Assembly (NCBI GenBank): GCA_903851045.1
Contig: CAINNF010000008.1
Coordinates: forward strand, 299 to 64,298
Source of the DNA: Candidatus Adlerbacteria bacterium
Lineage (GTDB): Bacteria > Patescibacteriota > Minisyncoccia > Phycocordibacterales > SBAW01
Length of the DNA stretch: 64,000 nucleotides
Direction of reading: 5' to 3'
The notes under the pieces were generated by a model. That model did not search any database. It was not told the origin of the DNA and was given only the letters and a program-made list of their open reading frames with translations. Shown here piece by piece: positions 1-64,000 of this stretch. How positions within the stretch are numbered: position 1 is the stretch's first letter; each line of letters opens with the position of its first letter. Both the position numbers and the translations under genes were made by a program.

Positions 1-266
1 CTTGTACTAGACGGTACTTTGATATACACCACGTGGGGCGTGCGAACATCCGCACCTTCATCCGCCTCATCGATCCGTCGCTCCTTGCCAAAAAAAACAT
101 CGAGCGAGCTACGGCTCACCAACCAAGACCTGCCAGAAATAAAACCCTCGAGTTTCCCCTCTCTGCACAGACGAGTGACGTAGTCGTTCGACACTCGAAA
201 AAGTCGAGAAGCCTCCTTTGAGGAGACGTATTCATTCAAATTTTGCTGTAATCTTAGTTCGCTCAT
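1..266 (-). CDS. Partial (5' part only, runs off window) small HTH DNA-binding protein, MerR/excisionase-like
   Basis: Manual translation of the minus strand from ATG at 266-264 gives MSELRLQQNLNEYVSSKEASRLFRVSNDYVTRLCREGKLEGFISGRSWLVSRSSLDVFFGKERRIDEADEG... with no stop to window edge. A helix-turn-helix-like segment (EASRLFRVSNDYVTRLCREGKL) is present. This ORF is not in the supplied track because it is truncated. Confidence 0.35.
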   Translation of the reverse strand, partial: MSELRLQQNLNEYVSSKEASRLFRVSNDYVTRLCREGKLEGFISGRSWLVSRSSLDVFFGKERRIDEADEGADVRTPHVVYIKVPSST

Positions 267-977
267 TTCGCTTTCATTACAAGGCCAGTTCGCCGAGACG
301 ACCAGTGTTTTTTGCTATACAAAGAGTACCATTGGGTTATTTTTTTTTAAGAAAAAATTGCATTTTTTTTCTTCTACTGTGAAATATCAAAAATCGTTGG
401 TGCGTAATAGGTTCCAGAATAGCGTTTTTAAACCTTTTTTTTAAAAAACACAGTGCATGACAAGCAAAAGTAAATTGTGGCTATACTGCAGCGTGTTGGT
501 GCACATGAAAGAACCTCGTTCTATACGAGATATGTTGCTATATATTGATTTATCGCTTACTCGAGATAACGTTTTTATCTCGAAAATATAGGCTCTTCAA
601 TATCAAAAAATACTTAATAAAATCGAAAATGCCTCAATATAGTTATACACACTCAAACGGTACGTTTTGTTTGACAGGTTTTGCTTAGGACGGATTCTGA
701 ACGTTTGGGAGACCCAGTATGTCTGCACATCACAAAGATATCTGGTTTCGCTGATCGAACCTATCAGACCTTTTACGTACACTGGTGGTATTTGATTGAT
801 GATGACCCGCATCAGCGCATGGAGCTCTGATGCGGCCAAATCGGCAAGCACATCGTTACCAGTGAAGAACAGCCTGGGGGCCGCAACAACGTCGTTTTCG
901 TTCACGACTGGCATCACACCGTCCTTGAGCAGATTCTCGAAGCGGGTGTATGCAATACTCCTTGAGGGGGTGTACGC

Positions 978-1364
978 CTATGCAATAGTCGGTAAGCCCC
1001 GTATCAACTCAACCACCGCGCCGGGGGTCACTTGTACTTTCTCTAAAAATGCTTGCGCGCCAAGTTGTATCGCTTTTGCCTTATTTTCGGGTGTCGCATC
1101 GTTCGAGAAGATGATGACAGGGACTGTCGAGAGTGTGTTGTCTTGTCTGAGCTTCTCAAGAACCTCAAAGCCGTCCATGTCCGGCATGGTGATATCAAGT
1201 AGTATCACGTTCGGCCGAGTCCCCTTCGCCAGGACATCGAACGCTACACGACCGCTCGAAGCATACACGCACGACATACCCTCTTGAGTTAATTTATTAC
1301 CGATCACATCGATAAAAACACTGTCATCATCGACACATAAAACGATTGGCTGTTGGGTGCTCAT
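978..1364 (-). CDS. Response regulator, receiver domain only (CheY-like)
   Basis: 128 aa. Acidic pocket VLCVDDD, phospho-acceptor context ILLDITMPDMDGFEVL, conserved S/T (IIFSND) and K (ENKAKAIQLGA). No output domain. Confidence 0.8.
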   Translation of the reverse strand: MSTQQPIVLCVDDDSVFIDVIGNKLTQEGMSCVYASSGRVAFDVLAKGTRPNVILLDITMPDMDGFEVLEKLRQDNTLSTVPVIIFSNDATPENKAKAIQLGAQAFLEKVQVTPGAVVELIRGLPTIA

Positions 1365-1396
1365 ACGGTAAGTATTTCATAGAAATAACGGGGGCG

Positions 1397-3040
1397 CTAG
1401 ACCTGTGCCGCAGATGCGCCAAGGGCGGGGATCTCAACTATGAATGTGGAACCGGTGCCCGACCCGCGCGATTGCGCATAGACACGGCCATGGTGGGCCT
1501 CGACGATGGATTTGACTATAAACAGCCCGTATCCTGTCGAGTGAGGGTTGATCTTGAGCGAATCAGTACCCCTCCCGCCCTCAGTGAACAGCTTCTGCAT
1601 GTCTGCGGGTAGAATACCCACACCCGAATCAGCCACCACCACGCGTACGACATCCACGTCCCGCTCAAGTCGTATCGTTATAGACCCTGTCGGGGTATAC
1701 CGAACGGCGTTGTCGATTAGATTATGTATCACGTGATTACCAAGCTGTCCTGGATCGCCCATTACCATATACGAACCCTCCGGCGCGACAAGGGTGTACT
1801 GCAACCCCTTCCCTTCTGCAGATGGACGCACGTCCTCGAACACCCGTTGCACCTCCGTCTTTAGATCAAAGGGCTGCATCGTAAAATTCGTTAACCCTTT
1901 CTTAAAACTTGCAGCTCCCAAGATCTCGGTCACCGTGGTGAGGCCTGTGTGCATCTCTTCGCGCTCCTGTGTCGCCAACTTCTTGAGCGCGGGCGAGATT
2001 GGCCCGTAGTCCTCCTCCGCGATAGCGGTAAACCCGACGAGGCTTTTGCCAAAATACCCCTTCACTTCGTGCGCGATAAAGTGGATGAGATTTTCTTGGT
2101 TGCGATTGGCGTCTTGGAGATTGGTGTTCACTACCTCGAGCTCTTTTTCTTGATGCTCAATTTGTTCGCGCGAGCGTACTTCATTTTTGACACTCCTGAC
2201 CAAAAAGAATCCTATAACGAGCATCGCCAGCAAAATGCCACCGTCGACGACACGAGCGTCCATTGATTCTTCGCCGAACATCTTCGCAAACAGTATCAAC
2301 TCGATCATTACTACGAGTGCCTGCGTGAGGATCACTTTGATATTGAAGAGTTGATAGGTCGTTATTGCGTACGCGGTGAGCGCTAAAAAGACGAGCGAGT
2401 ACAGTGGCGACAGCGGGAGGAACAGCATGGAGTTGAAGAAGACAAGCGGCACTAAGATCGTCACGATAATGAGCGTTAACATGACCAACACACCTATCAA
2501 CACGAGTCGAATTTGCTTTCGCACGACACCCGTTGCGCGCCAATACGCACGCGCCAGCAAGAGGCATGCCAGCAGGCTAAAGAATGTGGACAGAACAGAG
2601 AACGGTATCATGCCGACACCCACGAGCGGCTCTGGCACGCCATCGACGATATGCACACCAACGAACGCGTAGGGGGACGCATTGATGCCAGCAACAAGAG
2701 CGGTCGACACGATGGTGCACCACAGCCACCCTCGGTGCAACCGAAGAGTGGGCGACGGTAAGGTGTGTGCGAGGAGAAAAAAGAACGCGCTCATCAGTGC
2801 CGCAACCACGATACCAAACCGATGGAACAGAAGCGCCATCCCCAACACCAGTGGCTGACGCACCACATAGATATCCACCAACCAGAGCGTCGTGCACAAC
2901 GTGAGCAAAGCAAAGATACGATTCGTCGCACTGTGCGTATCGCTGCGGTACACCGCAACAGCAAGAAATACGTTCGCAACGATTGCGATGGTCAACACTA
3001 CCGTGTACAACAACGTGTCGTGTATGAAGAGTGTCGACAT
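1397..3040 (-). CDS. Sensor histidine kinase with multi-TM (about 7-8 helices) N-terminal sensor region
   Basis: 547 aa. Long hydrophobic N-terminal half. H-box FIAHEVKGYF. HATPase_c N/G boxes HNLIDNAVRYT, DSGVGI, GYGLFIVKSIVEAHHGRV...GSGTGSTF. Immediately upstream of the receiver gene on the same strand. Confidence 0.85.
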   Translation of the reverse strand: MSTLFIHDTLLYTVVLTIAIVANVFLAVAVYRSDTHSATNRIFALLTLCTTLWLVDIYVVRQPLVLGMALLFHRFGIVVAALMSAFFFLLAHTLPSPTLRLHRGWLWCTIVSTALVAGINASPYAFVGVHIVDGVPEPLVGVGMIPFSVLSTFFSLLACLLLARAYWRATGVVRKQIRLVLIGVLVMLTLIIVTILVPLVFFNSMLFLPLSPLYSLVFLALTAYAITTYQLFNIKVILTQALVVMIELILFAKMFGEESMDARVVDGGILLAMLVIGFFLVRSVKNEVRSREQIEHQEKELEVVNTNLQDANRNQENLIHFIAHEVKGYFGKSLVGFTAIAEEDYGPISPALKKLATQEREEMHTGLTTVTEILGAASFKKGLTNFTMQPFDLKTEVQRVFEDVRPSAEGKGLQYTLVAPEGSYMVMGDPGQLGNHVIHNLIDNAVRYTPTGSITIRLERDVDVVRVVVADSGVGILPADMQKLFTEGGRGTDSLKINPHSTGYGLFIVKSIVEAHHGRVYAQSRGSGTGSTFIVEIPALGASAAQV

Positions 3041-3042
3041 GG

Positions 3043-4107
3043 TTAGTGGGTCGCGTCGCGTATCGTTGGCGGCAACTTGAAAGCGTGTGCGGATGGTGCA
3101 GCGCCATATCCCATGCGCACGATCATCGCGATATGCTCGGACGGGTGTACGGTGCCGAGCGTACGAATCTGCTCATCACACGCCAGTATCAGCTCCTGTT
3201 GCTGCGATGATAAATCTCCCGCATCATGCGCCCGCACGCGCTGCGCCAAATATGGAAGCGCGGTGACCGGCTGCATCGACACGCCCACGCTCGTCGCGGT
3301 CAGCCACAGTCGTTGGAGCGCCCTGCCCGCCTCGAGGAATTGGTCATCGGTATCCGCGGGAATCGTGAGTATTCCGATAGCCGAAGACGCTGCGTAGACT
3401 CGAGCACTTTGTGTGGCAATCGATTGTGAGAGTCCGAACCGATTTAAAAATCGTACCACCATCCAGTGACGCAACACGTACTGCAGTAACACACGTACCG
3501 GTGCCGGAAACTCCATCGTCTTCACGTACATACCCGGAGTTCGACGCTCTTGCGCACGTGTCCAGCGAATGACTCCAAACAAAAATGCATGCAGCGGACG
3601 ATACTCCATCAACAATTGTTCGTTCATACTAAACGTCCGCGCGAGTGTCTCCACCGCGTCGCTATCTTCCACGAGACGCACTGTCACTGAGGGAGTCGCG
3701 TGCACCGAATCCAGCAGTGCGTGGCGATGTGCATCATTAAGAGGCTCGGCACGGTACGACTTGCGATTGGTCGACCGGTGTTGGATCGCCTCACACAGTG
3801 GCTCCACGGTGGGCATCGCGGGCGAGAAGGTCAGCCGAGCGGTGGCGTGTGGGGCAGGAGGAAACGGTTCTATCGCGACCGCATACCCAGCCTGTGCGGC
3901 AAGCAGCCGTATGTTCTCGACGACCGCACCGTGGCCAACATACGAGCCGCGTTCCTTAAAGTTGTATAGCGTACCGTCTCGCTTAGGGACATTGTAAAGC
4001 GTCACGTCGCGGTCGGTAATGACGAATTCCCACGGCTGCGTGTTGTCCCCCGATGGGGCGTGCACTGCGCGCTGGAGTATGTTGTGCAACGTGCCATATG
4101 CAGGCAT
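3043..4107 (-). CDS. Nitroreductase-family protein, apparently two tandem nitroreductase-fold domains
   Basis: 354 aa. N-terminal motif RAVHAPSGDNTQPWEF is typical of the nitroreductase/SagB-like FMN oxidoreductase superfamily. The length is about twice a single domain. Confidence 0.65.
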   Translation of the reverse strand: MPAYGTLHNILQRAVHAPSGDNTQPWEFVITDRDVTLYNVPKRDGTLYNFKERGSYVGHGAVVENIRLLAAQAGYAVAIEPFPPAPHATARLTFSPAMPTVEPLCEAIQHRSTNRKSYRAEPLNDAHRHALLDSVHATPSVTVRLVEDSDAVETLARTFSMNEQLLMEYRPLHAFLFGVIRWTRAQERRTPGMYVKTMEFPAPVRVLLQYVLRHWMVVRFLNRFGLSQSIATQSARVYAASSAIGILTIPADTDDQFLEAGRALQRLWLTATSVGVSMQPVTALPYLAQRVRAHDAGDLSSQQQELILACDEQIRTLGTVHPSEHIAMIVRMGYGAAPSAHAFKLPPTIRDATH

Positions 4108-4136
4108 GGCTGTAGTATACTACGGGTGTAGGCGCC

Positions 4137-5600
4137 ATGGCATCACCCGCACGCACACGCACCTCGACCCACCAAACGAAGAGGGTGACAGACTCCTTCG
4201 AAAACGCTCTTTCACTATTTCATGAGACGTCGCAGCGCGTGCCAGCATACAAAGATTTTTTACGTAAAGCGAAGATACGCCCCGACCGTATCAAGACTCT
4301 ATCTGATTTCGCTCACATTCCGCCAACCGACAAGCAAAACTATATCTTGACATACGATCTGCAAGATCTCTCGTGGGACGGTACCCTCGACGGCACAAAG
4401 TACATCTCTTCAAGTTCTGGTTCGACGGGTACTCCCCTCTATTGGCCGCGAGGCGATGTGCAAGGTGACGCCGCGGGACGTATCTCACAGCGCGTCTACG
4501 AAAACATCTTCGATACGAAACATGGCACTACTCTGTGCATCAATCTGTTTGGATTGGGTACGTGGATAGCAGGTCTCGAGTTCTATAACGCGGCAAAATA
4601 TGTCGCGGATCATGGGAACCGTATCAGTATCGCAACGCCCGGCATTGAAAAAGAGGTCGCGATCGACACCATCAAGCGTCTCGCGCCGTCGTTCGACCGC
4701 ATCGTGCTGATGGGATATCCGCCGTTCATCAAAGACGTGCTCGAGACTTGTGCGGCCGAGGGCATCGAGTGGCCAACATATGATGTACGACTACTCACCG
4801 GGGGCGAATCCTTCAGCGAGCGATGGCGCGACCGCGTACTCACACTCATCGGGAAGCCACACTCGCTCACACACGTCATCAACGCCTATGGTATGGCCGA
4901 AAGTGGCATCATCGGACACGAGACACCGCTCTCGCTCCTTGCCCGACGCGCCAGCCCCTCCATCCCCACGTTGGCTGAGCGATTCGCCTACGAAGGTACC
5001 ACTGCGGCGCTCTATCAGTACGATCCGCGACTGCGCTACTTTGAAGTCGGTCACAACGACACACTGATACTGACAACTCGCGCGGGACTCCCGCTTGTCC
5101 GATACAACACGCGTGACCAAGGCGGCATCATAGCGCACGGCGACATGGCAACGCACCTCGCGTCGTTGTCGGTACCTGCACCGAACCTGTTGCGAGCCAC
5201 ACCGTGGCGGTTACCGTTCGTGTATCTCTACGGACGCCGCGATCTCTCGATCTCATTTTATGCACTCAATATATATGTCGAGAATGTGAAGTACGCCTTC
5301 GAGACGTGTGCCGCGTCGCACCAGCTGTCTGGACTCTTTGTCATGCAGATCGAACATACACGCGACCTCGACCAACGGTTCACCATTACTGCCGAACTTG
5401 GACGCGAAGCGCAGCCGCACCCAACATTGACACGCGAAGTCACCACACACCTCGTGCGCGCACTACGCTCGGTGAATACGGAGTACGCGAAGCTCCACGC
5501 GTCTATCGGCCAACGCGCGGTACCGAAGGTGCGCATGGTACGCTACGGAGAGATAGACACCTTCCCCGGCAGGAAACATCGTTGGATCAAACGGGTGTAA
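4137..5600 (+). CDS. PaaK/coenzyme-F390-synthetase/CapK-family adenylate-forming enzyme
   Basis: 487 aa. N-terminal VPAYKDFLRKAKIRP...IPPTDKQNY. P-loop-like SSSSGSTGTPLYW. Family-typical stretch NLFGLGTWIAGLEFYNAAKYV...IATPGIEKEV. Confidence 0.7.
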   Translation: MASPARTRTSTHQTKRVTDSFENALSLFHETSQRVPAYKDFLRKAKIRPDRIKTLSDFAHIPPTDKQNYILTYDLQDLSWDGTLDGTKYISSSSGSTGTPLYWPRGDVQGDAAGRISQRVYENIFDTKHGTTLCINLFGLGTWIAGLEFYNAAKYVADHGNRISIATPGIEKEVAIDTIKRLAPSFDRIVLMGYPPFIKDVLETCAAEGIEWPTYDVRLLTGGESFSERWRDRVLTLIGKPHSLTHVINAYGMAESGIIGHETPLSLLARRASPSIPTLAERFAYEGTTAALYQYDPRLRYFEVGHNDTLILTTRAGLPLVRYNTRDQGGIIAHGDMATHLASLSVPAPNLLRATPWRLPFVYLYGRRDLSISFYALNIYVENVKYAFETCAASHQLSGLFVMQIEHTRDLDQRFTITAELGREAQPHPTLTREVTTHLVRALRSVNTEYAKLHASIGQRAVPKVRMVRYGEIDTFPGRKHRWIKRV

Positions 5601-6657
5601 ACGCCGACTCCAACCCCATCACATATCGACCCGACGGCATCGGGAGGTCATTGGTGATACGACGCACCACGTATGCGACCGCTGCCCCCGCCATGACCGC
5701 GGCGGTGCCGAGCTGCGGAACACCCGAGAGCGTCTTCCCTATCTGAGTAATCGAGTCCCACTGTCGCATGGTGAAATACTTCGGGTCGATGATCTCGTTG
5801 GCCATCGCGATAAACTTCTCGCGCGTAATGTGCTCCAACTCCGCTTCGGCGAAATGTACGCGCCCATGGAAAATGGGCCGCCCGGGCTCTTGGTCAAACC
5901 GCTCGACGTCGATGATAATGCTGTCGCCGTTGTCGGTCACCATCACGACCGGTATACCCAGCTCTTGGCACACGACGCGCGAACGCAGCTTCATCTTGAT
6001 ATCGTCCATCTCGTCGACAAACACGTCGAGCCGTGGCGACCCCATAAATTGCTGCAACGTGTCGTGCGTCACGCCCGCTGGCCACTGCTCGAGAGTAATA
6101 AACGGATCCACCTCCCATGCGGCGCGCGCAGCGATAGTGACCTTACTTTCGCCGACATCAAGCAGCGTCGCGCGGATGCGATTGAGATTCGTGATTTCTA
6201 AGATGTCCGGGTCAGCGATCTTGATATGCTGTGGGCCACCGGTCGCCACCAATGCACCGAGCGCCGCCGAACCAACCGACAACCCCGCAATGCCGACCGT
6301 CGCTGCACGATAGCGCTCTTGCTCTGTTGGAGTAATCAAATTGCGATTGCGCGCGGTGCGGAGCCGGTGGTAGAGAGCATCGCTTGGCGTATGCACCGCC
6401 ACATCGCGCCACGGATAGTACACCCACACGCCCGCGTCGGTATGCTCGCGGATAAAAGATTCGACCACACTCGTGTCCGCAGCACTCTTAGATACCTCGG
6501 GATGCTCGATAAAAAATAATTCGCCCAAAGCGCTGTGCATCACATCCATACGTCGAGCACTCGCTGGCACCGCTGACTCAGTAGTAAAAAACACCGGCCT
6601 CTGCGCTGACGTTGTCTCCATGCGCACAGTATACACCGACTCCACATCGCAGAGCAC
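5587..6657 (-). CDS. ThiF/MoeB/HesA-family E1-like adenylyltransferase with about 110-aa N-terminal extension
   Basis: 356 aa. Rossmann nucleotide motif VGIAGLSVGSAALGALVATGG, then IKIADPDILEITNLNRI, which is typical of the E1-like superfamily. Confidence 0.75.
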   Translation of the reverse strand: MLCDVESVYTVRMETTSAQRPVFFTTESAVPASARRMDVMHSALGELFFIEHPEVSKSAADTSVVESFIREHTDAGVWVYYPWRDVAVHTPSDALYHRLRTARNRNLITPTEQERYRAATVGIAGLSVGSAALGALVATGGPQHIKIADPDILEITNLNRIRATLLDVGESKVTIAARAAWEVDPFITLEQWPAGVTHDTLQQFMGSPRLDVFVDEMDDIKMKLRSRVVCQELGIPVVMVTDNGDSIIIDVERFDQEPGRPIFHGRVHFAEAELEHITREKFIAMANEIIDPKYFTMRQWDSITQIGKTLSGVPQLGTAAVMAGAAVAYVVRRITNDLPMPSGRYVMGLESAFTPV

Positions 6658-6872
6658 GCTGGTGTTGGGCGCACAATCATCTCGACCAGATTACTGACAC
6701 CGTGTGGCGCGATAAGCGTAACATCTCCATCACTGGTGGTTACGGCGACGACGGTTGCTGTCTCTGGCCATGTCGAGATAGCATCTGACGAAGAGGCGAA
6801 CGGGGAGGAGCCATTGACGACATGCATCCTCGCTTCGTTTTTGCACGACCGTGCGATATCGAATTGACGAAA

Positions 6873-9392
6873 CTACCTCCCCGCCATCAGTCGCCGATGC
6901 TCTTCGGTATTCTTCATGCCGCAGTTCTTCCATTTCTTGCCTGAACCACAGAGGCAAGGGTCGTTCCTGCCCAGCGTCGCTTCAGTTGAGTTGGGGTTAC
7001 CACTGGTGGCACCCACGTCGATAACCTCTCCGTTCGAAAGTTCTATCGTGGTGCTCGGGATCGGTTGTGCTATATGCGACGGCACCTGCTCGACCACCTG
7101 TGCCGACAGCCCCATAAGGAGCGTGAAGACGCGGTCGACGAGCATCGCTTCCATCTGCTTATATATCCTTGTCCCCTCTTTGCGATACTCAGTGAGCGGG
7201 TCGCGTTGCCCATAGGCGCGCAGATTGACCGAGCCGCGCAAGTACTCCATCGACTCGAGATGCTCGACCCAGAGCAGGTCGAGCGTCTGGAGTATCGCAC
7301 CACGCATCGAAAAGAGAAGCGGTTCGCGACCAAGCTCGTCCAACTTTTTTTGCAACAACTCTTTCGCCTCTACGTGCTCACCTGCGAGCTCCCAGAGCAC
7401 ACTCTCGACATCGTCGAGCGTGCCGATGAGTATCTTGTGGCGACGATCATAGACGGCGCGGCGCTGCTTGTCGAGGATGTTGTCGTATTCCAACACGTGC
7501 TTTCGTGCGTCGAAGTTGAACCCTTCGATCTTCGTCTGAGCGCTCTCCAGTGCTCGACTGACCATCGAATTTTCTATCGGTTCGTCCTCGGGGATACCGA
7601 AGCGCCCCATAAGCCCCTTGAGCGAGTCGGGAGCGAAGACGCGCATAAGGTTGTCCTCCAGTGAGACGAAAAACTGTGTCTCGCCTGGGTCGCCTTGTCG
7701 GCCCGCGCGGCCGCGCAGCTGGTTGTCGATGCGACGCGCTTCGTGACGCTCGGTACCGAGCACGAAGAGGCCCCCGAGCGACTTTATCTCCTGCGCCTCC
7801 TCTGGCGTCGCCAGGGGCCCACCGAGCTTGATGTCGACACCACGACCTGCGATGTTCGTCGCGACCGTGACCTTGCCTCGCTTACCGGCAGCAGCGATGA
7901 TCTCGCCCTCGCGTTCGTGGTTCTTGGCATTGAGTATCTCGTGCGGGATCCCTTCGCGCTTGAGGTATGCGGACAGGAGTTCGTTCTTCTCGATCGAGAC
8001 GGTGCCGACCAGCACCGGCTGTCCCTTCTCATGCAGTGCCTTGATCTGACGAGCAAGCGCCTGGAACTTGCCCTTCTCGGTCTGAAAGATGAGGTCGTTA
8101 CGGTCGATGCGCTTCACCTCGCGGTTGGTCGGTATCTCGACGACATCGAGTTGATACACCTTGTAGAACTCCTCCGACGAGGTCTTCGCGGTACCCGTCA
8201 TGCCCGCGAGCTTGTCGTATAATCTAAAATAGTTTTGGTATGTGATGGAGGCATAGGTGCGCGATTCCTTTTGGACCGCGACCCCTTCTTTTGCCTCGAT
8301 CGCTTGATGGAGGCCCTCGGACCAGCGTCTCCCCGGCTGCATGTGGCCGGTCGCTTCGTCGACGATGATGACCTCGTTGTTCTTAACGACATACTCTTTA
8401 TCATGACGAAAGAGCGCCTTGGCACGGACCGCTGTCTCGAGGTGGTGCACGAGCTTGATGCCGTGTTCGGTGTAGATATTATCAACCCCGAGCAGCTTCT
8501 CGGCATGTTCGATACCGTGGTCGGTCAGCTGGATCGCCTTGAGCTTCTCGTCGACCGTATAGTCCTCCTCGGGAACAAGCTTGGCTGCGATGTCGGCGAA
8601 CTTTCGGTAGAGATCCTCGGACTCCGCGGTCGGTGCGGAGATGATGAGCGGTGTACGAGCCTCGTCGATAAGGATAGAGTCGATCTCGTCGACGACCGCG
8701 AAGTAGTGGCCGCGCTGGCGAAGTTCGTTGGTGTCGTACGAGATATTGTCGCGCAGGTAGTCGAAGCCGAACTCCGAGTTCGTACCGTAGGTGATATCCG
8801 CCTCGTACGCCTTGGCGCGCGAGATGGGGCGCATGAACTCATGGAAGACGCGGAAGCTCCCCTCCTCATCACGCATAGCGTCGAGTTCGGTATGCGACGG
8901 GTCATAGAGGTATGAGGCGTCGTGATTGATGATGCCGACCGACATACCGAGTGCCGCATAGACCTGGCCCATCCACACCGCATCGCGTCGCGCGAGATAG
9001 TCGTTAACGGTCACCACGTGCACTCCCTTGCCCGCAAGCGCATTGAGATAGACCGGCAGTGTCGCGACGAGCGTCTTACCCTCTCCCGTCTTCATCTCCG
9101 CTATGCCGCGGTTGTGGAGCGTTATACCGCCGATCATCTGCACATCGAAGTGGCGCAACTTCACGGTGCGGCGTGCCGATTCGCGCACCGCAGCGAACGC
9201 CTCGGGTAGGAGGTCCTCGATGGTCTCGCCTTCGGTCAGGCGATTGCGAAACCCCTGCGTCATATCGCGCAAGGCTTCATCCGAAAGCGCCTGCATGTGA
9301 GGCTCCAGCGCACTGATACCGTCTACCGTTTTAGCATGCTGGCGAAGGGTTTTTTTGCCCTCATCGCCGAAAAGGTTCGAAAGTTTGAACAT
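6873..9392 (-). CDS. secA: Preprotein translocase ATPase SecA
   Basis: Clear SecA homology throughout: DEAD-like motor, preprotein cross-linking domain, and C-terminal Zn finger CLCGSGKKWKNCG. The start is moved to the internal MFKLSNLFGDE (ATG at 9392), which matches the canonical SecA N-terminus. The longer track ORF (to 9503) would run through a 14-bp hairpin. Confidence 0.93.
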   Translation of the reverse strand: MFKLSNLFGDEGKKTLRQHAKTVDGISALEPHMQALSDEALRDMTQGFRNRLTEGETIEDLLPEAFAAVRESARRTVKLRHFDVQMIGGITLHNRGIAEMKTGEGKTLVATLPVYLNALAGKGVHVVTVNDYLARRDAVWMGQVYAALGMSVGIINHDASYLYDPSHTELDAMRDEEGSFRVFHEFMRPISRAKAYEADITYGTNSEFGFDYLRDNISYDTNELRQRGHYFAVVDEIDSILIDEARTPLIISAPTAESEDLYRKFADIAAKLVPEEDYTVDEKLKAIQLTDHGIEHAEKLLGVDNIYTEHGIKLVHHLETAVRAKALFRHDKEYVVKNNEVIIVDEATGHMQPGRRWSEGLHQAIEAKEGVAVQKESRTYASITYQNYFRLYDKLAGMTGTAKTSSEEFYKVYQLDVVEIPTNREVKRIDRNDLIFQTEKGKFQALARQIKALHEKGQPVLVGTVSIEKNELLSAYLKREGIPHEILNAKNHEREGEIIAAAGKRGKVTVATNIAGRGVDIKLGGPLATPEEAQEIKSLGGLFVLGTERHEARRIDNQLRGRAGRQGDPGETQFFVSLEDNLMRVFAPDSLKGLMGRFGIPEDEPIENSMVSRALESAQTKIEGFNFDARKHVLEYDNILDKQRRAVYDRRHKILIGTLDDVESVLWELAGEHVEAKELLQKKLDELGREPLLFSMRGAILQTLDLLWVEHLESMEYLRGSVNLRAYGQRDPLTEYRKEGTRIYKQMEAMLVDRVFTLLMGLSAQVVEQVPSHIAQPIPSTTIELSNGEVIDVGATSGNPNSTEATLGRNDPCLCGSGKKWKNCGMKNTEEHRRLMAGR

Positions 9393-9446
9393 GGAGAGAT
9401 AGTACCACACTACGCCATCCTTCGCTAAAGCTACGACGTGGTTACA

Positions 9447-9482
9447 TAAGGAAAATCCCCCTTTTGACAGGGGGATTTTCCT
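9447..9482 (-). promoter_or_regulatory. Perfect 14-bp-stem hairpin (aaggaaaatccccc / 8-nt loop / gggggattttcctt) in the secA 5' leader
   Basis: Read directly from the sequence. No strong T-tract follows on either strand, so the role is unclear (attenuator or 5'-UTR structure). Confidence 0.4.
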
Positions 9483-9827
9483 TCCGAGAGGATGCTCTGG
9501 CATAAGGCCAGAGGAAGAACTCCGCGATTTAGCGGCGTGCCTTCTTCTTTGCTGCTTTCTTTGCCTTCTTTGCTGCCATGTTAGTAGCGAAATGAATCGC
9601 CAAATTGGTTGCGCATCGTTCGACCGTACTTGCCACGAGCCCTAGGACAGGATGGCGAGCACACACTCGATGCTCTAGATATAAGTATCAAGTATTTTGC
9701 AGTAGATACAATGAAATATTTTTTATTTGTGTGGATAACTCGAAAATTATTTTTAGAAATTATTTTTTTAAAAAGTTTTTTATTTTATTTTTATATGTAA
9801 AAAATGTTTTTACGTGCGATGTGTCCA

Positions 9828-10868
9828 CTACATTTCCTGCACCTCTTGTTCGAGAGTGATGGAAAAAGTGTCCGATACTTTTTGTCTCACCGTGTTTGCG
9901 AGCGCAACCACGTCCGCACTTGATGCGCCGCGTGACACAACGAGCACCAGCGGCTGCCGCTCAAACAATCGCGCACTACCAACGCTCGTACCACGCAGCG
10001 CGAGCACCTTGTCGAGTAGCCACGCAAGCGGGATCTTCACTCCGTCCGCCTCCGGCACCGCAAAGACGGGCATAGTCGGATACTTAGCCACCAGCGCGTC
10101 AGCGTCCGCCTTTGATAGGATCGGATTCTTGAAGAACGAACCCGCGGTGCCCTCGACTAACAAGTCAGGAAATTTCTCTTTTCGTATCGCAAGCACCGCC
10201 TCGCGAATGTCCGTAAGTGTTGGGTGCTGCACGTTGGTGAATCGTACGGCAAGATCTTTGTACGAAAGGTTCGGTCGCGGCGTTCGCGCTTGCGCGAACG
10301 CCGCGCGAACAATCACATACTGTGCGGCATGCTGTTTGAAAAAACTGTCACGATACCCGAAGGCGCACGCACCGATGTCGAACTGTCGCACCTCTTCCGT
10401 CTCTTTATCATACACCTCGACCCATTGGAGCGTCTGCGACACTGACGCGCCGTAGGCGCCGATATTGCCCCATACCGCACCGCCAACCGTGCCGGGGATA
10501 CCCGACAGATTCTCAAGCCCCCACAGCCCGCGCTCGACAGCGTAAGCGACCACACCATCCCAACTCTCCCCCGCGCCCGCGGTGACCACAATTTTATCAT
10601 CTTCCGCTACAGCATGTTCCTTTTTTATATCCTTCTGTAATTCGAGTCCTCCGATCTCGATCTTGATGACCAACCCATCAAACCCCACGTCCGGCACGAG
10701 CGTATTCGACCCGCCACCCAGAACGTACGTAGCAACGTTGTCGTCCCGAGCCCAGCCGAGGGACTCTATAAGCTCCCCAATAGTATGTACCCGAACAAAA
10801 TACCGAGCCGACCCGCCAATATGGAAGGTGGTCAAAGGCGCAAGCGGCACGTTTTCCTCTATATGCAT
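9828..10868 (-). CDS. murB: UDP-N-acetylenolpyruvoylglucosamine reductase MurB
   Basis: 346 aa. N-terminal FAD-binding motif PLAPLTTFHIGGSARYFV...YVLGGGSNTLV. C-terminal MurB domain. Confidence 0.9.
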   Translation of the reverse strand: MHIEENVPLAPLTTFHIGGSARYFVRVHTIGELIESLGWARDDNVATYVLGGGSNTLVPDVGFDGLVIKIEIGGLELQKDIKKEHAVAEDDKIVVTAGAGESWDGVVAYAVERGLWGLENLSGIPGTVGGAVWGNIGAYGASVSQTLQWVEVYDKETEEVRQFDIGACAFGYRDSFFKQHAAQYVIVRAAFAQARTPRPNLSYKDLAVRFTNVQHPTLTDIREAVLAIRKEKFPDLLVEGTAGSFFKNPILSKADADALVAKYPTMPVFAVPEADGVKIPLAWLLDKVLALRGTSVGSARLFERQPLVLVVSRGASSADVVALANTVRQKVSDTFSITLEQEVQEM

Positions 10869-10933
10869 TCCATTACTCTACACGAAAAACTCCCTTGAGT
10901 GGGAGTGTTTCGTTGTGTGTCTCTGAATCTTTT

Positions 10934-13204
10934 CTACTGTTGTCCCGGTTTGAGCTTGCCGGACTGGATCTGCTCGATGAGCGACTGCGCTTGAGCGTCG
11001 ACCGTTGGGTCTGCCTTGGCTGCGGCCTGAAGCTCAGCGATCGTATTCGCGCCGTCACCGGAGGTGAAGTATGCCGACGCGAGACCAATGTGAATCTGCG
11101 CATTCTTCGGGTCGGCCGCGACGCGAGCCTTCCAGATACCGATGACGCGATCCCATTGCTTCGTGTTCGTGTAGACCTGGAGTAGGCGGGAATCGTCGAC
11201 GGAGACCGTACCAAAGCCCTGCTCGGTCGGACCCGAGAGGAGAACCTGGTCCGCGGTCGCCTTGTCCCCCGCGTACATGAGCGAAGCAGCGTAGAGAATG
11301 CGCGCATCCTTGTAGTTCGGCTCCTCGTCGAACGCGGCCTTCAAGACAGGTACGGCGTTCTTTGCTTGACCACTGTTGATGTACACGACACCGAGCTCGA
11401 ACTGGATCTGTTGTTTCTTCGGAGAATCCTTGAGCGCGCCGGAAAGATACTGTATCGCGCTCGGATACTGGCCGAACGAGTCGTAGAATGCACCAAGGAA
11501 AAGCTCGAGGCGGGCGTCCTGCGGACGCTCCGCAAGAATCGTCTTCCCTGCAGCCTCGGCGAAATCGTGCGTATCCTTTTTGACCGCTGGATCGACCGAC
11601 TGTGATGACGCCTGAGCGGAGGAGAACTGCATGAGCTGCTCGGCAGACTCCTGGTACCCCAGCCCCGTGCCCGGCCACACACCCGGGCCAAGTGCGACCT
11701 GGAATTGTGCAAGATTCATCTTTGGATCTTTCGGAGCGGCACCACCTTGGCCGTTGGACACCTGCGTGATGATCGCGGTGAGCAGATTCTGCGCACGAGT
11801 AAGACCCGGCACATTGAGCGTCCACACCACGAACACGACCGCGACGAGCACGAACGGTGCGACGACCGCCACACCCTGGTCGCTCACGGGCTTGGAGAGG
11901 AACAGTTTGCTATGCAACTTCCGACGAGTGAGGCTGTGCGCGAACGCAAGCAGCGTAAAGAAGTAAATCGAACTCATGATGTCGTCGAACACAAAGAGGT
12001 TGTTGAAGGCATACCCGGCAAGGAGGCCCAGGAACACCGCTTGCTCTGGTACGGCAAGCGCCTCGGTGTTGATGATAGCCATCGCGATGAGCACGAAGAA
12101 GAGGATGTAGAGCGTGAATGCCGGCAACCCGCCTGCGATTAACCAGTCCAGGAACTGGTTGTGCGCACGGTCGAACCACTGTTCCTGGGTATACATCCAT
12201 GGCTCGTAGTTCTTATTGAAGACATAGTTGAAGTTCTCCTGACCCCAACCTTGTATCGGACGCTCAACGAACCCCTGGAGCGCCATGTGCCAGATCGAGA
12301 AGCGTGCCGCGGTCGTTGGGTCGGCAAGCGAGATGGAAGCGACACGGCTGAGCGTCTGAGAGCGCTGAACGATTGGCGTCGAGCGAAGAGCAAAGAGCCC
12401 GACCACCAACACGACAAGTGCGCCCAAGCCCCAGAGCGAGACCTTGCGGAACCCCTGCCACTCCTTCGTCTTTGCGAACACCGCTGTATACACCGCCGCG
12501 ACGATTACGCCCACCACAAGCCCCAAGAGCGCACCGCGCGTCTGAGTGTAGTAGAGCGTCACGACCTGAAGCACTAGCGCTATCCCATAGAGCACTTGTG
12601 TCCACGGAATTTTGCGATGGCGAACCAACATGAACAGCGTGATAAAGCTGTTGAAGAGCATGAAGACGCCAAGATACGCGGCGTTACCGAACGTCGTATC
12701 GACGCGCGCACCGCTTTGGGACGATATGTGCAAGACACCCATCAACTGAAGAAGCGCGTAGCCACCCATGATGGCTGAGGCGAGTATCGAGATCTGGAAC
12801 AATCGCTCCCACCACTCCTCGGTCGCGACGACCGCGCCGACGAGCAGGAAGTACACGAAGAGGTGCAGGAGGGTGATGTACCCTTCCATACGCTCGAAGT
12901 TACTCCAGAAGCTCTTGATAGGATCGACACTAAGACCAGTAGCGAGCCCCATCCAGAGGACGAACGCGCACGCGGTCCACATGACCCACGACGCCTTCGG
13001 TCGATACTTCGGCTCGCGGAGCGCGAGGATCACATAGACACCGAGCAATACCTCGATGAGGATACGGAACGCGAAGTTCTTACCCGTAATGAACGGGAAG
13101 AACATGTTAGGAATAAAAGTACCGTCAGCGATAATAAAAGAAACAAAGAACACGAGGCCAAGCCCGATAAGTAGGACCCAGCGCAAAATCTTGGTATACG
13201 ACAT
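10934..13204 (-). CDS. Wzy_C/O-antigen-ligase-family polytopic membrane protein fused to C-terminal TPR repeats
   Basis: 756 aa with about 12 TM helices. O-antigen ligase/polymerase-type core (ERMEGYITLLHLFVYFLL...NAAYLGVFMLFNS...HNQFLDWLIAGGL). Soluble C-terminal about 250 aa with TPR-like repeats (AQIHIGLASAYFTSGD...). Confidence 0.7.
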   Translation of the reverse strand: MSYTKILRWVLLIGLGLVFFVSFIIADGTFIPNMFFPFITGKNFAFRILIEVLLGVYVILALREPKYRPKASWVMWTACAFVLWMGLATGLSVDPIKSFWSNFERMEGYITLLHLFVYFLLVGAVVATEEWWERLFQISILASAIMGGYALLQLMGVLHISSQSGARVDTTFGNAAYLGVFMLFNSFITLFMLVRHRKIPWTQVLYGIALVLQVVTLYYTQTRGALLGLVVGVIVAAVYTAVFAKTKEWQGFRKVSLWGLGALVVLVVGLFALRSTPIVQRSQTLSRVASISLADPTTAARFSIWHMALQGFVERPIQGWGQENFNYVFNKNYEPWMYTQEQWFDRAHNQFLDWLIAGGLPAFTLYILFFVLIAMAIINTEALAVPEQAVFLGLLAGYAFNNLFVFDDIMSSIYFFTLLAFAHSLTRRKLHSKLFLSKPVSDQGVAVVAPFVLVAVVFVVWTLNVPGLTRAQNLLTAIITQVSNGQGGAAPKDPKMNLAQFQVALGPGVWPGTGLGYQESAEQLMQFSSAQASSQSVDPAVKKDTHDFAEAAGKTILAERPQDARLELFLGAFYDSFGQYPSAIQYLSGALKDSPKKQQIQFELGVVYINSGQAKNAVPVLKAAFDEEPNYKDARILYAASLMYAGDKATADQVLLSGPTEQGFGTVSVDDSRLLQVYTNTKQWDRVIGIWKARVAADPKNAQIHIGLASAYFTSGDGANTIAELQAAAKADPTVDAQAQSLIEQIQSGKLKPGQQ

Positions 13205-13275
13205 ACCACAAGACTATATCACAGCTTGAAACCGAGACCAGAGCCACGTTTACGATCTTCTGATAGAGTGAGTAT

Positions 13276-13839
13276 ATGAAAAAAGCAGTCTTCTTCGACC
13301 GAGACGGCACACTTCTCACTTTGTATGAGGGCACCGGATACCTCACAAGCACAAAAGGTATGCGGCTCATGCCTGGGGCGGCGGCGGCCATCGCGGCGTG
13401 CAATATGGCCGGATTTCTTGTCTTGCTCCACACCAATCAGGCGAATATAGCTCGGGGGAGGTTGACCGAGAAAGACCTACATACCATACATACGACGATT
13501 GAAAAACGCTTACAAAAGGCCGGTGCACATATCGACGGTATATACTATTGTCCGCACCACCCTGCCGGTACGGTCGAACGATACCGTCTCGTGTGTGAGT
13601 GCCGCAAGCCGGAAGCGGGCATGTTGACAACAGCGATCAAAGAGTTCGGCATAGATGCCTCAAAAAGTTTTTTAGTCGGTGATAGCCGCAAGGATATCTT
13701 GGCGGGCAGACGTGCAGGACTCAACACACTCCTCGTCATGACCGGGAACGCTGGCAAGGAAGAGGGAGCGCCATCTATAGAACCGGACTTTTTTGTTGCA
13801 AACATAAGCGAAGCGGTACGGCATATACTCAAAAAATAA
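13276..13839 (+). CDS. gmhB: D-glycero-D-manno-heptose-1,7-bisphosphate phosphatase (HAD-IIIA)
   Basis: 187 aa. HAD motif I FFDRDGTLL. Zn-binding CPHHP...CECRKP. Motif III GDSRKDILAG. Confidence 0.8.
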   Translation: MKKAVFFDRDGTLLTLYEGTGYLTSTKGMRLMPGAAAAIAACNMAGFLVLLHTNQANIARGRLTEKDLHTIHTTIEKRLQKAGAHIDGIYYCPHHPAGTVERYRLVCECRKPEAGMLTTAIKEFGIDASKSFLVGDSRKDILAGRRAGLNTLLVMTGNAGKEEGAPSIEPDFFVANISEAVRHILKK

Positions 13840-13879
13840 AAGACGATCGACGTTGTGCCGATCGTCTTGCATCTGCGTC

Positions 13880-14332
13880 TCACTCGATCCGTATCTCACG
13901 TGGATCGACCCATATCACCACCTCATCTCCATACCTGATGTTGGGGATCATTGGAGCGATGATCTCCAAAACCGAAGCATCGTGAGGATGGGCTTGTTTG
14001 GTGGAAGGGTCCGGGTGATATATCCAACCTTCACAGATCTCGGACCCAACAGCAACACCGCACCGAGAAAAGAAGAAATTTTCCGGCGGGTAGTCAGCAT
14101 GCCACGACACCCCCGTGACCGTTGGTTCCCTCAGTCGCATCGCCCACTCATGCGGGTGAATGGACACGTTGAGGGTAGCAAGGTACGACCCACTAAGGTC
14201 GATACCGCGGGCTTGAAAAAGGGGTGCTTGGAGCTCGATAGTACCCTTGCCAAAAGGGCTCGTCCCATCGACATTCGAAGCGAGGCGGTATCCTTGCACG
14301 ACGACACCTGGAACAGATTCACGACCGCACAT
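13880..14332 (-). CDS. Hypothetical protein
   Basis: 150-aa ORF with no family recognised by eye. Codon usage is consistent with the host. Confidence 0.35.
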   Translation of the reverse strand: MCGRESVPGVVVQGYRLASNVDGTSPFGKGTIELQAPLFQARGIDLSGSYLATLNVSIHPHEWAMRLREPTVTGVSWHADYPPENFFFSRCGVAVGSEICEGWIYHPDPSTKQAHPHDASVLEIIAPMIPNIRYGDEVVIWVDPREIRIE

Positions 14333-14422
14333 ATCTCACTCCTGTTTGATCGATGCCGGAGTATTTATAGCACAGTACGTCGCTTACCGCAGCCTCGCTA
14401 GCGTGAAGTCTTAAGCTACCTT

Positions 14423-15412
14423 ATGATGTACTCATTCGCTACTGAACACATGCGTACCAAACCGAAAAAAATCCTCGTTATAGGCGACATGATCCTGGAC
14501 GTATACCATACGGGAACATACATCGGGCAGTCACTCTCTGACACGGAAACTCCGGTCGGTAAGGCCACATCAACGACCCACACCTGGGGAGGAGCGGGTT
14601 TTCTCGTTCGAAACATCTTGGCGTTGGGAGGTGCGGTCACGTTCGTTTCGTATGTCGGAACGGACGACTTTGCGAAAAAAGTGAATTTATTCAAACATGC
14701 GCATTTGACCAAAGCGTTCTCCCAGACCTCAAAGAAATCGACGACCGTAAAGGAACGATTTTGGCTTGGAGATAAGAAGCATCTTGGCTGGCATCGAACC
14801 GACGATTCCCCTCTTCCCTCCATACAAGCAAAGCAGGTACTGGGACGTATACGAACAGAAATTCCAACAGTTGAGAAGGTCATAGTCGCAGACTACCGAC
14901 ATGGCCTCCTTTCAGCATCCATGGCTCGACAGATAGTCAAGATGTGCGCCGCAGCGCACAAGCCTATATATATCGATTCACAAGTCTCATACGGCGACAG
15001 TAACCACCACTGGTACGAGGGCGCGACGCTTTTTTGTCTCAACCAAAAGGAGGCGTCACGCGTGAGCCCGCTGTTCGATCCGAACCATTTACGCGCCTCC
15101 ATGGAGCGTCTACAACAAAGCCTTCGTACCCCAAATGTCGTTATAAAACTTGGCGAACGCGGGTGCGCGGCGTTGTTCGATTCGGCATATTTCGAGACTC
15201 GAGCACATACGGTCGTGCCAGTCGATACGACCGGGGCTGGCGATGCGTTCCTAGCAAGCCTCGCGATCGGCGGTACTCCTCTTGGAGACCATGACCTAGA
15301 ACACGCTAACATTTGGGCAGGATTATCCACGACCGTACTCGGCACAGAGGTCCCCCCGATAGCAACGTACAACAAACTCGTTGCTAAAATAGCGCATAAG
15401 ACGAATCGTTGA
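14423..15412 (+). CDS. PfkB-family sugar kinase, RfaE/HldE domain I-like (D-glycero-beta-D-manno-heptose-7-phosphate kinase)
   Basis: 329 aa. Motifs KILVIGDMILDVY...GGAGFLVRNILALGG and the PfkB anion-hole motif VPVDTTGAGDAFLASLA. Confidence 0.75.
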   Translation: MMYSFATEHMRTKPKKILVIGDMILDVYHTGTYIGQSLSDTETPVGKATSTTHTWGGAGFLVRNILALGGAVTFVSYVGTDDFAKKVNLFKHAHLTKAFSQTSKKSTTVKERFWLGDKKHLGWHRTDDSPLPSIQAKQVLGRIRTEIPTVEKVIVADYRHGLLSASMARQIVKMCAAAHKPIYIDSQVSYGDSNHHWYEGATLFCLNQKEASRVSPLFDPNHLRASMERLQQSLRTPNVVIKLGERGCAALFDSAYFETRAHTVVPVDTTGAGDAFLASLAIGGTPLGDHDLEHANIWAGLSTTVLGTEVPPIATYNKLVAKIAHKTNR

Positions 15413-15473
15413 CAAAAAAGTTACGTAGTCTATTGTCGGTATAGCAGAACCTCAGAAAGCAATGGAGTGACTG

Positions 15474-16223
15474 GTGCCTCAAAGCATTTCCCAACCAAGC
15501 ATACGTGCCGTGACGCTCAATGTCGACTGTGATAGAAATACCGAAACGGTCGAGCGATACCTAGCGACACATCGACCCGAGGTGGTGTGTCTGCAAGAAG
15601 TTATGAAAGTGGACGTGCCTCGATTCGCTCGCGCGATTGGCGGACACGGGCATTTTGTCCCCATGACTCGCGTCCTGTCACATGGTGAGTGGCGTGAGGT
15701 CGGCATATGCATACTCACTTCTCTGCAGCAGACAGGAAGCGAAGCGGTCTACTATGTCGGCTCTCCAGGCATCCTGCATAATCTGGACCGACATGACCCT
15801 GCTTCCCGTCGCGAGGTTGAGCACCGTATCCTCCTCGTCAGCGATATCGTAAAAGAAAGGGTGCTGTTCACGTTCGCGACGACGCACTTCACCTGGGTAC
15901 CCGACGGTCAGCCTGACGACTTCCAGCGAAACGACGTGCGCACGCTCATCGGGATGCTCCAAGGTTTGAAAGAGGTGGTCTTCTGCGGCGACATGAACGC
16001 TGTTCGAGGCGGAGAGATATTCGACCTGTTGGCGACACATCTACACGATAATGTCCCCGCCACCTTCGCGACGAGCATCGACCCAGAACGCCACAAGGTG
16101 CGTGGCCTCCGTGCAATGGTCGACGGCATCTTTAGCACCCCAGGGATGTGCGTCGAGCACGTGGACATGACCTTTGGGGTGAGCGACCATGGCGCACTCA
16201 GCGCGACCGTTTCAAAACGATAA
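15474..16223 (+). CDS. Endonuclease/exonuclease/phosphatase (EEP) family protein
   Basis: 249 aa. VTLNVDCDRN...VVCLQEV and a C-terminal SDH motif, characteristic of the EEP fold. Confidence 0.65.
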   Translation: MPQSISQPSIRAVTLNVDCDRNTETVERYLATHRPEVVCLQEVMKVDVPRFARAIGGHGHFVPMTRVLSHGEWREVGICILTSLQQTGSEAVYYVGSPGILHNLDRHDPASRREVEHRILLVSDIVKERVLFTFATTHFTWVPDGQPDDFQRNDVRTLIGMLQGLKEVVFCGDMNAVRGGEIFDLLATHLHDNVPATFATSIDPERHKVRGLRAMVDGIFSTPGMCVEHVDMTFGVSDHGALSATVSKR

Positions 16224-16265
16224 AGAAAAAGGCGGGCAGTACCAACTGTCCGCCTCCTTTTTTAC

Positions 16266-16772
16266 TTAAGCTCCGTACCGCTGCACTATCGTCTCGATGA
16301 TATTGGTTGTCGATAGTCCCTCGCTGTAGGGAGCGAGCCGTAGTTCGCCCCCGAAGCTTTCCACCAAAGCCTTTTCGGCGGGAAACGCCGGATCCTGTGC
16401 GCTTCCCTCGCCTTTGATATGGATATCGGGTTTCAACAGAGGAAACCAACTAGGCGGATTACCATCGAAGATAAATACATAGTCAACGGCACGCAGACCG
16501 GCAAGCACGCGAGCCCGGTTTTGTGCATCGACAATCGGACGCTTCTCGCCTTTGAGAGCGCGTATGGAGTCATCGGAGTTAATCCCGACCACCAACACAT
16601 CACCTTGTGCCTGAGCCCATTCGAACGAACGGACGTGGCCCGGGTGGATGATGTCGAAACAGCCGTTCGTGGTCACTACCCGTCGACCCTCCGCGCGTAG
16701 TGCCGCGACAATGGGCACGAGCTCTGCGAGCGTTTTGATACGGTCTGCGCCAGGTAGTGGTGTCTCGCTCAT
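16266..16772 (-). CDS. D-glycero-beta-D-manno-heptose-1-phosphate adenylyltransferase (RfaE/HldE domain II-like cytidylyltransferase fold)
   Basis: Motifs VVTTNGCFDIIHPGHVRSFEWAQAQGDVLVVGINSDDSIRALKG...RARVLAGLRAVDYVFIF. The start is moved to the internal MSETPL (ATG at 16772). The track start at 16910 would overlap the upstream radical-SAM gene. Confidence 0.8.
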   Translation of the reverse strand: MSETPLPGADRIKTLAELVPIVAALRAEGRRVVTTNGCFDIIHPGHVRSFEWAQAQGDVLVVGINSDDSIRALKGEKRPIVDAQNRARVLAGLRAVDYVFIFDGNPPSWFPLLKPDIHIKGEGSAQDPAFPAEKALVESFGGELRLAPYSEGLSTTNIIETIVQRYGA

Positions 16773-16884
16773 ATACGTTCTCCTGCTGTCAGACCGTACT
16801 GTATCACACCCGTGAACCGCCGACGAGTATGGAAAAGACCGCTTCCCTTGGGAGAGAAGCGGTCGAAGTGTCGTGGTGTATTGA

Positions 16885-18672
16885 TCAGCGAGCGATCCGT
16901 GCTGGCCCACCTCGTATGCGGTAGAGCTCTACCTCAAAAAGATGGTTACGCACAATATCGTTCATTCCGATGAGCGTCTGGCCGATCGTTGGACCAAACA
17001 CATCCTGTCGCAGCATCGCCTCCGCCAGATCCCCTCCTGCCACAAAAGAACAGAAAAGGTATGGGTTCTGCGCGACCGGTGTCGGAAGCTCCTCAGGGCT
17101 GGCATATCCCAGCTCATGCGCAAGCGCATGTGTCCAACCCTCCATCGTATCCGCCGAGTGATACCTGCGCAGGTGTCTGTGCGTCTCCTGGCCGATAGTC
17201 TCCCAGCTCCACATGTCGTCAGGAACATCGACAAGCGTTGCACCCAACTCCTCTCCATATGGCACGCGAGGCAGCCAATTGAAGAGGCGGTGAAGCCGCA
17301 CGGTCCGTTCGCGATAGCGATCGTTCTCGAAGTCGGACAGGTAGGAGAGTGCACCTACCGTTGCGTCCTTGTCGCCACGCGAACGTTCTTCAGCATCGGG
17401 AAGATAGAGGATGTCGGCGGTCAACGCACCGGTTGGTACCGCCTGCATCCGAAGCAAAGATCTCTTCCTCCTACTGCTTGCGAGCCCATGCACGATACGC
17501 TCGATGTCTCGAGGTCCGCCGTCGACATGACGCAACACGCTTCGCAGAAAGAACGATTCTTCCAAATCATCCTCACCGCCGCTATGCATGCCGAACGCGG
17601 TCGCGATCCGTCCGATGTTCACGAACGGATACGGCGACAGGATCGAGGCCCAGGCGTGTGTCGGGTCGATCTCCCGATTGAGCGCCAAGGTTCCCAGATC
17701 CGTTCTCGTGTCACTGAACGGAACCGCGAGTATCTGCTCGGTCCGTAGCGACATACCGCGCGAAAGTATCTTGCGGCACCCCTCGACGATGAGTTCGTGT
17801 TGCATCGGACGAAAGAGCACCTCCTTGCGGAGGAACTCGTTGCCCGACTCGATGGCAAGCGTGATGCCTGTGCACCCCGCCTCAGCAAGGAGGTCGAGTC
17901 GTCGGTCCCCTGACGAGTGTTGCGTCATTTCCAGACGCATCTGACAGTGGAACGGGACGCCGACCTCGGCCTTCCAGCGATGTGCGAACTCTTGTAGCAA
18001 CGTAAGATTAAGCCCAAACACATCGTCTTGGAAGTAGAAGAGCTTCGTGTCCGGCCAGCTGGCCATCACGATGCGCGCTTCGCGGATCACGTCGTCAAGC
18101 GACCGGAACACTGGCTCATATCCGCCATGCATCCGGTTGAACTCGTCGACATAGCAATAGGTGCAGCGGAATGGGCACCGCAGCGACCAGAGGTGACTCT
18201 TGATCGGACTGTGAACGAATTCCGGATACGCATCGTACAACACGCGACGACTTGGAACCGGAAACTGCTCCGTGTGCCCGTGTGGGTCGAAGTGTACTCC
18301 TTTCGCCAATGTGCCGCTGAGCACTTGCCGCAGATAGCCGAAGCCGCTGCCGCGCACCACCCAGTCAGCATGCGGGACACATTGTTCGTGCGAGTATGTC
18401 GCGTGTGGGCCACCCATAACGACAGGTATGCCACGACCACGCACCCGGTCGCACGCACGAAACATCGGCTTGTGATACCCCGTCCAGATATGGCATCCGA
18501 CGAGATCAGGTTTCCATCGATCTACCTTCCGAAAAAAGGGTCCGAAATCGTTCCCTTGTACAAGCTCGATATCACATTCCCAACCCATATCGAGCACCAC
18601 TTGCGACAAGTAATGCAGGCCGAGAGGCTCGACACCACCAGGATGCCGAGCCAGGAAGAGCATCCGTGGCAT
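16885..18672 (-). CDS. B12-binding-domain radical SAM enzyme
   Basis: 595 aa. N-terminal cobalamin-binding-like domain, then the radical SAM cysteine triad CPFRCTYC. Confidence 0.75.
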   Translation of the reverse strand: MPRMLFLARHPGGVEPLGLHYLSQVVLDMGWECDIELVQGNDFGPFFRKVDRWKPDLVGCHIWTGYHKPMFRACDRVRGRGIPVVMGGPHATYSHEQCVPHADWVVRGSGFGYLRQVLSGTLAKGVHFDPHGHTEQFPVPSRRVLYDAYPEFVHSPIKSHLWSLRCPFRCTYCYVDEFNRMHGGYEPVFRSLDDVIREARIVMASWPDTKLFYFQDDVFGLNLTLLQEFAHRWKAEVGVPFHCQMRLEMTQHSSGDRRLDLLAEAGCTGITLAIESGNEFLRKEVLFRPMQHELIVEGCRKILSRGMSLRTEQILAVPFSDTRTDLGTLALNREIDPTHAWASILSPYPFVNIGRIATAFGMHSGGEDDLEESFFLRSVLRHVDGGPRDIERIVHGLASSRRKRSLLRMQAVPTGALTADILYLPDAEERSRGDKDATVGALSYLSDFENDRYRERTVRLHRLFNWLPRVPYGEELGATLVDVPDDMWSWETIGQETHRHLRRYHSADTMEGWTHALAHELGYASPEELPTPVAQNPYLFCSFVAGGDLAEAMLRQDVFGPTIGQTLIGMNDIVRNHLFEVELYRIRGGPARIAR

Positions 18673-18803
18673 GTCCGTATTCCCTTATGAAGAGGTCATG
18701 GATAGCTCACAAAGAGCTTCTGTAAAAACCTTACCACGTCACCACGCGCACTTTAAGAGCGATACAGAGGCACAACACATGTGCGGGTATAACGCAAAGG
18801 GTT

Positions 18804-20576
18804 TTAGTGACCGTTCTTGACGCGATAGAAGTAGGACGAAGGGTCCGCACCAAGGACTTTGGGAGAGCCTTGTTCGATCACGCGACCTTTCTCGAGGACT
18901 ACCACGGTGTCTGAGGATTCGATCGTGCTCAGTCGGTGCGCGATGATGAGCACGGTGATCCGGCCGCGAAGGTCGTGGATCGCCTGTTGTATGAGCTTCT
19001 CCGACTCGGTGTCGAGCGCACTGGTCGCTTCGTCCAACAAGAGGATCGAGGGGCGACGCGCGAGCGCGCGAGCGAGCACCACGCGTTGTCGCTGCCCACC
19101 CGAGAGCATGACACCGTGGTCCCCTACCACCGTCTCGAACCCGTGTTGCAGGGACATGATGAAATCGTACAGATTCGCCTGCTTCGCCGCGGCGACGATA
19201 TCCTCGTCGGACAGGTCCGGATAATAGAAGCGGATGTTCTCCTTGATTGTGTCGTTGAGCAGGAAGATGTCTTGGGCGACGTACCCGATATGGGCACGCC
19301 ACTGCGACACCGCGATCCCCGAGAGCGGCTTCCCGTCGACGAGGATGGCGCCGGTGGACGGTTCGAAGAGTCGCAGCAAGAGGTCAGCTATCGTGGTCTT
19401 CCCTGCGCCGGATGGGCCGATGAGTCCGACCGTGTCGCCATGACGGATCGTGAAGTTCACCCCCGCAAGCGCCGACACTTCGCCCTGGTACAACAGCGAA
19501 ACATCCTTGAACTCGATATTGCGCGAGAACGCGAACTCATCCTTACCCGCGTCATCCGGCACTTCGACATGGTCGGTGAGCTGCTGCTTGAACGTCAGCA
19601 CGTTCTGCGCGTACGGCACCAGTTCACTGAACGAGTTGAGCGCGCCTTGTCCCGACTCAAGGTAGGTGAATATCTTTTGAATGAGGTAGAGCGTCGCTGC
19701 GAAGGAGACGAGACTAAAGCCGGGAGAGTGGTACGAGATCGAAAACAAAATGATGACAAAAAAGATACTGAACGGCTGGAACAGGCTGGTGCTGAGCGCG
19801 CGCACGAACGCCTTCTTTACATACAAGTGTCGCAGGTACGTGAACAGCTGGTGACTGTACGCAAGCGCACTGTCTTCGGCGCCGGACGCTTTGACCGCTT
19901 TCATGCCAAGGATGTGTTCGCTGAGGAACTGCGCGACCTTCTTCTCGGTGGTCGCCATGGCGTCCGCCATCTGTTGCATACGTCGCATCAGCGGGCGCAC
20001 AATACCGAGCAACACCGCACCCGCCGCCAAGGTCGCCAATGTCATACGCGGCGATATGTTGAGTGCCACGAGCAGATACATCGCGAACCCGGTGAACGAT
20101 TGTATCACCTGCCCCACTACCTCCAGGAGACTGCTGGTCATCTGGACATCGCGCACGAGCGTGCCCTGTACGTATCCCAGTTTTTGCTTGAGCAGATAGG
20201 GCCACGACGCGTAGAACGTCTTTTGGAGCATCTGTTCGCTCTCGTTACTTTGGAAGTCCGCCGTGATGAACCCACGGGTATACCCGAAGAGGATGGCGGC
20301 TGCCGCACGCATGAGGAATAGCCCGACGATCAGCACGAGCAGCGACCGGAAGGTGAACGCGACGTGGAGGAACTTGAAGAGTGCCTCTATCGCGCGCGAT
20401 ATGAAGTCGGTCGGCGTACCATTGTTGATCAAGAACGACAGGAGCGGAATGGCTGCATTGATGCCGATACCTTCGAGTACGGCGCCGAGCAGCCCGAGCA
20501 CCATAAGCCCGACTATGTGCCAGACATAGGGGCGGAACACTCGCTTCAACAATATAAAGGTCGCCTTGATGCGCAT
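18804..20576 (-). CDS. ABC exporter, fused permease-ATPase (MsbA/ABCB-type)
   Basis: Six-TM N-terminal half. Walker A GPSGAGKTT. Signature LSGGQRQRVVLARAL. Walker B ILLLDEATSALD. The start is moved to MRIKATF (ATG 20576-20574), which overlaps the degT-like stop by 1 nt (TAATG coupling). Confidence 0.85.
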   Translation of the reverse strand: MRIKATFILLKRVFRPYVWHIVGLMVLGLLGAVLEGIGINAAIPLLSFLINNGTPTDFISRAIEALFKFLHVAFTFRSLLVLIVGLFLMRAAAAILFGYTRGFITADFQSNESEQMLQKTFYASWPYLLKQKLGYVQGTLVRDVQMTSSLLEVVGQVIQSFTGFAMYLLVALNISPRMTLATLAAGAVLLGIVRPLMRRMQQMADAMATTEKKVAQFLSEHILGMKAVKASGAEDSALAYSHQLFTYLRHLYVKKAFVRALSTSLFQPFSIFFVIILFSISYHSPGFSLVSFAATLYLIQKIFTYLESGQGALNSFSELVPYAQNVLTFKQQLTDHVEVPDDAGKDEFAFSRNIEFKDVSLLYQGEVSALAGVNFTIRHGDTVGLIGPSGAGKTTIADLLLRLFEPSTGAILVDGKPLSGIAVSQWRAHIGYVAQDIFLLNDTIKENIRFYYPDLSDEDIVAAAKQANLYDFIMSLQHGFETVVGDHGVMLSGGQRQRVVLARALARRPSILLLDEATSALDTESEKLIQQAIHDLRGRITVLIIAHRLSTIESSDTVVVLEKGRVIEQGSPKVLGADPSSYFYRVKNGH

Positions 20577-21874
20577 TAGTCTTTGAGTTCGTCCACATGT
20601 GCGACGACCTTCTTGATCGCCTCGACGAACAGGTCGATATGTTCGATGGTGCGCGGATACTGACACAGCATCGTGCTCGTGAGCTCTCGCTCGAACATGC
20701 GCTCCACGACCGGGCAGAGCCCTTTGTCATAGTTCGGCTTTCCGTCGTAGCCATCGTACTCGAACGGAAAATGTGTCTCGTTGAACGCCTTGCGCTCTTG
20801 GAACAGGCGCTGGAGATAGATCGGCTTCACATACCCCGGCGACAGGGGGAACCCTTCCGCCCCCATCGCTTCCGCGAACTTGTCGCGCGTACAACCCAAC
20901 TGCTCCGGGTCGATCTTCATCACGTACTGGTAGTAGACGTGCGTGTTCTCGGGAGGAATATAGGGCAGGGTGATACCGTCTATCGCAAGCGCGGTCAACT
21001 TCTTCGTGAGATGGTCGCACAGTGCGATCTTCTTTTCGTTCAAAAAGTCGAGCTTGAGCGTCTGTTCGTACGCGATCGCGGCCTCGATCTCGGTCATGCG
21101 ATAGTTGCTGCCGAAGATCGGTCCGTCATGATAGTCGGGCAGCGCATCCGCCACGGATTCGCCATGATTGCGCGACAATTGCGCGCGGTGCGCGTAGCGG
21201 TCGTTATTGGTCACCAATACGCCACCCTCGCCCGACTGCACCACCTTGTGGACATTAAAACTGAAGACCCCGATGTCGCCTATCGTGCCGAGCAACTTAC
21301 CTTTATAAGTCGCTCCCGGTGACTGCGCGTTGTCTTCGATCACCTTGAGGTCATGTTCCTTCGCGATAGCGAGTATCTCGTCGAGGTCGGCACCTTGACC
21401 GAAGAGGTTGACCACCACGATCGCTTTGGTGTACTTGGTGATGCGTGCACGGATCGACGCGGGACTGATACAAAATGTCCGCTCATCGATATCGGCGAAT
21501 ATCGGTACGGCGCCGTTCATGAGGACACAGGTCGCGGAGGCGGCCATGCTGTAGGGAGGTACGATGACCTCGTCTCCCGGACCGATCTCGAGCGCCACAA
21601 TCGCCGCATGCAATGCGGTCGTCGCCGAGTTGAACGCCACCGCGTGCTGTACGCCGAACTTCTCTGCAAAGAGCGTTTCGAACCGGCGAACTTCGGGGCC
21701 ACCCTTGAACCGCTCGCCCGGAGTGCCCGTGAACCCAGACAAGGGACCTCGCGTGATCACTCGCTCGACCGCTACCAATTCTTCCTTCCCGGCATTGTGG
21801 ACGACAGGGAGCGGTTCGGTCAGGACGGGAGTCCCACCAAACAATGCAAGGGCCGACTTTTTTTCAGTATCCAT
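20576..21874 (-). CDS. DegT/DnrJ/EryC1/StrS-family PLP-dependent sugar aminotransferase or dehydratase
   Basis: 432 aa. Family-typical N-terminus LALFGGTPVL. PLP-lysine region FSFNVHKVVQSGEGGVLVT. Confidence 0.85.
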   Translation of the reverse strand: MDTEKKSALALFGGTPVLTEPLPVVHNAGKEELVAVERVITRGPLSGFTGTPGERFKGGPEVRRFETLFAEKFGVQHAVAFNSATTALHAAIVALEIGPGDEVIVPPYSMAASATCVLMNGAVPIFADIDERTFCISPASIRARITKYTKAIVVVNLFGQGADLDEILAIAKEHDLKVIEDNAQSPGATYKGKLLGTIGDIGVFSFNVHKVVQSGEGGVLVTNNDRYAHRAQLSRNHGESVADALPDYHDGPIFGSNYRMTEIEAAIAYEQTLKLDFLNEKKIALCDHLTKKLTALAIDGITLPYIPPENTHVYYQYVMKIDPEQLGCTRDKFAEAMGAEGFPLSPGYVKPIYLQRLFQERKAFNETHFPFEYDGYDGKPNYDKGLCPVVERMFERELTSTMLCQYPRTIEHIDLFVEAIKKVVAHVDELKD

Positions 21875-21888
21875 AGTATCTAGTAGTA

Positions 21889-22896
21889 TTATAAAGTAAT
21901 AATCTTCTTCGAACGTGCGCTCTGTGCGAGCGCCTGGAGCACACGCATGGTGGCTAGTGCATCCGTCGCCGAGCTTTCGGTCGTACCCGTACCATCGATC
22001 CGTGTCACAACATGGTCGACCGCGTCCGCGACCATACTACGCACATCCTCGGTCGCACGGCCAGACGAAGAGAACTCTCGCACCCCTTTGAACTCGGCGG
22101 ATGTTCGTACGGGTCGATACTCGACATGATACCCGTACTTCGATATAACCACCTCTCCTGTATCGCATAACAAGTGGAAGTCGTGTATGCCGATCGTGCG
22201 TCCATCAAAACTCTGAAGCGTGGCGACCGTACCATTCATAAACCCGAGGAGACCGTCGATGTTCGCGTCACCGACGGGTGCTGTTGAGTTAACGACATTC
22301 TCGTGACCGACGGCCCACACACACTCGCTCCCAAGCAGAAAACGGAGCGCGTCGACCGTGTGTGTCCCGTTATTGTACAACCCGTTATTATAGTAGCAAG
22401 TTACTTGTTGTACACGACCGAACTTCCCCGCCGCGATGTCCTTTTGCACCTTTTTAAATAACGGGAAGAAGCGTCGCTGATGATTCACTACCAGCGCCAC
22501 GCGCGACTTCTCGACTGCTGCACGGATCGCCGCGCCGGACCTATCGCTCTGTGCGAGCGGCTTCTCGCACACGATACCTTTGACCCCTTGTTTGATCGCC
22601 AACTTGACCAACGCTTCATGTGTGCTCGGCGGCGTCGCTATGGCGACGATGTCGGGCCGTACCTCCGCAAGACACGCCTCGGCGTCCGTATAATAGGGCA
22701 CACGATAATAGTCGGCCGCTGCTCGTGCGAGCTTCTCATCCGTATCGACGACCGCGAGGAGTATGGTGCGTTTGTTGTGTTTAAATGCCGCTGCATGCGA
22801 CGCGGGCTTCGGGCGCCCAGGATCGTACTCGAACGACGCACCGATACGCCCGCATCCTATCACCACCGCCGTATATATGTGTTGTTTGATCTTCAT
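21889..22896 (-). CDS. Gfo/Idh/MocA-family NAD(P)-dependent oxidoreductase
   Basis: 335 aa. Rossmann motif VVIGCGRIG at the N-terminus. Family-typical EKPLA motif. Confidence 0.8.
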   Translation of the reverse strand: MKIKQHIYTAVVIGCGRIGASFEYDPGRPKPASHAAAFKHNKRTILLAVVDTDEKLARAAADYYRVPYYTDAEACLAEVRPDIVAIATPPSTHEALVKLAIKQGVKGIVCEKPLAQSDRSGAAIRAAVEKSRVALVVNHQRRFFPLFKKVQKDIAAGKFGRVQQVTCYYNNGLYNNGTHTVDALRFLLGSECVWAVGHENVVNSTAPVGDANIDGLLGFMNGTVATLQSFDGRTIGIHDFHLLCDTGEVVISKYGYHVEYRPVRTSAEFKGVREFSSSGRATEDVRSMVADAVDHVVTRIDGTGTTESSATDALATMRVLQALAQSARSKKIITL

Positions 22897-22903
22897 ACTT
22901 CGT

Positions 22904-23965
22904 TTATGTTCTATCGAACTCCAAGAGCAGATGCACCTCCGAACACTGCTTGTTGGTATCTATCACTCCCTGCAATCCATCGATCATTGGTACGAACATC
23001 TGCGCGAGCAACGCACCTGCCTCGCGGTTCGCGGGTTCTTGTTCGATAGTGATCGTGAGCGAGCGATAGAGGTCTATCATGTCCGCCCCGAACCACCACT
23101 CGCCCACCGAGCGCATACCGAACTCCTTCGCTAAGTATACCAGCGATGACTCGGTGTACAGGTGTGTGTGCTCCACCGCCAACAATCGTGACACCACGTG
23201 TGGGAACGCAAGTTCGATGAACACGCTCGGACTGAACACCGGCACCAACAAAAAAAGATACTGCACCCGCGGGTTCGCGCGCAGTGCGGCCACCACGTCG
23301 CGCGGATGCTGCACATGTTCGAGCACGCCGACAAGTGACACCACGTCGGCGTCGACGCTTTCGGCCAACTGCACCACATCATCGAGTCCCATGAGCCGCA
23401 TGTCCACATCCGGTCGCATCGCTTGGGACAAGGCGACCAGTGTCGGTGACACCTCGTACGCGGTCACGTGCGGCAGTTCGGCATCGACGAGTCCCGCGGC
23501 AAAATAGCCCGCGCCCGCGCCAATGTCGGCGTAGCGCAGCGTTGCCGGGTCGTGACCTCTCGCCACGAGTACATCCTTTACGAAGGCCGCTTTCGGGAGA
23601 TAGATGTCGGCAACCCGCTTCGCATATGCGGCTGCGTCGTCCGCACTATACGTCGCCCCGTACGACTCGCCACCGTCGTGCGTATAGATCGCCTGACAAA
23701 ATGCCGTGGTGTCCTCATGCAAGCCGTTCACCTGTCCACAACGAGTACAGATAGTGTACGGGACACCAAGCTTCACGAACGCGGATGCGCCGAGCTTTTG
23801 CGCACAATTCTTGCACGACTCGCGCGCAGGCTGCTGCACGTACAGCTCGGCGACCTTTTTCTCCGCCTCGAGCGCCGCGTCGTTATCCTCGAAAAAAGAC
23901 TTCTTATGTTCGAACATGACCCCGCTCGGTTTGGAGAATCTCACTATCTTTTCGAAAGTTCCCAT
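22904..23965 (-). CDS. Class I SAM-dependent methyltransferase with N-terminal Zn-ribbon (TylCIII-like sugar C-methyltransferase architecture)
   Basis: 353 aa. CKNC...CTRCG zinc ribbon, then SAM motif ADIGAGAGYFAAGL. Confidence 0.55.
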   Translation of the reverse strand: MGTFEKIVRFSKPSGVMFEHKKSFFEDNDAALEAEKKVAELYVQQPARESCKNCAQKLGASAFVKLGVPYTICTRCGQVNGLHEDTTAFCQAIYTHDGGESYGATYSADDAAAYAKRVADIYLPKAAFVKDVLVARGHDPATLRYADIGAGAGYFAAGLVDAELPHVTAYEVSPTLVALSQAMRPDVDMRLMGLDDVVQLAESVDADVVSLVGVLEHVQHPRDVVAALRANPRVQYLFLLVPVFSPSVFIELAFPHVVSRLLAVEHTHLYTESSLVYLAKEFGMRSVGEWWFGADMIDLYRSLTITIEQEPANREAGALLAQMFVPMIDGLQGVIDTNKQCSEVHLLLEFDRT

Positions 23966-24044
23966 ATCGGCCTTACAGTACTACAACATCCGCTTCTTAT
24001 CAAAAGAAACAGCCGATACCAACGAGGGTACCGGCTGTGAGGGA

Positions 24045-25163
24045 CTAGGAGTGTCCCAACAGGAACTGTGCAACGCGAGCGCCGCCATCTGCTTTGAGTC
24101 GAGGCTTTGGCCTCGCGTCACGAAGTGCTCGCGCGATCACCCGCTCGTTGCGCGCGAGCTTCACGTACTCCATATGTCGCAGCAACGCGACCTCGTGGGA
24201 GGTGAACAAGGCATCGAAGATCTGCCCCGTCGCCCGCTCACGTAGAGCCAGCACGAGTGCGAGCCGACCATAGTACGGAGCCTGCACCACGAAACTCGAC
24301 GTGGGCATGCATGCGACGACATCGGCAGCCAAGACGCATTCGTCGAAGGTGACGCTCGACGGATCCCATACTGCCCGCATATTCGGAGGCAGGTCGTGCG
24401 GGATCCGAGACCGCATGAGCGGATGCTCAGCTGCCGCGCGTGGGTGTGGACGGATCAGACAGCAGAAGTCCCGTTCCGTATACGCTTGTGCGATGGTCCG
24501 CACCCCACCCAACACCGAGTCCAACGTCGAAAGTTGGATGTCGGGATGATCGGGAAAATCGGAACTCACGAGCCCCGAGTACAGGAGGACCCGCGTATCC
24601 TTGCTGACTCCAAGCCGCTCCCGCACCTCGTGTCGCACCCGCGGCTCGGGCGGCTCGACCAGCATGCCAGATATCAGAAACTGGCCAGGATCGATAAGAT
24701 CTCGCGACCTCCACACTGGCACCACCTCGGCACTCGTCACCAATCCATGCCACCGAGGGTCACTGCCCCTGAGCACCTCGCTACCCACCGCCTGCAGACC
24801 ATCGAGATCGACCAGCAATCGGTCAGCATGCGTCTGCGCGAACTGGATACACCAGCAAGTCCATTCGCTCGTCGGCTCTATACCCACCAGTGCTGCATCG
24901 TACCAGCCGTCGAGCGTCGTCGCATCGTCGGTCTCATAGAAAGGAAGTGCCCCTCGTGCGATGAGCCGTCGGATCTCTTCGACCGCCCAACCGTACGCGA
25001 CCAACACCGCGCCCCCAAACAACGCAGACGCGATCAGCTCCGATACCACACGTCGAACCAAGTTGAGCGTCGCAGGCTGCTCTGCTTCGAACAAGATACG
25101 AACACCGCGCGGATGAAATTGAGCCGTGCGAAAAACGACCATCCCCTCGGGTGGTGCTTGCAT
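24045..25163 (-). CDS. Hypothetical protein, possibly polysaccharide-biosynthesis related
   Basis: 372-aa ORF with host-like codon usage in the glycan locus. No confident family assignment. Confidence 0.35.
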   Translation of the reverse strand: MQAPPEGMVVFRTAQFHPRGVRILFEAEQPATLNLVRRVVSELIASALFGGAVLVAYGWAVEEIRRLIARGALPFYETDDATTLDGWYDAALVGIEPTSEWTCWCIQFAQTHADRLLVDLDGLQAVGSEVLRGSDPRWHGLVTSAEVVPVWRSRDLIDPGQFLISGMLVEPPEPRVRHEVRERLGVSKDTRVLLYSGLVSSDFPDHPDIQLSTLDSVLGGVRTIAQAYTERDFCCLIRPHPRAAAEHPLMRSRIPHDLPPNMRAVWDPSSVTFDECVLAADVVACMPTSSFVVQAPYYGRLALVLALRERATGQIFDALFTSHEVALLRHMEYVKLARNERVIARALRDARPKPRLKADGGARVAQFLLGHS

Positions 25164-25298
25164 GACGGTACCCCTTCACGATAATGAACGCCAAAAGTCA
25201 CATTAGAACAAAAGATTTGTATTGTCCAGTATACAAGCAGGCACTCTCACGAAAGAAAAACCCTCCCTAGTGTGTCCTAGGGAGGGTGGCTAACATAC

Positions 25299-26180
25299 TT
25301 AGAGACTCAACGCGATCATCAGGACCGCCACGAGTCCAAGAGCAAAAAATCCGTAGTCGACCAAAGCGAGGTCTTTCTTCTCGTTAAAAAAGTATAGACC
25401 AATCAGCCCCGGCAAGGTGGTCTCCGCAATAAGGAAGATCGCCTGGGTAGCGATTATCGGTGCGAGTTGCAGCACCCACACATGGGCAGCTAATGCAGCA
25501 ACGATGACCGCACCTAACGCTACACTGAACCACACGTCGCGGAGTGTGAGAACATCAAGTCCTTTGATCATTCGTTTGCGAAGCAGGATGATGACACCAA
25601 CACTCGTGGCTCCTGGATACCAGCCGACCACGAACGAGCCGATGTCCATCACGTCTCGAAGTGCCAATGCGCGAATACTGAACACGACCACCCCATACGT
25701 TGCGGAAAATCCCGCCACCCATAGGACAAATGCCATGGTCGACTCGATCCTCTTGTCCGTCTTGCGCCGACAATCGCGTATCAGCAACGTTATGGTGACG
25801 CCGAACGCAAGCAGTATGCCGGCAACAAGCAGCCCATTGAAGAACCTGCCCTCCCCAAGGACTGCCCAACCAAGAAACATGGCGGACAGATCGTCCATCC
25901 ATGTGCAGAGTGCATAGCGCGAAAGCGACAGATGCATCGCCCGCCATTGGCAGTAAGCACCCAACGCGCTCAAGGCTCCCAGTCCAGCAGCCACGAACGT
26001 CCACTGGTTGAGCGTGGCCCCAGACCACATGCCGACACCGATCGCGATAACGGTCGCCGCGACGAATTGCAGCAGGAAGCGCTCCTCACGACCATGTGTG
26101 GCCGCCAGGATCTTTTGCAGAGTGGGCGCGACCACCTGTGCCACGACCACACGCAATAACAACGGCACTAACCACGACAT
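25299..26180 (-). CDS. Polytopic membrane protein, DMT/EamA-like transporter
   Basis: 293 aa with about 10 predicted hydrophobic helices in two repeated halves. Confidence 0.5.
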   Translation of the reverse strand: MSWLVPLLLRVVVAQVVAPTLQKILAATHGREERFLLQFVAATVIAIGVGMWSGATLNQWTFVAAGLGALSALGAYCQWRAMHLSLSRYALCTWMDDLSAMFLGWAVLGEGRFFNGLLVAGILLAFGVTITLLIRDCRRKTDKRIESTMAFVLWVAGFSATYGVVVFSIRALALRDVMDIGSFVVGWYPGATSVGVIILLRKRMIKGLDVLTLRDVWFSVALGAVIVAALAAHVWVLQLAPIIATQAIFLIAETTLPGLIGLYFFNEKKDLALVDYGFFALGLVAVLMIALSL

Positions 26181-26288
26181 GAAGGATACCTCCTTTTACT
26201 ACATCTTATGTAATTATAATACAAATATTATAAAAAGCAAGTACAAAAGAACCGCCCAGTACCACGTGAGTACTGGGCGGGAAAGGAA

Positions 26289-27341
26289 TCAGTCGAAACT
26301 GGGGAAACCCGTCACTGCGCGCTTGAGGTTCTCCAGAACAGCCGGGTCGTACGATCCCCTGATCACGTCAAGCGCAGCTCGAGCAAACGCCTGGCTCCAC
26401 TCATCGCGGATCCCGTCGACCACGCCGTCGTACAGATTCAGTGTTGCCGACAGGAAATGGTTCAGCATAAAGCATTGCTCGAGTACGACCCCTTCGGGAC
26501 CCGACGCAACTGCACCGTATCCTTCAAGGAAAGCTGCGCGTGCGGCAGCGAACTGGTTCCTCCCATACAGCCCGAAAAGCTGCATGCTGGCACACGCCAC
26601 CTCGAGTTCAGCAGGGCCTGCCTGTGCAAACTCAACATCGAAGATGCCGCTCACTTTACCCGTACTCGGGTCGACCAAGAGGCTCCGCGAATGCTGGTCA
26701 TAGACCACCAAATGAGGTGCCGCGATCCAGTGTCGCAGACCGTCGACGCTCGCGCGCACCCATGCCCGCAGTTCCACCTGTTCATCTTCCGTGAAGTAGG
26801 TGGTGAGTCGTGCATGGGACCAGTGACGCTCGAAGATGTGCGCGACACGTTCAGCGAGCGAGGTACTGCCGTTGCCGATGCCGTCCGGCTGGATATCGCC
26901 GAACCGATCGAACAATATACTGCGCGTCGCCGACAGGGTGTGACCCAAATTACGAAGTGCGTTAAAGAAGTCGGGCAGGTGATGCTGCCGTGACTTCATG
27001 TACTCGGCGAACGTCACACCGTTCAGATAGCTCAACAGAGCGTATGGCCGCGGTGCACTCTCGTCGCCTTGGTACACGTCGGGAACAGGAATGCCAGCCT
27101 CACGCAACAGACCCAGCACCGCAAGCTGTCGTCGCAACGATGACTCGCCGCCAAAGTATGCGTCAAGATGGGGAACGGGATTCTGCTGTTCACGGCAAAG
27201 CACGCCGGCACCCCCATCGGCGAACGTGAACGCATAATTCACGTGCGACCTTCCGGCAAGCACCTTAACGTCTTCGATCTCCCTTTCGGGAAAACAAGCG
27301 AGCACGGCGTTTACCACGCTCGGAGGAACCGAAGAAAGCAT
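26289..27341 (-). CDS. Phosphotransferase-family (APH/choline-kinase-like) small-molecule kinase
   Basis: 350 aa. Catalytic-loop-like LVVYDQHSRSLLVD and IFDVEFAQ resemble Brenner and DFG-equivalent motifs of the APH family. Confidence 0.55.
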   Translation of the reverse strand: MLSSVPPSVVNAVLACFPEREIEDVKVLAGRSHVNYAFTFADGGAGVLCREQQNPVPHLDAYFGGESSLRRQLAVLGLLREAGIPVPDVYQGDESAPRPYALLSYLNGVTFAEYMKSRQHHLPDFFNALRNLGHTLSATRSILFDRFGDIQPDGIGNGSTSLAERVAHIFERHWSHARLTTYFTEDEQVELRAWVRASVDGLRHWIAAPHLVVYDQHSRSLLVDPSTGKVSGIFDVEFAQAGPAELEVACASMQLFGLYGRNQFAAARAAFLEGYGAVASGPEGVVLEQCFMLNHFLSATLNLYDGVVDGIRDEWSQAFARAALDVIRGSYDPAVLENLKRAVTGFPSFD

Positions 27342-27474
27342 GTCAGTCTCCTAACTGTTTGTTGTTACTCTGAAAGTCCAGCCAGATTAGATTTTAATGT
27401 GACATGGCACATATGTCAAGATTTTATATCCTGACACGGACACAAAAAGCGGCTGGTACGATTATGGAACGCTG

Positions 27475-28233
27475 TTACGCCTTCGGGAACGTCTTTTGGA
27501 CGATGTCTTTGTTGATGGCAGCGACCTCGGGGTGGGCTTGCAGATAGTCGAGGATCTCGTTCGTGGTCGGCTGGTCCTCGGGTTGGGTAAAGCCCATGCC
27601 GGTGGCGACCGCTCGCAAGAGGTCTAGGTCTTGCTGCGTGTCGAGCGTCAGTCGCGCCTGCGGCGCGAACGGGTGCACCACGGTCGGCTCGACGATGCGC
27701 TGTCGAAAGAGTTCGGGATGGTGATAGAAGTATGGCGTCACATGCTCGTGGTCGTACGGGTCGGTCGCCTCTGCCGCGACACGGTCGAATGCGGCACGGC
27801 CGAAGACCTGGGTCCCCGTGCCGACCGGCAAGCCGCCGGGATGACTGTTCAGATAGTCGAACTGCCCTTCCTCATATATCTCGACCATGTGGTCCATGAC
27901 CGCAAGGTCGAAGAAGGGATTGTCCCCTGTCGAGTCGGCGATGATCTGTGTGTCGAACGCGTGGACCGCTTCGGCAAATCGCTGGAGCACATCGTCTTCG
28001 CTACCGCGGTACACGTCGCAGCCGACCTTCTTACACAACGCCTCGGTGGCGTCGTCCTTGGGGTTGGTGGAGGTCGCGATGATGACCCGGTCGACATAGT
28101 TCGAAAGCCGACCTCTCGCGATGATCCACTCCAGCGGAGAATACTCGCCGATGAACGGCATAAGTATCTTCCCCGGCAAACGACTCGAACCCATACGCGC
28201 CTGCACTATCAGATGTACGCCTTGTTTTTTCAT
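27475..28233 (-). CDS. Acylneuraminate/pseudaminate cytidylyltransferase (NeuA/PseF/SpsF family)
   Basis: N-terminus LIVQARMGSSRLPGKIL is the hallmark of the CTP_transf_3 family. The start is moved to the internal MKKQGV. Confidence 0.75.
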   Translation of the reverse strand: MKKQGVHLIVQARMGSSRLPGKILMPFIGEYSPLEWIIARGRLSNYVDRVIIATSTNPKDDATEALCKKVGCDVYRGSEDDVLQRFAEAVHAFDTQIIADSTGDNPFFDLAVMDHMVEIYEEGQFDYLNSHPGGLPVGTGTQVFGRAAFDRVAAEATDPYDHEHVTPYFYHHPELFRQRIVEPTVVHPFAPQARLTLDTQQDLDLLRAVATGMGFTQPEDQPTTNEILDYLQAHPEVAAINKDIVQKTFPKA

Positions 28234-28240
28234 ACCGATA

Positions 28241-29308
28241 CTATAGCACAGTGTCACTTGAGCAAACAAGAGAATCTATGACCTGCAGGATCCTTTCGGC
28301 GGCACCGCGGGGCCAGATGGTGGAGATGTCGAGGGCGGTTGGTGGACGCTGACCTGCCGCATATATGGCGAGCGCGGACTGGAGTTCGTCCTCGGTCGAA
28401 AGTTTGGTCGTGAGCCCCAGACGGTTCGTCGCAAGCGGGTCACCGCCAGTGATCCCCGGCTCATAGCTCAGTACATACTTCCCTGCCGCACGGGCTTGGA
28501 TGAGTACCGGCGAGAACATCCCGATGATACACTCCGACCGAGAGAGAGCCTCCTCGAGTGTGTCTGCTTGGGCAAGGGCGACGCGCGCATCGAGATATGA
28601 ATCGTATTTGTGCGGATCATCCTTGGGATGCAAGCGGATAGACAACCGAAACTGCTCCGGCAACTTTCGTAGTGCGCGCAGCAAATGTTCGATCACCACG
28701 TATTCATCGAACCCATACCCCATCCCGTCGACCTCTCGTACTGGCTGAGAGACGAACAGGAGCAGGTGCGGATCCTCCTGGTCGCGTGTGATCCCTTGGG
28801 TAAAGTGCTCGACGTGCGGGTTACCCGTCACACACAACAATGCGTCGTCGAGTCCGACCGCGAGCATCTCGAGACGTGCAAGTTCGTCCATCACGCACAC
28901 GACGGTCGGTAGATACCCGAGCTCGTCGCCTGCGGTCGAGAAGCGCAGACGATAGTTCGACCAAAAATCCAGCACGTATACAGAAGGTACGTGCGGTATG
29001 AGCCGAAAGATCTTCTTGTCGATCGTGTCGCCCGCGCTCGTACCCGCCAAAAAAATATCCGGCCGCGCCGCCAACACTGCCGCCTGCAGCTCCTCCGGTG
29101 TGTATGCGCTCGCATCCTGCACCTCGAACCCATGTTGGCGAGCGATCGCGAGCGCGGGACCAGTCGCGATGCCGACCACCTGGTCGTGTCGGTCCAGCAA
29201 CGCTTTGACAACCCACACGATCGCGTTCATGCCACCGGCATCGTTCGCGCTCCACAGTATCCGCTTATGCGGATCAGATACTCCGAGGGGTGTGTCCTGT
29301 GCCGACAT
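28241..29308 (-). CDS. GT-B-fold glycosyltransferase-like protein (PseG/LpxB/MurG-like)
   Basis: 355 aa. N-terminal Rossmann-like ILWSANDAGGMNAIV...IFLAGTSAGD. Positioned between the cytidylyltransferase and NeuB-like genes, as in pse/leg clusters. Confidence 0.4.
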   Translation of the reverse strand: MSAQDTPLGVSDPHKRILWSANDAGGMNAIVWVVKALLDRHDQVVGIATGPALAIARQHGFEVQDASAYTPEELQAAVLAARPDIFLAGTSAGDTIDKKIFRLIPHVPSVYVLDFWSNYRLRFSTAGDELGYLPTVVCVMDELARLEMLAVGLDDALLCVTGNPHVEHFTQGITRDQEDPHLLLFVSQPVREVDGMGYGFDEYVVIEHLLRALRKLPEQFRLSIRLHPKDDPHKYDSYLDARVALAQADTLEEALSRSECIIGMFSPVLIQARAAGKYVLSYEPGITGGDPLATNRLGLTTKLSTEDELQSALAIYAAGQRPPTALDISTIWPRGAAERILQVIDSLVCSSDTVL

Positions 29309-29310
29309 AC

Positions 29311-30003
29311 TTATCCGTTCTTACTCTTACGCGGACCAAGCGTCGCGAACATGATGGAGAACATGGCTCGTAGAATTTTTATATTGCCGTAGAAACGGCG
29401 CGAGTAGTAGCGGGAGGTGTCGTTCTGTCGTATCAAAAACGGGATCGGGACGTTCTGTGCACGAAAGCCGCGGTGGATAGCGGTGAAGGTCATCTCGGTC
29501 CCGGCCGAGCGACGGGTGTCGAAACGCTCGGACTGTTCGATCACCTTCCTTGTGTACGCCTTGAAACCGCACAGCGGGTCGATGATGCCGAATCGCAGCC
29601 GCGAGTAGAAAGAGTAGATGTATTCGGCGAGCTGCGGAAAGGAGCTACGCGCACCGACCGTTAGGTCCGCGCGCCCGGCGCGGATCGGCTCCAGCATGTT
29701 TGGTATGTCCTCGGGCCTATGCTCGCCGTCCGCATCTATCGTGATAATGATGTCGGCGTCCATTTGTTTGGCCAAGGTAAAGCCGGTGTTGAGGACGGAG
29801 TTATAGCCGCGATTGATCGGCTCTTGATACACGGTCGCGCCCGCAGTGCGCGCAACCTGTGCCGTCGCGTCGGTCGACGCGTCGTCGACCACAATCACCT
29901 TCGACACGTGTGGGAGCGTGCGCCGAATGATATCAGCAACGGTGCCCGCCTCGTTATAGGCGGGTATGATGGCGATGATGGTGCGGTGATTATCGGATGT
30001 CAT
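29311..30003 (-). CDS. GT2 glycosyltransferase (polyprenol-phosphate sugar synthase-like)
   Basis: Motifs IIAIIPAYNEAGTV...VIVVDDASTDAT and a DAD motif. The start is moved to the internal MTSDNHRT. Confidence 0.75.
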   Translation of the reverse strand: MTSDNHRTIIAIIPAYNEAGTVADIIRRTLPHVSKVIVVDDASTDATAQVARTAGATVYQEPINRGYNSVLNTGFTLAKQMDADIIITIDADGEHRPEDIPNMLEPIRAGRADLTVGARSSFPQLAEYIYSFYSRLRFGIIDPLCGFKAYTRKVIEQSERFDTRRSAGTEMTFTAIHRGFRAQNVPIPFLIRQNDTSRYYSRRFYGNIKILRAMFSIMFATLGPRKSKNG

Positions 30004-31090
30004 GAGCACGAAGCGCGCTGCCAGCCGGTATCGCACTCTTCGCTCGCTTGCCAAGTACCTTCGTGGTCTCAGCGGGGCGCAGGCCAGTCGCGGGTCGTAA
30101 GAATTCTACCATGTCGCGCGTGATCTTCTCCCCCTTCGCGATGTCGCGCATCGCGTAGATGCCGCGACGTTGGATGATGACGGTCTGCTTCTCCGACGGC
30201 ATGACGCGTTTGATACCATCGCCAAGCGCGCGCTCCATCGCGCGGACACTCTCTACCATCTTCGCGAACGCGTCCGGCTCCATGGCGAGGTGGTGGTCGG
30301 GGCCGGGTAGCGTGTGGTCGTCGGTGAAGTGCTTCTCTATCATGCAGCCGCCCATCGCTATCGAACCGATCGGGACCGTGAGCCCACCCAGCGGGTCATC
30401 GCCACCGCCGTCCGGACCAATCGTGTGGTCGGAGTAGCCAACCAGGACACCGGACGTGTCGCGTATCGAGTGCATAGCCTTGAGGTTCGCGTCGGCAACT
30501 GGCGACGGATAGTTGGTCACGCACTGGAGGATGACGATCTTCTCGTTACCCGCCTTGCGGATCGTTTTGATAGCCGCACCCACCTCCTGCATGGTCGAGG
30601 CACCGACACCGACAATAATCGGCTTCTTGGTCTTGGCGACATAGGTGAGGAACTCGTGATTGTCGATCTCGCCAGACCCAAGCTTGTGCGCCGGTACGCC
30701 GACCCGCTCGAGCATATCGACCGCCTCGCGGTCATAGGGGCTGGAGAAAAAGTCGATACCGATCTCCTTGCAGTAGTCCGCGAGCTCTTGCACCCACTCG
30801 TGCGGGAACTCGGACTTCTTGAACATGTCGAAGACGGACTCCTTCCACTTCGCGTGGTAAGAGATCTTGTCGAACGTGTTGAAGCCCTTGTCCGAGACGA
30901 TCTTTGGCGCGGAAAAATTTTGGATCTTGTACGCATCGGCACCCGACTGCTTGGCGAGCTTCGCGAGCTGCTTGGCACGTTTGAGACTCCCATCGAAGTT
31001 GGAGCCTACCTCCGCGATGATATACGCCGGATACCCCGGCCCGATGGTGCGCTTCCCTATCTTGATAGTCTTGGGTGTTTTCATAGCCAT
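29990..31090 (-). CDS. N-acetylneuraminate/pseudaminate/legionaminate synthase (NeuB/PseI family) with SAF domain
   Basis: 366 aa. Motifs IGKRTIGPGYPAYIIAEVGSNFDGSL...ADAYKIQNF. C-terminal SAF/antifreeze-like domain. Confidence 0.85.
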   Translation of the reverse strand: MAMKTPKTIKIGKRTIGPGYPAYIIAEVGSNFDGSLKRAKQLAKLAKQSGADAYKIQNFSAPKIVSDKGFNTFDKISYHAKWKESVFDMFKKSEFPHEWVQELADYCKEIGIDFFSSPYDREAVDMLERVGVPAHKLGSGEIDNHEFLTYVAKTKKPIIVGVGASTMQEVGAAIKTIRKAGNEKIVILQCVTNYPSPVADANLKAMHSIRDTSGVLVGYSDHTIGPDGGGDDPLGGLTVPIGSIAMGGCMIEKHFTDDHTLPGPDHHLAMEPDAFAKMVESVRAMERALGDGIKRVMPSEKQTVIIQRRGIYAMRDIAKGEKITRDMVEFLRPATGLRPAETTKVLGKRAKSAIPAGSALRAHDIR

Positions 31091-31165
31091 ACACTAGTAT
31101 AACTCCCCCACCGAGTCAAAAGTCGCAGAGTATTGGACACAGACCCTAAGCTGCTCAAAAAGAAG

Positions 31166-31918
31166 TTAGTCGGCAAGCACAAGATTGGTTCCTTTTTTGC
31201 CATCAAGGCGCGACTCCTCAGTCGTCGTTTTTTCGAGCGTGCCGCCTGGCACAATTTTAAAGATTGAGTGTGTTTTCGCTAATTCGTCTACAAGAGGTTT
31301 TGAATCCCACGGATTGTATTCGAACACGATAACTGGCTTTCGCTGGAGCAGTTTCGGCATCCCTTGAAAAACCAGTGTCTCCGCACCTTCGACATCAATC
31401 TTTATAAAATGGATATCCGTCGACTGAAAAAGTTTATCCAGAGTGGTACAGGGCACCACCACCTGCCGCCCTTCGTCTTTGTTCTCCAACAAAGAGTGCA
31501 TCCCCATTTTCCTCGACAGATAGAAGGTAGCGGTCCCGTCCGTATCCGAGACCGCGCTTTGCATAATATGCACATTTGTTAGATGTTTCGTATTTTTTTT
31601 CAACAAACGAAAATTGTTCGCATCCGGCTCAAACGCGTACACATTGCCCGTCGGACCGACCAACGAAGACGCGAGCCGAGTAAAGTATCCAAGGTTAGCA
31701 CCGACATCCACCACGGTCATGCCGCTCGTGATGGTGTTTTTAAAATAGTTCGTCGTATCGATCTCGTATCGATTGCGGAGATGGTTCAGTTTTGTCTGCC
31801 AGGTGCAACTACTGGGGGGGGGAATGAGTATCTCGCCAACCACGCCCACATATCGACCACAAGCACCACAGGCTGCTTGAGAATCTGTCGCACTATCGCT
31901 ACTGAACTCATGGAGCAA
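31166..31918 (-). CDS. FkbM-family methyltransferase
   Basis: Motifs VVDVGANLGYFT...YAFEP...KIDVEGAE. Confidence 0.75.
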   Translation of the reverse strand: MLHEFSSDSATDSQAACGACGRYVGVVGEILIPPPSSCTWQTKLNHLRNRYEIDTTNYFKNTITSGMTVVDVGANLGYFTRLASSLVGPTGNVYAFEPDANNFRLLKKNTKHLTNVHIMQSAVSDTDGTATFYLSRKMGMHSLLENKDEGRQVVVPCTTLDKLFQSTDIHFIKIDVEGAETLVFQGMPKLLQRKPVIVFEYNPWDSKPLVDELAKTHSIFKIVPGGTLEKTTTEESRLDGKKGTNLVLAD

Positions 31919-31979
31919 TCATAAATCCTTTAGGTAAAAAATACTACTCACTACGCACCCCATGTTTTCGAACATATCG

Positions 31980-32975
31980 TTACCAAGTCCTCACACCTCG
32001 ATACATCGGCAGGAGGGTGCCGCCGAAGAGGCGTTTGAAGCGGGCTATCGCTTGTTCTTTTGGGGTGCTGTCTTCGGGTTTTTCTTGCCACCCGATGTCG
32101 TACTGTTCGAAGCCGTTCTGTCGCAGGCGTTGCATGATCTCCCACTGCATCAAGTGGCCGAGCCCGCGGTAGGCGAAGCGGGCGTCGGGTAGGAGCGCCG
32201 ACTGGGCGTAGTAGGCAGACTTCTTGTAGGCGAACACCATCGCACACGACACATACTCTCCGCCGTTGGCTGGTGAGCCGAACACGACGAACGCGTCGCC
32301 CCGGCGCACCAGGTCGAACGTCTTCTCCCAGCGCAGTGGTGCGCCGACCTCCTTCCCTGCCGCCGCGAAGTATATCTTCGTGTACATCTGCGCCAGCTCG
32401 TGCGTGAACGATCGCGAGTCGAAACACGAGATAGCGTACCCGGCCTTTTGGGCAAAATGTACGTCGGAGCGGTGCCCTTTTGCCATCGCAGCAAGAAGTT
32501 CTTTCTCGTCCCTGCGAAGGTCGACACATGTGGTCGTGATGGATGTGTCGTCGAACCCGAATGGCACGAGCGGATTCTCGCGAAGCGATGGCGACGACGC
32601 AGCGAGCGGATCGACGAACATAGTCGCCGCATGGACCTCATTCACTTTCGCGAGCCGAGCGACCTCGTCAAAGATCACCTTGAGAATGTCCGCGCGCTCT
32701 TCGGGAGTCACGTCGTGGGCGAGCGCGGGGTACGGCACCGGCGTCCCACCCATTTTGAACTCGCGTTGTCCCTCTGAACCTTGGCACATGAGCGGCACGA
32801 TCGCGACCAGTGCGCCGTCTCGCATGACACCAAAGGAATAGTCGCGAGCGTGTGGGTCGAGCGTCAGACTCAGTGCCATGAATGCTCGCGTATGTCGCAG
32901 CCACGCATCCGGCGAGGTAGCGCAAAAAGCGTCCCAAGCCGTATCACCGATGTCCTGCTGTGCGAGAATGTTCAT
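31980..32975 (-). CDS. FemAB/GNAT-fold acyl- or aminoacyl-transferase-like protein
   Basis: 331 aa. Its size and two-lobed pattern resemble FemAB-family and PseH-like transferases found in sugar loci. Confidence 0.45.
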   Translation of the reverse strand: MNILAQQDIGDTAWDAFCATSPDAWLRHTRAFMALSLTLDPHARDYSFGVMRDGALVAIVPLMCQGSEGQREFKMGGTPVPYPALAHDVTPEERADILKVIFDEVARLAKVNEVHAATMFVDPLAASSPSLRENPLVPFGFDDTSITTTCVDLRRDEKELLAAMAKGHRSDVHFAQKAGYAISCFDSRSFTHELAQMYTKIYFAAAGKEVGAPLRWEKTFDLVRRGDAFVVFGSPANGGEYVSCAMVFAYKKSAYYAQSALLPDARFAYRGLGHLMQWEIMQRLRQNGFEQYDIGWQEKPEDSTPKEQAIARFKRLFGGTLLPMYRGVRTW

Positions 32976-34858
32976 AGTGACGTATATACGAGCAGGTCTT
33001 CTCGCAACAGTGCGGTCATCCGCTCGGACGCATGTCCGTCGAACGAATATCCGTCTCGGATAAAGGCGCTGCTGCGCGCCACCAACTCGGCCGCATACGC
33101 GGGTTCGGTGAGTATCCGCTTCGCGATTGCCGCCTGTGCCGACGGGTCGAACACGGCGGGCGCAGCGTTGGTGTAGATAGGCAGGTGCGGGTCACTGCTT
33201 CGCCACGGAAAGAGCACGAGCGGCTTGCGCGCTATCATCGTCTCGTACATCGCGGATGAGTTGTTCGAACATACCATATCGCTCATTTGGATGCGGAAGA
33301 ACAGGTCATCGCCGACGATCGCATAGTTCTCTCCATCGAACACTTCGTTGATGTACTCTCGATGAAGCGGTGTGCAACTCTGTGTGCCGCGGAACTTGAA
33401 CACGACCTGTGTGTCGGGGAGCGCGCGTTGCATCCCTGCCATCGTGGCGAACAACTGCGCGTTGTCGTACGTGTCGAACACGTGCGGTATCAACGCGGGT
33501 TGGTCCCCCGGTGTCGCGACCAGCACGACTGGTCGGGCTGGGTCGAGCCCGAGCGCACGAACCGCCGCATCACGATCCTCCCGGGGCAAGACGGGCACCT
33601 CTTTGTATCGATCGAAGCGCGGCGACCCAATCGCGCGGATACGGTCCGGCTCGTAACCGTGATTGCGCACATAGATGTCTCGCATGAGCGAGCCGTATGA
33701 GGCAAGGTAGGACGACTCGAGTCGAGACGGTACCCAGTCGGGGTCGAGCACCGCGCCCGCATGTTGGAGCTCTATGGATGGGATATCGAGCGACATCGCA
33801 ACCTTCGCCGCGAGATAAAAATGCGGTTGATGACCGCTCACGCTCGCGCGCAAGACCACCTTTTGGATCTTCTCTTTGGTGAATATCGCCGCAAGCGCAT
33901 CGATATCGTACACCAGACGCTGCGCGTACTCACCGACAAAAAAGTCGAACGCGGGCGCGACAAGCGGCCACAGGGACTCGCCTTCGAACTGGAACTCCGG
34001 CATACGCGCGACCGCCTCGCGCGCCGTGGCCCACTGTGCTTTGAACGCCTGTTGTCGTTCCCGTGCCGCATTTCGCAGCGCCGTGGTCTGTATGTCGATC
34101 GGATGGATCAGGCGTATGCGATGTTTAAGCAGTTGGAGCTTAGGTATGTGGCGCACCTCGCTGCGATCCATGAGCACCAACTCGACATCATCCATCTTTT
34201 GCATGAAGGGTGCTATGTGGTACCAGTTCTCGCTGGCGAACAACTTCAGCGGTTTGCGCGGTACGAAGAGACGCATACAAAGATTCCATACACGCAACAG
34301 CTTGACGACCTTCGACTGCGGCGGGAACGGCAACACGGCACCGGGCGGCGGCGTGCCGAGTTCTTGGAGCACGCAGGCGCCGTCGCGCGCGAGAAAACGG
34401 ACGATGTCCGTGATAGCGTACAGCTCGAACGCGGTGAACATCCCCCCCGACACGGGGATACTGCCCCGCACGTGTGGCACCACCACCCGCACGCCCGGCC
34501 CCGACTCTTGGATCATCTTCTTGAGCGGCGCGAAATAGTACAAGAGGTGCTGGAGATACCCGTCGACCGCCGGTTCGGCCGCTTCGGCAAGCTGGATACC
34601 GCGGTGGGTAAAGAACGCGAGCTCCGGTAGCCGGTACCACTGATGCGCGATATCTTCCACCTTTCGCATCCAGAACGCGCGCTCCTCGTCGGAGAGTCTC
34701 CACTTCGAGAATGACTCGTACGCGACCCCGCGCTTCGCTAACTCTCGCTCTATCCAGAACGTGCACGCGACAAGACGCGGCGGCTGTGGGGCCGCCTGCA
34801 CGAACGACACGATCTCGTCGATCTGGTCGAACTCGAACACTAGTACGATGTCCTGCAT
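32972..34858 (-). CDS. Large GT-B-like polysaccharide glycosyl- or glycerophospho-transferase (TagF/KpsS-like)
   Basis: 628 aa. C-terminal PVVLVATPGDQ...VCSNNSSAMYETMIARKPLVLF resembles the CDP-glycerol glycerophosphotransferase and capsule-synthesis family. Confidence 0.35.
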   Translation of the reverse strand: MQDIVLVFEFDQIDEIVSFVQAAPQPPRLVACTFWIERELAKRGVAYESFSKWRLSDEERAFWMRKVEDIAHQWYRLPELAFFTHRGIQLAEAAEPAVDGYLQHLLYYFAPLKKMIQESGPGVRVVVPHVRGSIPVSGGMFTAFELYAITDIVRFLARDGACVLQELGTPPPGAVLPFPPQSKVVKLLRVWNLCMRLFVPRKPLKLFASENWYHIAPFMQKMDDVELVLMDRSEVRHIPKLQLLKHRIRLIHPIDIQTTALRNAARERQQAFKAQWATAREAVARMPEFQFEGESLWPLVAPAFDFFVGEYAQRLVYDIDALAAIFTKEKIQKVVLRASVSGHQPHFYLAAKVAMSLDIPSIELQHAGAVLDPDWVPSRLESSYLASYGSLMRDIYVRNHGYEPDRIRAIGSPRFDRYKEVPVLPREDRDAAVRALGLDPARPVVLVATPGDQPALIPHVFDTYDNAQLFATMAGMQRALPDTQVVFKFRGTQSCTPLHREYINEVFDGENYAIVGDDLFFRIQMSDMVCSNNSSAMYETMIARKPLVLFPWRSSDPHLPIYTNAAPAVFDPSAQAAIAKRILTEPAYAAELVARSSAFIRDGYSFDGHASERMTALLREDLLVYTSL

Positions 34859-34969
34859 ATACTATATATACCTGTACGCGATACATAATACTACACCGCC
34901 TGCCGACAAAAAGTTGCATACAAAAAAGCCTCGCGCACGGAGCGGAGGCTTTATATCGTTCGCACTGTT

Positions 34970-35707
34970 TCATTCGGCTGCCTCCGCGTCAGGAGACCGT
35001 CGTGCACGCACGGGAACTCTCTCGGCGAGCGTCAGAGTGACCCCGATACGCCGTAGTGCTTTGACCCAGAGACGCACCATGTGCGGTGCCGCCTCTCCTC
35101 CCGCGACCCACCGGTCGATTAGACAAGCAACACGGGAGACGATCGCTTCGTGCAGGCACTGGAACTGACGAGTTCTCGCCTGCGGTGGCGCTTTGTGTGC
35201 GACCTCAAGCGACTCAAGTAGTACGTGGATCGCATACGACATCTGGCCCACATCGACCAGGATGCCGCTCCACTGGAGACTCATCCGTAGCATGTCGACC
35301 ACGTCGCACAGCATCTGCGCACCATGGTACGCTCGCCGTGCGTGGTCGGACGCCTCGGTCAAGGCATCCAGACGCGCTTGACCACGCAGGTCGCGTGCCC
35401 GTCGTTTAGCGATCATCATGTTCGAGTGGTGCACGACCGTACTCAGAATCAGTTGTGCATGATGCAGTGCCGCATCGGCCGCCGCACGGTCCCCCCGCCC
35501 TCCCGCTGTATAGGCAACAGACACGAGCGCATCGATGCTCGGTCGCATACAGGTATCTCCTTTCCATAACGACACACGTGTTCGGAACAACTGCCTCCAA
35601 CCTACCACACTCTCGCCTCTTCGCCATACGCGACACAACAACCTTTCTGTACGCCCACAAAAAGATCCCCAAGAAGCATGTCGCTCCTTGGGGATCGTTA
35701 CTTGCAC
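34970..35707 (-). CDS. Hypothetical protein
   Basis: 245-aa ORF with no recognisable motifs. Confidence 0.3.
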   Translation of the reverse strand: MQVTIPKERHASWGSFCGRTERLLCRVWRRGESVVGWRQLFRTRVSLWKGDTCMRPSIDALVSVAYTAGGRGDRAAADAALHHAQLILSTVVHHSNMMIAKRRARDLRGQARLDALTEASDHARRAYHGAQMLCDVVDMLRMSLQWSGILVDVGQMSYAIHVLLESLEVAHKAPPQARTRQFQCLHEAIVSRVACLIDRWVAGGEAAPHMVRLWVKALRRIGVTLTLAERVPVRARRSPDAEAAE

Positions 35708-35713
35708 AACGAT

Positions 35714-36544
35714 CTAGACGATGTCGCCAATCAGCATGCCGTGGTCACTGCCGGGCGAGAAGTCGAGACGAAAATTCTCGACACTGAACGGATAACCTTT
35801 GGCGCCCGAAAACACCATGATACGGTCCGGTTTGGCGCCGAATTTCGCGGCAGGATGGTGCGGTGCGAGAGTTGTTTGTATCTCTGCGGGCAAAAAGTCG
35901 CGCCCATCCCACTCCTGCAAACTTGCGATCACCTCACCACCTCGATCAGTGTTGGTGTCGGCTGCGAAGACGACGCCACCATGCTGCATGCCTTGGGTGT
36001 GCAAGAATCTCCCAAGAATGCCCGTACTTCTTCTCTGGAGATCCGTATGCACACCACCACGAGTCCAGAACCCGTGGTGAGTCGCGACTCGAATAGTGCG
36101 GCCATCATGAAGCATGACGGTCGCAGCGAGCACCACGCGACTCTCGGTCTCGAGTACGAGCTGGTCAGCCAATTCACTCGGTTCGATGCGCTGGTTGTCG
36201 TTACCGACACCCTGCAAATCTCGCAGGATCCCATCTCCATGGGTGAAACGGAGGGCTCTATCCACCAGCGGGAAGGTTGAGACGATCGCGATCCCCACCG
36301 GCTCACGCCGACCGAAGATGAGATGGTCGGTCATGGGCACAAAAATGGACTGAAACTGCCACAGGTAGCCAAGCACTGAAGCCGGCACGTCCTGGAGACA
36401 CAGGACATGCGCAGGCGGCGAAATAGCACCGCTCCCCACTCCCTTGACCCACGCGAGTGTCGGTGACACGTCGTACGGATCCTTCCCCAAACAACGACCG
36501 AGATTGAGGGTCGCTATACGCACAGGACTCTGTTGACCGAACAC
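35714..36544 (-). CDS. Endonuclease/exonuclease/phosphatase (EEP) family protein
   Basis: 276 aa. IATLNLGRCLG...HVLCLQDV and a C-terminal GSDHG motif. Confidence 0.65.
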   Translation of the reverse strand: MFGQQSPVRIATLNLGRCLGKDPYDVSPTLAWVKGVGSGAISPPAHVLCLQDVPASVLGYLWQFQSIFVPMTDHLIFGRREPVGIAIVSTFPLVDRALRFTHGDGILRDLQGVGNDNQRIEPSELADQLVLETESRVVLAATVMLHDGRTIRVATHHGFWTRGGVHTDLQRRSTGILGRFLHTQGMQHGGVVFAADTNTDRGGEVIASLQEWDGRDFLPAEIQTTLAPHHPAAKFGAKPDRIMVFSGAKGYPFSVENFRLDFSPGSDHGMLIGDIV

Positions 36545-36648
36545 TCGTTCCTCCTCAAGGTGCCGAAATACAAGATAACAAAATGAATCAACCTGTCAAC
36601 AACCCGATTTTAAATTATACGTTGTCGCCTCCGTCTCGTTGGAAACAG

Positions 36649-36904
36649 TGTTACCGCGGGCGTTGTGTTGTGGTCTTGTCTGTGGGGGCGTCTTCGATCT
36701 GTCGGGGGTGCTCTTTTTCTGGGGGCACGGTCATGAGTACGGTGCTTGGGATCGGCGAGGGTTCGATCGTTATCGTGTGATTTGGTGAGAGGTGCAACTC
36801 TTCGAACGAGAGTTTCGTCGCGAGCGGGGTCTTGCCGAACAGGCGCAGGATAGCGTTGGCGATGTCTATCTTGGTTGGGTAGTACGTCTCGGTCAGGGCG
36901 GTCG
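36649..36904. repeat. Direct repeat copy 1 (about 256 bp, about 97% identical to 46250-46506): displaced 3' end of the E1-beta gene
   Basis: Direct alignment of the two stretches, from gttaccg(c/t)gggcgttgtgttgtggtcttgtctgtgggggcg to ctcggtcagggcggtcg, shows only a handful of substitutions. Confidence 0.85.
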
Positions 36905-36968
36905 GAAATGGGAAATGGGGAGGCGTCCGTTTAATCACGATTTCTTGTGGTCTAATGTTAATCTCCAT
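36651..36968 (-). pseudogene. Truncated 3' fragment of the PDH-E1-beta-like gene. It encodes the last about 85 aa, identical to the C-terminus of 46253..47407, with a new junction-derived N-terminus
   Basis: The translation ...TALTETYYPTKIDIANAILRLFGKTPLATKLSFEELHLSPNHTITIEPSPIPSTVLMTVPPEKEHPRQIEDAPTDKTTTQRPR is identical to the tail of the 384-aa E1-beta ORF. Confidence 0.6.
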
Positions 36969-37050
36969 CCGCTATGCGAATACTGTGCAGCATAGCGGGA
37001 ACCAATTACTACACCACACAATTTTCAAATTAAACGGACGCCTCCCCATT
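36914..37050. repeat. Perfect 22-bp inverted repeat (aatggggaggcgtccgtttaat ... attaaacggacgcctccccatt) flanking an about 93-bp spacer with an internal 9-bp-stem hairpin (ccgctatgc/gcatagcgg). It sits exactly at the left island junction
   Basis: Read directly from the sequence. Also preceded by a tandem ggaaatg ggaaatg. Confidence 0.6.
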
Positions 37051-37103
37051 ATCCGCTTCCTGATTGAAGCTAATATAAAAATAATTTTTAACACTTGATA
37101 TGT

Positions 37104-37574
37104 TTATTGGTTAGAAACTAGATGCTCTGCTTTCTGATCAAGAGTAATTCTAGGATTTAATTGTGTAAGTTCTTTAAGAATTTTAGAGGTTGCTTTATTT
37201 CCATACGCTTCCAAAGTCCCAATTATACTTTCGCGTACCACACCTCTCTCATCAATATAACTAACCCTAATATCTGTGAGCATTCCAACAAATGATTTAC
37301 GAAATTTAACAGATTGAATTTTTGAAGTTTCAATAGTCTTGCTAGAAATCCATTTAATCGCTCTTAATTTGTGATCAAAAATTGTAATACGGGCAAAAGA
37401 TGACAGAACTGGAATAATTAGACAGAGAATAAGCGCAAAGGACATTCCTTTTACCATACTCTCCACCGTAGCTGTCCCGGAAGTTATTCCAAGGAGAAAA
37501 AAGGCAAGAAAGAATACTCCAAATATCGTCCAAATGCCCCTTATTAAACTTGGTTGCGGTTTGTAGGTGTTCAT
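37104..37574 (-). CDS. Small 2-TM membrane protein, candidate immunity protein for the Rhs C-terminal toxin
   Basis: 156 aa. Two N-terminal hydrophobic helices (IWTIFGVFFLAFFLLGI, MSFALILCLIIPVLSSF), then an about 90-aa soluble domain. The start codon is 2 nt downstream of the Rhs stop, and the AT-rich codon usage matches the island. Confidence 0.5.
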   Translation of the reverse strand: MNTYKPQPSLIRGIWTIFGVFFLAFFLLGITSGTATVESMVKGMSFALILCLIIPVLSSFARITIFDHKLRAIKWISSKTIETSKIQSVKFRKSFVGMLTDIRVSYIDERGVVRESIIGTLEAYGNKATSKILKELTQLNPRITLDQKAEHLVSNQ

Positions 37575-37576
37575 GA

Positions 37577-40500
37577 TTATTGTTTCTTAGTTATTATACT
37601 TGGAGTTGAGTTTGCAACACCAAATGGATTGGTCGAAGGTGTAGATGAGAACGATCCGAATGATGTACTTGATTTAGAACTATTTGAAGCAGCCACGGCA
37701 GCAACAAAACCAGTTGCTACCATTTGTGTGCCTACTCCTACAAATTCTTGTGCTCCATTCATGGTAGTGTGTGATCCTGTATAGAACGCAGTGGAGCCAA
37801 AACTTGGAAGCCTTCCTGGGGTACCCGGAACAGTACCCTTTAATACTCCTCCTGTCACTCCAGTCACTACAGATTGATAAGCAAGGGTCCCGTAGTTAGT
37901 CTGCTTATTTGTAATGTAGTTTACTCCAGCAGTGGTAACAAAGTTAGCTGCTCCTGCTGTGACACCAACAGCAACAGCTCCGGCTCCCAATATACCTGCG
38001 GTCGCAGAACTTGCACCAACCACGGCACCCGTCACAGCACTACGTGCATAATCTTGAGGCGAAGAAAGGTTTGAGTAAAAATCACTTGGCCTTAACCCAT
38101 TTTGGTTGATATTGCCTAATACATCGGAACCATATTGGCTAACGCCTCCAGCAACAAATCCTACTCCAGCTGCGATACATATAACTACAGCAGGACCTGC
38201 ACATCTCCCGTTTGGATCTGATTTATTTATTGGATTGTCATTTGCATAGGAATATGAGTTAAGACTTTGAGGATCAGAAAGATTTTGCTGAGTCTCCCAG
38301 AATACCGGGTCTTCGCTAATAAACTGACCGCGAGTTGGCGATTGATATCGGGCCTGCATGTAGTTTAAACCGCTACCCGCGTCATACTCAGTGCCAGCAT
38401 ACTTGCGCTTCTCCCCTTGGTAGGCGCCTGCCTTCGTGTCGAGTCTGGTTTGTCCATACGGATAGTAATCAAGCGTCTCGATGACATTACCCGCACTGTC
38501 AGTAATGATGTTGGAGCCAGTGAGATTGTCGGTCGCGATGTAGCGGACGGTGGTGGTTGCGGTGGTGGTGCCGCCGGTGGTTGATGTAGTAACTAGTGGC
38601 TTGAACGTCGCCATGACTGCGGCCCAGGGTCCGCTGGTTGTGGTGGTGAGTTTGGCTGCTGTTGTTGAAGCGGTGGTTATGGTCGTGTCCTCGGTCGCGA
38701 GTCGCTCGTGGGTGTCGTTGTCGTCTTGGTGTTGGCGCACGGTGTAGCTGGGGGCGGGTGTCCAGGTGTCCCCCGTAGTGGCGCTCCATGCGGCTCCTAC
38801 GTAGAGTTCACTGCCGAGTGTGGTGGTGACATTGCCGGGGTTCGGGTAGCCCGTTGCTCCCGTACTGGACGCTATTTTGTCCAGTGGTGAGGATGTCGCA
38901 ACGCCTGAGTACTCTTGGACTGCAATGGATGCGGCAGTAGCGGAGGTCACGGTGAAGGAGGAGCCTCCCGTGACGTTCTTCGCGTAGTAGAGGGCGACGT
39001 GGTCACCACCGTTGGTGGTGTTCACTGCTTCGTTGATCTTGGTATAGGTGTTGCCCTTGGAGTCGGTGATGTCGTTTGCGGGGAAGGTGGTGCCGAAGAC
39101 TGATACCGCAACAACGACGAGGTCGCCTTGGGTGACAGGGTTGGGGAAAGTGACGGAACCTATGGTGCTATCGATATTCCCTTGGACGAACGTGGGGGTG
39201 GAGGTAGCTGTGGTCGTGCCTCCCCCGCTACTGGTGGCGCTGGTATTCTCAATCGTTGCCAGGTCGAGATCGTTCGCGTAGATGTGCTTGGTGGTGGTGC
39301 CTACTCCCCCGAGTTGGACGTTGTAGAGCGTGTTAGGGGTGATGGTCGTGATGGTGCCTTCGGTGAACTTGATGCGATTGCCTTGGTAGTCGTAGGCGTA
39401 GGTGGAGGTGGCCAGGCCGTTGCCTGACTGGATGAGGCGGTTGTTGTAGTCCCAGGCGTAAGTGTTGGTGCCGTCGCTCAGGAGGTTGCCATTTTGGTCG
39501 TAGGTGAGCGTGGTGGTGGCGGTCGTGGTCGCAGTGCCTCCAGCGGCGGTTGTTGTGGCCGCCCGAAGTGCTACCAGGAGCATCGACCAGTCTTGGCTGG
39601 TTGCGCCAGTGTAAGTGTCGGAGTAAGTGCTGGTGGTGGTTGCTACCTGGTAGCTGGCGGCACCGAATATCGAGCCAGTGAGGTCTTTGTAGAGCGAAGT
39701 GCGACTGGTCGTCGCGTCGACCGTCGAGTAACGTGAAAGCGTGGCGGTCACGAGGTCTCCACCGGTAACATTGGAGAGACTGATGGTCGGGTTGCCGCTA
39801 AGGCCGGTCGCAGATGCGACCTTTTCGATCGGTGATACGGTGGCCACACCGCTGAAGGATGCGACCGCGAGCTTAAAGCCGTCGGTAGCACCCGTTACCG
39901 TCACCGACACCGTCTTAGAGCCAGTCGTTGTGGCGACAAGATACCACACCTCCGACGCTATGCCGACCATGCGAGTAGAGGTCGCTTTGGTGAACGACGC
40001 GCCGTTCCATGTGGCAGAGGTGATGGTGCCAGTGCCTCCGACATCCTGCCAGATGTCTGCATACAGGACGAGCATACTACTACTGGTCGCCACAGTCTGT
40101 GTCCACGTCTTGGTGACCGGGCCAGCGTTGTAGCCAGCGTTCGTACTGGTCGACGTAGCACCCCACACAACAGTCGAGGTCGAGACACCACCCGCCATGG
40201 TCGAGGTCGAGAAGGTCGTGAGCGCAGTCACCGCATCTGGATTCGCATAGTTGGAGCCTGTGTTGCCCGTGTAGAGATAACTACCCAAAGGGCCGCTGGT
40301 GATATTGCCCAGCGAGTCATAAGTGTAGGTTTGGTTGAAGGCTCCATTTCCAACAATAGCAGTCGATGCAGATAGAAGACGATTAAGACCATCGTAGGTA
40401 TACACAACCATTTGACCGTTCGCCAGGTCAGAGTTGTCGGTACGAGAAATGATATTACCATTTGGATCATAGACGTAATGTAGATCCTGCGTCTTTGTAT

Positions 40501-43500
40501 AATGGGTACTCGTCGCGAACGTGTTCGTTACCGTGAATGTACCGCCCATGGTATACGTGCAGATAGTATCAACACCGGAGGTGGAGGCTGTCCCGCCACA
40601 AGTATAGTCAGCGGCGTTCGCCGTAGGATATCGAATGATGACGATGCCAGACCCGCCCACGCCGCCAGGCCCATTATTCGGACTTCCGCCACCTCCGCCA
40701 CTACCGGTATTCGGAGTCCCCGCACCTCCACTGTAACTTCCACTTCCGTTGCCACCGCCTCCCACACCGCCTGTGCCTCCCACGAGCCCTCCGCCGCCTC
40801 CACCACCTCCCGCATAATATGTTGCTATACCTGTAATACTACTCTGTATACCAGTACCACCATTTGCACCATATCCACTCACGGTTGCATTATTGCCGCT
40901 TGAGCCTGCCCCTCCGCCACCGCCCGAGGCATTACCAACCCCGGTACTTGCACCACCGGAATTCCCTTCCCCATTGACAGAACTTCCTCCTACTCCACCC
41001 GTTATATACCCTGTTCCAGCTCCGCCACCAGACCCTCCGCTTCCACCAGGAAGTGAGTGACCGTACCCGTCTGTTGCGCTGCCATATCCTCCGCCAGCCG
41101 CAGAGACCAGAATGCCGATAGAGCTCGTAGCTCCTTGCGAGCCATTACCAGAAACCGTCGCGGGTCCTCCGGCTCCGCCGCTTCCGACCGTCACCGTATA
41201 GGCTCCAGGCGGGATACTTATCGAAGAACTGCTTATGACCCCGCCAGCACCTCCACCTCCGCCACCATTACCGTTATTTGCACCTGAGCCACCGCCACCA
41301 CCTGCAACCACGAGAATTTGTACTGGGTTATTCTGTGCGATCGTTGTTGTTGCAGCCGCGTATGACAGCTTTGCTGTCAAGCGATACAACTGGGTAGGAT
41401 CGTACGTGTATGTTGTAGTAGCACCAGACCCAGTGATCACTTGTGTATATTGACCTGTCGGAATATATCCAGAGTACATCGCAAGTATTTTAGACGACCC
41501 GCCGTTCTCTTTTTCCCATACTGAATCAAGTAATCCTGCGCTATTAAAATTGTATTGCGCTTGAGCACTATCTGGATAGATTATAAGCGTCTGATTACCT
41601 TGGCGATCATATGAGTACTGTGTAACGAACGTTGTGCTCGTACCCACGACAGACTCGGACTCACCACTCTTGAGTCCAATCGGATTGTAGGTATATGCAA
41701 TTCTCGATGCGGTAGTGCTCGCAACACACAGTTGCCCGATACCGTTCATACACGAGTCGTAGGTATAGGTGACTTCTGTACCCGCTTGCCCTGTGTAGTC
41801 TTCAGTCAGTGAACGGTTGAGCGCATCGTAGGTGAAGTTTACCGTCTGGCTTTTCGGGTCCACTCGTTGTATGAGATTGCCGGCGGTGTCGTAGGAGTAC
41901 GACCAACTCCCAAATGTCCCATCACCCACCATATGAAGGTCTTCGGCCGTGAGTCTTCGATTGAGGCCGTCATATGTGAAATTGCGTACGTTCCCATTAG
42001 CGTCCGTGACCTTGGTAAGGTTGTTGTTAAGATCATAGATATACGTGATGGTTGCAGACGACGTGGCAGTACTATGTTCGACCACGGTGACTAAGTTACT
42101 GAACGCGTCGTTCGACAAATCTTTTACATTCCCGTTCGCATCAGTTATCACGGTGTGCCACGGCAGGTACGCATAGCCAGTCGTGCCGACCGCATTGACC
42201 GCAGTACTTACTCTCTGGAGCGAGTCATATGTATAGGTGGTGAGGAGCGAACTACTTGCCGTCGGCGACGTGTACGCGGTACTTGAGGCGAAATATGGCA
42301 ACGACTCTTTCGACAGGAGCGAGGCGGTGTTGTACACCGTATCCTTGACCACGTAGGTATTGTTCCCTGGCGCTTGAGTCCTCGTCTGTATCGTGCGCCC
42401 AAGCCCATCAAAATATTCATACGCCGTGGTACTACTTGCCGAAGACAAACGGTTCGTGGTGAGCGTGTATGACGGGAATGTGTTGTCCGTGTACGCGATG
42501 TCGGTCTTCACTACCAATGTGCTTGATGAAGTTTGGTCTGGCTGTTTGACCTGCACCAGACGCCCCACGGGATCATACACGTTCACATTCGTGAGGCCAT
42601 TTGGGTCTGTCGTTGTTGCGACCTTCCCGCTCGCGTAGTCGTAGTACACCTGCGAAGTCTGATTGAGTGCGTTCGTTGTCGACGCTGGGTAGTAGTTGAG
42701 AGCATCATACACATACTTCGTCAGATTACCGAGCGCATCAGTCGTCGTACCCACGAGCCCAAAGCTGTTGTACGCTCTGGTGGTACTCGCGTACGAGCTA
42801 CCCGATATCCAATTCTTTTCTTGGGTACGATTACCCGCACCTACTGATCCAAAAGAGAGGTTGTCGTAGAGATACTGCGTTTCCATTATTTTTGTACTAC
42901 CCACGTCCGTAAGAGTTATATCGTCGATCACATCCAGCGTTGTGCTGGCATTCGTCGCATACGTTATGTTTTTGATTACTGTATCACTCCCTACGTCCGA
43001 ATAGGTACCGTCCGAACTTCCCGACACCTCTCCCCGGTCGATCGACTGTGTCAAATCGCCCGTCGTGGTGGAATACGTATACTCGACCGCATGATCTTTG
43101 TGAGAGGAGCCCGAGCTATCAAATTCCTGGGTCATGTGTTTCGATAGGTACACGAATGAGCGACCGTTCCCTTCGTCAGTTGTATCCCATCGACTGAAAA
43201 TACGCTTCAGAAGAGTTCCGTCTGTCTTCTTGGTGTCTTGGCGAAAAACGTGCCCAATCTGTGGGTACCCGTCAGCCTGTTCACCGTCGCCAGCGGAAAC
43301 ACTATCACCCTGGTCATAATACGTGGTCAAGAGATAGTCTGGATGTGTTTCGGTGATTGTGTAAAAACCAGCAAATTTACGGTCCTGCGGAGCAGCGACA
43401 TTGAGATACAGCTTACCGCCACTGTAAGCATAATCCGTTTCTGTACTGTTTCCATCATTATCGTTGGTAACGATTTTCGACACCAACAGAAGTGACATGG

Positions 43501-44524
43501 GCATGTGCGAATTCGTGCCTGTTTGTGGTGATGGGACATATGACACCTGCGTATTGCCACCCTTGGGATAGGTAATTTGAGTAAGAACGTCTTGGCGGGT
43601 GGTATTGTTCCTTATATTTTCATTATCTGGTATCCCATCACCATCCCAATCGACATACTCGTTATTTCTTTCTGTGTCATATTGATCGTATATAGTCGCA
43701 TACGTGGGAAGCGCTATGGTACTTGTAGCCCAGCCTGAACCGGTATTTAACAAGACCAAATTAAATCCATTTGAAATTTCGGCATTTCCGTGTGTGTTTC
43801 CAGCAATGGGGCTATAGTATGAGCGAACAAAATCCGGCAATCCATCACCGTTAACATCCATAAACCGCATGCCTCGATCAAAAAACTGATGACTCCCTGT
43901 GTTGTAGTAATAGGTTGACGTTGCAAGATTCCAAACTGAAGAGCAGGTGCCTCCTCTTCCGACCCACCCTGTACCATTATTCAGACAAAAATAGGTATTG
44001 TTATTGTCCGAATACACCCAATCATCTAGACCGTCACTATTTACATCTATGAGTTGAGAGTTAGAAATAGGTCCATTAATGTCAGGCATGGGCATAACTG
44101 TCGGGAACAGGTCACTTGTTCTCCAACCACTTCCATTCCCTAAATAGGTACCGTCATAACCCTCTTCGTAAATATTTGATGCGTAGTCTACATATCCATC
44201 TCCATTGAAGTTTCCTAGGAGGCCAGCAGTAAGTGTGGCATATGCTCCTGGAAAATATACCGCCACAGGAGGTATGTTCAAGGTCGAAGTCGCAACGGAA
44301 GTGAACGTATACGCACCTGTTGTGCTTCCTGTGCTGTAATATAAAGTGGCACCATCGTGATTAACGTAACTATGCAAAACGTCGGCATATCCATCCCCAT
44401 TAACATCTATAAATCTTGTACCACTTTCATAAGCAGTTGTAGGATTACCAAAACATGCCAGGAATATGATGGGGGTGGAGTAACGCCGACACCATCTATA
44501 CCAAACGCAGGAGACCCGCCGCAC
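37577..44524 (-). CDS. Rhs/YD-repeat polymorphic toxin (TcB/TcC- or WapA-like), C-terminal portion of a gene split by a frameshift. FG-GAP/VCBS-like repeats, glycine-rich insert, YD repeats, Rhs core, glycine-zipper C-terminal toxin domain
   Basis: 2315 aa. Motifs FIDVNGDGYADVL, IDVNSDGLDDWVY, FMDVNGDGLPDFVR. Dozens of YD repeats (YTYDALNRSLTE, YVYDPNGNIISRTD, YAYDYQGNRI...). Rhs core YYPYGQTRLD...RYQSPTRGQFISEDP...DPNGR. About 208-aa hydrophobic Gly/Ala-rich C-terminus. Confidence 0.9.
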   Translation of the reverse strand: MRRVSCVWYRWCRRYSTPIIFLACFGNPTTAYESGTRFIDVNGDGYADVLHSYVNHDGATLYYSTGSTTGAYTFTSVATSTLNIPPVAVYFPGAYATLTAGLLGNFNGDGYVDYASNIYEEGYDGTYLGNGSGWRTSDLFPTVMPMPDINGPISNSQLIDVNSDGLDDWVYSDNNNTYFCLNNGTGWVGRGGTCSSVWNLATSTYYYNTGSHQFFDRGMRFMDVNGDGLPDFVRSYYSPIAGNTHGNAEISNGFNLVLLNTGSGWATSTIALPTYATIYDQYDTERNNEYVDWDGDGIPDNENIRNNTTRQDVLTQITYPKGGNTQVSYVPSPQTGTNSHMPMSLLLVSKIVTNDNDGNSTETDYAYSGGKLYLNVAAPQDRKFAGFYTITETHPDYLLTTYYDQGDSVSAGDGEQADGYPQIGHVFRQDTKKTDGTLLKRIFSRWDTTDEGNGRSFVYLSKHMTQEFDSSGSSHKDHAVEYTYSTTTGDLTQSIDRGEVSGSSDGTYSDVGSDTVIKNITYATNASTTLDVIDDITLTDVGSTKIMETQYLYDNLSFGSVGAGNRTQEKNWISGSSYASTTRAYNSFGLVGTTTDALGNLTKYVYDALNYYPASTTNALNQTSQVYYDYASGKVATTTDPNGLTNVNVYDPVGRLVQVKQPDQTSSSTLVVKTDIAYTDNTFPSYTLTTNRLSSASSTTAYEYFDGLGRTIQTRTQAPGNNTYVVKDTVYNTASLLSKESLPYFASSTAYTSPTASSSLLTTYTYDSLQRVSTAVNAVGTTGYAYLPWHTVITDANGNVKDLSNDAFSNLVTVVEHSTATSSATITYIYDLNNNLTKVTDANGNVRNFTYDGLNRRLTAEDLHMVGDGTFGSWSYSYDTAGNLIQRVDPKSQTVNFTYDALNRSLTEDYTGQAGTEVTYTYDSCMNGIGQLCVASTTASRIAYTYNPIGLKSGESESVVGTSTTFVTQYSYDRQGNQTLIIYPDSAQAQYNFNSAGLLDSVWEKENGGSSKILAMYSGYIPTGQYTQVITGSGATTTYTYDPTQLYRLTAKLSYAAATTTIAQNNPVQILVVAGGGGGSGANNGNGGGGGGAGGVISSSSISIPPGAYTVTVGSGGAGGPATVSGNGSQGATSSIGILVSAAGGGYGSATDGYGHSLPGGSGGSGGGAGTGYITGGVGGSSVNGEGNSGGASTGVGNASGGGGGAGSSGNNATVSGYGANGGTGIQSSITGIATYYAGGGGGGGGLVGGTGGVGGGGNGSGSYSGGAGTPNTGSGGGGGSPNNGPGGVGGSGIVIIRYPTANAADYTCGGTASTSGVDTICTYTMGGTFTVTNTFATSTHYTKTQDLHYVYDPNGNIISRTDNSDLANGQMVVYTYDGLNRLLSASTAIVGNGAFNQTYTYDSLGNITSGPLGSYLYTGNTGSNYANPDAVTALTTFSTSTMAGGVSTSTVVWGATSTSTNAGYNAGPVTKTWTQTVATSSSMLVLYADIWQDVGGTGTITSATWNGASFTKATSTRMVGIASEVWYLVATTTGSKTVSVTVTGATDGFKLAVASFSGVATVSPIEKVASATGLSGNPTISLSNVTGGDLVTATLSRYSTVDATTSRTSLYKDLTGSIFGAASYQVATTTSTYSDTYTGATSQDWSMLLVALRAATTTAAGGTATTTATTTLTYDQNGNLLSDGTNTYAWDYNNRLIQSGNGLATSTYAYDYQGNRIKFTEGTITTITPNTLYNVQLGGVGTTTKHIYANDLDLATIENTSATSSGGGTTTATSTPTFVQGNIDSTIGSVTFPNPVTQGDLVVVAVSVFGTTFPANDITDSKGNTYTKINEAVNTTNGGDHVALYYAKNVTGGSSFTVTSATAASIAVQEYSGVATSSPLDKIASSTGATGYPNPGNVTTTLGSELYVGAAWSATTGDTWTPAPSYTVRQHQDDNDTHERLATEDTTITTASTTAAKLTTTTSGPWAAVMATFKPLVTTSTTGGTTTATTTVRYIATDNLTGSNIITDSAGNVIETLDYYPYGQTRLDTKAGAYQGEKRKYAGTEYDAGSGLNYMQARYQSPTRGQFISEDPVFWETQQNLSDPQSLNSYSYANDNPINKSDPNGRCAGPAVVICIAAGVGFVAGGVSQYGSDVLGNINQNGLRPSDFYSNLSSPQDYARSAVTGAVVGASSATAGILGAGAVAVGVTAGAANFVTTAGVNYITNKQTNYGTLAYQSVVTGVTGGVLKGTVPGTPGRLPSFGSTAFYTGSHTTMNGAQEFVGVGTQMVATGFVAAVAASNSSKSSTSFGSFSSTPSTNPFGVANSTPSIITKKQ

Positions 44525-45900
44525 GAAACAGAACCTGATATGGCGGTATCGTTTATACCATCCCCATTAGCGTCAGCGGAGACATTTGCTTGGTCGGCAT
44601 GATGACCAAAACCATTCACATTTGACCACGTAACTGACGTACTTGCATACTGAAAAGTCATTGCTGGTAAAGTGAGTTGGGTACCGTCGATGTTTTGACC
44701 GGTTTCCTGCACGCTTGATAAAAGTGAGCGATGATTATTATTCCCTACCGAGTATGAGAGAGCATACTTTCGAACAACATGACCGTTCATCTGAGCATCG
44801 ATCTCAGACACGCGACTATCGGTTATCACTTGAAAACCGTATTTGTAGCTTGCATACGGAACACTACTAGAAGCAAGCGAAAAACTTACACTCATCACAC
44901 CATCTGTCGAACCATGTCCTGTATATAAAATTTGTGAGGGAAATATCTGATTATTCTCCTTGGTATAGCTATATTTTATGTAATTATCGTTTACGTCTCT
45001 TACTTCTTCGAGATACCAACGCGATATGGCGGTCGAACTGGCAACGTCAAATTGTCGTGACTGCGTGGTGGTGCCATACTCGTAGCGGGTGCCATTCTTG
45101 TCATATGCGGTCCACGTATTATTTGAACAGACATATTTAACAAAACTTCCATCATCCACTCGAGCGTAATACACGCCAGGTGTCGATGTTGAAGTTGAGC
45201 TTGCAAGTTCCCCATTTATAGACGAACTAAAATAGGTGTCCGTAAAGAGTTGGTCCGATCCAATTTTATTTATTCTTTCGATGTACGGGATCGAGAGAGA
45301 CCACCCATACCCCACGATACTGTTGTCGTCCAAGTTTTGACTATTGTAGTTCAGAGACAAACTTGGCTGCATACCATTACGCCCCGGTGGGATATCCAAA
45401 GGTACCCCTTGTGTTAGAGCACCTGAAGCTGTATCTACTTTGGGTGATATGGTTTGGTATGTAAAAAGTGATGGATTAGATACGGTGGGTTGCCCATTCG
45501 TTCCCAAGGTCATTGGACTTAAGCTACTTTTTGTGTTTGTCTTACCGTTCGAGTCTTCTGTTGCGGTCGAATCAGACAAAGAAGAATTTTGAACATCAGG
45601 AGTGAGTGCTGTATTCGTATCACTCGTTGTGTCTGAAGAATTAGAGTCAGATTGTGAGGCTATACCTTGCACCGCACCTCCTGTAAATGAGCCTCCCATA
45701 TCCGATGGAGGGGTTGCGTCTGCGGCAGGTGGTGTTGGGTCGGGTATGATCGATGCGTCGGCCGCAGGCGGACTTACCACATCATCCGCAAACACAGGAG
45801 CGAGTGGCGTTACAAAAAACGTAAGAACCAGCAAAAACGCGACAACCTTTCTAAAGATGTTACAGCTTGTCGACCCAACAGCGAATGTCAGTGAATACAT
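44407..45900 (-). CDS. N-terminal portion of the same Rhs toxin gene: signal peptide plus SpvB/TcdB N-terminal domain. Joined to 37577..44524 by a 1-nt frameshift at a G5/C5 run (44471-44475)
   Basis: 497 aa. Signal peptide MYSLTF...VLTFFVTPLAPVFADDVV. SpvB-domain hallmark LSLNYNSQNLDDNSIVGYGWSLSIPYIERI. The ORF overlaps the next one by 118 nt in another frame. The upstream frame becomes nonsense after the poly-C tract and the downstream frame is nonsense before it. Confidence 0.8.
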   Translation of the reverse strand: MYSLTFAVGSTSCNIFRKVVAFLLVLTFFVTPLAPVFADDVVSPPAADASIIPDPTPPAADATPPSDMGGSFTGGAVQGIASQSDSNSSDTTSDTNTALTPDVQNSSLSDSTATEDSNGKTNTKSSLSPMTLGTNGQPTVSNPSLFTYQTISPKVDTASGALTQGVPLDIPPGRNGMQPSLSLNYNSQNLDDNSIVGYGWSLSIPYIERINKIGSDQLFTDTYFSSSINGELASSTSTSTPGVYYARVDDGSFVKYVCSNNTWTAYDKNGTRYEYGTTTQSRQFDVASSTAISRWYLEEVRDVNDNYIKYSYTKENNQIFPSQILYTGHGSTDGVMSVSFSLASSSVPYASYKYGFQVITDSRVSEIDAQMNGHVVRKYALSYSVGNNNHRSLLSSVQETGQNIDGTQLTLPAMTFQYASTSVTWSNVNGFGHHADQANVSADANGDGINDTAISGSVSCGGSPAFGIDGVGVTPPPSYSWHVLVILQLLMKVVQDL

Positions 45901-46249
45901 AAAAATAAAAAATTAGTGTCGCACCTCTACGCAAATAAACTGGGCTAACTATAAAGCACAAAATATTTTTGCAAATAAAAATTAGACGTAGGAGAAAAAT
46001 ATGCTACTTGTAAAAAATCTTCTCTTCCCGAGAAACCTTTATAAATGAATTATCGCTTATCCGAGATACTTTTGGAAAGCTCAACGTGATCAAGGCTATT
46101 TTAAAAATACACAAAATGCGAATTGGAAAAATATTTTGTCAAACAAACCAAAAAGTTATCAACAGGTACATAATCCATCTCTCTTACAGTTAATGGAGAA
46201 GACTTGGCAAACTACCACCTGTACCAAAGGTACCCTTAGCGATCCATCC

Positions 46250-46506
46250 TTGTTACCGTGGGCGTTGTGTTGTGGTCTTGTCTGTGGGGGCGTCTTCGAT
46301 CTGTCGGGGGTGCTCTTTTTCTGGGGGCACGGTCATGAGTACGGTGCTTGGGATCGGCGAGGGTTCGATCGTTATCGTGTGGTTCGGCGAGAGGTGCAAC
46401 TCTTCGAACGAGAGTTTCGTCGCGAGCGGGGTCTTGCCGAACAGGCGCAGGATAGCGTTGGCGATGTCTATCTTGGTTGGGTAGTACGTCTCGGTCAGGG
46501 CGGTCG
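46250..46506. repeat. Direct repeat copy 2 (intact 3' end of the E1-beta gene), marking the right island boundary
   Basis: See copy 1 at 36649-36904. Confidence 0.85.
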
Positions 46507-47407
46507 AGGTGGGGCACGGGACGTCGGGGCACGACAGCGACACGGGGCGGGCCTTCAGTGTGATGTTGTGGTGCTGTGCCACGCGCGCGATGATCTCTGC
46601 GCCGACGCTGAACGCGCGGTGCGTCGTATCGACCGTGATGAGTCTGCCGGTCTTCTTCACCGACGCGAACACGGTCTCGTAGTCTATCGGGTTGATACTC
46701 ACGAGGTCGATGATCTCTACACCCGCGTGCGTGCCGATCAGCTCGCGCGCCTGGAGCGTCGCAACGAGTCCGTCGCCGTAGGTCACCACCGTGACCATGT
46801 CTCCCGTGACGACCACGCGTGCCTCATCGAGCGGCACCGTGTACGACTCCTCGGGCACCGCCTGTTTGGTCCCGTACAGCCAACGAGGTTCGAGCATGAC
46901 GACCGGGTTGTTGTCCGCGATAGCGGACGCGAGCAGACCTTTCGCCAGGTAGGGTGTCGACGGGATGACGACCTTCAGTCCTGGCACACTGCCAAAGAGC
47001 GCGTGGAGCGCCTGTGTGTGTTGCGGCCCATTCCCCCACTGCCGACCAAGGGCGATACGAAAGACGATCGGTACCGGGTTGCCGCCGCCGAACATGTAGT
47101 TCCACTTCGCCGCCTGGGTAAAGATAGGATCGTACGCGAGCATCGCGAACTCGACGCGGCCATGGTGCACGATCGGTCGCAGTCCGTTGATGGCGGCACC
47201 CACCGCCATGCCCGTGAACGCGTTCTCCGAGACCGGCACGTCGAGTATGCGGTCGGGATATTTTACCTTCAGCCCCGCGGTCGTCCCATCCGCGCCGTTG
47301 GGGTAGGAGACGCCAAGGCCGATGACGAAGACCGACTGGTCCTTCTCCATCGCCTGGTCGGTCGCCTCTTTCAGCGCTTCGGTGTATTTGATGATTCGCT
47401 CAGGCAT
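46253..47407 (-). CDS. 2-oxoacid (pyruvate/acetoin) dehydrogenase E1 component beta subunit (transketolase-like) with Pro/Thr-rich about 60-aa C-terminal tail
   Basis: 384 aa. Motifs VFVIGLGV...DVPVSENAFTGMAVGAAINGLRPIV...VVMLEPRWLYG. The tail SPNHTITIEPSPIPSTVLMTVPPEKEHPRQIEDAPTDKTTTQRPR is not part of a canonical E1 beta. Confidence 0.85.
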   Translation of the reverse strand: MPERIIKYTEALKEATDQAMEKDQSVFVIGLGVSYPNGADGTTAGLKVKYPDRILDVPVSENAFTGMAVGAAINGLRPIVHHGRVEFAMLAYDPIFTQAAKWNYMFGGGNPVPIVFRIALGRQWGNGPQHTQALHALFGSVPGLKVVIPSTPYLAKGLLASAIADNNPVVMLEPRWLYGTKQAVPEESYTVPLDEARVVVTGDMVTVVTYGDGLVATLQARELIGTHAGVEIIDLVSINPIDYETVFASVKKTGRLITVDTTHRAFSVGAEIIARVAQHHNITLKARPVSLSCPDVPCPTSTALTETYYPTKIDIANAILRLFGKTPLATKLSFEELHLSPNHTITIEPSPIPSTVLMTVPPEKEHPRQIEDAPTDKTTTQRPR

Positions 47408-49391
47408 AGACGTGTGTGGTTAGTTCTTGTTCGTTCGGGTATGCGGCTTTCTGTGCATCGTCGATAGCTGCGAGCACCTGGGCGCGCACGTCAGTGTCGA
47501 TCTGTGCGAGCGTCTCTTCGGTAACACCTTGGGTAAGGAGCGTCTGTCGCAAACGCTTGATACTATCGTTCTTCGATCGAACTTCGGGCGTATCCTCTTC
47601 GCGATACCCCTGTGCATCATCGAACAGCGGGGCGCTGTGCGCCATGTGTCGGTACGTCATGCACTCCAGGACCGCGGGGGTCTTGGTCTTTCGGATCGAC
47701 GCGACCAGCTCCTTCGCCTTCGCGAGCACGTCCTCGTAGTCGTTGCCGTCCGCTTTCTTGTACTGGACGCCGAACCCCGTCACGATGTGTTCGACATCAT
47801 ACTTGGGAGAGCGACGATCCTTGAGTTTGGAGTTGACCGAATAGAGATTGTTCTCGACCACCAGCAAGAGTGGGAGTTTGAACAGTGCGGACAGATTGAG
47901 CGTCTCGTACACGCCGCCCTCCTCCGACGCCCCGTCGCCGACGAACGCGACCGAGATCCCGCGCTGGTGGTTGTACGCTTGCGCGAACGCAGACCCTGCC
48001 GCGAGCGGGACGGCACTCCCGAGTATCGGCGTCGACCCGACGAAATTGACCGACTTGTCTATCATATGCATCGAGCCACCTTTGCCGTGTGCCACACCCC
48101 CTTCCTTGCCGATCATCTCGCGCACCATGGCGCGCAGGTCGCCGCCTTTGGCGAGATAATGTCCGTGCGAACGGTGGTTGCCCATCACCTTGTCCTGCGG
48201 CTGGAGCGCATCGCACACGCCGGTCGCGACCGCCTCTTGTCCCACATAAAAATGTACGAAGCTCATGATCTTGTGCTTGAGGTACAGCTGCGCGATCTCC
48301 TCTTCGGCGGCGCGCATGTAACTCATCTTGGTGTACGCGCGCAGGAGCGGCGATGGCTGCAGGTCGATGAGGATACGGCTCGCCTCGCCCTTGCGCACCA
48401 GGTCGATCGCCTCGTTGATCTTGTGGATCGGGACACGGTGCGTGATGAGATTGTCGATATTGAGCAACCCGCTTTGGTAGAGCTTGATGTAGCGCGGGAT
48501 CTCGATGCTCGGCGAGAATTGTCCGCCTTGCGTCGCCTTGATCATCTTGCCACTGCCGCCAAAGAAGTGGTTCGCGTTCTTCAGCTCCACCGTCTCGCCG
48601 GGCTTGGGTTGGCCGACCATGATGAAGCGTCCTGTGCCAGAGAGAAGTTGGAGCGTCTCTTCGATGCTGCGCGGACTCCCCGAGGTGTCGATGATGACAT
48701 CCACTTCTTTTATGCCGAACGCCTTATGGAGAGCCTCTTTGATCGACTCGTGCTTACCGTTTATATACAGGTCCGCGCCGAGCTGCTCGGCGACCGCCTT
48801 CTTACTATCATGGATATCGACGCTGATGATGGGGTACGCGCTCACCATCTTCGCCGCTTTGATGAGGTTGACCCCAAGCCCGCCTGCGCCGACGATCATG
48901 ATCCCTTCCCCCATCTTGAGATTCGCCTCCAAGTTCACGGTGCCAAGCGCGGTCGAGAGACTGCATCCCAAGAGCGCGCACAACTCCTCCGGTGTATCCT
49001 GCGGGACGGGCGTGATGCGGTTCTCCGACACGATGGAATATTCGCTGAACGTGGTGACCTTGCCGCTTTTGATGACTTTGCCGTTGAAGATGTAGGACGG
49101 AAAATCGGATTCGATACCATCCCCTTTGCGCCAATGCATGACGACCTTATCGCCCTTTTTTACCTTCGTCACGCCAGCACCGATATCCTCGACGATACCG
49201 CACCCTTCGTGACCCATGAGATGCGGGAGGAACGCCGCGTTGCCTTTGTGGCCACCGATCTCTTGGAGCTGCGAACCGCAGATGCCGCTCACCAACACCT
49301 TCACCAATACCTGACCGAACAAGAGCTCCGTCAGACCAACATCCGCGACCGTGAGCGGCGCATTGATAGCTTCGAGGACAGCGGCTTTCAT
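47400..49391 (-). CDS. Fusion protein: N-terminal Zn-dependent medium-chain alcohol dehydrogenase plus C-terminal TPP-dependent 2-oxoacid dehydrogenase E1 alpha subunit
   Basis: ADH half has MKAAVLEA...GICGSQL...HLMGHEGCGIVEDIG and GAGGLGV. E1-alpha half has YVGQEAVATGV...HRSHGHYLAKGGD...GSMHM...GDGASEEGGVYETLNLSAL...LLVVENNLYS. Continuous frame with no internal stop. Overlaps the E1-beta gene by 8 nt. The start is set at the internal MKAAVL. Confidence 0.8.
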   Translation of the reverse strand: MKAAVLEAINAPLTVADVGLTELLFGQVLVKVLVSGICGSQLQEIGGHKGNAAFLPHLMGHEGCGIVEDIGAGVTKVKKGDKVVMHWRKGDGIESDFPSYIFNGKVIKSGKVTTFSEYSIVSENRITPVPQDTPEELCALLGCSLSTALGTVNLEANLKMGEGIMIVGAGGLGVNLIKAAKMVSAYPIISVDIHDSKKAVAEQLGADLYINGKHESIKEALHKAFGIKEVDVIIDTSGSPRSIEETLQLLSGTGRFIMVGQPKPGETVELKNANHFFGGSGKMIKATQGGQFSPSIEIPRYIKLYQSGLLNIDNLITHRVPIHKINEAIDLVRKGEASRILIDLQPSPLLRAYTKMSYMRAAEEEIAQLYLKHKIMSFVHFYVGQEAVATGVCDALQPQDKVMGNHRSHGHYLAKGGDLRAMVREMIGKEGGVAHGKGGSMHMIDKSVNFVGSTPILGSAVPLAAGSAFAQAYNHQRGISVAFVGDGASEEGGVYETLNLSALFKLPLLLVVENNLYSVNSKLKDRRSPKYDVEHIVTGFGVQYKKADGNDYEDVLAKAKELVASIRKTKTPAVLECMTYRHMAHSAPLFDDAQGYREEDTPEVRSKNDSIKRLRQTLLTQGVTEETLAQIDTDVRAQVLAAIDDAQKAAYPNEQELTTHVYA

Positions 49392-49420
49392 TGGCTTGAA
49401 GTATAGTGTAAAACTAATCA

Positions 49421-50119
49421 ATGTCCAGCATCGTCGTGTACCACCCTGTCGGTCTAGGTGACCACCTCGCATGCAGCGGTATCGTGCGCACGTACGCCAC
49501 CACCCACGACCGGGTCGGGGTCTTTTGCCTAGAGCAGAACTACCCGTCGGTCTCCGCTCTCTACCGCGACCTACCGAACGTGACCGTGCTGCGCGTGCGG
49601 TCGCACCGGGACATACAGCGCTTCCGCTTGCGCAACGCGATGCATCTCACCCGCAATCATTACGACCGGGTACTCAACGTGCGGGTGCTCGACGAAGAGT
49701 CCGGTATCCAATACGAAAAGCAATTGTATCGATCCGCGAACGTACCGATCGAGAACCTATGGGACAAATTCTTGCTCCAACGAGACGCCGCGGCGGAGCG
49801 AGCACTGATGGAGAAGCTGCATGCACCCGGCGCATACCAGTTCATCCACGAAGACGCGCGCTTCCCGCTGACACCGACCAAATTGTCGAACCTCCCCGCA
49901 CTGCGACCGGACCTCGCGCTGACGAAGAACATCTTCGACTACTGCTCGGTCATCGAGTGCGCCCAGGAGATCAACGTCATGGACTCGTCGTTCATGTTCC
50001 TCGTCGATTGTCTCGACTACACTGCGCCGAACCAGAAGCGATTCATACACCGCTACGCTCGACCGAACATGCCGTGGAACCTGCCCCTCCTACGCAAGCA
50101 ATGGACCATACTCACCTAA
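49421..50119 (+). CDS. Hypothetical protein (possibly glycosyltransferase-related)
   Basis: 232-aa ORF with plausible codon usage. No confident family. Confidence 0.35.
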   Translation: MSSIVVYHPVGLGDHLACSGIVRTYATTHDRVGVFCLEQNYPSVSALYRDLPNVTVLRVRSHRDIQRFRLRNAMHLTRNHYDRVLNVRVLDEESGIQYEKQLYRSANVPIENLWDKFLLQRDAAAERALMEKLHAPGAYQFIHEDARFPLTPTKLSNLPALRPDLALTKNIFDYCSVIECAQEINVMDSSFMFLVDCLDYTAPNQKRFIHRYARPNMPWNLPLLRKQWTILT

Positions 50120-50124
50120 CACGT

Positions 50125-51015
50125 ATGCAAGAACTCGTTATAACAAAACCGGGATGCAAAGAGTTCGCGCACGAGCTTGAAAATTATCTGCACCTCTGCG
50201 CCTATGGGATAGAGACGGGTGTGGTGGTACGCAACCCATCCTTCTTCGCACACCACCGTTTTTTTACATTGGTCGCGCGCGAGTCCCGGATGACGAGACT
50301 CTTTTCGCGTCTCGCGACATGCACACGCGCGATACCACTCCTGCGCGTCGCGCACGCTCTGTACGCTCGCTATATCTTTCGCTCATGCGCGACGTGCTGT
50401 GTCACCGCTTGGCGCGCGCCAACCTTCTTGCCACTCTCCGAAACCCTGCTGAAAAAAGTTGCCACAGGTGAGCAGGTGTATAGCTACGGATGGTTGTTTC
50501 GCCACACGAAGGGGCTCGCTCCGTATCGCAGCCAACTGCTCGAAGCGTTCAAGCCGGCACGACAGGTGCAAGACACGATCGACCAGGTCATCGCGCCTGT
50601 CGCGCGAACACACACGCTCATTGGTGTGCAGGTCAGACAGCGACCATATACCGGTTTTGCCGATGGTACATACCTCGTCCATCTCTCAAGGGTCCGTACG
50701 ATCATCGAAGAGTATCTCGACATGCGCCGTCTCGACAAAAAAGATGTCGCGCTCGTGATCGTGTCCGACGAAGGGGTACCCGCCGAACTGTTCGCCGACT
50801 ACACGACGTTCGTGTCACCCGAACCCGAGCCGACCAACCTGTTCCTGCTCGCCCACTGCAGCGTCGTCATCGGCGAGAATGGTTCGTACGCTAACCTTGC
50901 CGCCTGGTTCGGCGATGTCCCCCACATCGTGACGAGCGAGTCGTCGATCGACTGGGACCACTACAAAGACAAGCGAAGGTACTTTGCGAACGACTACCTG
51001 ACACTGGTTCGTTGA
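50125..51015 (+). CDS. Putative GT11-like (alpha-1,2-fucosyltransferase-like) glycosyltransferase
   Basis: Starts at MQELVITKPG (ATG 50125). The N-terminal 218 aa of the 49471 track ORF is Arg/Pro-rich out-of-frame noise. C-terminal CSVVIGENGSYANLAAWFG resembles the GT11 motif xSNSTFSWWAA, and GVQVRQRPY resembles the HxRRGDY motif. Confidence 0.35.
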   Translation: MQELVITKPGCKEFAHELENYLHLCAYGIETGVVVRNPSFFAHHRFFTLVARESRMTRLFSRLATCTRAIPLLRVAHALYARYIFRSCATCCVTAWRAPTFLPLSETLLKKVATGEQVYSYGWLFRHTKGLAPYRSQLLEAFKPARQVQDTIDQVIAPVARTHTLIGVQVRQRPYTGFADGTYLVHLSRVRTIIEEYLDMRRLDKKDVALVIVSDEGVPAELFADYTTFVSPEPEPTNLFLLAHCSVVIGENGSYANLAAWFGDVPHIVTSESSIDWDHYKDKRRYFANDYLTLVR

Positions 51016-52022
51016 ACGAACGAATTCTTGCAGGCATCGGCGACCGCGCGCATGTCGATCTTGTCGATGCAGTCGGGATAGTTCTTGGATACATGTGGCG
51101 TGCACAGGTCCTCGCGCGTGAACTGCTGCGCTGCACGAGCGCCATACTGCTCGGGAAACCACCAGTTGGGTCCGAGACAGGTGCGCATGACGACTAGGGG
51201 TCTGCCGATCTGCGCCGTGATGTGTGCGATGCCGGTATCGACACTCACTACGCCTATGCTCGAGTTGATCAGCTGCAGCATATCTTGCAGCGACGCACTA
51301 CCCGCCACCGTCACACTGTTCGACACACCATCGAGCATCGTCTGTGTCGTCGCCTGGTCGGCTGCGCCACCACTCAGCACGATCGTCGTCTCAGGAAAGC
51401 GCGCTCGCAGGTGTTCGATCAGCTCTCGAGCTTTCTGCGGGCTGATACTGCGCCCCGCGTTACCCGCGAAAAAGTGCGCGACGATGTAGCGACCAGACTG
51501 GAGAGAAAATCGTTCGAGCACCGCTGGCTGTGCGGTCACCCGTAGTTGCGGATATGGTACGAGCACCGATAATCCTGCGGCACGCAATGCTTCGCGCTCG
51601 TGTTCGGCGACCGCATGGTCAGGACGCACCGGCAGCAGGTGGTCATACAGAAAAGTGTTCCAACGTGAAGCGTCTTTGAAGCCGACGAGTCCACCGCGAC
51701 GAGCCAAGACACGCGCGGCGAGTTTGCTCGCCATGCCGAATCGCCCACCGTGTTTGCCTGCGTATTGCGTCACCACGAGTTCGCTCCCATGGAAGTGTCT
51801 CCAGAGTCTGAACAATCCACGGATGTCGCGACGGTTGGTCTCGATGACCTCGATGTAGGGAGCGTTCGCGAGCAGGTCGCGGATCATGCCGCCACGACTC
51901 GCTATCACGATACCGAGGCGCGCCTCGGGAAACTCGGCGTGTACATTGTCGAGCAGATACTTCGCCATCAAACAATCACCGATGGATGATGCGCGGAACG
52001 TCAGCGCTTTCGTGATCTTCAT
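50994..52022 (-). CDS. GT9 glycosyltransferase (ADP-heptose:acceptor heptosyltransferase family)
   Basis: 342 aa. Motifs ASSIGDCLMAKY...FAGNAGRSISPQKA...VDTGIAHITAQIGRPLVVM. Confidence 0.8.
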   Translation of the reverse strand: MKITKALTFRASSIGDCLMAKYLLDNVHAEFPEARLGIVIASRGGMIRDLLANAPYIEVIETNRRDIRGLFRLWRHFHGSELVVTQYAGKHGGRFGMASKLAARVLARRGGLVGFKDASRWNTFLYDHLLPVRPDHAVAEHEREALRAAGLSVLVPYPQLRVTAQPAVLERFSLQSGRYIVAHFFAGNAGRSISPQKARELIEHLRARFPETTIVLSGGAADQATTQTMLDGVSNSVTVAGSASLQDMLQLINSSIGVVSVDTGIAHITAQIGRPLVVMRTCLGPNWWFPEQYGARAAQQFTREDLCTPHVSKNYPDCIDKIDMRAVADACKNSFVQRTSVR

Positions 52023-52031
52023 ATATGTATA

Positions 52032-52637
52032 TTATCGTATGACCTCCAACTCCCATGTCAGGCACTCGGTCGGTAGCAGGAGCGAGAGGTATTGGTCATA
52101 GAACGTCGGATGCGACTCGATGAACGACTTGAGCGCGCGCTTCAGCGGATGCTTCGACGGATGCGGCCAGCCGTACCAAAAGCCCACCTTGCGAAAGAGA
52201 AAGTCGGTGTACCGATACTGCGCGAGCTTCGTACCGTCGATACAGTAGTCGAGCGTCTGTGTCGCGAAAAAATGCACATGTGTCGGATCGTTGAACGCGT
52301 CCACGCAGCGAAAGTACGGCACCTGTATGACCACGCGTCCGCCGGGCTTGGTGATACGGTGCAACTCGCCGAGCGTCGCGAGCACGTCGTCCACATGTTC
52401 CAGAACATGGTTGCCGAACGTGAGGTCGAACGAATCGTCGGCGACCGGCCACGGGCGCTGGTTCACATCGTGCACGATATCGACCGATGGGAGCGTGAGC
52501 CGGTCCATCCCCACCGCGCCGGGGAGCTTTCGGCCACCACACCCGAAGTCGAGCGCCGCAGCACCCTGCAGGATGTCCTCTCGCACGAACCCGGACAGAG
52601 TATAGATACGCGGGGCCCACAGTGTCGTGCTGTCCAT
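52032..52637 (-). CDS. Class I SAM-dependent methyltransferase
   Basis: 201 aa. Motif ALDFGCGGRKLPGAVGMD (motif I). Methyltransf_11-like size. Confidence 0.7.
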   Translation of the reverse strand: MDSTTLWAPRIYTLSGFVREDILQGAAALDFGCGGRKLPGAVGMDRLTLPSVDIVHDVNQRPWPVADDSFDLTFGNHVLEHVDDVLATLGELHRITKPGGRVVIQVPYFRCVDAFNDPTHVHFFATQTLDYCIDGTKLAQYRYTDFLFRKVGFWYGWPHPSKHPLKRALKSFIESHPTFYDQYLSLLLPTECLTWELEVIR

Positions 52638-52715
52638 ACACGCAACGGTAGCACGAAAAGTGCTTAGTAAAAATAGTGGCGACAGGGTATACTGTCATAC
52701 ATACTCGCATCACGT

Positions 52716-53453
52716 ATGGACACGACACCGGACGACGCACGATCTTTCACCATCTCGCAAGGCACCTTTTGGGCCTCACCCACCGGGGACAGCAAGATGT
52801 TCTACAATCTCGAGAAGCTGCACAAGTTCTACGATGCGGACTTTGCGACGACGATAGGGTCCTTCCTTGGTCCCGACGCGGTCGTCGCGGACATCGGAGC
52901 GAACATCGGCGAGTTCTCGGTCGCTATCGCCCCGCACGCACGAAAGGTCTATGCGTTCGAGCCGGTCGCACGCTCTCGCGCGCTCCTGACCAAGAACACG
53001 GCCGCCACCCCGAACGTCGAGATCATCGCCTGTGCGCTCGGGAACACCGAAGGTACCGTGAATCTCACGCCCGACACCGCGAACAACTCCGGCACCTATC
53101 GGGTGACCGGTGAAGGGTCCATACCACTGCGCACGCTCGACTCGTTCGCTATCGACCCGAGCTTCATCAAGATAGACGTACAAGGTCTCGACATCCGCGT
53201 GCTCCAGGGTGCAGTGAAGACCATAGAGAAGAACAAACCAACGGTGTTGTTCGAGATCTGCGACCTGACCATCAAGTACGGAGGTATCCGTTCACTGCGC
53301 ACCATACTGCCTGGGTACACACTGCGATACTTCCCCAGTCTCAAAAAAGTATCCCTGTTTTCATTAGGACTTGAGCTGACGCTGAGATACTACCTTACAC
53401 GACCACGACACTACGACATCCTCGCCACACCGCCTGAGGTCAAGAACTCGTAG
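52716..53453 (+). CDS. FkbM-family methyltransferase
   Basis: Motifs VVADIGANIGEFS...YAFEP...IKIDVQGLD. Confidence 0.7.
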   Translation: MDTTPDDARSFTISQGTFWASPTGDSKMFYNLEKLHKFYDADFATTIGSFLGPDAVVADIGANIGEFSVAIAPHARKVYAFEPVARSRALLTKNTAATPNVEIIACALGNTEGTVNLTPDTANNSGTYRVTGEGSIPLRTLDSFAIDPSFIKIDVQGLDIRVLQGAVKTIEKNKPTVLFEICDLTIKYGGIRSLRTILPGYTLRYFPSLKKVSLFSLGLELTLRYYLTRPRHYDILATPPEVKNS

Positions 53454-53457
53454 GACA

Positions 53458-54600
53458 TCACACCGGATACCGCGACTGCATGAAGGTGATGATCCGTCTC
53501 GCGCGCATCTCCCACGTGAGCGTCCGCACTTTCGCTTGCGCATGCGCTGCCCGCTCGGGTGTGTCCGACCCGACAAGCGCATCAGCTACGGCTTGCGCGA
53601 GCGAGTCGGCATCATCCGGCTCGAAGAGGTATGCTTCGCTCGGTGACAGGACATCGGTCACTGCCGGAGTCGCGCTCGCCACGATCGGTGTCTTGGATGC
53701 CATGTACTCGAACAGCTTCATCGGCGACGTATACCGACTGGAGTCCTCGTTCTTGTTCGTCCCCAGCAGCAACAGCGCATCGGACGCTCGCAACCACAGC
53801 GGTATCTCCCCCACTGGTCGCTCGCCCATGAAGACGAGGTTATGGGGGATCGCCGTCGCCCCGGTCACCTGCATGAACGACTCTTTGGTGCCACCAACGA
53901 TGTAACACTGCACGCCAGGAGGCAGTTTCTCGCACGCAGGCAGTACGATATCGAGACCTTTCCACTGATAGAACCGGCCGACGTAGAGCACGATCTTCGT
54001 GTCCTGCGGGAGAGAGAGCTTTTCGCGCGCCTCGCGTCGTGTCACCTCGAGCGCGAACGATGAGAGGTCGACGCCGTTGGGTGCCGAGATCACCTTGGTC
54101 TCGGGTAGATGATAGTCGTCGATAAGGCGTTGCCGGATAAGCCCGTTGGTAGCCACCACACCGGTCGCACGCACGAAGAAGAAACGCTGCACCCACGAAG
54201 GCGTCTTGGGCGTGTGCATCTCGGTGAACGTCTTCCCCACCAGCGGCAGCGGTGCGTACGAAAAGGAATCCATGTCTATCGTGTAGACCGTGAAGCGCTC
54301 GCCGCGCATCTTTTTGTACCACAGCAGACACTCGACGAACACGATAAAAAAGAACGAGCCGAGCGCGAACCCGAGAGGGCCAGCGCGATAGAGATCGAGC
54401 GTCGGGACCAGCACCCGCGGCACGTCATGGGACAGACCATAGAAGTCCTTCAACGACTGCTTCTGTGTCTGGCGTCGCGGCACAATGAGGGTGAGGTCTA
54501 TGCCGTGCGCCACGAAAGCCTCGCACATCTTGGCGATCTGGATGCCGTGCGCCTTTTCGTTCGGCATGCGCGCGTTCGCGACGTAGTAGAGCTTCCGCAT
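53458..54600 (-). CDS. GT4 (GT-B, retaining) glycosyltransferase
   Basis: 380 aa. C-terminal EX7E-like region SPMKLFEYMASKTPIVAS. Confidence 0.8.
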   Translation of the reverse strand: MRKLYYVANARMPNEKAHGIQIAKMCEAFVAHGIDLTLIVPRRQTQKQSLKDFYGLSHDVPRVLVPTLDLYRAGPLGFALGSFFFIVFVECLLWYKKMRGERFTVYTIDMDSFSYAPLPLVGKTFTEMHTPKTPSWVQRFFFVRATGVVATNGLIRQRLIDDYHLPETKVISAPNGVDLSSFALEVTRREAREKLSLPQDTKIVLYVGRFYQWKGLDIVLPACEKLPPGVQCYIVGGTKESFMQVTGATAIPHNLVFMGERPVGEIPLWLRASDALLLLGTNKNEDSSRYTSPMKLFEYMASKTPIVASATPAVTDVLSPSEAYLFEPDDADSLAQAVADALVGSDTPERAAHAQAKVRTLTWEMRARRIITFMQSRYPV

Positions 54601-54620
54601 ATGGTTACTCTACTATAACT

Positions 54621-55337
54621 TCATGTACGGGCGCGAGGTCTCTTCACGCCACCATGGATGATCCAGTCGGCCAACAACACTCCGATCGCCCAAAGACCGT
54701 CCCGGTATCGGATCTTCTTGCCCTCGGCGCGCGTGCGCGGACGATACGTGATAGGCACTTCAGCGAAACGATACCCAGCCCGGGACAGGGCCGCCGCGAT
54801 AAGGATGTCGGACTCGAACCCGCCCGCTTTGAACAGATGCGCCGACTCTCGGGGAAATAGTTTGTAGCAGGTGCACACATCGGTGAGCTGCAGATCGTGC
54901 AACGTGTTCACCAATATCGTGAGCACCCGCACGCCGGTACGCGGCAGGAGCGACCCCTTCACCGTGTGGGGGGAAATGGTGCGAGAGCCATACACGACCT
55001 CCGCATGACCCGCATGTATCGGCTCGAGCAGTGCCGCGATTTCTCCCGGGTCATACTCGAGATCGGCATCCTGGATGACCACGTAGTCGCCGGTCGCTTG
55101 CGCGAAACCGGTGCGTACCGCGGTCCCCTTCCCACCGTTCTTCGGTTGCCGGATAGAGGATATCCGGTCCGCATAGGTCGCCAGGATCTTCGACGAGCCG
55201 TCCGTCGACGCATCATCGACCACGATGATCTCTTTCTCCCACGGCACAGGGAGCGTTATCGCGAGCACCTTGGTCAGCAACGCATCGAGCGTCTTCTCTT
55301 CGTTATAGCACGGTATGATGATGGAGAGCTTAGGCAT
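54621..55337 (-). CDS. GT2 polyprenol-phosphate sugar synthase (DPM1/ArnC/GtrB-like)
   Basis: Motifs MPKLSIIIPCYNEEKTL...IIVVDDASTDGS...VIQDADLEYDP. The start is moved to MPKLS (ATG at 55337), which overlaps the upstream gene's stop. Confidence 0.8.
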   Translation of the reverse strand: MPKLSIIIPCYNEEKTLDALLTKVLAITLPVPWEKEIIVVDDASTDGSSKILATYADRISSIRQPKNGGKGTAVRTGFAQATGDYVVIQDADLEYDPGEIAALLEPIHAGHAEVVYGSRTISPHTVKGSLLPRTGVRVLTILVNTLHDLQLTDVCTCYKLFPRESAHLFKAGGFESDILIAAALSRAGYRFAEVPITYRPRTRAEGKKIRYRDGLWAIGVLLADWIIHGGVKRPRART

Positions 55338-56730
55338 GGTGGCGCTGTTTTTTGCGTCGTACCCGATCATACAGGACAGCGAGCGCATAGAGCGCGAACA
55401 CGAACATGAAGGCCTGTACTGGCAGACGATACCGTGCAGTGATACCAAGTCCCGCAATCAAGGTCGTGAGGGCGCTATAGAGGACCACGACGACCATAAT
55501 GCTCGCATATCGCGTCGTTTGTTCGCGTCGCAGGTACCACCACGAACCGATGAAGAACAGTATGGTCGTCACGACCCAAAAGATCCTTCCGAACAAAACG
55601 AAGATGGACGGAGTCAACGCGACCTGCGCGATGACGCTCACGAGCGTCGCCGGAGATGAGAACAGCACGAACAGTGCTGGCTTACCAAAACGCAATGAAG
55701 TAGACGCACCGATGTGGCGTAAAAAGTCGAGCACCCCATCACTGGTGAAAAAGCTGACACCTGTATTCACGCCGATGATCACCAAACCCTTCTTGTGTTC
55801 CAAGAGCAGCGGCACGGCAAGACGCGTGTACGGCTTCCCTTTGGTGATGTCTGCGTCGTTCGGACCCTGCACACCATTGCTCGTAATGGTGTCGTACTCG
55901 TGCTGCCAGCTGGTGCCGTGCTCGACACTCAGCACGGAGGGTAGCAGGACGGTGTATAGATTCACCCCAAGCTGCGGGCTTAGATCGGCGACACCGAACA
56001 CCACTTCGTTCCGACACAGCCACGGCGTGATGACCGCAACAAACATGAGTAGGTACGCGATTACCGACAAGTATACTTTTTTTGAAAGATGTTTCCGCGC
56101 ATCCCACACCATACACGCCGCGATGAACACCGGGAGATACTCGACGGCTGGCCTGGTCAAACACGCGAGTCCCAACAAACCTGCCGAAGCGAGGAGCGGC
56201 CAGAGCTGCTTCCGAGCGAAGTACCGAAACAAACACCAGAACGATAGGAAGGATAGGAATATGAATACTATCTCGCTATAGAAAAAGGTTGAATAGAGTA
56301 TGCCGCTCGGCTCAAGCGCGAGCAGTATCCCTACCGCCGCGATCATCCGACGCGACGTGAGCACATACGAGGCGAGTATCATGCCTAGGACCGGCAACAT
56401 GCTGCCGATGACCATTTGCAACAGTATCGACCCCAAAAAGCCATGGAACAACCAATAGGACCCGACGATAAAGTAGAAGTAGAGCGGTGGACGGAACGAG
56501 TACGGCAGATACGGAGCCGATGAGGAGTCAGTAAAACCGTGTCCCGCGATGATATTCTTCGCCACCGTAAAGTATCCGTCCGCCCCACTGATCGCACCGA
56601 ACAGGTCGCCGCCATAGTGCGCGATGCTCAGTTCAAGGTAAAGAAAGCGTACCGCAAAGGCGAGGATGAAGACGAGTACCTCCAGGCGATAGGTGGTGAA
56701 AAAAGTCTGTAGTTTTTGGCGTAGCGTCAT
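55330..56730 (-). CDS. GT39/GT83-like (PMT/ArnT-type) polyprenol-phosphate-sugar-dependent integral membrane glycosyltransferase
   Basis: About 12 TM helices. N-terminal loop YLELSIAHYGGDLFGAISGADGYFTVAKNIIAGHGF is typical of PMT_2/ArnT-like transferases. ATGA overlap with the upstream methyltransferase. Confidence 0.7.
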   Translation of the reverse strand: MTLRQKLQTFFTTYRLEVLVFILAFAVRFLYLELSIAHYGGDLFGAISGADGYFTVAKNIIAGHGFTDSSSAPYLPYSFRPPLYFYFIVGSYWLFHGFLGSILLQMVIGSMLPVLGMILASYVLTSRRMIAAVGILLALEPSGILYSTFFYSEIVFIFLSFLSFWCLFRYFARKQLWPLLASAGLLGLACLTRPAVEYLPVFIAACMVWDARKHLSKKVYLSVIAYLLMFVAVITPWLCRNEVVFGVADLSPQLGVNLYTVLLPSVLSVEHGTSWQHEYDTITSNGVQGPNDADITKGKPYTRLAVPLLLEHKKGLVIIGVNTGVSFFTSDGVLDFLRHIGASTSLRFGKPALFVLFSSPATLVSVIAQVALTPSIFVLFGRIFWVVTTILFFIGSWWYLRREQTTRYASIMVVVVLYSALTTLIAGLGITARYRLPVQAFMFVFALYALAVLYDRVRRKKQRHHA

Positions 56731-57398
56731 TGTGGGGTGTATTGATAGAGAGCGATATGAAAGAGGTCGAACGGCCACAGGAGCGGCACCTGTCGTCGGG
56801 CAAGTCTCCTAAAACCTTCCTTGCGGACGATTGCATCGATTTGCCGAGCGTTGTGGTAGTGCACTCCGGCTCCCGGACCGGACTCTTGCGAATAGGTCCC
56901 CTTCAACAAGAATCGCAACGATTTATACAACACCGACTCTACGGGTTCGCTCGTAATGAGGTACCCCCCAGGACGCACGACTCGGACGAACTCCAACAGC
57001 GGCGCACGCAGGTCTTGCATGTGTTCAAGCGTGTCGAGACACACGATCGCATCGATGGACGAGTCTGCCAGGTGCGTCTGTTCAAGATGCTCGACACGAA
57101 ACGTAACCCCGGGGATAGTGCGAGCAAGGTCGAGTACCGCAGGGTTGAGGTCGAGTCCATACAATTCTTGATACGGGAGGTGTGCTGCTTGTATGCACTT
57201 GATGAACGACCCATCTCCGCATCCGATGTCGGCTATCACCTGCGCGCTGGTCGCACGCACGTACTCAAGAGCGACCCTCAGACGTGACGCAAAAAGCCAA
57301 CGCACCACGGGATTTTTTGACTGATACTCCGGCACAATCATCGAAAGCGGAATATCTAACTTTTGTTTTGTATCAATAGATGCCATAGCGATAACCAC
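56727..57398 (-). CDS. Class I SAM-dependent methyltransferase
   Basis: 223 aa. Motif I VIADIGCGDGSF. Confidence 0.7.
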   Translation of the reverse strand: MVIAMASIDTKQKLDIPLSMIVPEYQSKNPVVRWLFASRLRVALEYVRATSAQVIADIGCGDGSFIKCIQAAHLPYQELYGLDLNPAVLDLARTIPGVTFRVEHLEQTHLADSSIDAIVCLDTLEHMQDLRAPLLEFVRVVRPGGYLITSEPVESVLYKSLRFLLKGTYSQESGPGAGVHYHNARQIDAIVRKEGFRRLARRQVPLLWPFDLFHIALYQYTPQ

Positions 57399-57401
57399 GA
57401 C

Positions 57402-57899
57402 TTATACATCGTCCTCACGTGAGCATAGCACATCTCGTGCGGGATGAAGCTTCGCCTCTCGTGCAAAGATACCGTAGCGGTACAGAAAAAAACTTGAACA
57501 GGCGATGAGCACGCTCGAGATCGCCTGTGCGAGAATATACCATATATGGAGACCTTCGACGAGCACGTACAGTAACGCGATATTGATACCGAAGTTGCCC
57601 ACCGTCACCGAAAAAAAAGCGAACGCCTGCAGGTGCATCCGTTCGATCGAGTGGTCCCGAAATGTCCAAAATTTTTGGAGAGCGAAACCGATCCCGGCGG
57701 CGCATACGAACGAGACACAAGCGGACGCAAGGTAGTACAACCGAGCGTACTCGGTGAGCACGTATAATAAGCCGATATTACAGCCTGCCCCAAGCGTTCC
57801 GGAGATCAAAAACCTCCCCACCGTCTTTATGATCGTGTGGTGTGCCCTGGTACGCACATAAAGCGCCGAGAGTATTCGCATAATCCAAAATACATACAT
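57402..57899 (-). CDS. GtrA-family small membrane protein
   Basis: 165 aa, 4 TM helices. Motif GRFLISGTLGAGCNIGLLYVL is typical of GtrA. Confidence 0.75.
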   Translation of the reverse strand: MYVFWIMRILSALYVRTRAHHTIIKTVGRFLISGTLGAGCNIGLLYVLTEYARLYYLASACVSFVCAAGIGFALQKFWTFRDHSIERMHLQAFAFFSVTVGNFGINIALLYVLVEGLHIWYILAQAISSVLIACSSFFLYRYGIFAREAKLHPARDVLCSREDDV

Positions 57900-58064
57900 G
57901 ACTGTACCATACCTTCATCCCACACCATGTGCGCTATGGAAACTCCATAGGAGCTATTGTCAATATGTTTTGAGTCCTCACTCGTCAGTGCCGTGTAGTT
58001 GACACCTCGCTTATTTTTAGTACTGTGTTTTTAGTTTTGTCATAACATAAGGAGTACGTCGAAC

Positions 58065-58550
58065 ATGAGCGAACCGCGGTTAGCTCCGATCGTTGGGGCA
58101 CTACCGAGCGTCCGTGATGTCGGTTTGCGGCCACTGCCTCCCGATGACCCAGCCAGTCCGAAAGGGCGCAACACCTGGAACTGGCCCTTCCCGGCCAACC
58201 CCATACCGGGACAGACCATGATTGCTCGTCGCTTCACAGGCGATGCGGTGGGCGGTCACTTCCACGTACGCCGCACCCAAGACGCGCTGCACAACAAGGA
58301 TCCCGAATATCTGCTACTCATAACAGGCAGAGCCCATTTTTGGTTCCAAGATACGTCCGGCGAAGAGGTCGAGATGGTTTTGGACGCCACGATGGGGCCG
58401 CAGGAGGTGCGCATACCGCCGTACATCCTGCACATAGTGACGGTCTTGAGCGACATGATCATATTCATCGAACAACAACCGGCCGCATATGACCCGAAGA
58501 TGACCTATAACGCGGACGAGTTCGAACTACTTGTCGCGTCGCTCAAGTAA
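58065..58550 (+). CDS. Cupin-fold protein, possibly sugar ketoisomerase/epimerase (WxcM/FdtA-like)
   Basis: 161 aa. HFH motif (GGHFHVRR) in a beta-barrel-sized protein, just upstream of the C-methyltransferase and epimerase/dehydratase genes. Confidence 0.4.
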   Translation: MSEPRLAPIVGALPSVRDVGLRPLPPDDPASPKGRNTWNWPFPANPIPGQTMIARRFTGDAVGGHFHVRRTQDALHNKDPEYLLLITGRAHFWFQDTSGEEVEMVLDATMGPQEVRIPPYILHIVTVLSDMIIFIEQQPAAYDPKMTYNADEFELLVASLK

Positions 58551-58650
58551 CGGTAACGACAACAGTGTGCGAGGCGCGACCGATCGGTCGCGCCTCTTTT
58601 TATATGGCTTGTTCATTTGCACCCGTGGTCGTTTTCCTTATACTGGACCC

Positions 58651-59832
58651 ATGACATGCCGCATCTGTGCTAAGGAGACATTAGTCGAGTTCATCGATCT
58701 AGGGCAACAGCCGCTCGCGAACAAATATCCGAAACCAGAAGAGTTCGCAACGGAGGATTTTTTCCCGCTCAAGGTGTTCTTTTGTACCTCGTGTAAGGCG
58801 GTGCAGCTCGGTACGGTCGTGTCGCGCGAACGCATGTTCGTCGACTACTACTACCTCTCATCGGTCAACCCAGGGTTGGTGCGACACTTCGAGGAGTTCG
58901 CCCGGTCGCTCGCATCCGCGAAGTTCGTGGTCGACGTCGGCTCCAATGACGGTATACTGCTGCGGCCGCTCAAGGCGCTCGGAGTCAAAGCGATCGGTAT
59001 CGAACCCTCCATCAACGTCTCGAAGATCGCGAACGACCAGGGTCTCACCACCATGACCGCGTTCCTCAACGACGAGTCCGCTGCGGCGCTGGTCGCACAG
59101 CATGGTAAGGCCGATGTCGTGGTGACCTCGAGCGTCTTCACACACCTGGAAGATCCACACCAGTTCATCGAAGCGACGAAGAAGGTCATGACCGATGACG
59201 GTTCGTTCATCATCGAGGTCGAATATATCGGGAACATGCTGAAGAACGTGCAGTTCGAACGGTTCTACTTCGACCGCGTGTTCTACTACTCGGTGACCTC
59301 GCTACGCGACCTCTTCGCCGCCCACGGTATGTACGTCTCCGACGTCGAGCATATCGAACAGCACGGCGGGTCCATCCGTGTCACCACGCATCTGGTGGGT
59401 CACGGACCCGAGCCGTCGGCACGCTTCGCCGCATATATCGAAGAGGAGCGCACGACCATGGACCAGCCATCGCTCGAACACTTCGCGAAGCTCTCCAACG
59501 AGTATGTCGCCGCGTTCAAGCACAAACTCATCGAATACAAAGAAGCGGGGCTTCGCGTGGCAGGCTACGGTGCCCCGGCGCGCGTCGCCACCATCTGCAA
59601 CTTCGGCGACATCGGCCCGTCGCTTATCGAGTTCATCATCGACGACAGTCCGCTCAAGCAGCACCGCTGCAGCCCTGGGACGCACATACCGATCGAACCG
59701 AACACCCACCTTGCCGACCACCGGCCGGACGTACTGGTCGTGTTCGCCTACGAATACTTCGATGACATCAAAAAGAAGGTCCAGGGCAACTACCGGTTCC
59801 TGATCCCGATCCCCCCTCGAGAAGTGGCGTGA
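58651..59832 (+). CDS. NDP-hexose C-methyltransferase-like (TylCIII family) with N-terminal Zn-ribbon
   Basis: Starts at MTCRICAKE (ATG 58651). Zn ribbon CRIC...CTSC. SAM motif VVDVGSNDGILL. C-terminal C-methyltransferase-like domain. Confidence 0.7.
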   Translation: MTCRICAKETLVEFIDLGQQPLANKYPKPEEFATEDFFPLKVFFCTSCKAVQLGTVVSRERMFVDYYYLSSVNPGLVRHFEEFARSLASAKFVVDVGSNDGILLRPLKALGVKAIGIEPSINVSKIANDQGLTTMTAFLNDESAAALVAQHGKADVVVTSSVFTHLEDPHQFIEATKKVMTDDGSFIIEVEYIGNMLKNVQFERFYFDRVFYYSVTSLRDLFAAHGMYVSDVEHIEQHGGSIRVTTHLVGHGPEPSARFAAYIEEERTTMDQPSLEHFAKLSNEYVAAFKHKLIEYKEAGLRVAGYGAPARVATICNFGDIGPSLIEFIIDDSPLKQHRCSPGTHIPIEPNTHLADHRPDVLVVFAYEYFDDIKKKVQGNYRFLIPIPPREVA

Positions 59833-59884
59833 CCAGCCGCCCGCAATCTGGCATCTTTCCTCCACTATGGTATAGTGGCCCGCG

Positions 59885-60973
59885 ATGCAAGAAGCAATCG
59901 TATGGGAGGACATAGCGACCATCGGCAAGAATCTCGGAGCCGAAGCGCACAAGCTCGAAGGTAAGACCGTTCTTATCAGTGGCGGTTCAGGGTTTCTTGG
60001 TAAATACCTCATCGGAGCACTGTGCTACCTTAACGACACGACGCTCGCGAAGCCGTGCCGTATCATATCCGTCGACAATTTCATCACCGGACAGCCACAC
60101 CCGGATTTTAATTTTAGATTGCGCGACGACGTCCTCGAGGTGTGGGGTGACGTCTCCCAGCCCCTCCCCGTCCGTGAGGATATCCATTACATCATCCACG
60201 CCGCCGGACTCGCCTCACCGGTGTATTACAAAAAGTATCCACTGGAAACCATCGAAAGTGCCGTCACTGGCGTGAAGAACCTCCTCGAACTCGCCCGCAA
60301 GAACAAAGGGCTGGAAGGATTCCTGTTCTTCAGCTCAAGCGAGATCTACGGCGACCCCGACGAGAAGGCGGTACCGACACCCGAGACCTACCACGGCTAC
60401 GTCTCTTCGGTCGGGCCGCGAGCATGCTACGACGAATCCAAGCGCCTGGGAGAGACGATCTCGACGATCTACAACGAACAATTCGGCATACCCGTCACCA
60501 TCGTGCGTCCGTTCAACGTCTTTGGCCCGGGCATGGGTCACGCCGACCGACGCGTGCTCCCCATGTTCGCGTACAAAGCGCTCAACAAGCAGCCGATACC
60601 CGTGCACGGCGACGGACACCAGACGCGCACGTTCTGCTATATCACCGATGCTGCCACCGGCTTTTTGAAGGTCCTCCTCATGGGCACACCCGGCGAGGCG
60701 TACAATATCGGAAGCGCGGACAACGAGATATCGATGCGCAACCTTGCGAAACTGTTCGTCGAGATCGAGGGGAACGGTGCATCGTACCAGATGATACCCT
60801 ACCCGACCAACTACCCTGCCGGTGAGCCACAACGACGTTGCCCAGACATCTCGAAAGCGAAACGAGAACTGAACTTCATACCAAAAGTAGACCTCAAGAG
60901 CGGGCTGTCTCGGTTCATCGACTGGTGCAGGACCGACCCGCGCTACTCCGAAGGAGCCTCGCAGGACGCCTAG
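59885..60973 (+). CDS. NAD-dependent sugar-nucleotide epimerase/dehydratase (extended SDR, UDP-glucuronate decarboxylase/dTDP-glucose-4,6-dehydratase-like)
   Basis: 362 aa. Motif VLISGGSGFLGKYL (GxxGxxG). Catalytic SSSEIYG...YDESKRLGE (YxxxK). Confidence 0.85.
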   Translation: MQEAIVWEDIATIGKNLGAEAHKLEGKTVLISGGSGFLGKYLIGALCYLNDTTLAKPCRIISVDNFITGQPHPDFNFRLRDDVLEVWGDVSQPLPVREDIHYIIHAAGLASPVYYKKYPLETIESAVTGVKNLLELARKNKGLEGFLFFSSSEIYGDPDEKAVPTPETYHGYVSSVGPRACYDESKRLGETISTIYNEQFGIPVTIVRPFNVFGPGMGHADRRVLPMFAYKALNKQPIPVHGDGHQTRTFCYITDAATGFLKVLLMGTPGEAYNIGSADNEISMRNLAKLFVEIEGNGASYQMIPYPTNYPAGEPQRRCPDISKAKRELNFIPKVDLKSGLSRFIDWCRTDPRYSEGASQDA

Positions 60974-62145
60974 CTACGCAGTGTGCGTTTGCGCAACTCG
61001 CGGATGATGTTCTGCATGAGCGCGTCCACTCGGAAATACCGCACGAACGCATCGCGTGCGTTCTGTTGCATCTCTTGAAACTTCGCGTCGGTGAGTCCCG
61101 CATGGAACTGCGCGACGATCTCCGGCAGACGGTGCATGTCACGAAAGTCGACGACGAGACTGAACGTGGAGTAGTCCAACGTGTCGCTGAACGGCAGGCA
61201 CCGCTCCGTATCGATGATCAGTGGGATGCGCCCAAGCGACGCGATCTCGAACAGGCGCGTCGAGGCATTCGGGTCGCCACGTGCATCGAGCCCGTAGTCG
61301 CTACTGAGCAGATTGTCGACGAGTTCTTGTTGCAGCTCCTTCGGGGGCTTCTCTGCGGTATGTGTGTGGGCAGAGTACGATGACCGCACGTTGAAGTGCG
61401 TCTCGACGAGCGGTGAGCGACGCAGGATGGCTACCGCCTCGCGCCGAAAGAAGATACCTTTCTTCATCGATCGGTATCGAGTGTCGAAGATCCCTCGTAA
61501 ACGCGCCGGGAGCTCTTTGACTATAGAGCGAACCTCTTGCTTGAGGGTCATGGACGCCCACCCGGAGAACGCGACGATCGGCCGCTCCGACTTCGCGCGC
61601 AGCGAAAGCTTCCCATCGCAAAAGACCTCCAGTAGGTCGTCCGCATACGGCGGGAGATGGATATCGTGTTCGTGCGGCAAGAACCGATACCCGGCCCAGC
61701 GCAGGACGAACGTGTTCGGCAGGTCGATCGGCACCTCGACGTCGCTCATAGCGTCGACGAGAAGTGGGATGTGGGCGCGCTGCGCCACCTCATGACACGT
61801 CTGGAGCAGCTCGGGGAAACAACGCCGTACGACGTTATGCGAGTACGGCATCAGTACCGCATCGGCCTTCGCCAGCACGTCGGTGATCGCGTAGACCGAG
61901 GTGTCGAACGAGTGCCGCTCGAACAAAGCATGCTGCAGTGGCGTGCGCGACGGGTCGAGCGTGTTGCCCCAAAACGGGTATAGGAGCGCCGTATGTTGCC
62001 CTTCTCGGCGCCATGCGGGGTCGACATAGAACGTCATGAAATCGTTGTGCATCCGCCCATTGTACCCCAAAAGCTGCGCTAGACCATTGCGTCCCTCTTG
62101 AGCCGGCATGGTAGAATGGTCGAGATCATGGCAACTGAGCCTCAC
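60970..62145 (-). CDS. Exostosin (GT47)-like glycosyltransferase, paralogue A
   Basis: 391 aa. C-terminal DYGLDARGDPNASTRLFEIASLGRIPLIIDTERCLPFSDTLDYSTFSLVVDFRDMHRLPEIV matches the exostosin pattern CxxPxG..S.R..E....GCIPV......LPF...DW..FSV.V. The true start may be the internal MHNDFMTFYVDPAW. Confidence 0.45.
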   Translation of the reverse strand: MRLSCHDLDHSTMPAQEGRNGLAQLLGYNGRMHNDFMTFYVDPAWRREGQHTALLYPFWGNTLDPSRTPLQHALFERHSFDTSVYAITDVLAKADAVLMPYSHNVVRRCFPELLQTCHEVAQRAHIPLLVDAMSDVEVPIDLPNTFVLRWAGYRFLPHEHDIHLPPYADDLLEVFCDGKLSLRAKSERPIVAFSGWASMTLKQEVRSIVKELPARLRGIFDTRYRSMKKGIFFRREAVAILRRSPLVETHFNVRSSYSAHTHTAEKPPKELQQELVDNLLSSDYGLDARGDPNASTRLFEIASLGRIPLIIDTERCLPFSDTLDYSTFSLVVDFRDMHRLPEIVAQFHAGLTDAKFQEMQQNARDAFVRYFRVDALMQNIIRELRKRTLRS

Positions 62146-63243
62146 GACCGATTACTGTTCTACGTCGACCCTGCGTGGCAGAAACTGCCCGGCCCATACT
62201 CGTTGCTGCTGTATCCGTTCTGGGGTGACCAGTCGAGCGCTTCGAGTCCTTTTCGAAAGATGGCGCTCGAGTCGTATCCACTCGACATGATGCAGTACGG
62301 TATCACCGCCGACCTCGACGCGGCTGACGCCGTGCTCATGCCGTTCTCTGACGAGATCGCAGCACGATACCACCCGACGCTTCTCGCCGAATGCCAGGAG
62401 CTATCACGCACCTCGGGTCTCCATCTGGTCATCGACGGCATGGGGCATCTCGAAACCCCCTTCCGACTCCCGAACGCGAGCATCATACGATACGGTGGAT
62501 ACCGATTCGAGACCGGTCCATCCGAGATCCATGTCACCCCGTTCGCCGATGACCTGCTCGAACGCTACAAGGGCGGCACGCTCACCGTGCGCCCCAAACA
62601 GGACCGTCCGAGCATCAGCTTCGTCGGGTGGGCGCATCTCACACCGAGCCTGCGCGCGAAGAGCATCATCAAGGAACTGCCCGACCGTCTGCACGGCTTC
62701 ATCGACAGCCGCTATCGAACCAAGAAGAAAGGACTCTTCTTTCGAGAACGAGCACTGCGAGCGCTCAACGCGTCGCCACTGGTCGACGCGAAGACCATCG
62801 CGCGGCCTACCTATTCGGGAAGCATCAAGACCGTCGTTGGCGACATAGAGACCGCGCGTCGTGAGTTCGTCGATACGATGTTCGACTGCGACTACGGCCT
62901 CGAAGTACGCGGCAATTCGAACGTCTCGACCCGACTGTCCGAGATCACCGGACTTGGACGCATACCGGTGATCATCGATACGCAGCGGAATCTCCCCTTT
63001 GGGGACGAACTCGACTACTGCGACTTCAGCCTCGTTGTCGACTTCCGTACACTCGACAAACTGCCACGCATCCTGCACGACTTCCACGCAAACCTATCCG
63101 ACGCGCAATTCGCACAAATGCAACGCAACGCGCGCGACGCATACGTGTCGCACATGCGCCCGGACGCGGTCATGTCCTACGTCGTCCGCCGCATCCGTCA
63201 GAACATGGACCGTCTGGGGAGCACTCGTCGAATAGCACGCTAG
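62098..63243 (+). CDS. Exostosin (GT47)-like glycosyltransferase, paralogue B (divergent from A)
   Basis: 381 aa, co-linear with paralogue A (FYVDPAW, LLYPFWG, DAVLMP, DYGLEVRGNSNVSTRLSEITGLGRIPVIIDTQRNLPFGDELDYCDFSLVVDF). The true start may be the internal MATEPHD. Confidence 0.45.
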   Translation: MSRHGRMVEIMATEPHDRLLFYVDPAWQKLPGPYSLLLYPFWGDQSSASSPFRKMALESYPLDMMQYGITADLDAADAVLMPFSDEIAARYHPTLLAECQELSRTSGLHLVIDGMGHLETPFRLPNASIIRYGGYRFETGPSEIHVTPFADDLLERYKGGTLTVRPKQDRPSISFVGWAHLTPSLRAKSIIKELPDRLHGFIDSRYRTKKKGLFFRERALRALNASPLVDAKTIARPTYSGSIKTVVGDIETARREFVDTMFDCDYGLEVRGNSNVSTRLSEITGLGRIPVIIDTQRNLPFGDELDYCDFSLVVDFRTLDKLPRILHDFHANLSDAQFAQMQRNARDAYVSHMRPDAVMSYVVRRIRQNMDRLGSTRRIAR

Positions 63244-63276
63244 ACAACCAACTTCACCCTGTGATAGCTTGAATGC

Positions 63277-63951
63277 ATGTCTATGATTAAAGATCTCGTC
63301 AAAACAAAAATTAAACATCTACTCGGCAAAGGTTCGTACCGCGCGTTCGGTCAGAACGGCGAGGATGCGATGATACACGCGCTCCTGCGCGGTATCGACA
63401 AAGGCACCTACGTCGATGTCGGCGCATACAACCCCATCCTCTATTCCAACACCTACGGCTTGTACCGCGAGGGTTGGAGCGGTATCACGATCGACCCGAA
63501 CCCGGCGGTCCAGCCACTGCATCGTATCCTGCGACCACGCGACACGTTCGTGCTCGGAGGTGTGTCGAACGTCGAGAAGGAGTGCGACTACTATCGATTT
63601 ACGGATGGCGCATACAACACCTTCGACCCGGAGGTCGCCGAGGACCTAAAGACGAAACGATACCCGCGCTTCATCAGAAAGGAGACCTCGCACCTTTATC
63701 CCCTGCACTCTATCCTCAAGAAGAACAACATCACCAAGGTCGATTTTCTCGACGTGGATGTCGAGGGTCTCGACGTGGAAGTGTTGGAGTCATTCGACTG
63801 GAACCTGGCACCACGCGTGGTCGCTATCGAGAGTCGTTCGTTCAAGCCGGAGACCATGACCGCCGACCCAGCATACGTGTTCCTACGCAATCACGGCTAC
63901 GTACTCGCGGGCTTTCTCAAATACACCCTTGTGTTCGTACACCAAGGCTAA
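63277..63951 (+). CDS. FkbM-family methyltransferase
   Basis: 224 aa. Motifs YVDVGAYNPILYSN...FLDVDVEGLDVEVL. Confidence 0.65.
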   Translation: MSMIKDLVKTKIKHLLGKGSYRAFGQNGEDAMIHALLRGIDKGTYVDVGAYNPILYSNTYGLYREGWSGITIDPNPAVQPLHRILRPRDTFVLGGVSNVEKECDYYRFTDGAYNTFDPEVAEDLKTKRYPRFIRKETSHLYPLHSILKKNNITKVDFLDVDVEGLDVEVLESFDWNLAPRVVAIESRSFKPETMTADPAYVFLRNHGYVLAGFLKYTLVFVHQG

Positions 63952-64000
63952 CGCTTAGTTCGTCTTGAACAGGAAGAACCGATGACCCGGGTCATCGGCG

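Follow-up and report, generated by a model that had tools for sequence, protein, structure and literature searches.

Genes of the locus

The window, a stretch of 64,000 nucleotides from the genome of a Candidatus Adlerbacteria bacterium, contains five close-packed genes at positions 978-6657, encoding a receiver, a 7TM histidine kinase, a flavoprotein, a PaaK-like enzyme and a ThiF-like protein (Table 1). An ORF check confirmed the positions given for the three enzymes in a preliminary description of this DNA. The kinase gene starts 2 nt past the end of the flavoprotein gene on the same strand and is followed 32 nt downstream by the receiver gene, and the PaaK-like gene lies in opposite orientation between the ThiF-like and flavoprotein genes. 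The start of the ThiF-like gene was placed by gene callers at 6549 (320 aa); because homologues are 340-375 aa long, translation probably begins somewhere between 6549 and 6657.

Table 1. Genes of the locus and their positions in the window
Predicted product	Position	Strand	Size and basis
Receiver (CheY-like response regulator), stand-alone	978..1364	-	128 aa; Pfam Response_reg, 84 bits
Sensor histidine kinase	1397..3040	-	Pfam PF16927 and PF02518
Acg-like flavin-dependent oxidase, double nitroreductase fold	3043..4107	-	354 aa; Pfam PF00881, 47 bits
PaaK-fold adenylate-forming (ANL) enzyme	4137..5600	+	487 aa; AlphaFold2 model and Foldseek
ThiF-like, putative TrzS/TyzB-type ATP-dependent cyclase	5587..6657	-	maximal ORF 356 aa; NF005901, Pfam ThiF

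The kinase combines an N-terminal polytopic membrane domain, HisKA_7TM (residues ~10-281; PF16927, 31.2 bits, cut-off 28.6), with an H-box (HFIAHEV, 320-326) and a HATPase domain (435-539; PF02518, 79 bits). No output domain is present in the receiver.

Conservation of the module in Patescibacteria

The preliminary description had treated the three enzymes as one functional unit, and the comparison of gene neighbourhoods bears this out. Among PaaK-anchored loci of Patescibacteria (CPR) with flanks of at least 4 kb on both sides (full-flank loci), the ThiF-like gene was present in 21/22, the kinase in 18/22 and the flavoprotein in 17/22, with no flavoprotein gene within 5 kb in the other 5/22. 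ThiF-anchored full-flank loci carried the kinase in 21/21 cases, the flavoprotein in 20/21 and the PaaK-like gene in 19/21. Such co-occurrence recurs in dozens of independent Patescibacteria loci and in at least nine gene orders; it is far beyond chance, and the tight linkage is independent of gene order. Outside CPR, PaaK-like homologues with 33-39% identity were found in Gammaproteobacteria, Actinomycetota, Cyanobacteria and Chloroflexia, where they form one separate clade and lack a nearby ThiF-like gene (0/24) or flavoprotein gene (0/24), with this kinase type at 1/24 loci. The PaaK-like family is therefore not intrinsically an oxazolone enzyme.

Several module loci contain an ELFV (Glu/Leu/Phe/Val) dehydrogenase gene directly upstream of the PaaK-like gene, and one contains an aminotransferase gene. 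A methyltransferase-like domain is either fused to the flavoprotein or encoded beside the module. Such neighbours are consistent with a pathway that draws on amino acids to make a small molecule.

ThiF-like protein and flavoprotein

In the ThiF-like protein, the ThiF domain (residues 103-239; Pfam ThiF, 67.9 bits) is preceded by an N-terminal extension of ~100 aa. The ATP-binding and adenylation motifs are intact (GIAGLSVGS 122-130, NLNR 157-160, DEMDD 215-219), and the Asp-rich DEMDD is the counterpart of the conserved Asp in the ThiF adenylation motif, the residue replaced in the TrzS variant D217A. Neither a Zn-binding CxxC motif nor a conserved catalytic Cys for sulfur transfer was seen in the motifs and invariant columns of this protein. 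Homologues are auto-annotated as 'molybdopterin/thiamine biosynthesis adenylyltransferase' which, like the Pfam ThiF domain itself, would suit a canonical MoeB/ThiF that activates a sulfur carrier for molybdopterin or thiamin; its partner would then be encoded at another site, and the remaining genes of the locus would be unrelated neighbours. This is extremely improbable: besides the missing Cys and CxxC, the ThiF and MoeB equivalog models give 32-47 bits where their cut-offs demand 159-437, the surroundings contain no ThiS or MoaD gene, and the M. tuberculosis equivalents annotated 'MoeY/MoeW' proved to be enzymes of oxazolone synthesis (PMC10404671, PMC12856293). The canonical identity was rejected on these scores and motifs, and a chance neighbourhood is excluded because the linkage of the ThiF-like gene to the other three genes is conserved.

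The ThiF-like protein instead scores 278 bits on the NCBIfam model NF005901 ('Rv1355c family protein'), of whose 722 positions it covers 24-339; the second-best model gives 70 bits. The flavoprotein covers positions 376-711 of the same model (180.6 bits), so that the two genes correspond to its N- and C-terminal halves. Neither reaches the cut-off set for the full-length model, as expected for split genes, and these scores are no proof of equivalence. Rv1355c is TrzS, a fusion of a ThiF cyclase and a flavin oxidase for which cyclisation of N-acyl-Trp and subsequent desaturation to an oxazolone were demonstrated experimentally in 2025 (PMC12856293), and TyzB plus TyzC carry out this chemistry as separate proteins (PMC12856293, PMC10404671). 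As in TrzS, fused ThiF-flavoproteins are known in other Patescibacteria (L014, P0352, P0401), two of which, P0352 and P0401, cover the model end to end with 452 and 443 bits. Residues 37-355 of the ThiF-like protein share 35% identity over 327 residues with the ThiF half of P0352, whose locus has the order ELFV dehydrogenase, PaaK-like, ThiF-flavoprotein fusion, 7TM kinase, receiver. Judged by model coverage, these comparisons show a split-versus-fused relationship, with the window pair as the predicted split counterpart of TrzS.

The flavoprotein matches the Acg-family model over residues 10-337 and the solved structure of Acg (2ymv), and has an N-terminal flavin-site motif (HAPSGDNTQPW, residues 16-26). 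Its Acg-family score of 167.3 bits, under the cut-off of 199 bits, nearly equals its score on the Rv1355c model, which weighs against an oxazolone function; the score on PRK14851 was 183.7 bits. No SagB-type family appeared among its NCBIfam matches at E<=0.01, and by these profiles it belongs to the Acg-like flavin-dependent oxidase (FDO) group and not to the SagB group, contrary to the SagB-like label given before. The fusions P0352 and P0401 are among its best 150 cluster representatives. The possibility raised earlier of a standard Acg/FMN reductase holds for the fold, but in its sequence relationships the protein groups with ThiF-linked oxidases, and we propose it as a candidate Calpha-Cbeta desaturase.

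E1-like and nitroreductase-fold pairs are known from TOMM and microcin B17-type pathways, and the preliminary description had framed the locus in terms of RiPP/TOMM maturation or cofactor tailoring. In a RiPP-type system the E1-like protein would recognise or activate a precursor peptide, the nitroreductase-fold protein would oxidise azolines and the PaaK-like enzyme would tailor the peptide; RiPP ThiF-like enzymes are covered in a review of the ThiF family (PMC12596934). Such a role is very improbable here and is largely refuted. Both enzymes match the TrzS family specifically, whereas no YcaO, SagB-type or Ocin_ThiF-like family was matched, the last two having been suggested as profile checks. 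The window leaves no intergenic room for a precursor. No YcaO, precursor-like or ThiS/MoaD-like ORF was found within the module and none is conserved across 122 related loci, which also share no small ORF, in agreement with the earlier observation that YcaO, precursor peptide and sulfur carrier were lacking. What survives of the original proposal is the chemistry: heterocycle formation by ATP-dependent cyclisation and dehydrogenation comes close to that of the nearest characterised relatives, but the peptide substrate does not, since the substrates of TrzS, TyzBC and OxzB are free N-acyl amino acids and not ribosomal peptides (PMC12856293, PMC10404671).

The PaaK-like enzyme and its replacement

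The sequence signal for AMP-binding/PaaK in the PaaK-like protein is weak (41.8 bits on the PaaK equivalog, cut-off 646). Its AlphaFold2 model (pLDDT 89.4), searched with Foldseek, matched BT_0428, PaaK1/2, 2-hydroxyisobutyryl-CoA ligase, ClxA and the amide synthetase McbA; ClxA and McbA are PaaK-fold enzymes able to join acyl groups without CoA. The fold (TM 0.62-0.72, including PaaK1/2 and BT_0428) and the ANL catalytic motifs (SSGSTG 93-98, YGMAE 251-255, RYNTRD 322-327 and the invariant C-terminal lysine K480) are shared with these ligases, but identity is only 15-19%, and the catabolic paa context of the phenylacetate-CoA ligase PaaK is absent here.

All six distinct loci without a PaaK-like gene encode a GNAT-like protein of ~345 aa in its slot, with the order ThiF, X, flavoprotein, kinase, and this family occupies the position in the two ThiF-anchored full-flank loci that lack the PaaK-like gene. 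The two genes are mutually exclusive, which shows a one-for-one replacement; a benzoate-CoA-ligase-family gene is added in two of the loci with the GNAT-like protein. The AlphaFold2 model of the GNAT-like protein (pLDDT 89.6) matched almost only GNAT-fold acyltransferases, with the AHL synthase LasI on top and FeeM and TofI also listed, although these matches are weak (best E 9e-3, none <=1e-3). Structural neighbours of these kinds, FeeM and an AHL synthase, have been reported for TyzA (PMC10404671). In genomic terms, the PaaK-like enzyme appears to have the role of the N-acylating enzyme. It may form the amide directly, or instead supply a CoA thioester to an acyltransferase whose gene lies outside the module.

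A putative oxazolone pathway

We lean towards the view that the module is a Patescibacteria (CPR) variant of the oxazolone pathways OxzAB, TyzACB and TrzAS that comes with a two-component sensor of its own. The PaaK-fold enzyme would adenylate a carboxylic acid, probably aromatic or short acyl, and would couple it, directly or via CoA, to an amino acid through the amino group of the latter, giving an N-acyl amino acid. By homology to TrzS, TyzB and OxzB, the ThiF-like protein would then adenylate the carboxylate of this intermediate, upon which the amide oxygen would close the ring to a 5(4H)-oxazolone. Homology likewise suggests that the Acg-like flavoprotein would oxidise the Calpha-Cbeta bond to yield the unsaturated oxazolone. 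Many Patescibacteria live without oxygen. The TrzS flavoprotein domain requires O2 (PMC12856293), and the conflict between this requirement and oxygen-free lifestyles counts against the oxazolone reading.

TrzAS (Rv1356c-Rv1355c) is the N-acyl tryptazolone pathway of M. tuberculosis, M. smegmatis and Rhodococcus (Kleetz et al. 2025, PMC12856293). The window proteins match both halves of the Rv1355c-family model, including the extension before the ThiF domain, and the mycobacterial locus also lies beside signalling genes (c-di-GMP turnover); a signalling role was raised by its authors (PMC12856293). Unlike TrzAS, the module is hosted by Patescibacteria and not Actinomycetota, its synthase is split with an opposite-strand gene between the halves, a conserved 7TM histidine kinase forms an integral part of it, and the place of the FeeM/AHL-synthase-like N-acyltransferase TrzA, which is missing, is filled by a PaaK-fold ATP-dependent ligase. 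The N-acyl tyrazolone pathway TyzACB (Rv2336-Rv2338c; Grigg et al. 2023, PMC10404671) resembles the module in its separate ThiF (TyzB) and flavin-dependent oxidase (TyzC), in an acylating-enzyme gene on the opposite strand, and in three steps, here predicted, of acylation, cyclisation and desaturation. It differs in having an acyl-CoA-dependent acyltransferase, TyzA, instead of an adenylate-forming enzyme and in lacking a linked sensor kinase, and NCBIfam scores of the window proteins favour TrzS/OxzB-type models. OxzAB, the oxazolone synthetase of Pseudoalteromonas rubra (de Rond et al., bioRxiv 10.1101/2020.06.11.147165), also pairs ThiF with a nitroreductase-fold domain, by which an N-acyl aromatic amino acid is converted to an oxazolone; an acylating enzyme accompanies most oxzB homologues. 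Here, too, there are differences, as OxzB is fused, OxzA is an N-acyltransferase and no kinase is linked. The tRNA t6A cyclising dehydratase TcdA/CsdL was among the best sequence matches of the ThiF-like protein to solved structures, although the similarity is weak (~25 bits); it activates the carboxylate of an N-carbamoyl amino acid with ATP and closes a five-membered ring (PMC12596934), but on a tRNA nucleoside and without a flavoprotein partner.

The same enzymes might instead process a compound taken from the host or the environment, either an aromatic acid or an N-acyl amino acid, which they would activate and convert after import. This could serve uptake or detoxification, or it could mimic or quench oxazolone-type molecules of the host, with the kinase sensing the external compound. 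In favour of this, most Patescibacteria live as episymbionts and can synthesise little themselves (PMC11665869), cultivated Saccharibacteria have Actinomycetota as hosts (PMC10633639), in which oxazolone pathways are common (PMC12856293), and aromatic acids are the substrates of PaaK-type and benzoate-CoA-ligase-type enzymes, the two ligase types found in the module. We nevertheless regard this as unlikely, as the enzyme set matches a complete biosynthetic route, conserved genes for transport or catabolism do not accompany the module, and the module spans many Patescibacteria classes with probably varied hosts.

The linked two-component system

The preliminary description had suggested co-regulation of the nitroreductase and kinase genes, and their pairing extends beyond the window: the kinase gene lies directly downstream of the flavoprotein gene in 44/58 loci. 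As this is the most conserved adjacency, separated by only the 2-nt gap in the window, the flavoprotein might be the signal input of the kinase (e.g. O2/redox), with the ThiF-like and PaaK-like enzymes making or modifying its ligand or cofactor and no metabolite released. The PaaK relative F390 synthetase adenylylates a deazaflavin, and Acg-family proteins belong to the mycobacterial hypoxia regulon and have an occluded flavin site (PMC10404671). Redox or flavin sensing of this kind is quite unlikely, however: it leaves the replacement of the PaaK-like enzyme by a GNAT/AHL-synthase-like protein unexplained, as well as the amino-acid dehydrogenase and methyltransferase accessories, and the nearest characterised relatives are biosynthetic (PMC12856293).

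For the oxazolone pathway, the conserved linkage of a 7TM kinase hints that the product is a signal, though co-transcription alone could explain it. One might speculate that the kinase and receiver sense the lipophilic product or a precursor, or else control the pathway. In CqsA/CqsS and LuxM/LuxN, the synthase gene of a small lipophilic molecule stands beside the gene for a polytopic-membrane histidine kinase without a large extracellular domain. The module resembles this arrangement by analogy only, with no homologous components. In module-linked kinases at other loci, the 7TM sensor region is conserved besides the catalytic core, and receiver genes flank the module in many related loci, though not in most.

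Gene layout of the module

The module consists of five tightly packed genes across 978-6657 of the window, followed by genes for SecA, MurB and a Wzy_C/TPR protein. ORF and family searches agreed with the coordinates and gene descriptions given in the preliminary description. Downstream of the receiver gene lies an ORF of 104 aa (603-917, minus strand; 103 aa according to gene callers in identical contigs) that had no Pfam, PADLOC or meaningful NCBIfam match and was not a conserved partner in other loci. The G+C content was 43% in the first 1 kb of the window and 56-59% in the module. Neither tRNA genes (ARAGORN) nor Rfam families at the gathering threshold were detected in the full 64 kb, including the surroundings of the module, and a promoter and terminator scan gave the same counts as the shuffled expectation.

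Table. Genes of the module (window coordinates) and instances of a methyltransferase-like domain in related loci (L-numbers) and flavoprotein-related proteins (P-numbers)
Feature	Position	Strand	Remark
Stand-alone receiver	978-1364	-	ORF and profile search
Histidine kinase with N-terminal HisKA_7TM	1397-3040	-	ORF and profile search
Nitroreductase-fold protein (flavoprotein), 354 aa	3043-4107	-	2 nt upstream of the kinase gene
PaaK-like gene, 487 aa	4137-5600	+	Begins 29 nt from the nitroreductase start; 14-nt overlap with the ThiF-like gene
ThiF-domain protein, at most 356 aa	5587-6657	-	ORF and profile search
Methyltransferase-like domain, ~320 aa	L098:11655-12620, L166:12411-13409, L064:6098-7063, L025:16082-17233; in proteins P0262, P0343, P0407		

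The ThiF-like protein and the flavoprotein resemble a split oxazolone synthase

Oxazolone biosynthesis is a recent discovery (2020-2025), with OxzAB of Pseudoalteromonas rubra as the founding example. TrzS (Rv1355c) and the N-acyltransferase TrzA (Rv1356c) convert L-tryptophan and acyl-CoA to N-acyl tryptazolones (Kleetz et al. 2025, PMC12856293), TrzS catalyzing an ATP-dependent cyclisation and then an O2-dependent desaturation (PMC12856293). TyzACB is a split equivalent that produces tyrazolones (Grigg et al. 2023, PMC10404671).

The ThiF-like protein scored 278 bits on the NCBIfam model NF005901 (‘Rv1355c family protein’), aligning with positions 24-339 of its 722, and the runner-up model reached 70 bits. 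The flavoprotein matched the C-terminal half of NF005901 (model positions 376-711, 180.6 bits) and scored 183.7 bits on a second ThiF-fusion model. Both ThiF-fusion models outscored the Acg family model NF047509, on which it obtained 167.3 bits, below the cut-off of 199. An N-terminal nitroreductase flavin motif, HAPSGDNTQPW, was present. Since the two proteins match opposite halves of NF005901, the minus-strand pair is a split form of one known fusion, and the synthase of the window is thus a predicted split TrzS-type enzyme with a plus-strand gene inserted between its halves. Fused counterparts were found in other genomes. The two genes are fused in a Saccharimonadales MAG (locus L014), and the fusion proteins P0352 and P0401 cover the Rv1355c model from end to end (452 and 443 bits), the ThiF half of P0352 being 35% identical to the ThiF-like protein of the window. 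In its CPR assembly, P0352 is encoded in a locus with the order receiver, Glu/Leu/Phe/Val (ELFV) dehydrogenase, PaaK-like enzyme, ThiF-flavoprotein fusion, 7TM kinase and receiver. The PaaK-like enzyme of this locus is 33% identical to that of the window, and its 7TM kinase is 25% identical over the full length.

The ThiF-like protein keeps the nucleotide-binding glycine motif (GIAGLSVGS), the arginine of NLNR and the acidic motif DEMDD. Across 25 homologues, E216 and D218 of the latter are invariant and D215 is nearly so, and the motif aligns with VDAVDD of the ThiF-fold domain in the solved structure 8ide. The residues for ATP binding and adenylation are intact, with the equivalent of TrzS Asp217 matched by motif only. 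By its NF005901 score and its identity to the ThiF half of P0352, the protein is placed as a putative cyclase of the TrzS/TyzB/OxzB clade. The top solved-structure matches by sequence were 9egb, 9egc and 9egd (264-265 aa, E ~1e-6), all titled ‘THIF-type NAD/FAD binding fold domain-containing protein’.

A ThiF or MoeB that activates a sulfur carrier was rejected, because scores on the MoeB/ThiF equivalog models were 32-47 bits against cut-offs of 159-437, CxxC and a conserved catalytic cysteine are absent (the only cysteines are at positions 3 and 230), and a small-ORF survey of 122 loci found no ThiS/MoaD-type beta-grasp ORF nearby. An E1-type anti-phage defence was rejected as well, as PADLOC returned only generic E1 matches of at most 24 bits.

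The module had been compared in the preliminary description with RiPP maturation of the TOMM type, while it was noted there that no YcaO, precursor peptide or sulfur carrier could be seen. The latter observation held in profile searches and in the small-ORF survey. YcaO, SagB-type and Ocin_ThiF-like families were not among the NCBIfam and Pfam matches of the module proteins. No plausible precursor ORF was found at 6500-6900, and the intergenic gaps leave no room for one. Clustering of small ORFs over the 122 loci recovered only shadow ORFs of flanking genes and no conserved one. RiPP maturation was rejected on these grounds. What survives of the comparison is its chemistry, as the pairing of ATP-dependent cyclisation with dehydrogenation comes close to what the putative oxazolone synthase would carry out.

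Linkage of the module genes across genomes

Relatives of the PaaK-like enzyme were sought in one genome per species, which gave 537 confirmed relatives, and the best 80 of the 537 were kept. Neighbourhoods were translated in all six frames, and the resulting ORFs were screened with profiles of the module proteins. In the PaaK-anchored loci of Patescibacteria with flanks of 4 kb or more on each side, a ThiF gene lay no more than 5 kb away in 21 of 22, a flavoprotein gene in 17 of 22 and a kinase gene in 18 of 22. The loci belong to Saccharibacteria, Paceibacterota, Magasanik-, Niyogi-, Yanofsky-, Lloyd-, Nealson- and Wirthbacteria. ThiF-anchored metagenome contigs with full flanks gave a similar picture, with the PaaK-like gene in 19/21, the flavoprotein gene in 20/21 (adjacent to ThiF in all 20) and the kinase gene in 21/21, so that the combination of three enzymes noted in the window recurs well beyond it. 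PaaK-like loci from outside the CPR (Methylococcus, Amycolatopsis, Lentzea, Microcoleus, Chloroflexia) had neither ThiF (0/24) nor the flavoprotein (0/24).

At least nine gene orders were observed among 58 non-redundant loci. The commonest, in 15 of the 58, was that of the window (ThiF, opposite-strand PaaK-like, flavoprotein, kinase), and in 44 the kinase gene immediately followed the flavoprotein gene. Clustering of all neighbouring ORFs revealed no further widely conserved partner family. Of 48 PaaK-like sequences without a nearby ThiF, 44 grouped into a single clade by neighbour joining, separate from the module-linked sequences. The neighbours of the non-CPR homologues (Methylococcus, Amycolatopsis, Microcoleus) were heterogeneous and offered no consistent functional clue. 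In Microcoleus vaginatus (locus L057:7738-14047), a PaaK-like homologue without ThiF or flavoprotein nearby has as neighbours a Ser/Thr kinase, a histidine kinase with a MASE1 domain and a receiver-EAL protein, so that membrane signalling proteins again lie beside it.

The PaaK-like enzyme and its displacement by a GNAT-like protein

The PaaK-like protein gave almost no sequence signal, with 41.8 bits on the PaaK equivalog TIGR02155 (cut-off 646.3) and 17 bits on AMP-binding. An AlphaFold2 model was built with 74 homologues as input (pLDDT 89.4), and Foldseek matched it to BT_0428 and PaaK1/2 (4r1l, 2y27, 2y4o) with TM scores of 0.62-0.72, followed by 2-hydroxyisobutyryl-CoA ligase, ClxA and the amide synthetase McbA. 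The ANL motifs SSGSTG, YGMAE and RYNTRD and an invariant Lys480 are present. The modelled protein has a PaaK fold with ANL catalytic motifs. Its assignment as phenylacetate-CoA ligase proper is not supported, as the equivalog score is far below the cut-off and the neighbours are the ThiF, flavoprotein and kinase genes, not paa genes.

Two ThiF-anchored loci without the PaaK-like gene encode a GNAT-like protein of 340-359 aa instead. This small family (18 clusters) had no match in Pfam, NCBIfam or PDB by sequence. Six distinct loci contain its gene, each with the gene order ThiF, GNAT-like, flavoprotein, kinase and none with a PaaK-like gene; it is absent from the window, where the PaaK-fold ligase holds that position. 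Nearly all fold matches of its AlphaFold2 model (pLDDT 89.6) were GNAT-fold acyltransferases, with the AHL synthase LasI on top at weak statistics (E 9e-3, probability 0.89) and FeeM and TofI also listed. TyzA is reported to have structural neighbours of these kinds, namely FeeM and AHL synthases. Two of the GNAT-like loci also have a benzoate-CoA-ligase-family gene 3' of the kinase gene.

Because the PaaK-like enzyme is replaced by the GNAT-like protein in the same slot, a probable role in N-acyl amino acid synthesis can be assigned to it. The simplest reading is that the two proteins are alternative routes to the N-acyl amino acid substrate. In TrzAS, TyzACB and OxzAB alike, the acylating enzyme has a FeeM/AHL-synthase-like fold and adjoins the synthase, whereas the window has a PaaK-fold ligase there. 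Such a non-orthologous displacement, in which an acyl-CoA-dependent acyltransferase is swapped for an ATP-dependent ligase, was not found in the literature searched, and it suggests that these proteins of ~490 aa, for which Pfam has no model, are a new family of amide-forming enzymes.

The sensor kinase and accessory genes

The kinase matched PF16927 (HisKA_7TM) with 31.2 bits (cut-off 28.6) and HATPase_c with 79 bits. Hydropathy analysis placed 7-8 membrane segments inside residues 10-281, followed by an H-box at 320-326, in agreement with a predicted HisKA_7TM sensor histidine kinase composed of a 7TM domain and a kinase core. Module-linked kinases keep the 7TM sensor region as well as the catalytic core; this also applies to long ones with an extra insert of ~220 aa, one of which has a GAF domain.

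Some loci carry additional genes, none of which lies inside the window. A Glu/Leu/Phe/Val dehydrogenase is encoded immediately upstream of the PaaK-like gene in several loci (L015:8843-9904, L029, L046, L073, L011, L149, L157 and L169:3452-4495), and a class I/II aminotransferase takes its place in another (L084:6823-7902). These enzymes may hint at an amino or 2-oxo acid that feeds the pathway. Furthermore, a ~320-aa domain with a SAM-methyltransferase-like glycine motif (NLGCGGMEVER) and no Pfam match forms the C-terminus of some flavoproteins and is a separate gene in six module loci, often just upstream of the kinase gene (see the table). In the flavoprotein-related protein P0280, the N-terminal region ahead of the flavoprotein domain gave weak, sub-threshold methyltransferase-like Pfam matches. 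The accessory genes are consistent with a small-molecule pathway that starts from amino acids and includes optional tailoring.

Proposed pathway and signalling role

The system is best described as a putative Patescibacteria variant of the oxazolone pathway, with a split or fused synthase, a non-orthologous acylating enzyme and an embedded 7TM two-component sensor. The family assignments, the gene linkage and the displacement are shown by the analyses above, while what is said of substrate, product, electron acceptor and kinase ligand is at best inferred. The product of the three enzymes would be an oxazolone soluble in membranes, or the N-acyl amino acid from which it forms, and the co-encoded 7TM kinase would be the receptor of this product, relaying to the stand-alone receiver. 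It is conceivable, and in our estimate rather doubtful, that Patescibacteria have in this module a self-contained circuit for chemical signalling. The flavoprotein could possibly be a redox sensor instead, and the enzymes could process host-derived compounds, but either role would account for less of the data than an oxazolone pathway does.

The physiological role of oxazolones is regarded as a major unresolved question by the authors of the TrzAS study, who speculate on signalling (PMC12856293). If the proposed circuit exists, the candidate phyla radiation would have its first native pair of a small-molecule synthase and its receptor, and bacterial oxazolones would have a first receptor, hence a first physiological role; sensing of kin density or of hosts would be a possible use. 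Patescibacteria, a ligase and a kinase are unmentioned in the TrzAS, TyzACB and OxzAB papers, and a full-text literature search returned no paper connecting oxazolones with Patescibacteria or Saccharibacteria. The CPR papers that were checked are silent on ThiF and nitroreductase, and likewise on histidine kinases and two-component systems. Also not found in the literature searched were a ThiF cyclase and flavin oxidase core widespread in Patescibacteria, which are noted for minimal biosynthesis, and the firm tie of these enzymes, at almost all loci, to one particular kind of 7TM sensor kinase. The latter makes the signalling hypothesis directly testable, and CPR biology gains a defined small-molecule system for study.

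Other loci in the window

Two further loci in the window were recorded. An RHS-repeat protein of 2315 aa, which contains a glycine-rich domain and DUF6443, is encoded at 37577-45900 (minus strand), directly downstream of, and overlapping, the gene for a 497-aa SpvB-like protein; the pair resembles a Tc-toxin or polymorphic-toxin locus, here in a bacterium with a small genome. A 690-aa ORF at 47400-49472 (minus strand) combines a zinc alcohol-dehydrogenase (residues 53-364) with a 2-oxo-acid dehydrogenase E1 component (382-680), a domain pairing that seemed unusual.

Follow-up and report, generated by a model that had tools for sequence, protein, structure and literature searches.

The locus belongs to an uncultured, ultra-small Parcubacteria (CPR) population and was analysed within a window of 64,000 nucleotides, meaning the whole stretch of DNA under study; all of the data are metagenome assemblies. 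In this window, a 9.35-kb SpvB-Rhs island sits at the 3' end of a gene for an E1-beta-like TPP-enzyme subunit, bracketed by two copies of that gene's end. The features are listed below, from the target gene's upstream partner through the island to the native downstream neighbour.

47400..49472, minus strand: Zn-ADH / E1-alpha fusion gene, upstream partner of E1-beta (Pfam ADH_N, ADH_zinc_N, E1_dh)
46253..47407, minus strand: E1-beta-like TPP-enzyme subunit, 384 aa, the target gene (Pfam Transket_pyr and Transketolase_C)
46251..46506, minus strand: proximal repeat copy R', from the last 2 nt of codon 301 through the E1-beta stop codon plus 2 nt, used by the intact gene
45901..46250, minus strand: AT-rich leader that separates R' from the SpvB gene and holds promoter-like sites, GC content about 0.44-0.47
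44407..45900, minus strand: protein of 497 aa with an SpvB (TcB N-terminal) domain, called at 421 aa by some gene predictions (Pfam PF03534)
37577..44524, minus strand: Rhs/YD-repeat polymorphic toxin, ORF of 2,315 aa (Pfam FG-GAP_3, DUF6443, RHS_repeat, Gly_rich_2)
37580..38206, minus strand: C-terminal toxin domain, 209 aa, following the DPNG motif, Gly/Ala-rich and hydrophobic
37104..37574, minus strand: predicted membrane protein of 156 aa, putative immunity protein, its ORF beginning 3 nt beyond the rhs stop codon
36904..37060, no strand assigned: imperfect hairpin of 157 nt with arms of 51 nt, an inner hairpin and the motif AAACGGACGCCTCCCCATT present as two inverted copies
36649..36904, minus strand: distal copy R of the repeat, an orphan, with the same sequence as the only copy in the empty-site allele L069
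36572..36599, minus strand: promoter-like site matching TTGACA-16-TATCTT with TG, predicted to serve the 276-aa gene
35714..36544, minus strand: 276-aa gene, function not assigned, native downstream neighbour of E1-beta, next to it in L069 and in relatives

The island comprises the SpvB-domain gene, the Rhs toxin gene, the 156-aa ORF and the 157-nt hairpin, with a GC content of 0.49 compared to 0.58 in the flanks. It is discrete and compositionally foreign, and the repeat brackets it as the initial annotation had described. The leader holds three sigma-70-like matches, compared with 0.8 expected by chance. The nearest non-identical homologues of the SpvB protein, sought in order to find an island donor, share at most 59% identity. 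SpvB/Rhs relatives in L078-L080 and L038 have neither a flanking gene-end duplication nor the junction motif described below, and one homologous SpvB/Rhs cluster adjoins a large serine recombinase.

The Rhs protein probably starts at 44266, giving a product of 2,229 aa. Its core of YD/RHS repeats ends in ...NKSDPNG / ...YANDNPINKSDPNG (the DPxG motif) and is followed by the 209-aa C-terminal domain, the arrangement that marks Rhs polymorphic toxins. This domain has no Pfam match, and its Gly/Ala-rich, hydrophobic sequence suggests that it is probably membrane-active. The 156-aa ORF also has no Pfam match; by its position directly after the toxin gene, the predicted membrane protein is a putative immunity protein. 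The segment formed by the C-terminal domain, the immunity gene and the hairpin has a GC content of 0.41, versus 0.56 in the Rhs core.

A MAFFT alignment, a repeat search and a self-BLAST of the whole window (E = 5e-125) place the two repeat copies at 36649-36904 and 46251-46506, 9,602 nt apart from start to start and with the 9,346 bp of the island between them. The copies are identical at 252 of 256 positions (98.4%, four mismatches). The direct duplication of about 256 bp proposed by the initial annotation is therefore borne out, also by independent assemblies, and near-identity stands, at a value slightly above the figure of about 97% given there. The pairwise alignment of both ends that it recommended shows a long similarity that is not low-complexity. 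This is the sole long direct repeat of the window; at E < 1e-3 just one more repeat appears, an inverted pair of 289 nt at 61-63 kb that is unrelated to it. The direct repeat matches no known RNA family, giving only sub-threshold miRNA noise.

R' supplies the last 83 codons and the stop codon of E1-beta (residues 302-384) and completes its reading frame, whereas the orphan R sits in a 105-aa chance ORF (36651-36968). The placement described there, with the intact gene at the right end of the island and the orphan at the left, is correct, and the intact gene uses the island-side copy. All four differences between R and R' are synonymous and fall at third codon positions. At repeat position 248 (window 46259), R' has A in both island-bearing haplotypes, where R and the empty site have G; at positions 119, 122 and 125 (46388, 46385 and 46382), R' has G, G and C in this window only. 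In the second haplotype, L068, the copies differ at one of 256 positions.

The repeat begins inside Transketolase_C (Pfam match 195-313), in conserved E1-beta sequence 44 residues before the Pro/Thr tail, and ends 2 nt past the stop codon, so that the island brings exactly a replacement 3' end. E1-beta relatives in Parcubacteria share 60-75% identity, with alignments reaching about residue 345. Since the repeat spans residues 302-384 and conservation among relatives extends to about residue 345, the duplicated part is not precisely the Pro/Thr tail, as had been claimed. The surroundings are those of the native locus: the Zn-ADH / E1-alpha gene adjoins E1-beta in relatives too, keeping synteny, and homologues of the 276-aa gene directly follow E1-beta in L023, L025, L026, L027 and L046. 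The predicted promoter of the 276-aa gene is undamaged by the island insertion, and no tRNA or tmRNA that could serve as a target occurs within the 64-kb window.

An island-free allele, which the initial annotation advised seeking in relatives, is present on contig L069. It is a clean empty site, in which E1-beta is followed by a single repeat copy and then, 106 nt away, by the 276-aa gene, leaving no scar. When it is compared with the window, 7,024 nt show no differences beyond the four repeat SNPs, and another 2,228 nt match at 100% identity. The island and both of its junctions were recovered in independent samples, assemblies and assemblers. Because a near-identical island-free allele exists, the island represents a real and recent insertion or loss, and it has no recombinase gene of its own. 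The direction appears to be gain, which is favoured by the island-free gene order of five distant relatives and by the lower GC content of the island; the empty site could also be a secondary deletion between the repeats. A search via the orphan ORF revealed no circular-junction contig among the contigs.

No recombinase, integrase or transposase was found in the island, nor by Pfam in the other window ORFs scanned (at least 110 aa; 28 further ORFs), a scope within which the earlier statement that no integrase survives holds. Set against integrative elements of the e14/icd type, the locus has flanking repeats, one of which completes the target gene, and an empty attB allele (L069), but no tyrosine or serine recombinase inside the element beside the att site. 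Set against CIMEs, it agrees in keeping att sites without recombination, mobilisation or conjugation genes. A second E1-beta 3' end occurs in none of 66 related E1-beta loci (one genome per species; the closest, L052, is truncated), and E1-beta is not a recurrent target among them.

Two apparent tail duplications were set aside: the one in L050 adjoins a run of N and is a scaffold-gap artefact, and the match in L027 has no stop codon after it and probably reflects tandem paralogues. Several element classes were also rejected. A transposon or IS is contradicted by the lack of a transposase, by an inverted repeat at one end only and by a duplication of 256 nt. An integron cassette does not fit: an attC hairpin has RYYYAAC...GTTRRRY boxes at its base, whereas the hairpin here has GTTTAAT...ATTAAAC, the reverse order, about 20 nt inside the stem, and there is no IntI. 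Displacement of an Rhs C-terminus fails because the repeat is E1-beta sequence and no internal rhs-core repeat lies downstream.

Two CPR-like loci show an analogous layout. In L081, a 3.5-kb MNT-HepT/Fic island lies between two copies of the gap 3' end (72-78 nt); in L084, a 913-nt MNT-HepT cassette lies between two copies of the guaA 3' end (60 nt, counted from the stop codon inward). The copies of the gap and guaA repeats are 82-93% identical, and codon differences over all three loci (E1-beta, gap and guaA) amount to 15 synonymous versus 3 non-synonymous. The three islands have no terminal sequences in common, and polarising the guaA repeat SNPs with the outgroup L088 gave an ambiguous result.

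A further connection comes from the hairpin, whose foot touches the orphan copy R and places the distal junction exactly at its base. It folds with -82.5 kcal/mol (z = -7.5) and matches no Rfam family. Its motif AAACGGACGCCTCCCCATT is common to cassette junctions in L077, L081 and L083, and a motif of about 45 nt, conserved and with the core ATGGGGAGGCGTCCGTTT, joins the gap locus in L081 to this island. A conserved motif from the island's distal junction coincides with a cassette breakpoint elsewhere. The copies in L077 do not fold, the motif has no match in viral contigs or in 1.2 Mb of other CPR loci, and the membrane proteins preceding it share no mutual homology.

Our leading reading, which we hold tentatively, is that a mobile 9.35-kb island of SpvB-Rhs toxin and immunity genes entered the E1-beta 3' end by Campbell-type integration, with the repeats as its junctions, and is a decayed or satellite CIME-like element served by a trans-acting recombinase. 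The Campbell-type topology alone, whatever the enzyme, is likely. The full reading draws support from the exact junctions, the empty site, the island-linked A at position 248, the two analogous loci, the junction motif, the SpvB/Rhs cluster beside a serine recombinase and the e14 and CIME precedents. Against it stand the lack of a recombinase in the ORFs scanned and of an integrase-bearing partner at E1-beta in the 66 related loci, and the fact that neither common ends among the three islands nor a circular-junction contig came to light. In such a scheme, a circular intermediate of the island would carry a copy of the E1-beta 3' end, and a single reciprocal crossover would join it to the chromosomal 3' end. 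E1-beta would then terminate in the island-side copy, which is why it stays intact, and its original 3' end would be displaced 9.3 kb downstream as an orphan. The element may have decayed to, or be a satellite with, att sites only, its presumed recombinase being supplied in trans, and the same repeats would permit precise loss. With a single difference between the copies in L068, an element-borne copy there would be indistinguishable from a fresh host copy. The initial annotation had read the locus as site-specific integration into a gene 3' end, with the element providing the replacement; the topology this implies is likely, and site-specific recombination is one candidate process, the repeat being equally a substrate for homologous recombination.

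Indeed, host homologous recombination through RecA could produce the same topology, a possible though unlikely route. A circularised or concatemeric conspecific fragment bearing the 256-bp E1-beta 3' end would integrate by a single crossover ('insertion-duplication') and could be lost likewise. With 256 nt at 98.4-99.6% identity, the repeat is an equally good substrate for this process, and the absence of a recombinase from the ORFs scanned over the 64-kb window, the lack of common ends among the three analogous islands and the non-recurrence of E1-beta as a target all agree with it. Moreover, the three clustered synonymous SNPs are private to the proximal copy of one population, pointing to recombination or gene conversion inside the repeat. 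An integrase-less E. coli island that is mobile via direct repeats is also documented (PMC5426353). Yet RecA leaves unexplained why the repeats stop at the stop codon, here and at both analogues, and it requires an earlier event that placed the gene 3' end on the island. The analogue repeats, at 60-78 nt and 82-93% identity, are poor RecA substrates, probably too short and too diverged for recombination of this type.

An origin of the duplication at the moment of insertion is improbable. Here the island would never have borne its own gene end, and the second copy would have arisen through staggered breaks that left a target-site duplication of unusual length, through homology-facilitated illegitimate recombination, or through template switching where the 157-nt hairpin has its foot. 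Clean duplications of 60-256 nt are not a known product of transposases or of homology-facilitated illegitimate recombination, in which foreign DNA replaces recipient sequence. The island also lacks terminal inverted repeats and a detectable transposase, and the analogue copies differ mainly at synonymous sites (15:3), as copies of one template, one of them drifting neutrally, would not. [quoted passage not shown]

An assembly artefact, whether a separate circular episome or another genome threaded in through the 256-bp segment, or an empty contig mis-threaded through the repeat, is very improbable: although contigs break inside the repeat in L071, L072 and L074-L076, and L068-type copies differ only 9 nt from the repeat end, where short k-mers cannot phase, both junctions recur across independent samples and assemblers, flank composition and synteny are as in relatives, and the window SNPs at 119-125 and 248 leave identical stretches of only 118 and 122 nt, shorter than the k of 141 suggested by the contig name (k141), so that the assembly path should be phased.

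Beyond the single locus, a broader interpretation can be offered as speculation, and we consider it rather doubtful. The three loci may represent a CPR (Patescibacteria) class of cassettes that bear conflict genes such as Rhs toxins, MNT-HepT and Fic and lack an integrase. Each would carry a functional copy of the 3' end of E1-beta, gap or guaA, all of them conserved host genes, and this copy would replace the resident end up to the stop codon. Movement would depend on a trans-acting recombinase that has escaped recognition or on a mechanism addressed by homology, with the motif of about 45 nt as the junction site. If the gap and guaA layouts do reflect one mechanism, it points to defence and toxin cassettes that move without cis-encoded recombinases, and such islands could be found in metagenomes by a simple sequence signature, the last codons of a conserved gene recurring as an orphan. 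To our knowledge, the mobile-element biology of CPR bacteria is almost unexplored, and this locus offers a clean population-level case of gene gain or loss, with occupied and empty alleles that have identical flanks and are only four repeat SNPs apart. Its cargo, a complete Rhs/Tc-like toxin locus with a putative immunity gene, bears on how episymbionts compete or attack hosts.

Protein-coding 3' ends are already known as attachment sites, e14 using icd while ICEs and CIMEs use fda, rpsI and rpmG, so a protein-coding target is not the departure from the usual that the initial annotation took it to be. The cryptic prophage e14 carries integrase and excisionase genes of its own and is induced by the SOS response. 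In E. coli icd, e14, like phage 21, provides a replacement 3' end and leaves the original as the icdC pseudogene; most differences between the icd copies are conservative or synonymous, and SOS-inducible, site-specific excision recombines both copies (PMC13626634). The present island likewise occupies the 3' end of a metabolic gene that codes for a protein, supplies a replacement end and leaves an orphan at the far junction. Unlike e14, it has no recombinase, its repeat is longer and nearly identical, its host is a CPR bacterium and its cargo is an Rhs toxin.

Streptococcal att repeats are much shorter than 256 nt. CIMEs of streptococci occupy the 3' ends of fda, rpsI and rpmG, are 1.2-13 kb long with att direct repeats on either side, and lack recombination and transfer genes (PMC7563491). 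The island resembles them as cargo bracketed by att-like repeats at a housekeeping-gene 3' end without recombination genes; what defines a CIME, however, is that it derives from a cognate ICE or IME at the same att site and is mobilised by it, and no E1-beta partner was found among the 66 loci compared for a second 3' end. As in Rhs/T6SS C-terminal displacement (PMC5361080), whose classic form is seen in L038, an Rhs toxin carries a low-GC C-terminal toxin and immunity module, and a displaced 3' end is kept as an orphan. Here, by contrast, the duplicated 3' end belongs to the neighbouring metabolic gene, and the whole rhs locus is the insert. The microcin H47 island of E. coli is small, flanked by direct repeats and devoid of its own site-specific recombinase, yet it excises by a RecA-independent mechanism (PMC5426353). 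It shares with the present locus the form of a small, repeat-bounded island without its own recombinase, in a different host lineage.

The initial annotation had proposed that the island is bracketed by a direct duplication of the E1-beta 3' end, and pairwise alignment, a repeat search and a whole-window self-BLAST (E = 5e-125) agree on a direct repeat of 256 nt with 4 mismatches. The repeat is real and not a low-complexity artefact. Its copies are separated by 9,346 nt (9,602 nt start to start); apart from an unrelated inverted pair at 61-63 kb, the window has no further repeat. All genes relevant to the repeat, the island and E1-beta lie on the minus strand.

36649-36904: left (distal) copy, an orphan, encoding the same 83 residues within a chance 105-aa ORF
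46251-46506: right (proximal) copy, the E1-beta 3' end from the second base of codon 301 to the stop codon plus 2 nt
46253-47407, minus: E1-beta, 384 aa, Pfam Transket_pyr and Transketolase_C

The copies differ at repeat positions 119, 122, 125 and 248, all four synonymous and at third codon positions. The duplicated part was first described as precisely the Pro/Thr-rich tail of the protein; the tail is included, yet the repeat starts earlier, inside the Transketolase_C match (residues 195-313). E1-beta sequence is kept in relatives to about residue 345, which limits the lineage-specific tail to some 39 residues.

Apart from SecA and MurB, the window surroundings form a surface-glycan biosynthesis cluster (about 20000-64000), with glycosyltransferases, methyltransferases, NeuB, a CTP-transferase, a Wzy_C ligase and GtrA. 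Within it, the Zn-ADH/E1-alpha fusion and E1-beta (46253-49472) probably form a TPP enzyme that modifies sugars, not a pyruvate or 2-oxoacid dehydrogenase, and the ADH-E1-alpha fusion or adjacency is kept across Parcubacteria. Two divergently overlapping GT47 (exostosin-like) glycosyltransferase paralogues (60970-63243) have in common a 289-nt inverted repeat with 69.5% identity (61015-61301 vs 62888-63174).

All sequences compared are metagenome assemblies. All relatives of E1-beta come from Parcubacteria/Patescibacteria MAGs; the top one, on a Candidatus Adlerbacteria contig, is truncated and 93% identical. Exact-protein look-ups and alignments yielded three allelic contigs.

L067 (ERZ27229610 k141_294264): island present, no difference from the window over 21 kb
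L068 (ERZ18630235): island present, 3 SNPs against the window in 21,155 nt
L069 (ERZ27313170, 8,996 nt): island absent, 4 repeat SNPs against the window in 7,024 nt and a further 2,228 nt identical

L069 is the island-free allele that had been sought as a check: E1-beta with a single repeat copy, the same 106-nt spacer as in the window and then the 276-aa gene, without a scar. The island is thus a genuine indel polymorphism. Other runs, as assemblies or Logan contigs, also contain the proximal (L074-L076) and the distal junction (L091-L093). Five distant relatives (L023, L025, L026, L027 and L046) have a homologue of the 276-aa gene immediately after E1-beta, which makes the empty order ancestral and means that the low-GC island was gained. 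L069 may still descend from an island-bearing allele by a precise secondary deletion from repeat to repeat; the SNP pattern is compatible with both histories.

At position 248, the two haplotypes with the island have A in their proximal copy, and both distal copies and the empty site have G, leaving one island-linked difference, 9 nt from the junction. G-G-C at positions 119/122/125 (window 46388, 46385 and 46382) occurs only in the window's population, and these three synonymous changes at 3-nt spacing (TCA CCA AAT to TCG CCG AAC) are the sole differences from L068 over 21 kb. The cluster resembles a short patch converted from a functional but diverged E1-beta allele, and recombination therefore acts within the repeat. 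Because the L068 copies differ at 1 of 256 positions, an element-borne 3' end is, for this island alone, indistinguishable from a recent host copy. Interrupted by the SNPs, the two copies match without a break for 118 and 122 nt; these stretches are short enough for an assembly with k = 141, the value suggested by the contig name, to phase the integrated path for the sample of the window.

The island has a GC content of 0.49 against 0.58 in its flanks, falling to 0.41 in the segment of toxin C-terminus, immunity gene and hairpin. Outside it, a second low-GC patch (31000-32000, 0.48 against about 0.60 around) may, by composition, be another foreign insert. In gene order, the island comprises:

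Leader, first: 350 nt, AT-rich, with promoter-like sites
44407-45900, minus, second: SpvB-domain gene
Third, minus: Rhs protein, 2,229-2,315 aa, matching FG-GAP, DUF6443, RHS-repeat and Gly_rich_2
37104-37574, minus: predicted membrane protein, 156 aa, starting 3 nt past the rhs stop codon
36904-37060: imperfect hairpin, 157 nt, -82.5 kcal/mol, z = -7.5, its foot abutting the orphan copy

The Rhs core terminates in ...SDPNG and is followed by a 209-aa hydrophobic, Gly/Ala-rich domain without a Pfam match. We infer toxin and immunity functions for these genes, the 156-aa protein being, by its position, the likely immunity protein. The longest Rhs ORF shares 118 nt with the SpvB ORF (44407-44524), and gene callers start Rhs at 44266 or 43861; true starts are uncertain, and the TcB-like part is divided between two genes. 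As first noted, no integrase survives: Pfam searches found no recombinase or transposase in the island, and no recombinase was found among the other scanned window ORFs of at least 110 aa. No tRNA was found, and neither repeat nor hairpin matched an Rfam family.

Related SpvB/Rhs loci occur elsewhere. Contig L079 (3261-19181) has a homologous SpvB/FG-GAP/Rhs cluster (52% identity) in a mobile-element context with a TrwB-like protein, IstB, ParE and an apparently frameshifted large serine recombinase (Resolvase, Recombinase and Zn_ribbon_recom). The Kaiserbacteria relative L038 (1-7020; 41-51% identity) has a classic orphan C-terminal module with a 189-nt repeat (4686-4874 / 6615-6803, 83%), and its locus sits upstream of the same ADH-E1-alpha/E1-beta operon, that is, on the opposite side.

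Both arms of the hairpin contain AAACGGACGCCTCCCCATT; a conserved motif with the core ATGGGGAGGCGTCCGTTT and a length of about 45 nt forms this hairpin at the island's distal junction. The motif alone does not fold, has no Rfam match, and was not found in viral contigs or the other CPR loci scanned. Among metagenome contigs, a scan with an exact 21-mer matched one other, L077; it and the longer L081 come from another CPR-like genome.

L077, 188-225 and 1235-1272: two direct motif copies, 38 nt, 87%, flanking an MNT-HepT gene
L081, 1324-1361 and 2371-2408: two direct motif copies, 38 nt, 87%, flanking an MNT-HepT gene
L083, 256-273 and 1298-1315: motif copies
L081, 681-758 and 4270-4347: last 72-78 nt of gap (GAPDH; WYDNEMGYTYTLIDHVIKAGKLI-stop), second copy 3.6 kb downstream, about 82% identity
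L084 (also L085), 3555-3614 and 4528-4587: last 60 nt of guaA (19 codons and stop), 973 nt apart, 93% identity

L083 has the same MNT-HepT gene (100% protein identity) in another upstream context, and its similarity to L081 starts exactly at the motif, so the motif marks a breakpoint at which a mobile cassette recombined. The L081 gap copies bracket a membrane-protein gene, MNT-HepT and two Fic genes, the same architecture as at E1-beta. At guaA the repeat begins right at the stop codon, and its copies bracket only MNT-HepT in a 913-nt cassette; a related contig, L088, has an MNT-HepT cassette (82% nucleotide identity) in the same guaA-purH gap with no duplication. Neither the L081 nor the L084/L085 island contains an integrase. 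Synonymous to non-synonymous codon differences between copies are 4:0 for E1-beta, 4:0 for guaA and 7:3 for gap, ratios far from neutral expectation; at least for L081, the copies diverged within functional genes of different lineages. These analogues, three loci reached by the biased route of tracing the hairpin motif, hint that duplication of gene 3' ends recurs with defence and toxin cassettes.

Direct target-segment repeats around the insert and a scarless one-copy empty site make it very likely that a single crossover with a circle integrated the island. The chromosome would have recombined reciprocally with a circular molecule bearing the same E1-beta 3' segment, and the intact E1-beta would be a hybrid terminating in the island-side copy. 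The proposed att-like duplication through integration at a gene 3' end is supported for the topology, but not for the enzyme. Plain homologous recombination of the RecA-type insertion-duplication kind would suit the long, nearly identical repeat, the lack of a recombinase among the genes found, the three islands having no ends in common and the absence of a second E1-beta 3' end from all other E1-beta loci (66 loci, 1.2 Mb); the gap and guaA repeats, however, at 60-78 nt and 82-93% identity, are poor RecA substrates. For a site-specific replacement 3' end by design speak the repeat's termination 2 nt past the stop codon, a hairpin placed precisely on the opposite junction, the same layout at gap and guaA, the predominance of synonymous codon differences between copies, and the large serine recombinase adjoining the L079 cluster. 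A trans-acting, CIME-like recombinase is accordingly ranked slightly above the RecA-type route.

The E1-beta island belongs to a kind already known, islands that lack an integrase and sit at the 3' end of a protein gene. For the host phylum, the literature searched yielded no description of such islands, and we know of none. In mechanism, e14 (and phage 21) comes closest, integrating at icd and leaving the icdC orphan (PMC13626634). An integrase-less E. coli island excising via its direct repeats is also known (PMC5426353). CIMEs, cargo islands of 1.2-13 kb that lack an integrase and lie between att repeats at fda, rpsI and rpmG 3' ends (PMC7563491), are the closest structural class; membership is not established, since no cognate integrase-bearing element was found for the E1-beta site. 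The island is also analogous to Rhs C-terminal displacement (PMC5361080; L038), but here the displaced 3' end is that of the neighbouring gene.

Follow-up and report, generated by a model that had tools for sequence, protein, structure and literature searches.

The 64,000-nt window analyzed here, the whole stretch of DNA under study, comes from a Candidatus Adlerbacteria bacterium (contig CAINNF010000008.1), a freshwater member of the Patescibacteria in the Paceibacteria group. Within its glycan-biosynthesis locus lies an island that is carried by contigs from several samples and is missing from an otherwise identical contig from another sample. The island is bracketed by a direct repeat that duplicates the 3′ end of a neighboring E1-beta-like gene, and it encodes an Rhs/YD-repeat toxin interrupted by a frameshift together with a small membrane protein that is a candidate immunity factor. 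We consider it probable that this segment is a non-autonomous islet that entered when a circle bearing a surrogate gene end integrated by a Campbell-type single crossover, and that its cargo is an operon composed of a decaying toxin gene and an immunity gene.

The unique part of the island spans positions 36905-46250 (9,346 bp, or 9,602 bp when one repeat copy is included). As originally predicted from the DNA letters, the segment is richer in AT than its surroundings and its limits agree with the predicted ones: its GC content is 0.490, compared with 0.562 in the left flank and 0.578 in the right flank. Every 2-kb window of the island deviates from the host in tetranucleotide usage (z = 4-8), whereas the adjoining host windows remain at |z| ≤ 1.3, and the compositional profile is thus non-uniform across this region. 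The description of the segment as AT-rich holds overall but not throughout, because GC values form a mosaic: they are 0.33-0.45 at each end and rise to 0.58-0.61 at 38.4-41.3 kb. Likewise, the flanks are high in GC overall but not uniformly so, and their supposed dedication to glycan genes holds from ~10.9 kb to 63 kb, whereas the first ~10 kb of the window carries genes for a histidine kinase, ThiF, SecA, and MurB. GC also drops locally at positions 1-1000, at 13-15 kb, and at 31-32 kb.

Three open reading frames (ORFs) account for the whole island together with two spacers, one of 199 nt and one of 350 nt. Two of the ORFs belong to the Rhs gene and the third encodes a 156-aa protein with two N-terminal hydrophobic helices, and so the expected content of an Rhs toxin gene plus a tiny membrane-protein gene is what is present. 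No cis-encoded integrase, transposase, or relaxase was detected by Pfam search of these three ORFs, nor did any tested ORF of the 64-kb window match a recombinase family in Pfam. The original prediction correctly noted the lack of a mobility gene and left the mechanism of acquisition open; the boundary structure, a 256-bp duplication of part of a target gene, now favors a specific mechanism. The features that define these boundaries are as follows.

36649-36904, minus strand: left repeat copy, an orphaned 3′ end of E1-beta whose sequence is the same as that of the lone copy in L003, the contig with the empty site
36904-37060, no strand assigned: extended hairpin of 157 nt at the left island end, an inverted repeat whose base abuts the orphan repeat copy
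45901-46250, minus strand: toxin-gene leader, rich in AT (GC ~0.32-0.39), and right-hand unique end of the island, with sigma-70-like hexamer matches
46251-46506, minus strand: right repeat copy, attached to the gene, defined by repeat search and by alignment with L002 and L003
46253-47407, minus strand: E1-beta-like target gene of the glycan locus (Pfam Transket_pyr 1.2e-29, Transketolase_C 2.2e-21)

The two repeat copies are 256 nt long and 98% identical, and they form the sole direct repeat of at least 35 nt in the window. The target gene has a transketolase pyrimidine-binding domain and a transketolase C-terminal domain, and its last 256 nt constitute the right-hand copy. The gene-attached copy differs from the empty-site sequence at four positions, all of them synonymous, and we infer that it is the surrogate 3′ end carried in by the island. 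The exact E1-beta-like protein occurs on island-bearing and empty-site contigs alike. At the left end, a chimeric 105-aa ORF (36651-36968) consists of the orphan repeat copy plus 22 codons from the hairpin region. Promoter-like sites in the leader (46162-46133, 46078-46049, and 45975-45948) are consensus matches only, and their count does not exceed that in shuffled sequences. An Rfam search (E ≤ 1) of positions 36000-47000 and a scan of the full window for tRNA and tmRNA genes revealed no tRNA or other known RNA at the boundaries, and tRNA-targeted integration was therefore rejected.

Comparison with other assemblies reveals both allelic states. L003, from another sample, joins window positions 46251-53274 to 34677-36904 through a single repeat copy and thus represents an empty site. 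Its flanks are 100% identical to the window outside the repeat, and its single copy has the sequence of the orphan copy. L002 and L075, derived from other samples and from an NCBI metagenome-assembled genome, carry the island and differ from the window by only three SNPs, all inside the gene-attached repeat, such that both of their repeat copies are of the chromosomal type. This pattern is one of non-reciprocal gene conversion. The p276 homologue of three more distant relatives is found within ~100 nt of the E1-beta gene, and no Rhs gene separates the two. No differences exist between the island copies of different samples (100% identity), and the filled and empty flanks are identical over ~8.7 kb; therefore, the polymorphism is very recent. 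The foreign composition of the segment and its absence from L003 and from the three relatives support the original prediction of horizontal acquisition. An assembly chimera was rejected because the same structure is found in at least three independent assemblies and because Logan unitigs run from a repeat SNP into the island.

In the mechanism that we favor, the donor would have been circularized DNA of a closely related strain bearing an E1-beta 3′ end joined to the cassette. The host homologous recombination machinery would have mediated one crossover with the resident E1-beta gene, and the island sits 256 nt before the stop codon of that gene. The near-identical 256 nt on the island would then have completed the gene, and the original gene end would have been pushed 9.6 kb away to become the orphan. 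Because the island would bring its own copy of the last 256 nt, the E1-beta-like gene stays intact. Recombination between the repeats ever since would have produced the gene-conversion variant and possibly also the precise empty site. Patescibacteria are known for natural competence and for integrating DNA by homologous recombination (PMC10633639; PMC11665869). Competence imports linear single-stranded DNA, and a circular intermediate would need an extra step. Neither a circular form nor a donor genome nor an intact allele turned up in the searches. Two other routes of entry were considered and rejected. A transposon-type insertion is contradicted by the size of the duplication, which far exceeds target-site duplications, and by the lack of terminal inverted repeats at the island ends. 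If a linear fragment entered by homology-facilitated illegitimate recombination, a single tract would be replaced, which cannot duplicate the whole anchor.

The predicted RNA fold of the hairpin at the left end has a free energy of -82.3 kcal/mol (z = -7.7); the hairpin has no Rfam match, and its arms share the exact 21-mer ATGGGGAGGCGTCCGTTTAAT at 36915-36935 and 37029-37049. The structure is formed by a conserved ~38-nt motif (..ATTAAACGGACGCCTCCCCATTTcC..) and a second, inverted copy of it; only four copies of this motif are known. The motif recurs as 38-nt direct repeats around a 1,047-bp MNT-HepT cassette in L076, an unrelated AT-rich contig. This was the sole meaningful match in scans of JGI metagenome contigs with the exact 21-mer and of viral contigs with the 17-mer AACGGACGCCTCCCCAT; two 17-mer matches in viral contigs resemble chance hits within GC-rich sequence. 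The placement of the hairpin exactly at the junction, together with the L076 repeats, hints at a site-specific component beyond simple homologous recombination. We also considered the motif as a DNA uptake sequence and rejected this reading, given that it is absent from the host flanks and from the loci of relatives (1.24 Mb) and was otherwise found on one contig only.

These observations could be accommodated if the island were a trans-mobilized site-specific element resembling a CIME, with the 256-bp segment and/or the hairpin motif serving as an att site and the integrase encoded elsewhere in the genome, on a phage, or on an ICE. Integrase-driven elements classically enter protein genes at their 3′ ends and provide a surrogate end, as do ICESt1 and ICESt3 at fda and their CIME derivatives. 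The islet shares with CIMEs and Campbell integrants its direct repeats derived from a protein gene's 3′ end, its surrogate end, its lack of a cis-encoded recombinase, and its precise empty site. Moreover, the island end coincides with the base of the hairpin, and homologous orphan pairs of Rhs tip and immunity genes adjoin a large serine recombinase in one case and lie near a Y1 transposase in another. However, a 256-bp repeat is much longer than the usual att cores of tens of base pairs, and neither an ICE nor an integrase is known as its cognate partner. The L002 variant has an internal tract of the repeat converted, which does not fit a fixed crossover point. In addition, no orphan E1-beta 3′ ends were found in 66 relatives' loci, and therefore a recurrent att hotspot is unsupported. 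Given also how few copies of the motif are known, we regard mobilization by such a trans-acting integrase as rather unlikely.

The cargo proposed for the favored Campbell-type islet would form one operon, in which a Sec-exported toxin with a TcB-like N-terminus (SpvB plus FG-GAP) and an RHS cocoon is followed by a coupled gene for a two-helix transmembrane immunity protein. Its parts are listed below.

44407-45900, minus strand: toxin ORF 1, 497 aa (Pfam SpvB 3.9e-18; PDB matches to YenB and SpvB; hydrophobic segment at residues 12-42)
44456-44460, minus strand: frameshift site, located by three-frame translation and by blastx against the continuous L041 homologue
37577-44458, minus strand, with the frame open to 44524: toxin ORF 2 (Pfam RHS_repeat 2.6e-22, Gly_rich_2 1.4e-19, DUF6443)
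38207-38467, minus strand: RHS repeat-associated core (NCBIfam TIGR03696 3.3e-15, 56.4 bits against a cutoff of 32.5)
37580-38200, minus strand: C-terminal toxin tip of ~207 aa, rich in Gly, Ala, Ser, Thr, and Val, with a GC3 of 0.30 and belonging to a recurrent family
37104-37574, minus strand: candidate immunity gene, 156 aa, with a GC of 0.35 and a GC3 of 0.27, recognized from its ORF and hydropathy

ORF 1 begins with a Sec-type signal peptide (residues ~17-39, ...PVFA|DD), continues through a linker rich in S, T, and D into the SpvB/TcB N-terminal domain, and ends in out-of-frame sequence past the frameshift. ORF 2 encodes an FG-GAP beta-propeller region (43826-44047), RHS/YD repeats, inserted domains, the Rhs core, and the tip. 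The insertions comprise the Gly_rich_2 domain (40628-41353) and two ~200-aa modules (39557-40162 and 38594-39199) that are paralogous to each other (E = 2e-8). The RHS_repeat match scores 79 bits against a cutoff of 22, YD_repeat_2x of NCBIfam is matched at 8.8e-13, and PDB sequences of Rhs, Tse5, and RhsA are also matched. The FG-GAP_3 match is weak (21.1 bits, under the 26.9-bit curated cutoff), and the propeller is better backed by homologues annotated as FG-GAP or FG-GAP_3. The core closes with NPINKSDPNGRC, a PxxxxDPxGL-type motif, after which the variable tip begins. Of the aspartyl autoprotease positions, the second Asp (SEDP) is kept, whereas the usual first site (RYYDP) reads RYQSP; this first site is variable among homologues of the clade (YYNGN, YYASS, and YYDSA). 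These profile and structure-database matches support the prediction of an Rhs polymorphic toxin, and the protein is a member of the Rhs/YD-repeat group by descent.

Several known systems come close to this one. WapA of Bacillus subtilis carries cell-wall-binding repeats and tRNase tips. The WapA/WapI pair resembles the islet in having an N-terminal Sec signal, an RHS/YD shell, a core that ends in DPxG before a variable tip, and an immunity gene directly downstream; neither a T6SS nor a T7SS would be needed, which suits the monoderm-like envelope of Patescibacteria. The islet toxin differs from WapA in its TcB-like N-terminus, its Gly-rich domain, its two inserted modules, and its predicted membrane-bundle tip. 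The original comparison with Tc BC-like systems is apt with regard to architecture, because the SpvB-type domain and beta-propeller precede the RHS shell in the same order as in the TcB-TcC cocoons of YenB/YenC and TcdB2-TccC3, and the N-terminus matches YenB weakly, at 2.4e-5, in PDB. However, here the chain is a single fused polypeptide accompanied by an immunity gene, whereas Tc insecticidal toxins have no immunity gene, and no TcA-like ORF was found in the island or among the scanned ORFs of the window. Therefore, the toxin is not classed as a Tc toxin, and the resemblance is architectural only. A giant secreted RHS/YD protein of 2487 aa with a neighboring immunity gene has been reported in a Saccharibacteria genome, likewise from a CPR bacterium, although that report consists of a one-line annotation without island boundaries, population polymorphism, or a tip family (PMC6031116).

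Although the toxin gene was predicted to be one giant gene, and is so by descent, it now consists of two overlapping ORFs (44407-45900 and 37577-44524). At the site of the break, the TGG codon for Trp in ORF 1 and the GCA codon for Ala in ORF 2 have the G at 44458 in common, and a 1-nt deletion has removed one G of a presumed TGGGCA there. Restoring the reading as ...PPPSYSW-ACFGNP... yields a protein of 2774 aa. The L041 homologue is continuous across this site, and database homologues cover 100% of a site-spanning query. Near-identical proteins on record are present only in split forms, and the frameshift allele occurs on nine contigs from at least five samples. Because every sampled copy of the toxin gene is broken by the G loss, the cassette is probably decaying, with the toxin gene probably a pseudogene and the immunity gene retained.

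It is conceivable that the toxin is still functional, either as a split system with a secreted SpvB part and a separate shell, or through a ribosomal -1 shift that yields the full-length protein. The cocoon of Tc toxins is naturally divided between TcB and TcC, the frameshift allele is otherwise 100% identical on all contigs that carry it, and 8.3 kb of ORF has accumulated no further disabling mutations. However, the break separates the SpvB domain from the propeller and lies away from the TcB/TcC boundary, and the YenB match speaks to a TcB-like N-terminus only. Furthermore, ORF 2 has neither a signal peptide nor a convincing start, with gene callers picking three different ones. Programmed frameshifting was rejected because the sequence at the break, U CCU GGC A, does not form a slippery heptamer of the type X XXY YYZ, and no long homopolymer is present at which transcriptional slippage could occur. 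Considering also the uninterrupted homologues, we find a working toxin improbable.

The tip of the presumably decaying toxin recurs at the C-terminal end of ~76 other proteins and follows the same core motif in unrelated carriers. Pfam, NCBIfam, and PDB sequence searches with the tip and with the immunity protein returned only noise, and a tip profile compared with PDB sequences gave nothing better than E = 0.43. Its glycine-rich amphipathic or hydrophobic helices are predicted to be able to span a membrane, and structure prediction gives, at moderate confidence (mean pLDDT 67), a four-helix membrane bundle like those of Tim17 and OEP16. The most conserved motif of the family, PGRLPxF..AFxTGxHT, is modeled poorly, and its role could lie in catalysis or binding and not in a pore. 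The tip residues H150, P138, and Q28 are invariant. In the favored reading, the ~200-aa tip would insert into a target membrane, form a channel, and depolarize the cell.

Such an activity would recall several known toxins. Tse5 of Pseudomonas aeruginosa is an Rhs toxin whose tip forms pores (PMC9637101, PMC10684867), CDI systems include helical ionophore tips whose two-helix transmembrane immunity proteins share ~30% identity (PMC11630599), and EsxX is a membrane-depolarizing helical toxin (PMC12744356). The islet has in common with Tse5, CdiA-CT/CdiI, and EsxX a glycine-rich helical tip expected to enter the target membrane and a small immunity protein with a two-helix transmembrane hairpin that is strongly diverged within its family. 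Unlike these systems, which use the T6SS, T5SS, or T7SS for delivery, the islet toxin would depend on Sec. Its tip has no detectable sequence similarity to theirs (Tse5 matches the RHS shell only), carries a conserved motif unique to its own family, and is predicted to fold more like Tim17/OEP16 four-helix proteins than like the five-helix CDI ionophore bundle. By analogy, the tip might act like the depolarizing toxins Tse5-CT, CdiA-CT, and EsxX without being a member of their families.

The 156-aa protein has two N-terminal transmembrane helices followed by a ~90-aa soluble tail. Low GC content kept its ORF from being annotated in the source assemblies, and a word-index homology search with it gave no match. 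The ATG lies 2 nt past the toxin stop codon, and collinear two-helix ORFs of 153-165 aa lie 3-18 nt downstream of four tip homologues (on L079, L080, and two more contigs). These downstream ORFs share 17-26% identity, and the immunity family so defined rests on four sequences. This apparent translational coupling and the similar ORFs behind homologous tips support the predicted immunity role of this protein.

The compositional mosaic bears on the age of the island. Its GC3 swings between 0.27-0.46 and host-like values of 0.57-0.79, and the fall in GC and GC3 occurs at the boundary between the Rhs core and the tip (~38.2-38.35 kb). Host-like values in parts of the Rhs gene could mean that the gene has long been resident or has recombined with resident ones. 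No near-identical resident Rhs paralogue was found as a source of these segments, the best matches being only 47-63% identical. Long residence would be expected if the island were old and vertically inherited, making it a resident variable locus instead of a recently acquired one, with the empty site arising by secondary deletion between the repeats or by assembly collapse. Indeed, a crossover in the first 118 nt of the repeats would yield the L003 sequence exactly, and L003, the single empty-site contig, was assembled at k = 141, which is shorter than the repeat. Nevertheless, we consider an old island very unlikely: its ends keep a GC3 of 0.27-0.44 compared with 0.70 ± 0.06 for the host, the sequence identity described above points to a very recent polymorphism, relatives lack the island, an insertion would still be needed to create the repeat, and a mis-join would require k-mers combining the E1-beta body with chromosomal-type SNPs, which the window genotype should lack. 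Equally improbable in our estimation is the proposal that the ~38-nt motif marks an undescribed Patescibacteria cassette-recombination site, at which a trans-acting enzyme shuffles conflict cassettes in an integron-like or hairpin-guided manner and the E1-beta duplication is a by-product; if true, such a site would shuffle Rhs tips with their immunity genes and toxin-antitoxin units between genomes.

Islets that encode an Rhs toxin with an AT-rich tip are common across bacteria. The island described here appears to be of this ordinary type, with a toxin gene that is seemingly inactivated, and it does not overturn current ideas. Patescibacteria form a huge and mostly uncultured group whose members live on other cells, and their weapons and gene exchange are little known. 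A recent overview of the field does not mention toxins (PMC11665869). The findings put on record a recurrent Rhs tip that has no Pfam match, along with its associated immunity family. They also provide a base-resolved case of an accessory cassette that is carried by some cells of a natural population and missing in others, and they mark a surface-glycan locus as a place of strain variation. The entry route proposed for the islet would need no element-encoded enzyme, which fits the natural competence and homologous recombination of this group (PMC10633639).

The low-GC insert at 36905-46250 is bracketed exactly by a 256-nt direct repeat, the only direct repeat of at least 35 nt in the 64-kb window, whose two copies are 98% identical and spaced 9,602 nt apart. 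All ORFs of the island lie on the minus strand, and the features relevant to its insertion are as follows.

36649-36904, left (orphan) copy of the repeat
36904-37060, 157-nt hairpin at the left end of the island
37104-37574, minus, candidate immunity gene, 156 aa
37577-44524, minus, ORF 2: FG-GAP, DUF6443, RHS repeats, an inserted Gly_rich_2, the RHS-associated core (TIGR03696) and the variable C-terminal tip
44407-45900, minus, ORF 1, 497 aa: Sec-type signal peptide and SpvB/TcB N-terminal domain
46251-46506, right (gene-attached) copy of the repeat
46253-47407, minus, E1-beta-like gene

Each repeat copy comprises the final 254 nt of the E1-beta-like gene, including its stop codon, and 2 nt beyond. 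The right copy completes the gene, and the orphan copy joins 22 island codons to form a chimeric 105-aa ORF. By exact-protein look-up, the window corresponds to contig k141_294264 of ENA ERZ27229610. The island recurs at 99.98-100% identity in contigs from other samples, including L002, L070 and L074 (BUCK21 scaffold_26), L075 (NCBI MAG GCA_903951275.1) and several Logan contigs. Contig L003 (ERZ27313170) aligns with window positions 53274-46251 and then passes straight to 36904-34677, with a single repeat copy and 100% identity outside it. This is an empty site, represented by one contig that was assembled at k = 141, below the repeat length. Three more distant relatives (L049, L026 and L028) carry a homologue of p276, the 276-aa gene beyond the orphan copy, within ~100 nt of E1-beta and with no intervening Rhs gene. 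Absence from these loci and repeats at both edges are in line with the original prediction that the segment was inserted.

That prediction also held that the segment carries only a toxin gene and a small membrane-protein gene, with no mobility gene. Indeed, we found no recombinase domain in the window, and only 199 nt and 350 nt of the island lie outside its three ORFs, leaving no room for a recombinase. Horizontal acquisition is consistent with the foreign composition and the empty site. Its mechanism had been left open, but the 256-bp duplication of the target gene end fits a single crossover. The single repeat copy in L003 is identical to the orphan copy, and the gene-attached copy has four differences, all synonymous. 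Because of this gene-end duplication and the donor-type synonymous variants in the promoter-proximal copy, we propose Campbell integration, in which the chromosome would recombine with a circular molecule carrying the E1-beta 3′ end and the cassette. This putative starting molecule would supply a surrogate gene end and thereby leave E1-beta intact. Patescibacteria have been shown to take up DNA by natural competence and to integrate it through recombination (PMC10633639).

Over 21 kb, L002 differs from the window at only three positions, all within the gene-attached copy, where it has chromosomal-type bases. A shifted reciprocal crossover is ruled out, since both L002 repeat copies are chromosomal-type. 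The pattern is instead one of non-reciprocal gene conversion between the repeats. This conversion, later than the integration, shows that homologous recombination works on the repeats, and the island could also be lost precisely between them.

A trans-acting, site-specific system acting at the hairpin is a lead of a different kind. The base of the hairpin (-82 kcal/mol, z = -7.7) directly adjoins the orphan repeat. The hairpin arms are two inverted copies of the motif TATTTkkrAATyAAACGGACGCCTCCCCATTTaCC, which has no match in Rfam. This ~38-nt motif recurs in an unrelated AT-rich metagenome contig (L076) as 38-nt direct repeats (188-225 and 1235-1272), each ~35-55 nt downstream of a gene, that bracket a 1,047-bp cassette encoding a fused MNT-HepT (nucleotidyltransferase and HEPN RNase) protein. 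However, the motif is known in only four copies.

Near the E1-beta gene of a distant relative, in Ca. Kaiserbacteria contig JACPLC010000002.1 (L041), an intact 2079-aa SpvB/Rhs homologue (31-6270; 41-51% identical, with a different tip) lies ~3.7 kb upstream of E1-beta (9995-11020), followed by an Rhs-fragment ORF. Therefore, Rhs cassettes may repeatedly settle near these E1 genes.

The claimed compositional contrast is pronounced. GC is 0.490 in the island and ~0.56-0.58 on average in the window, with sharp changes at 300-nt resolution near 36.9 kb (0.55 to 0.33) and 46.2 kb (0.32-0.39 to 0.62). All 2-kb island windows deviate in tetranucleotide usage by 4-8 SD from the host mean, and adjoining host windows lie within ~1 SD. 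The picture of AT-richer DNA between uniform glycan-gene flanks nevertheless needs amendment, because the island is itself a GC mosaic (0.33-0.45 at both ends, 0.58-0.61 in the middle) and the first ~10 kb holds housekeeping genes. GC3 is 0.70 +/- 0.06 in host genes (n=35), 0.27 in the 156-aa gene and 0.30 in the tip; along the large gene it is 0.61-0.79 at 38.6-40.4 kb, 0.41-0.46 at 40.4-41.8 kb, 0.57-0.67 at 41.8-43.1 kb and 0.32-0.44 at 43.5-45.9 kb. These four switches within one gene (37577-45900), between foreign-like (0.27-0.46) and host-like (0.57-0.79) values, suggest repeated recombination among Rhs genes of lineages differing in GC. No near-identical Rhs paralogue that could account for the mosaic was found; the best matches are 47-63% identical. 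Other compositional outliers are 1-2000 (GC 0.43-0.53, tetranucleotide z = 4.4), 13001-15000 (GC ~0.51, z = 2.5) and an FkbM methyltransferase gene at 31166-31918 (GC 0.49, GC3 0.55, amid 0.58-0.60), and no repeats were found flanking them.

The glycan locus, from ~10.9 kb to 63 kb, encodes Wzy_C, DegT, NeuB, two cytidylyltransferases, FkbM methyltransferases, an ABC exporter, glycosyltransferases (GT1, GT2, GT9, GT47) and the E1-alpha/E1-beta pair. E1-alpha (47400-49472, minus; 690 aa) carries a zinc-type alcohol dehydrogenase domain fused at its N-terminus (ADH_N, ADH_zinc_N, E1_dh), which is unusual within a glycan locus. A 182-nt inverted repeat (61141-61322 / 62867-63048; 72% complementary) stems from two paralogous genes that are transcribed divergently.

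60970-62145, minus, GT47 (exostosin-like) glycosyltransferase gene
62098-63243, plus, GT47 (exostosin-like) glycosyltransferase gene

Among genomes, E1-beta finds its best matches in Patescibacteria MAGs: Ca. Adlerbacteria at 93% identity (a partial match) and Yonathbacteria, Nomurabacteria and Kaiserbacteria at ~70-75%. Going by their names, the source samples are presumably freshwater lake metagenomes.

Family profiles bear out a giant secreted Rhs toxin, with RHS repeats, the TIGR03696 core, a Sec-type signal peptide and matches of ORF 2 to solved Rhs proteins and Tse5. Two ~200-aa modules in the RHS shell (38594-39199 and 39557-40162, minus) are mutual paralogues (43% identity over 75 aa, E = 2e-8) with Thr-rich linkers on either side, host-like GC3 and no match in Pfam. 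With the Gly_rich_2 insert, they give the shell an unusually high level of decoration. The toxin is not one gene as it stands, because ORF 1 and ORF 2 are in different frames and overlap by 118 nt. The Kaiserbacteria homologue is a single ORF, and several top database homologues span 100% of the query across the break. In the alignment, the frame changes between ...PPPSYSW and ACFGNP..., where the G at 44458 is common to TGG and GCA, so an inferred TGGGCA has lost one G. The site is non-slippery. Because only split or truncated forms occur in the clusters of ORF 1 and of ORF 2 at 90% identity, and the exact ORF 1 product occurs on 9 contigs from at least five samples, every sampled copy of the toxin gene is most likely inactivated.

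The tip, ~207 residues after NPINKSDPNGRC, has no sequence match in Pfam, NCBIfam or PDB. An exhaustive HMMER search recovered 76 other cluster representatives (32 at E <= 1e-10), from 200 to 3,177 aa long. In the ~45 carriers inspected the tip is C-terminal, and all those with sequence upstream of it have the same Rhs core motif before it. The family shares invariant residues (Q28, Y57, G64, T122, G135, P138, G148 and H150) and the motif PGVPGRLPNFGTxAFFTGxHT. By inference from Tse5-CT (PMC9637101), CDI ionophores (PMC11630599) and EsxX (PMC12744356), the tip would enter a membrane and make a channel.

The proposed immunity gene also gains support. Its ORF starts 2 nt past the toxin stop and encodes two N-terminal TM helices, and on four contigs (L079, L080 and two others) a tip homologue has a 153-165-aa ORF 3-18 nt downstream. 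Three of these ORFs could be translated; they share the layout of the 156-aa protein, at 17-26% identity, a divergence typical of immunity families. At 2-3471 of L080, orphan Rhs ends and immunity modules stand in tandem (334-aa Rhs end, 154 aa, 481-aa Rhs end, 165 aa). On contigs of P0092 and P0097, one orphan tip/immunity pair directly follows a 571-aa large serine recombinase, and a second pair is separated by two genes' distance from a Y1 (IS200/IS605-type) transposase. The source assemblies do not call the 156-aa gene, which is missing in L001 and cut to 59 aa there in L002. The presumed cause is its GC of 0.35, remote from what the host model expects. The gene is therefore absent from protein databases.

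Comparison with WapA/WapI or Tc BC-like systems, as originally suggested, applies in part. The protein has the architecture of a fused TcB/TcC-like cocoon, but we reject membership among Tc toxins because there is no TcA partner and an immunity gene is present. In logic, the system is closest to WapA/WapI, which monoderms export through Sec. Rhs toxins are not new in Patescibacteria, since one with an immunity gene beside it is already on record from a Saccharibacteria genome (PMC6031116). Low-GC immunity genes may be systematically overlooked in high-GC MAGs. New here are tip and immunity families without a Pfam or NCBIfam match, island boundaries at base level, the presence/absence polymorphism of the island, and its putative integrase-free, repeat-mediated insertion.
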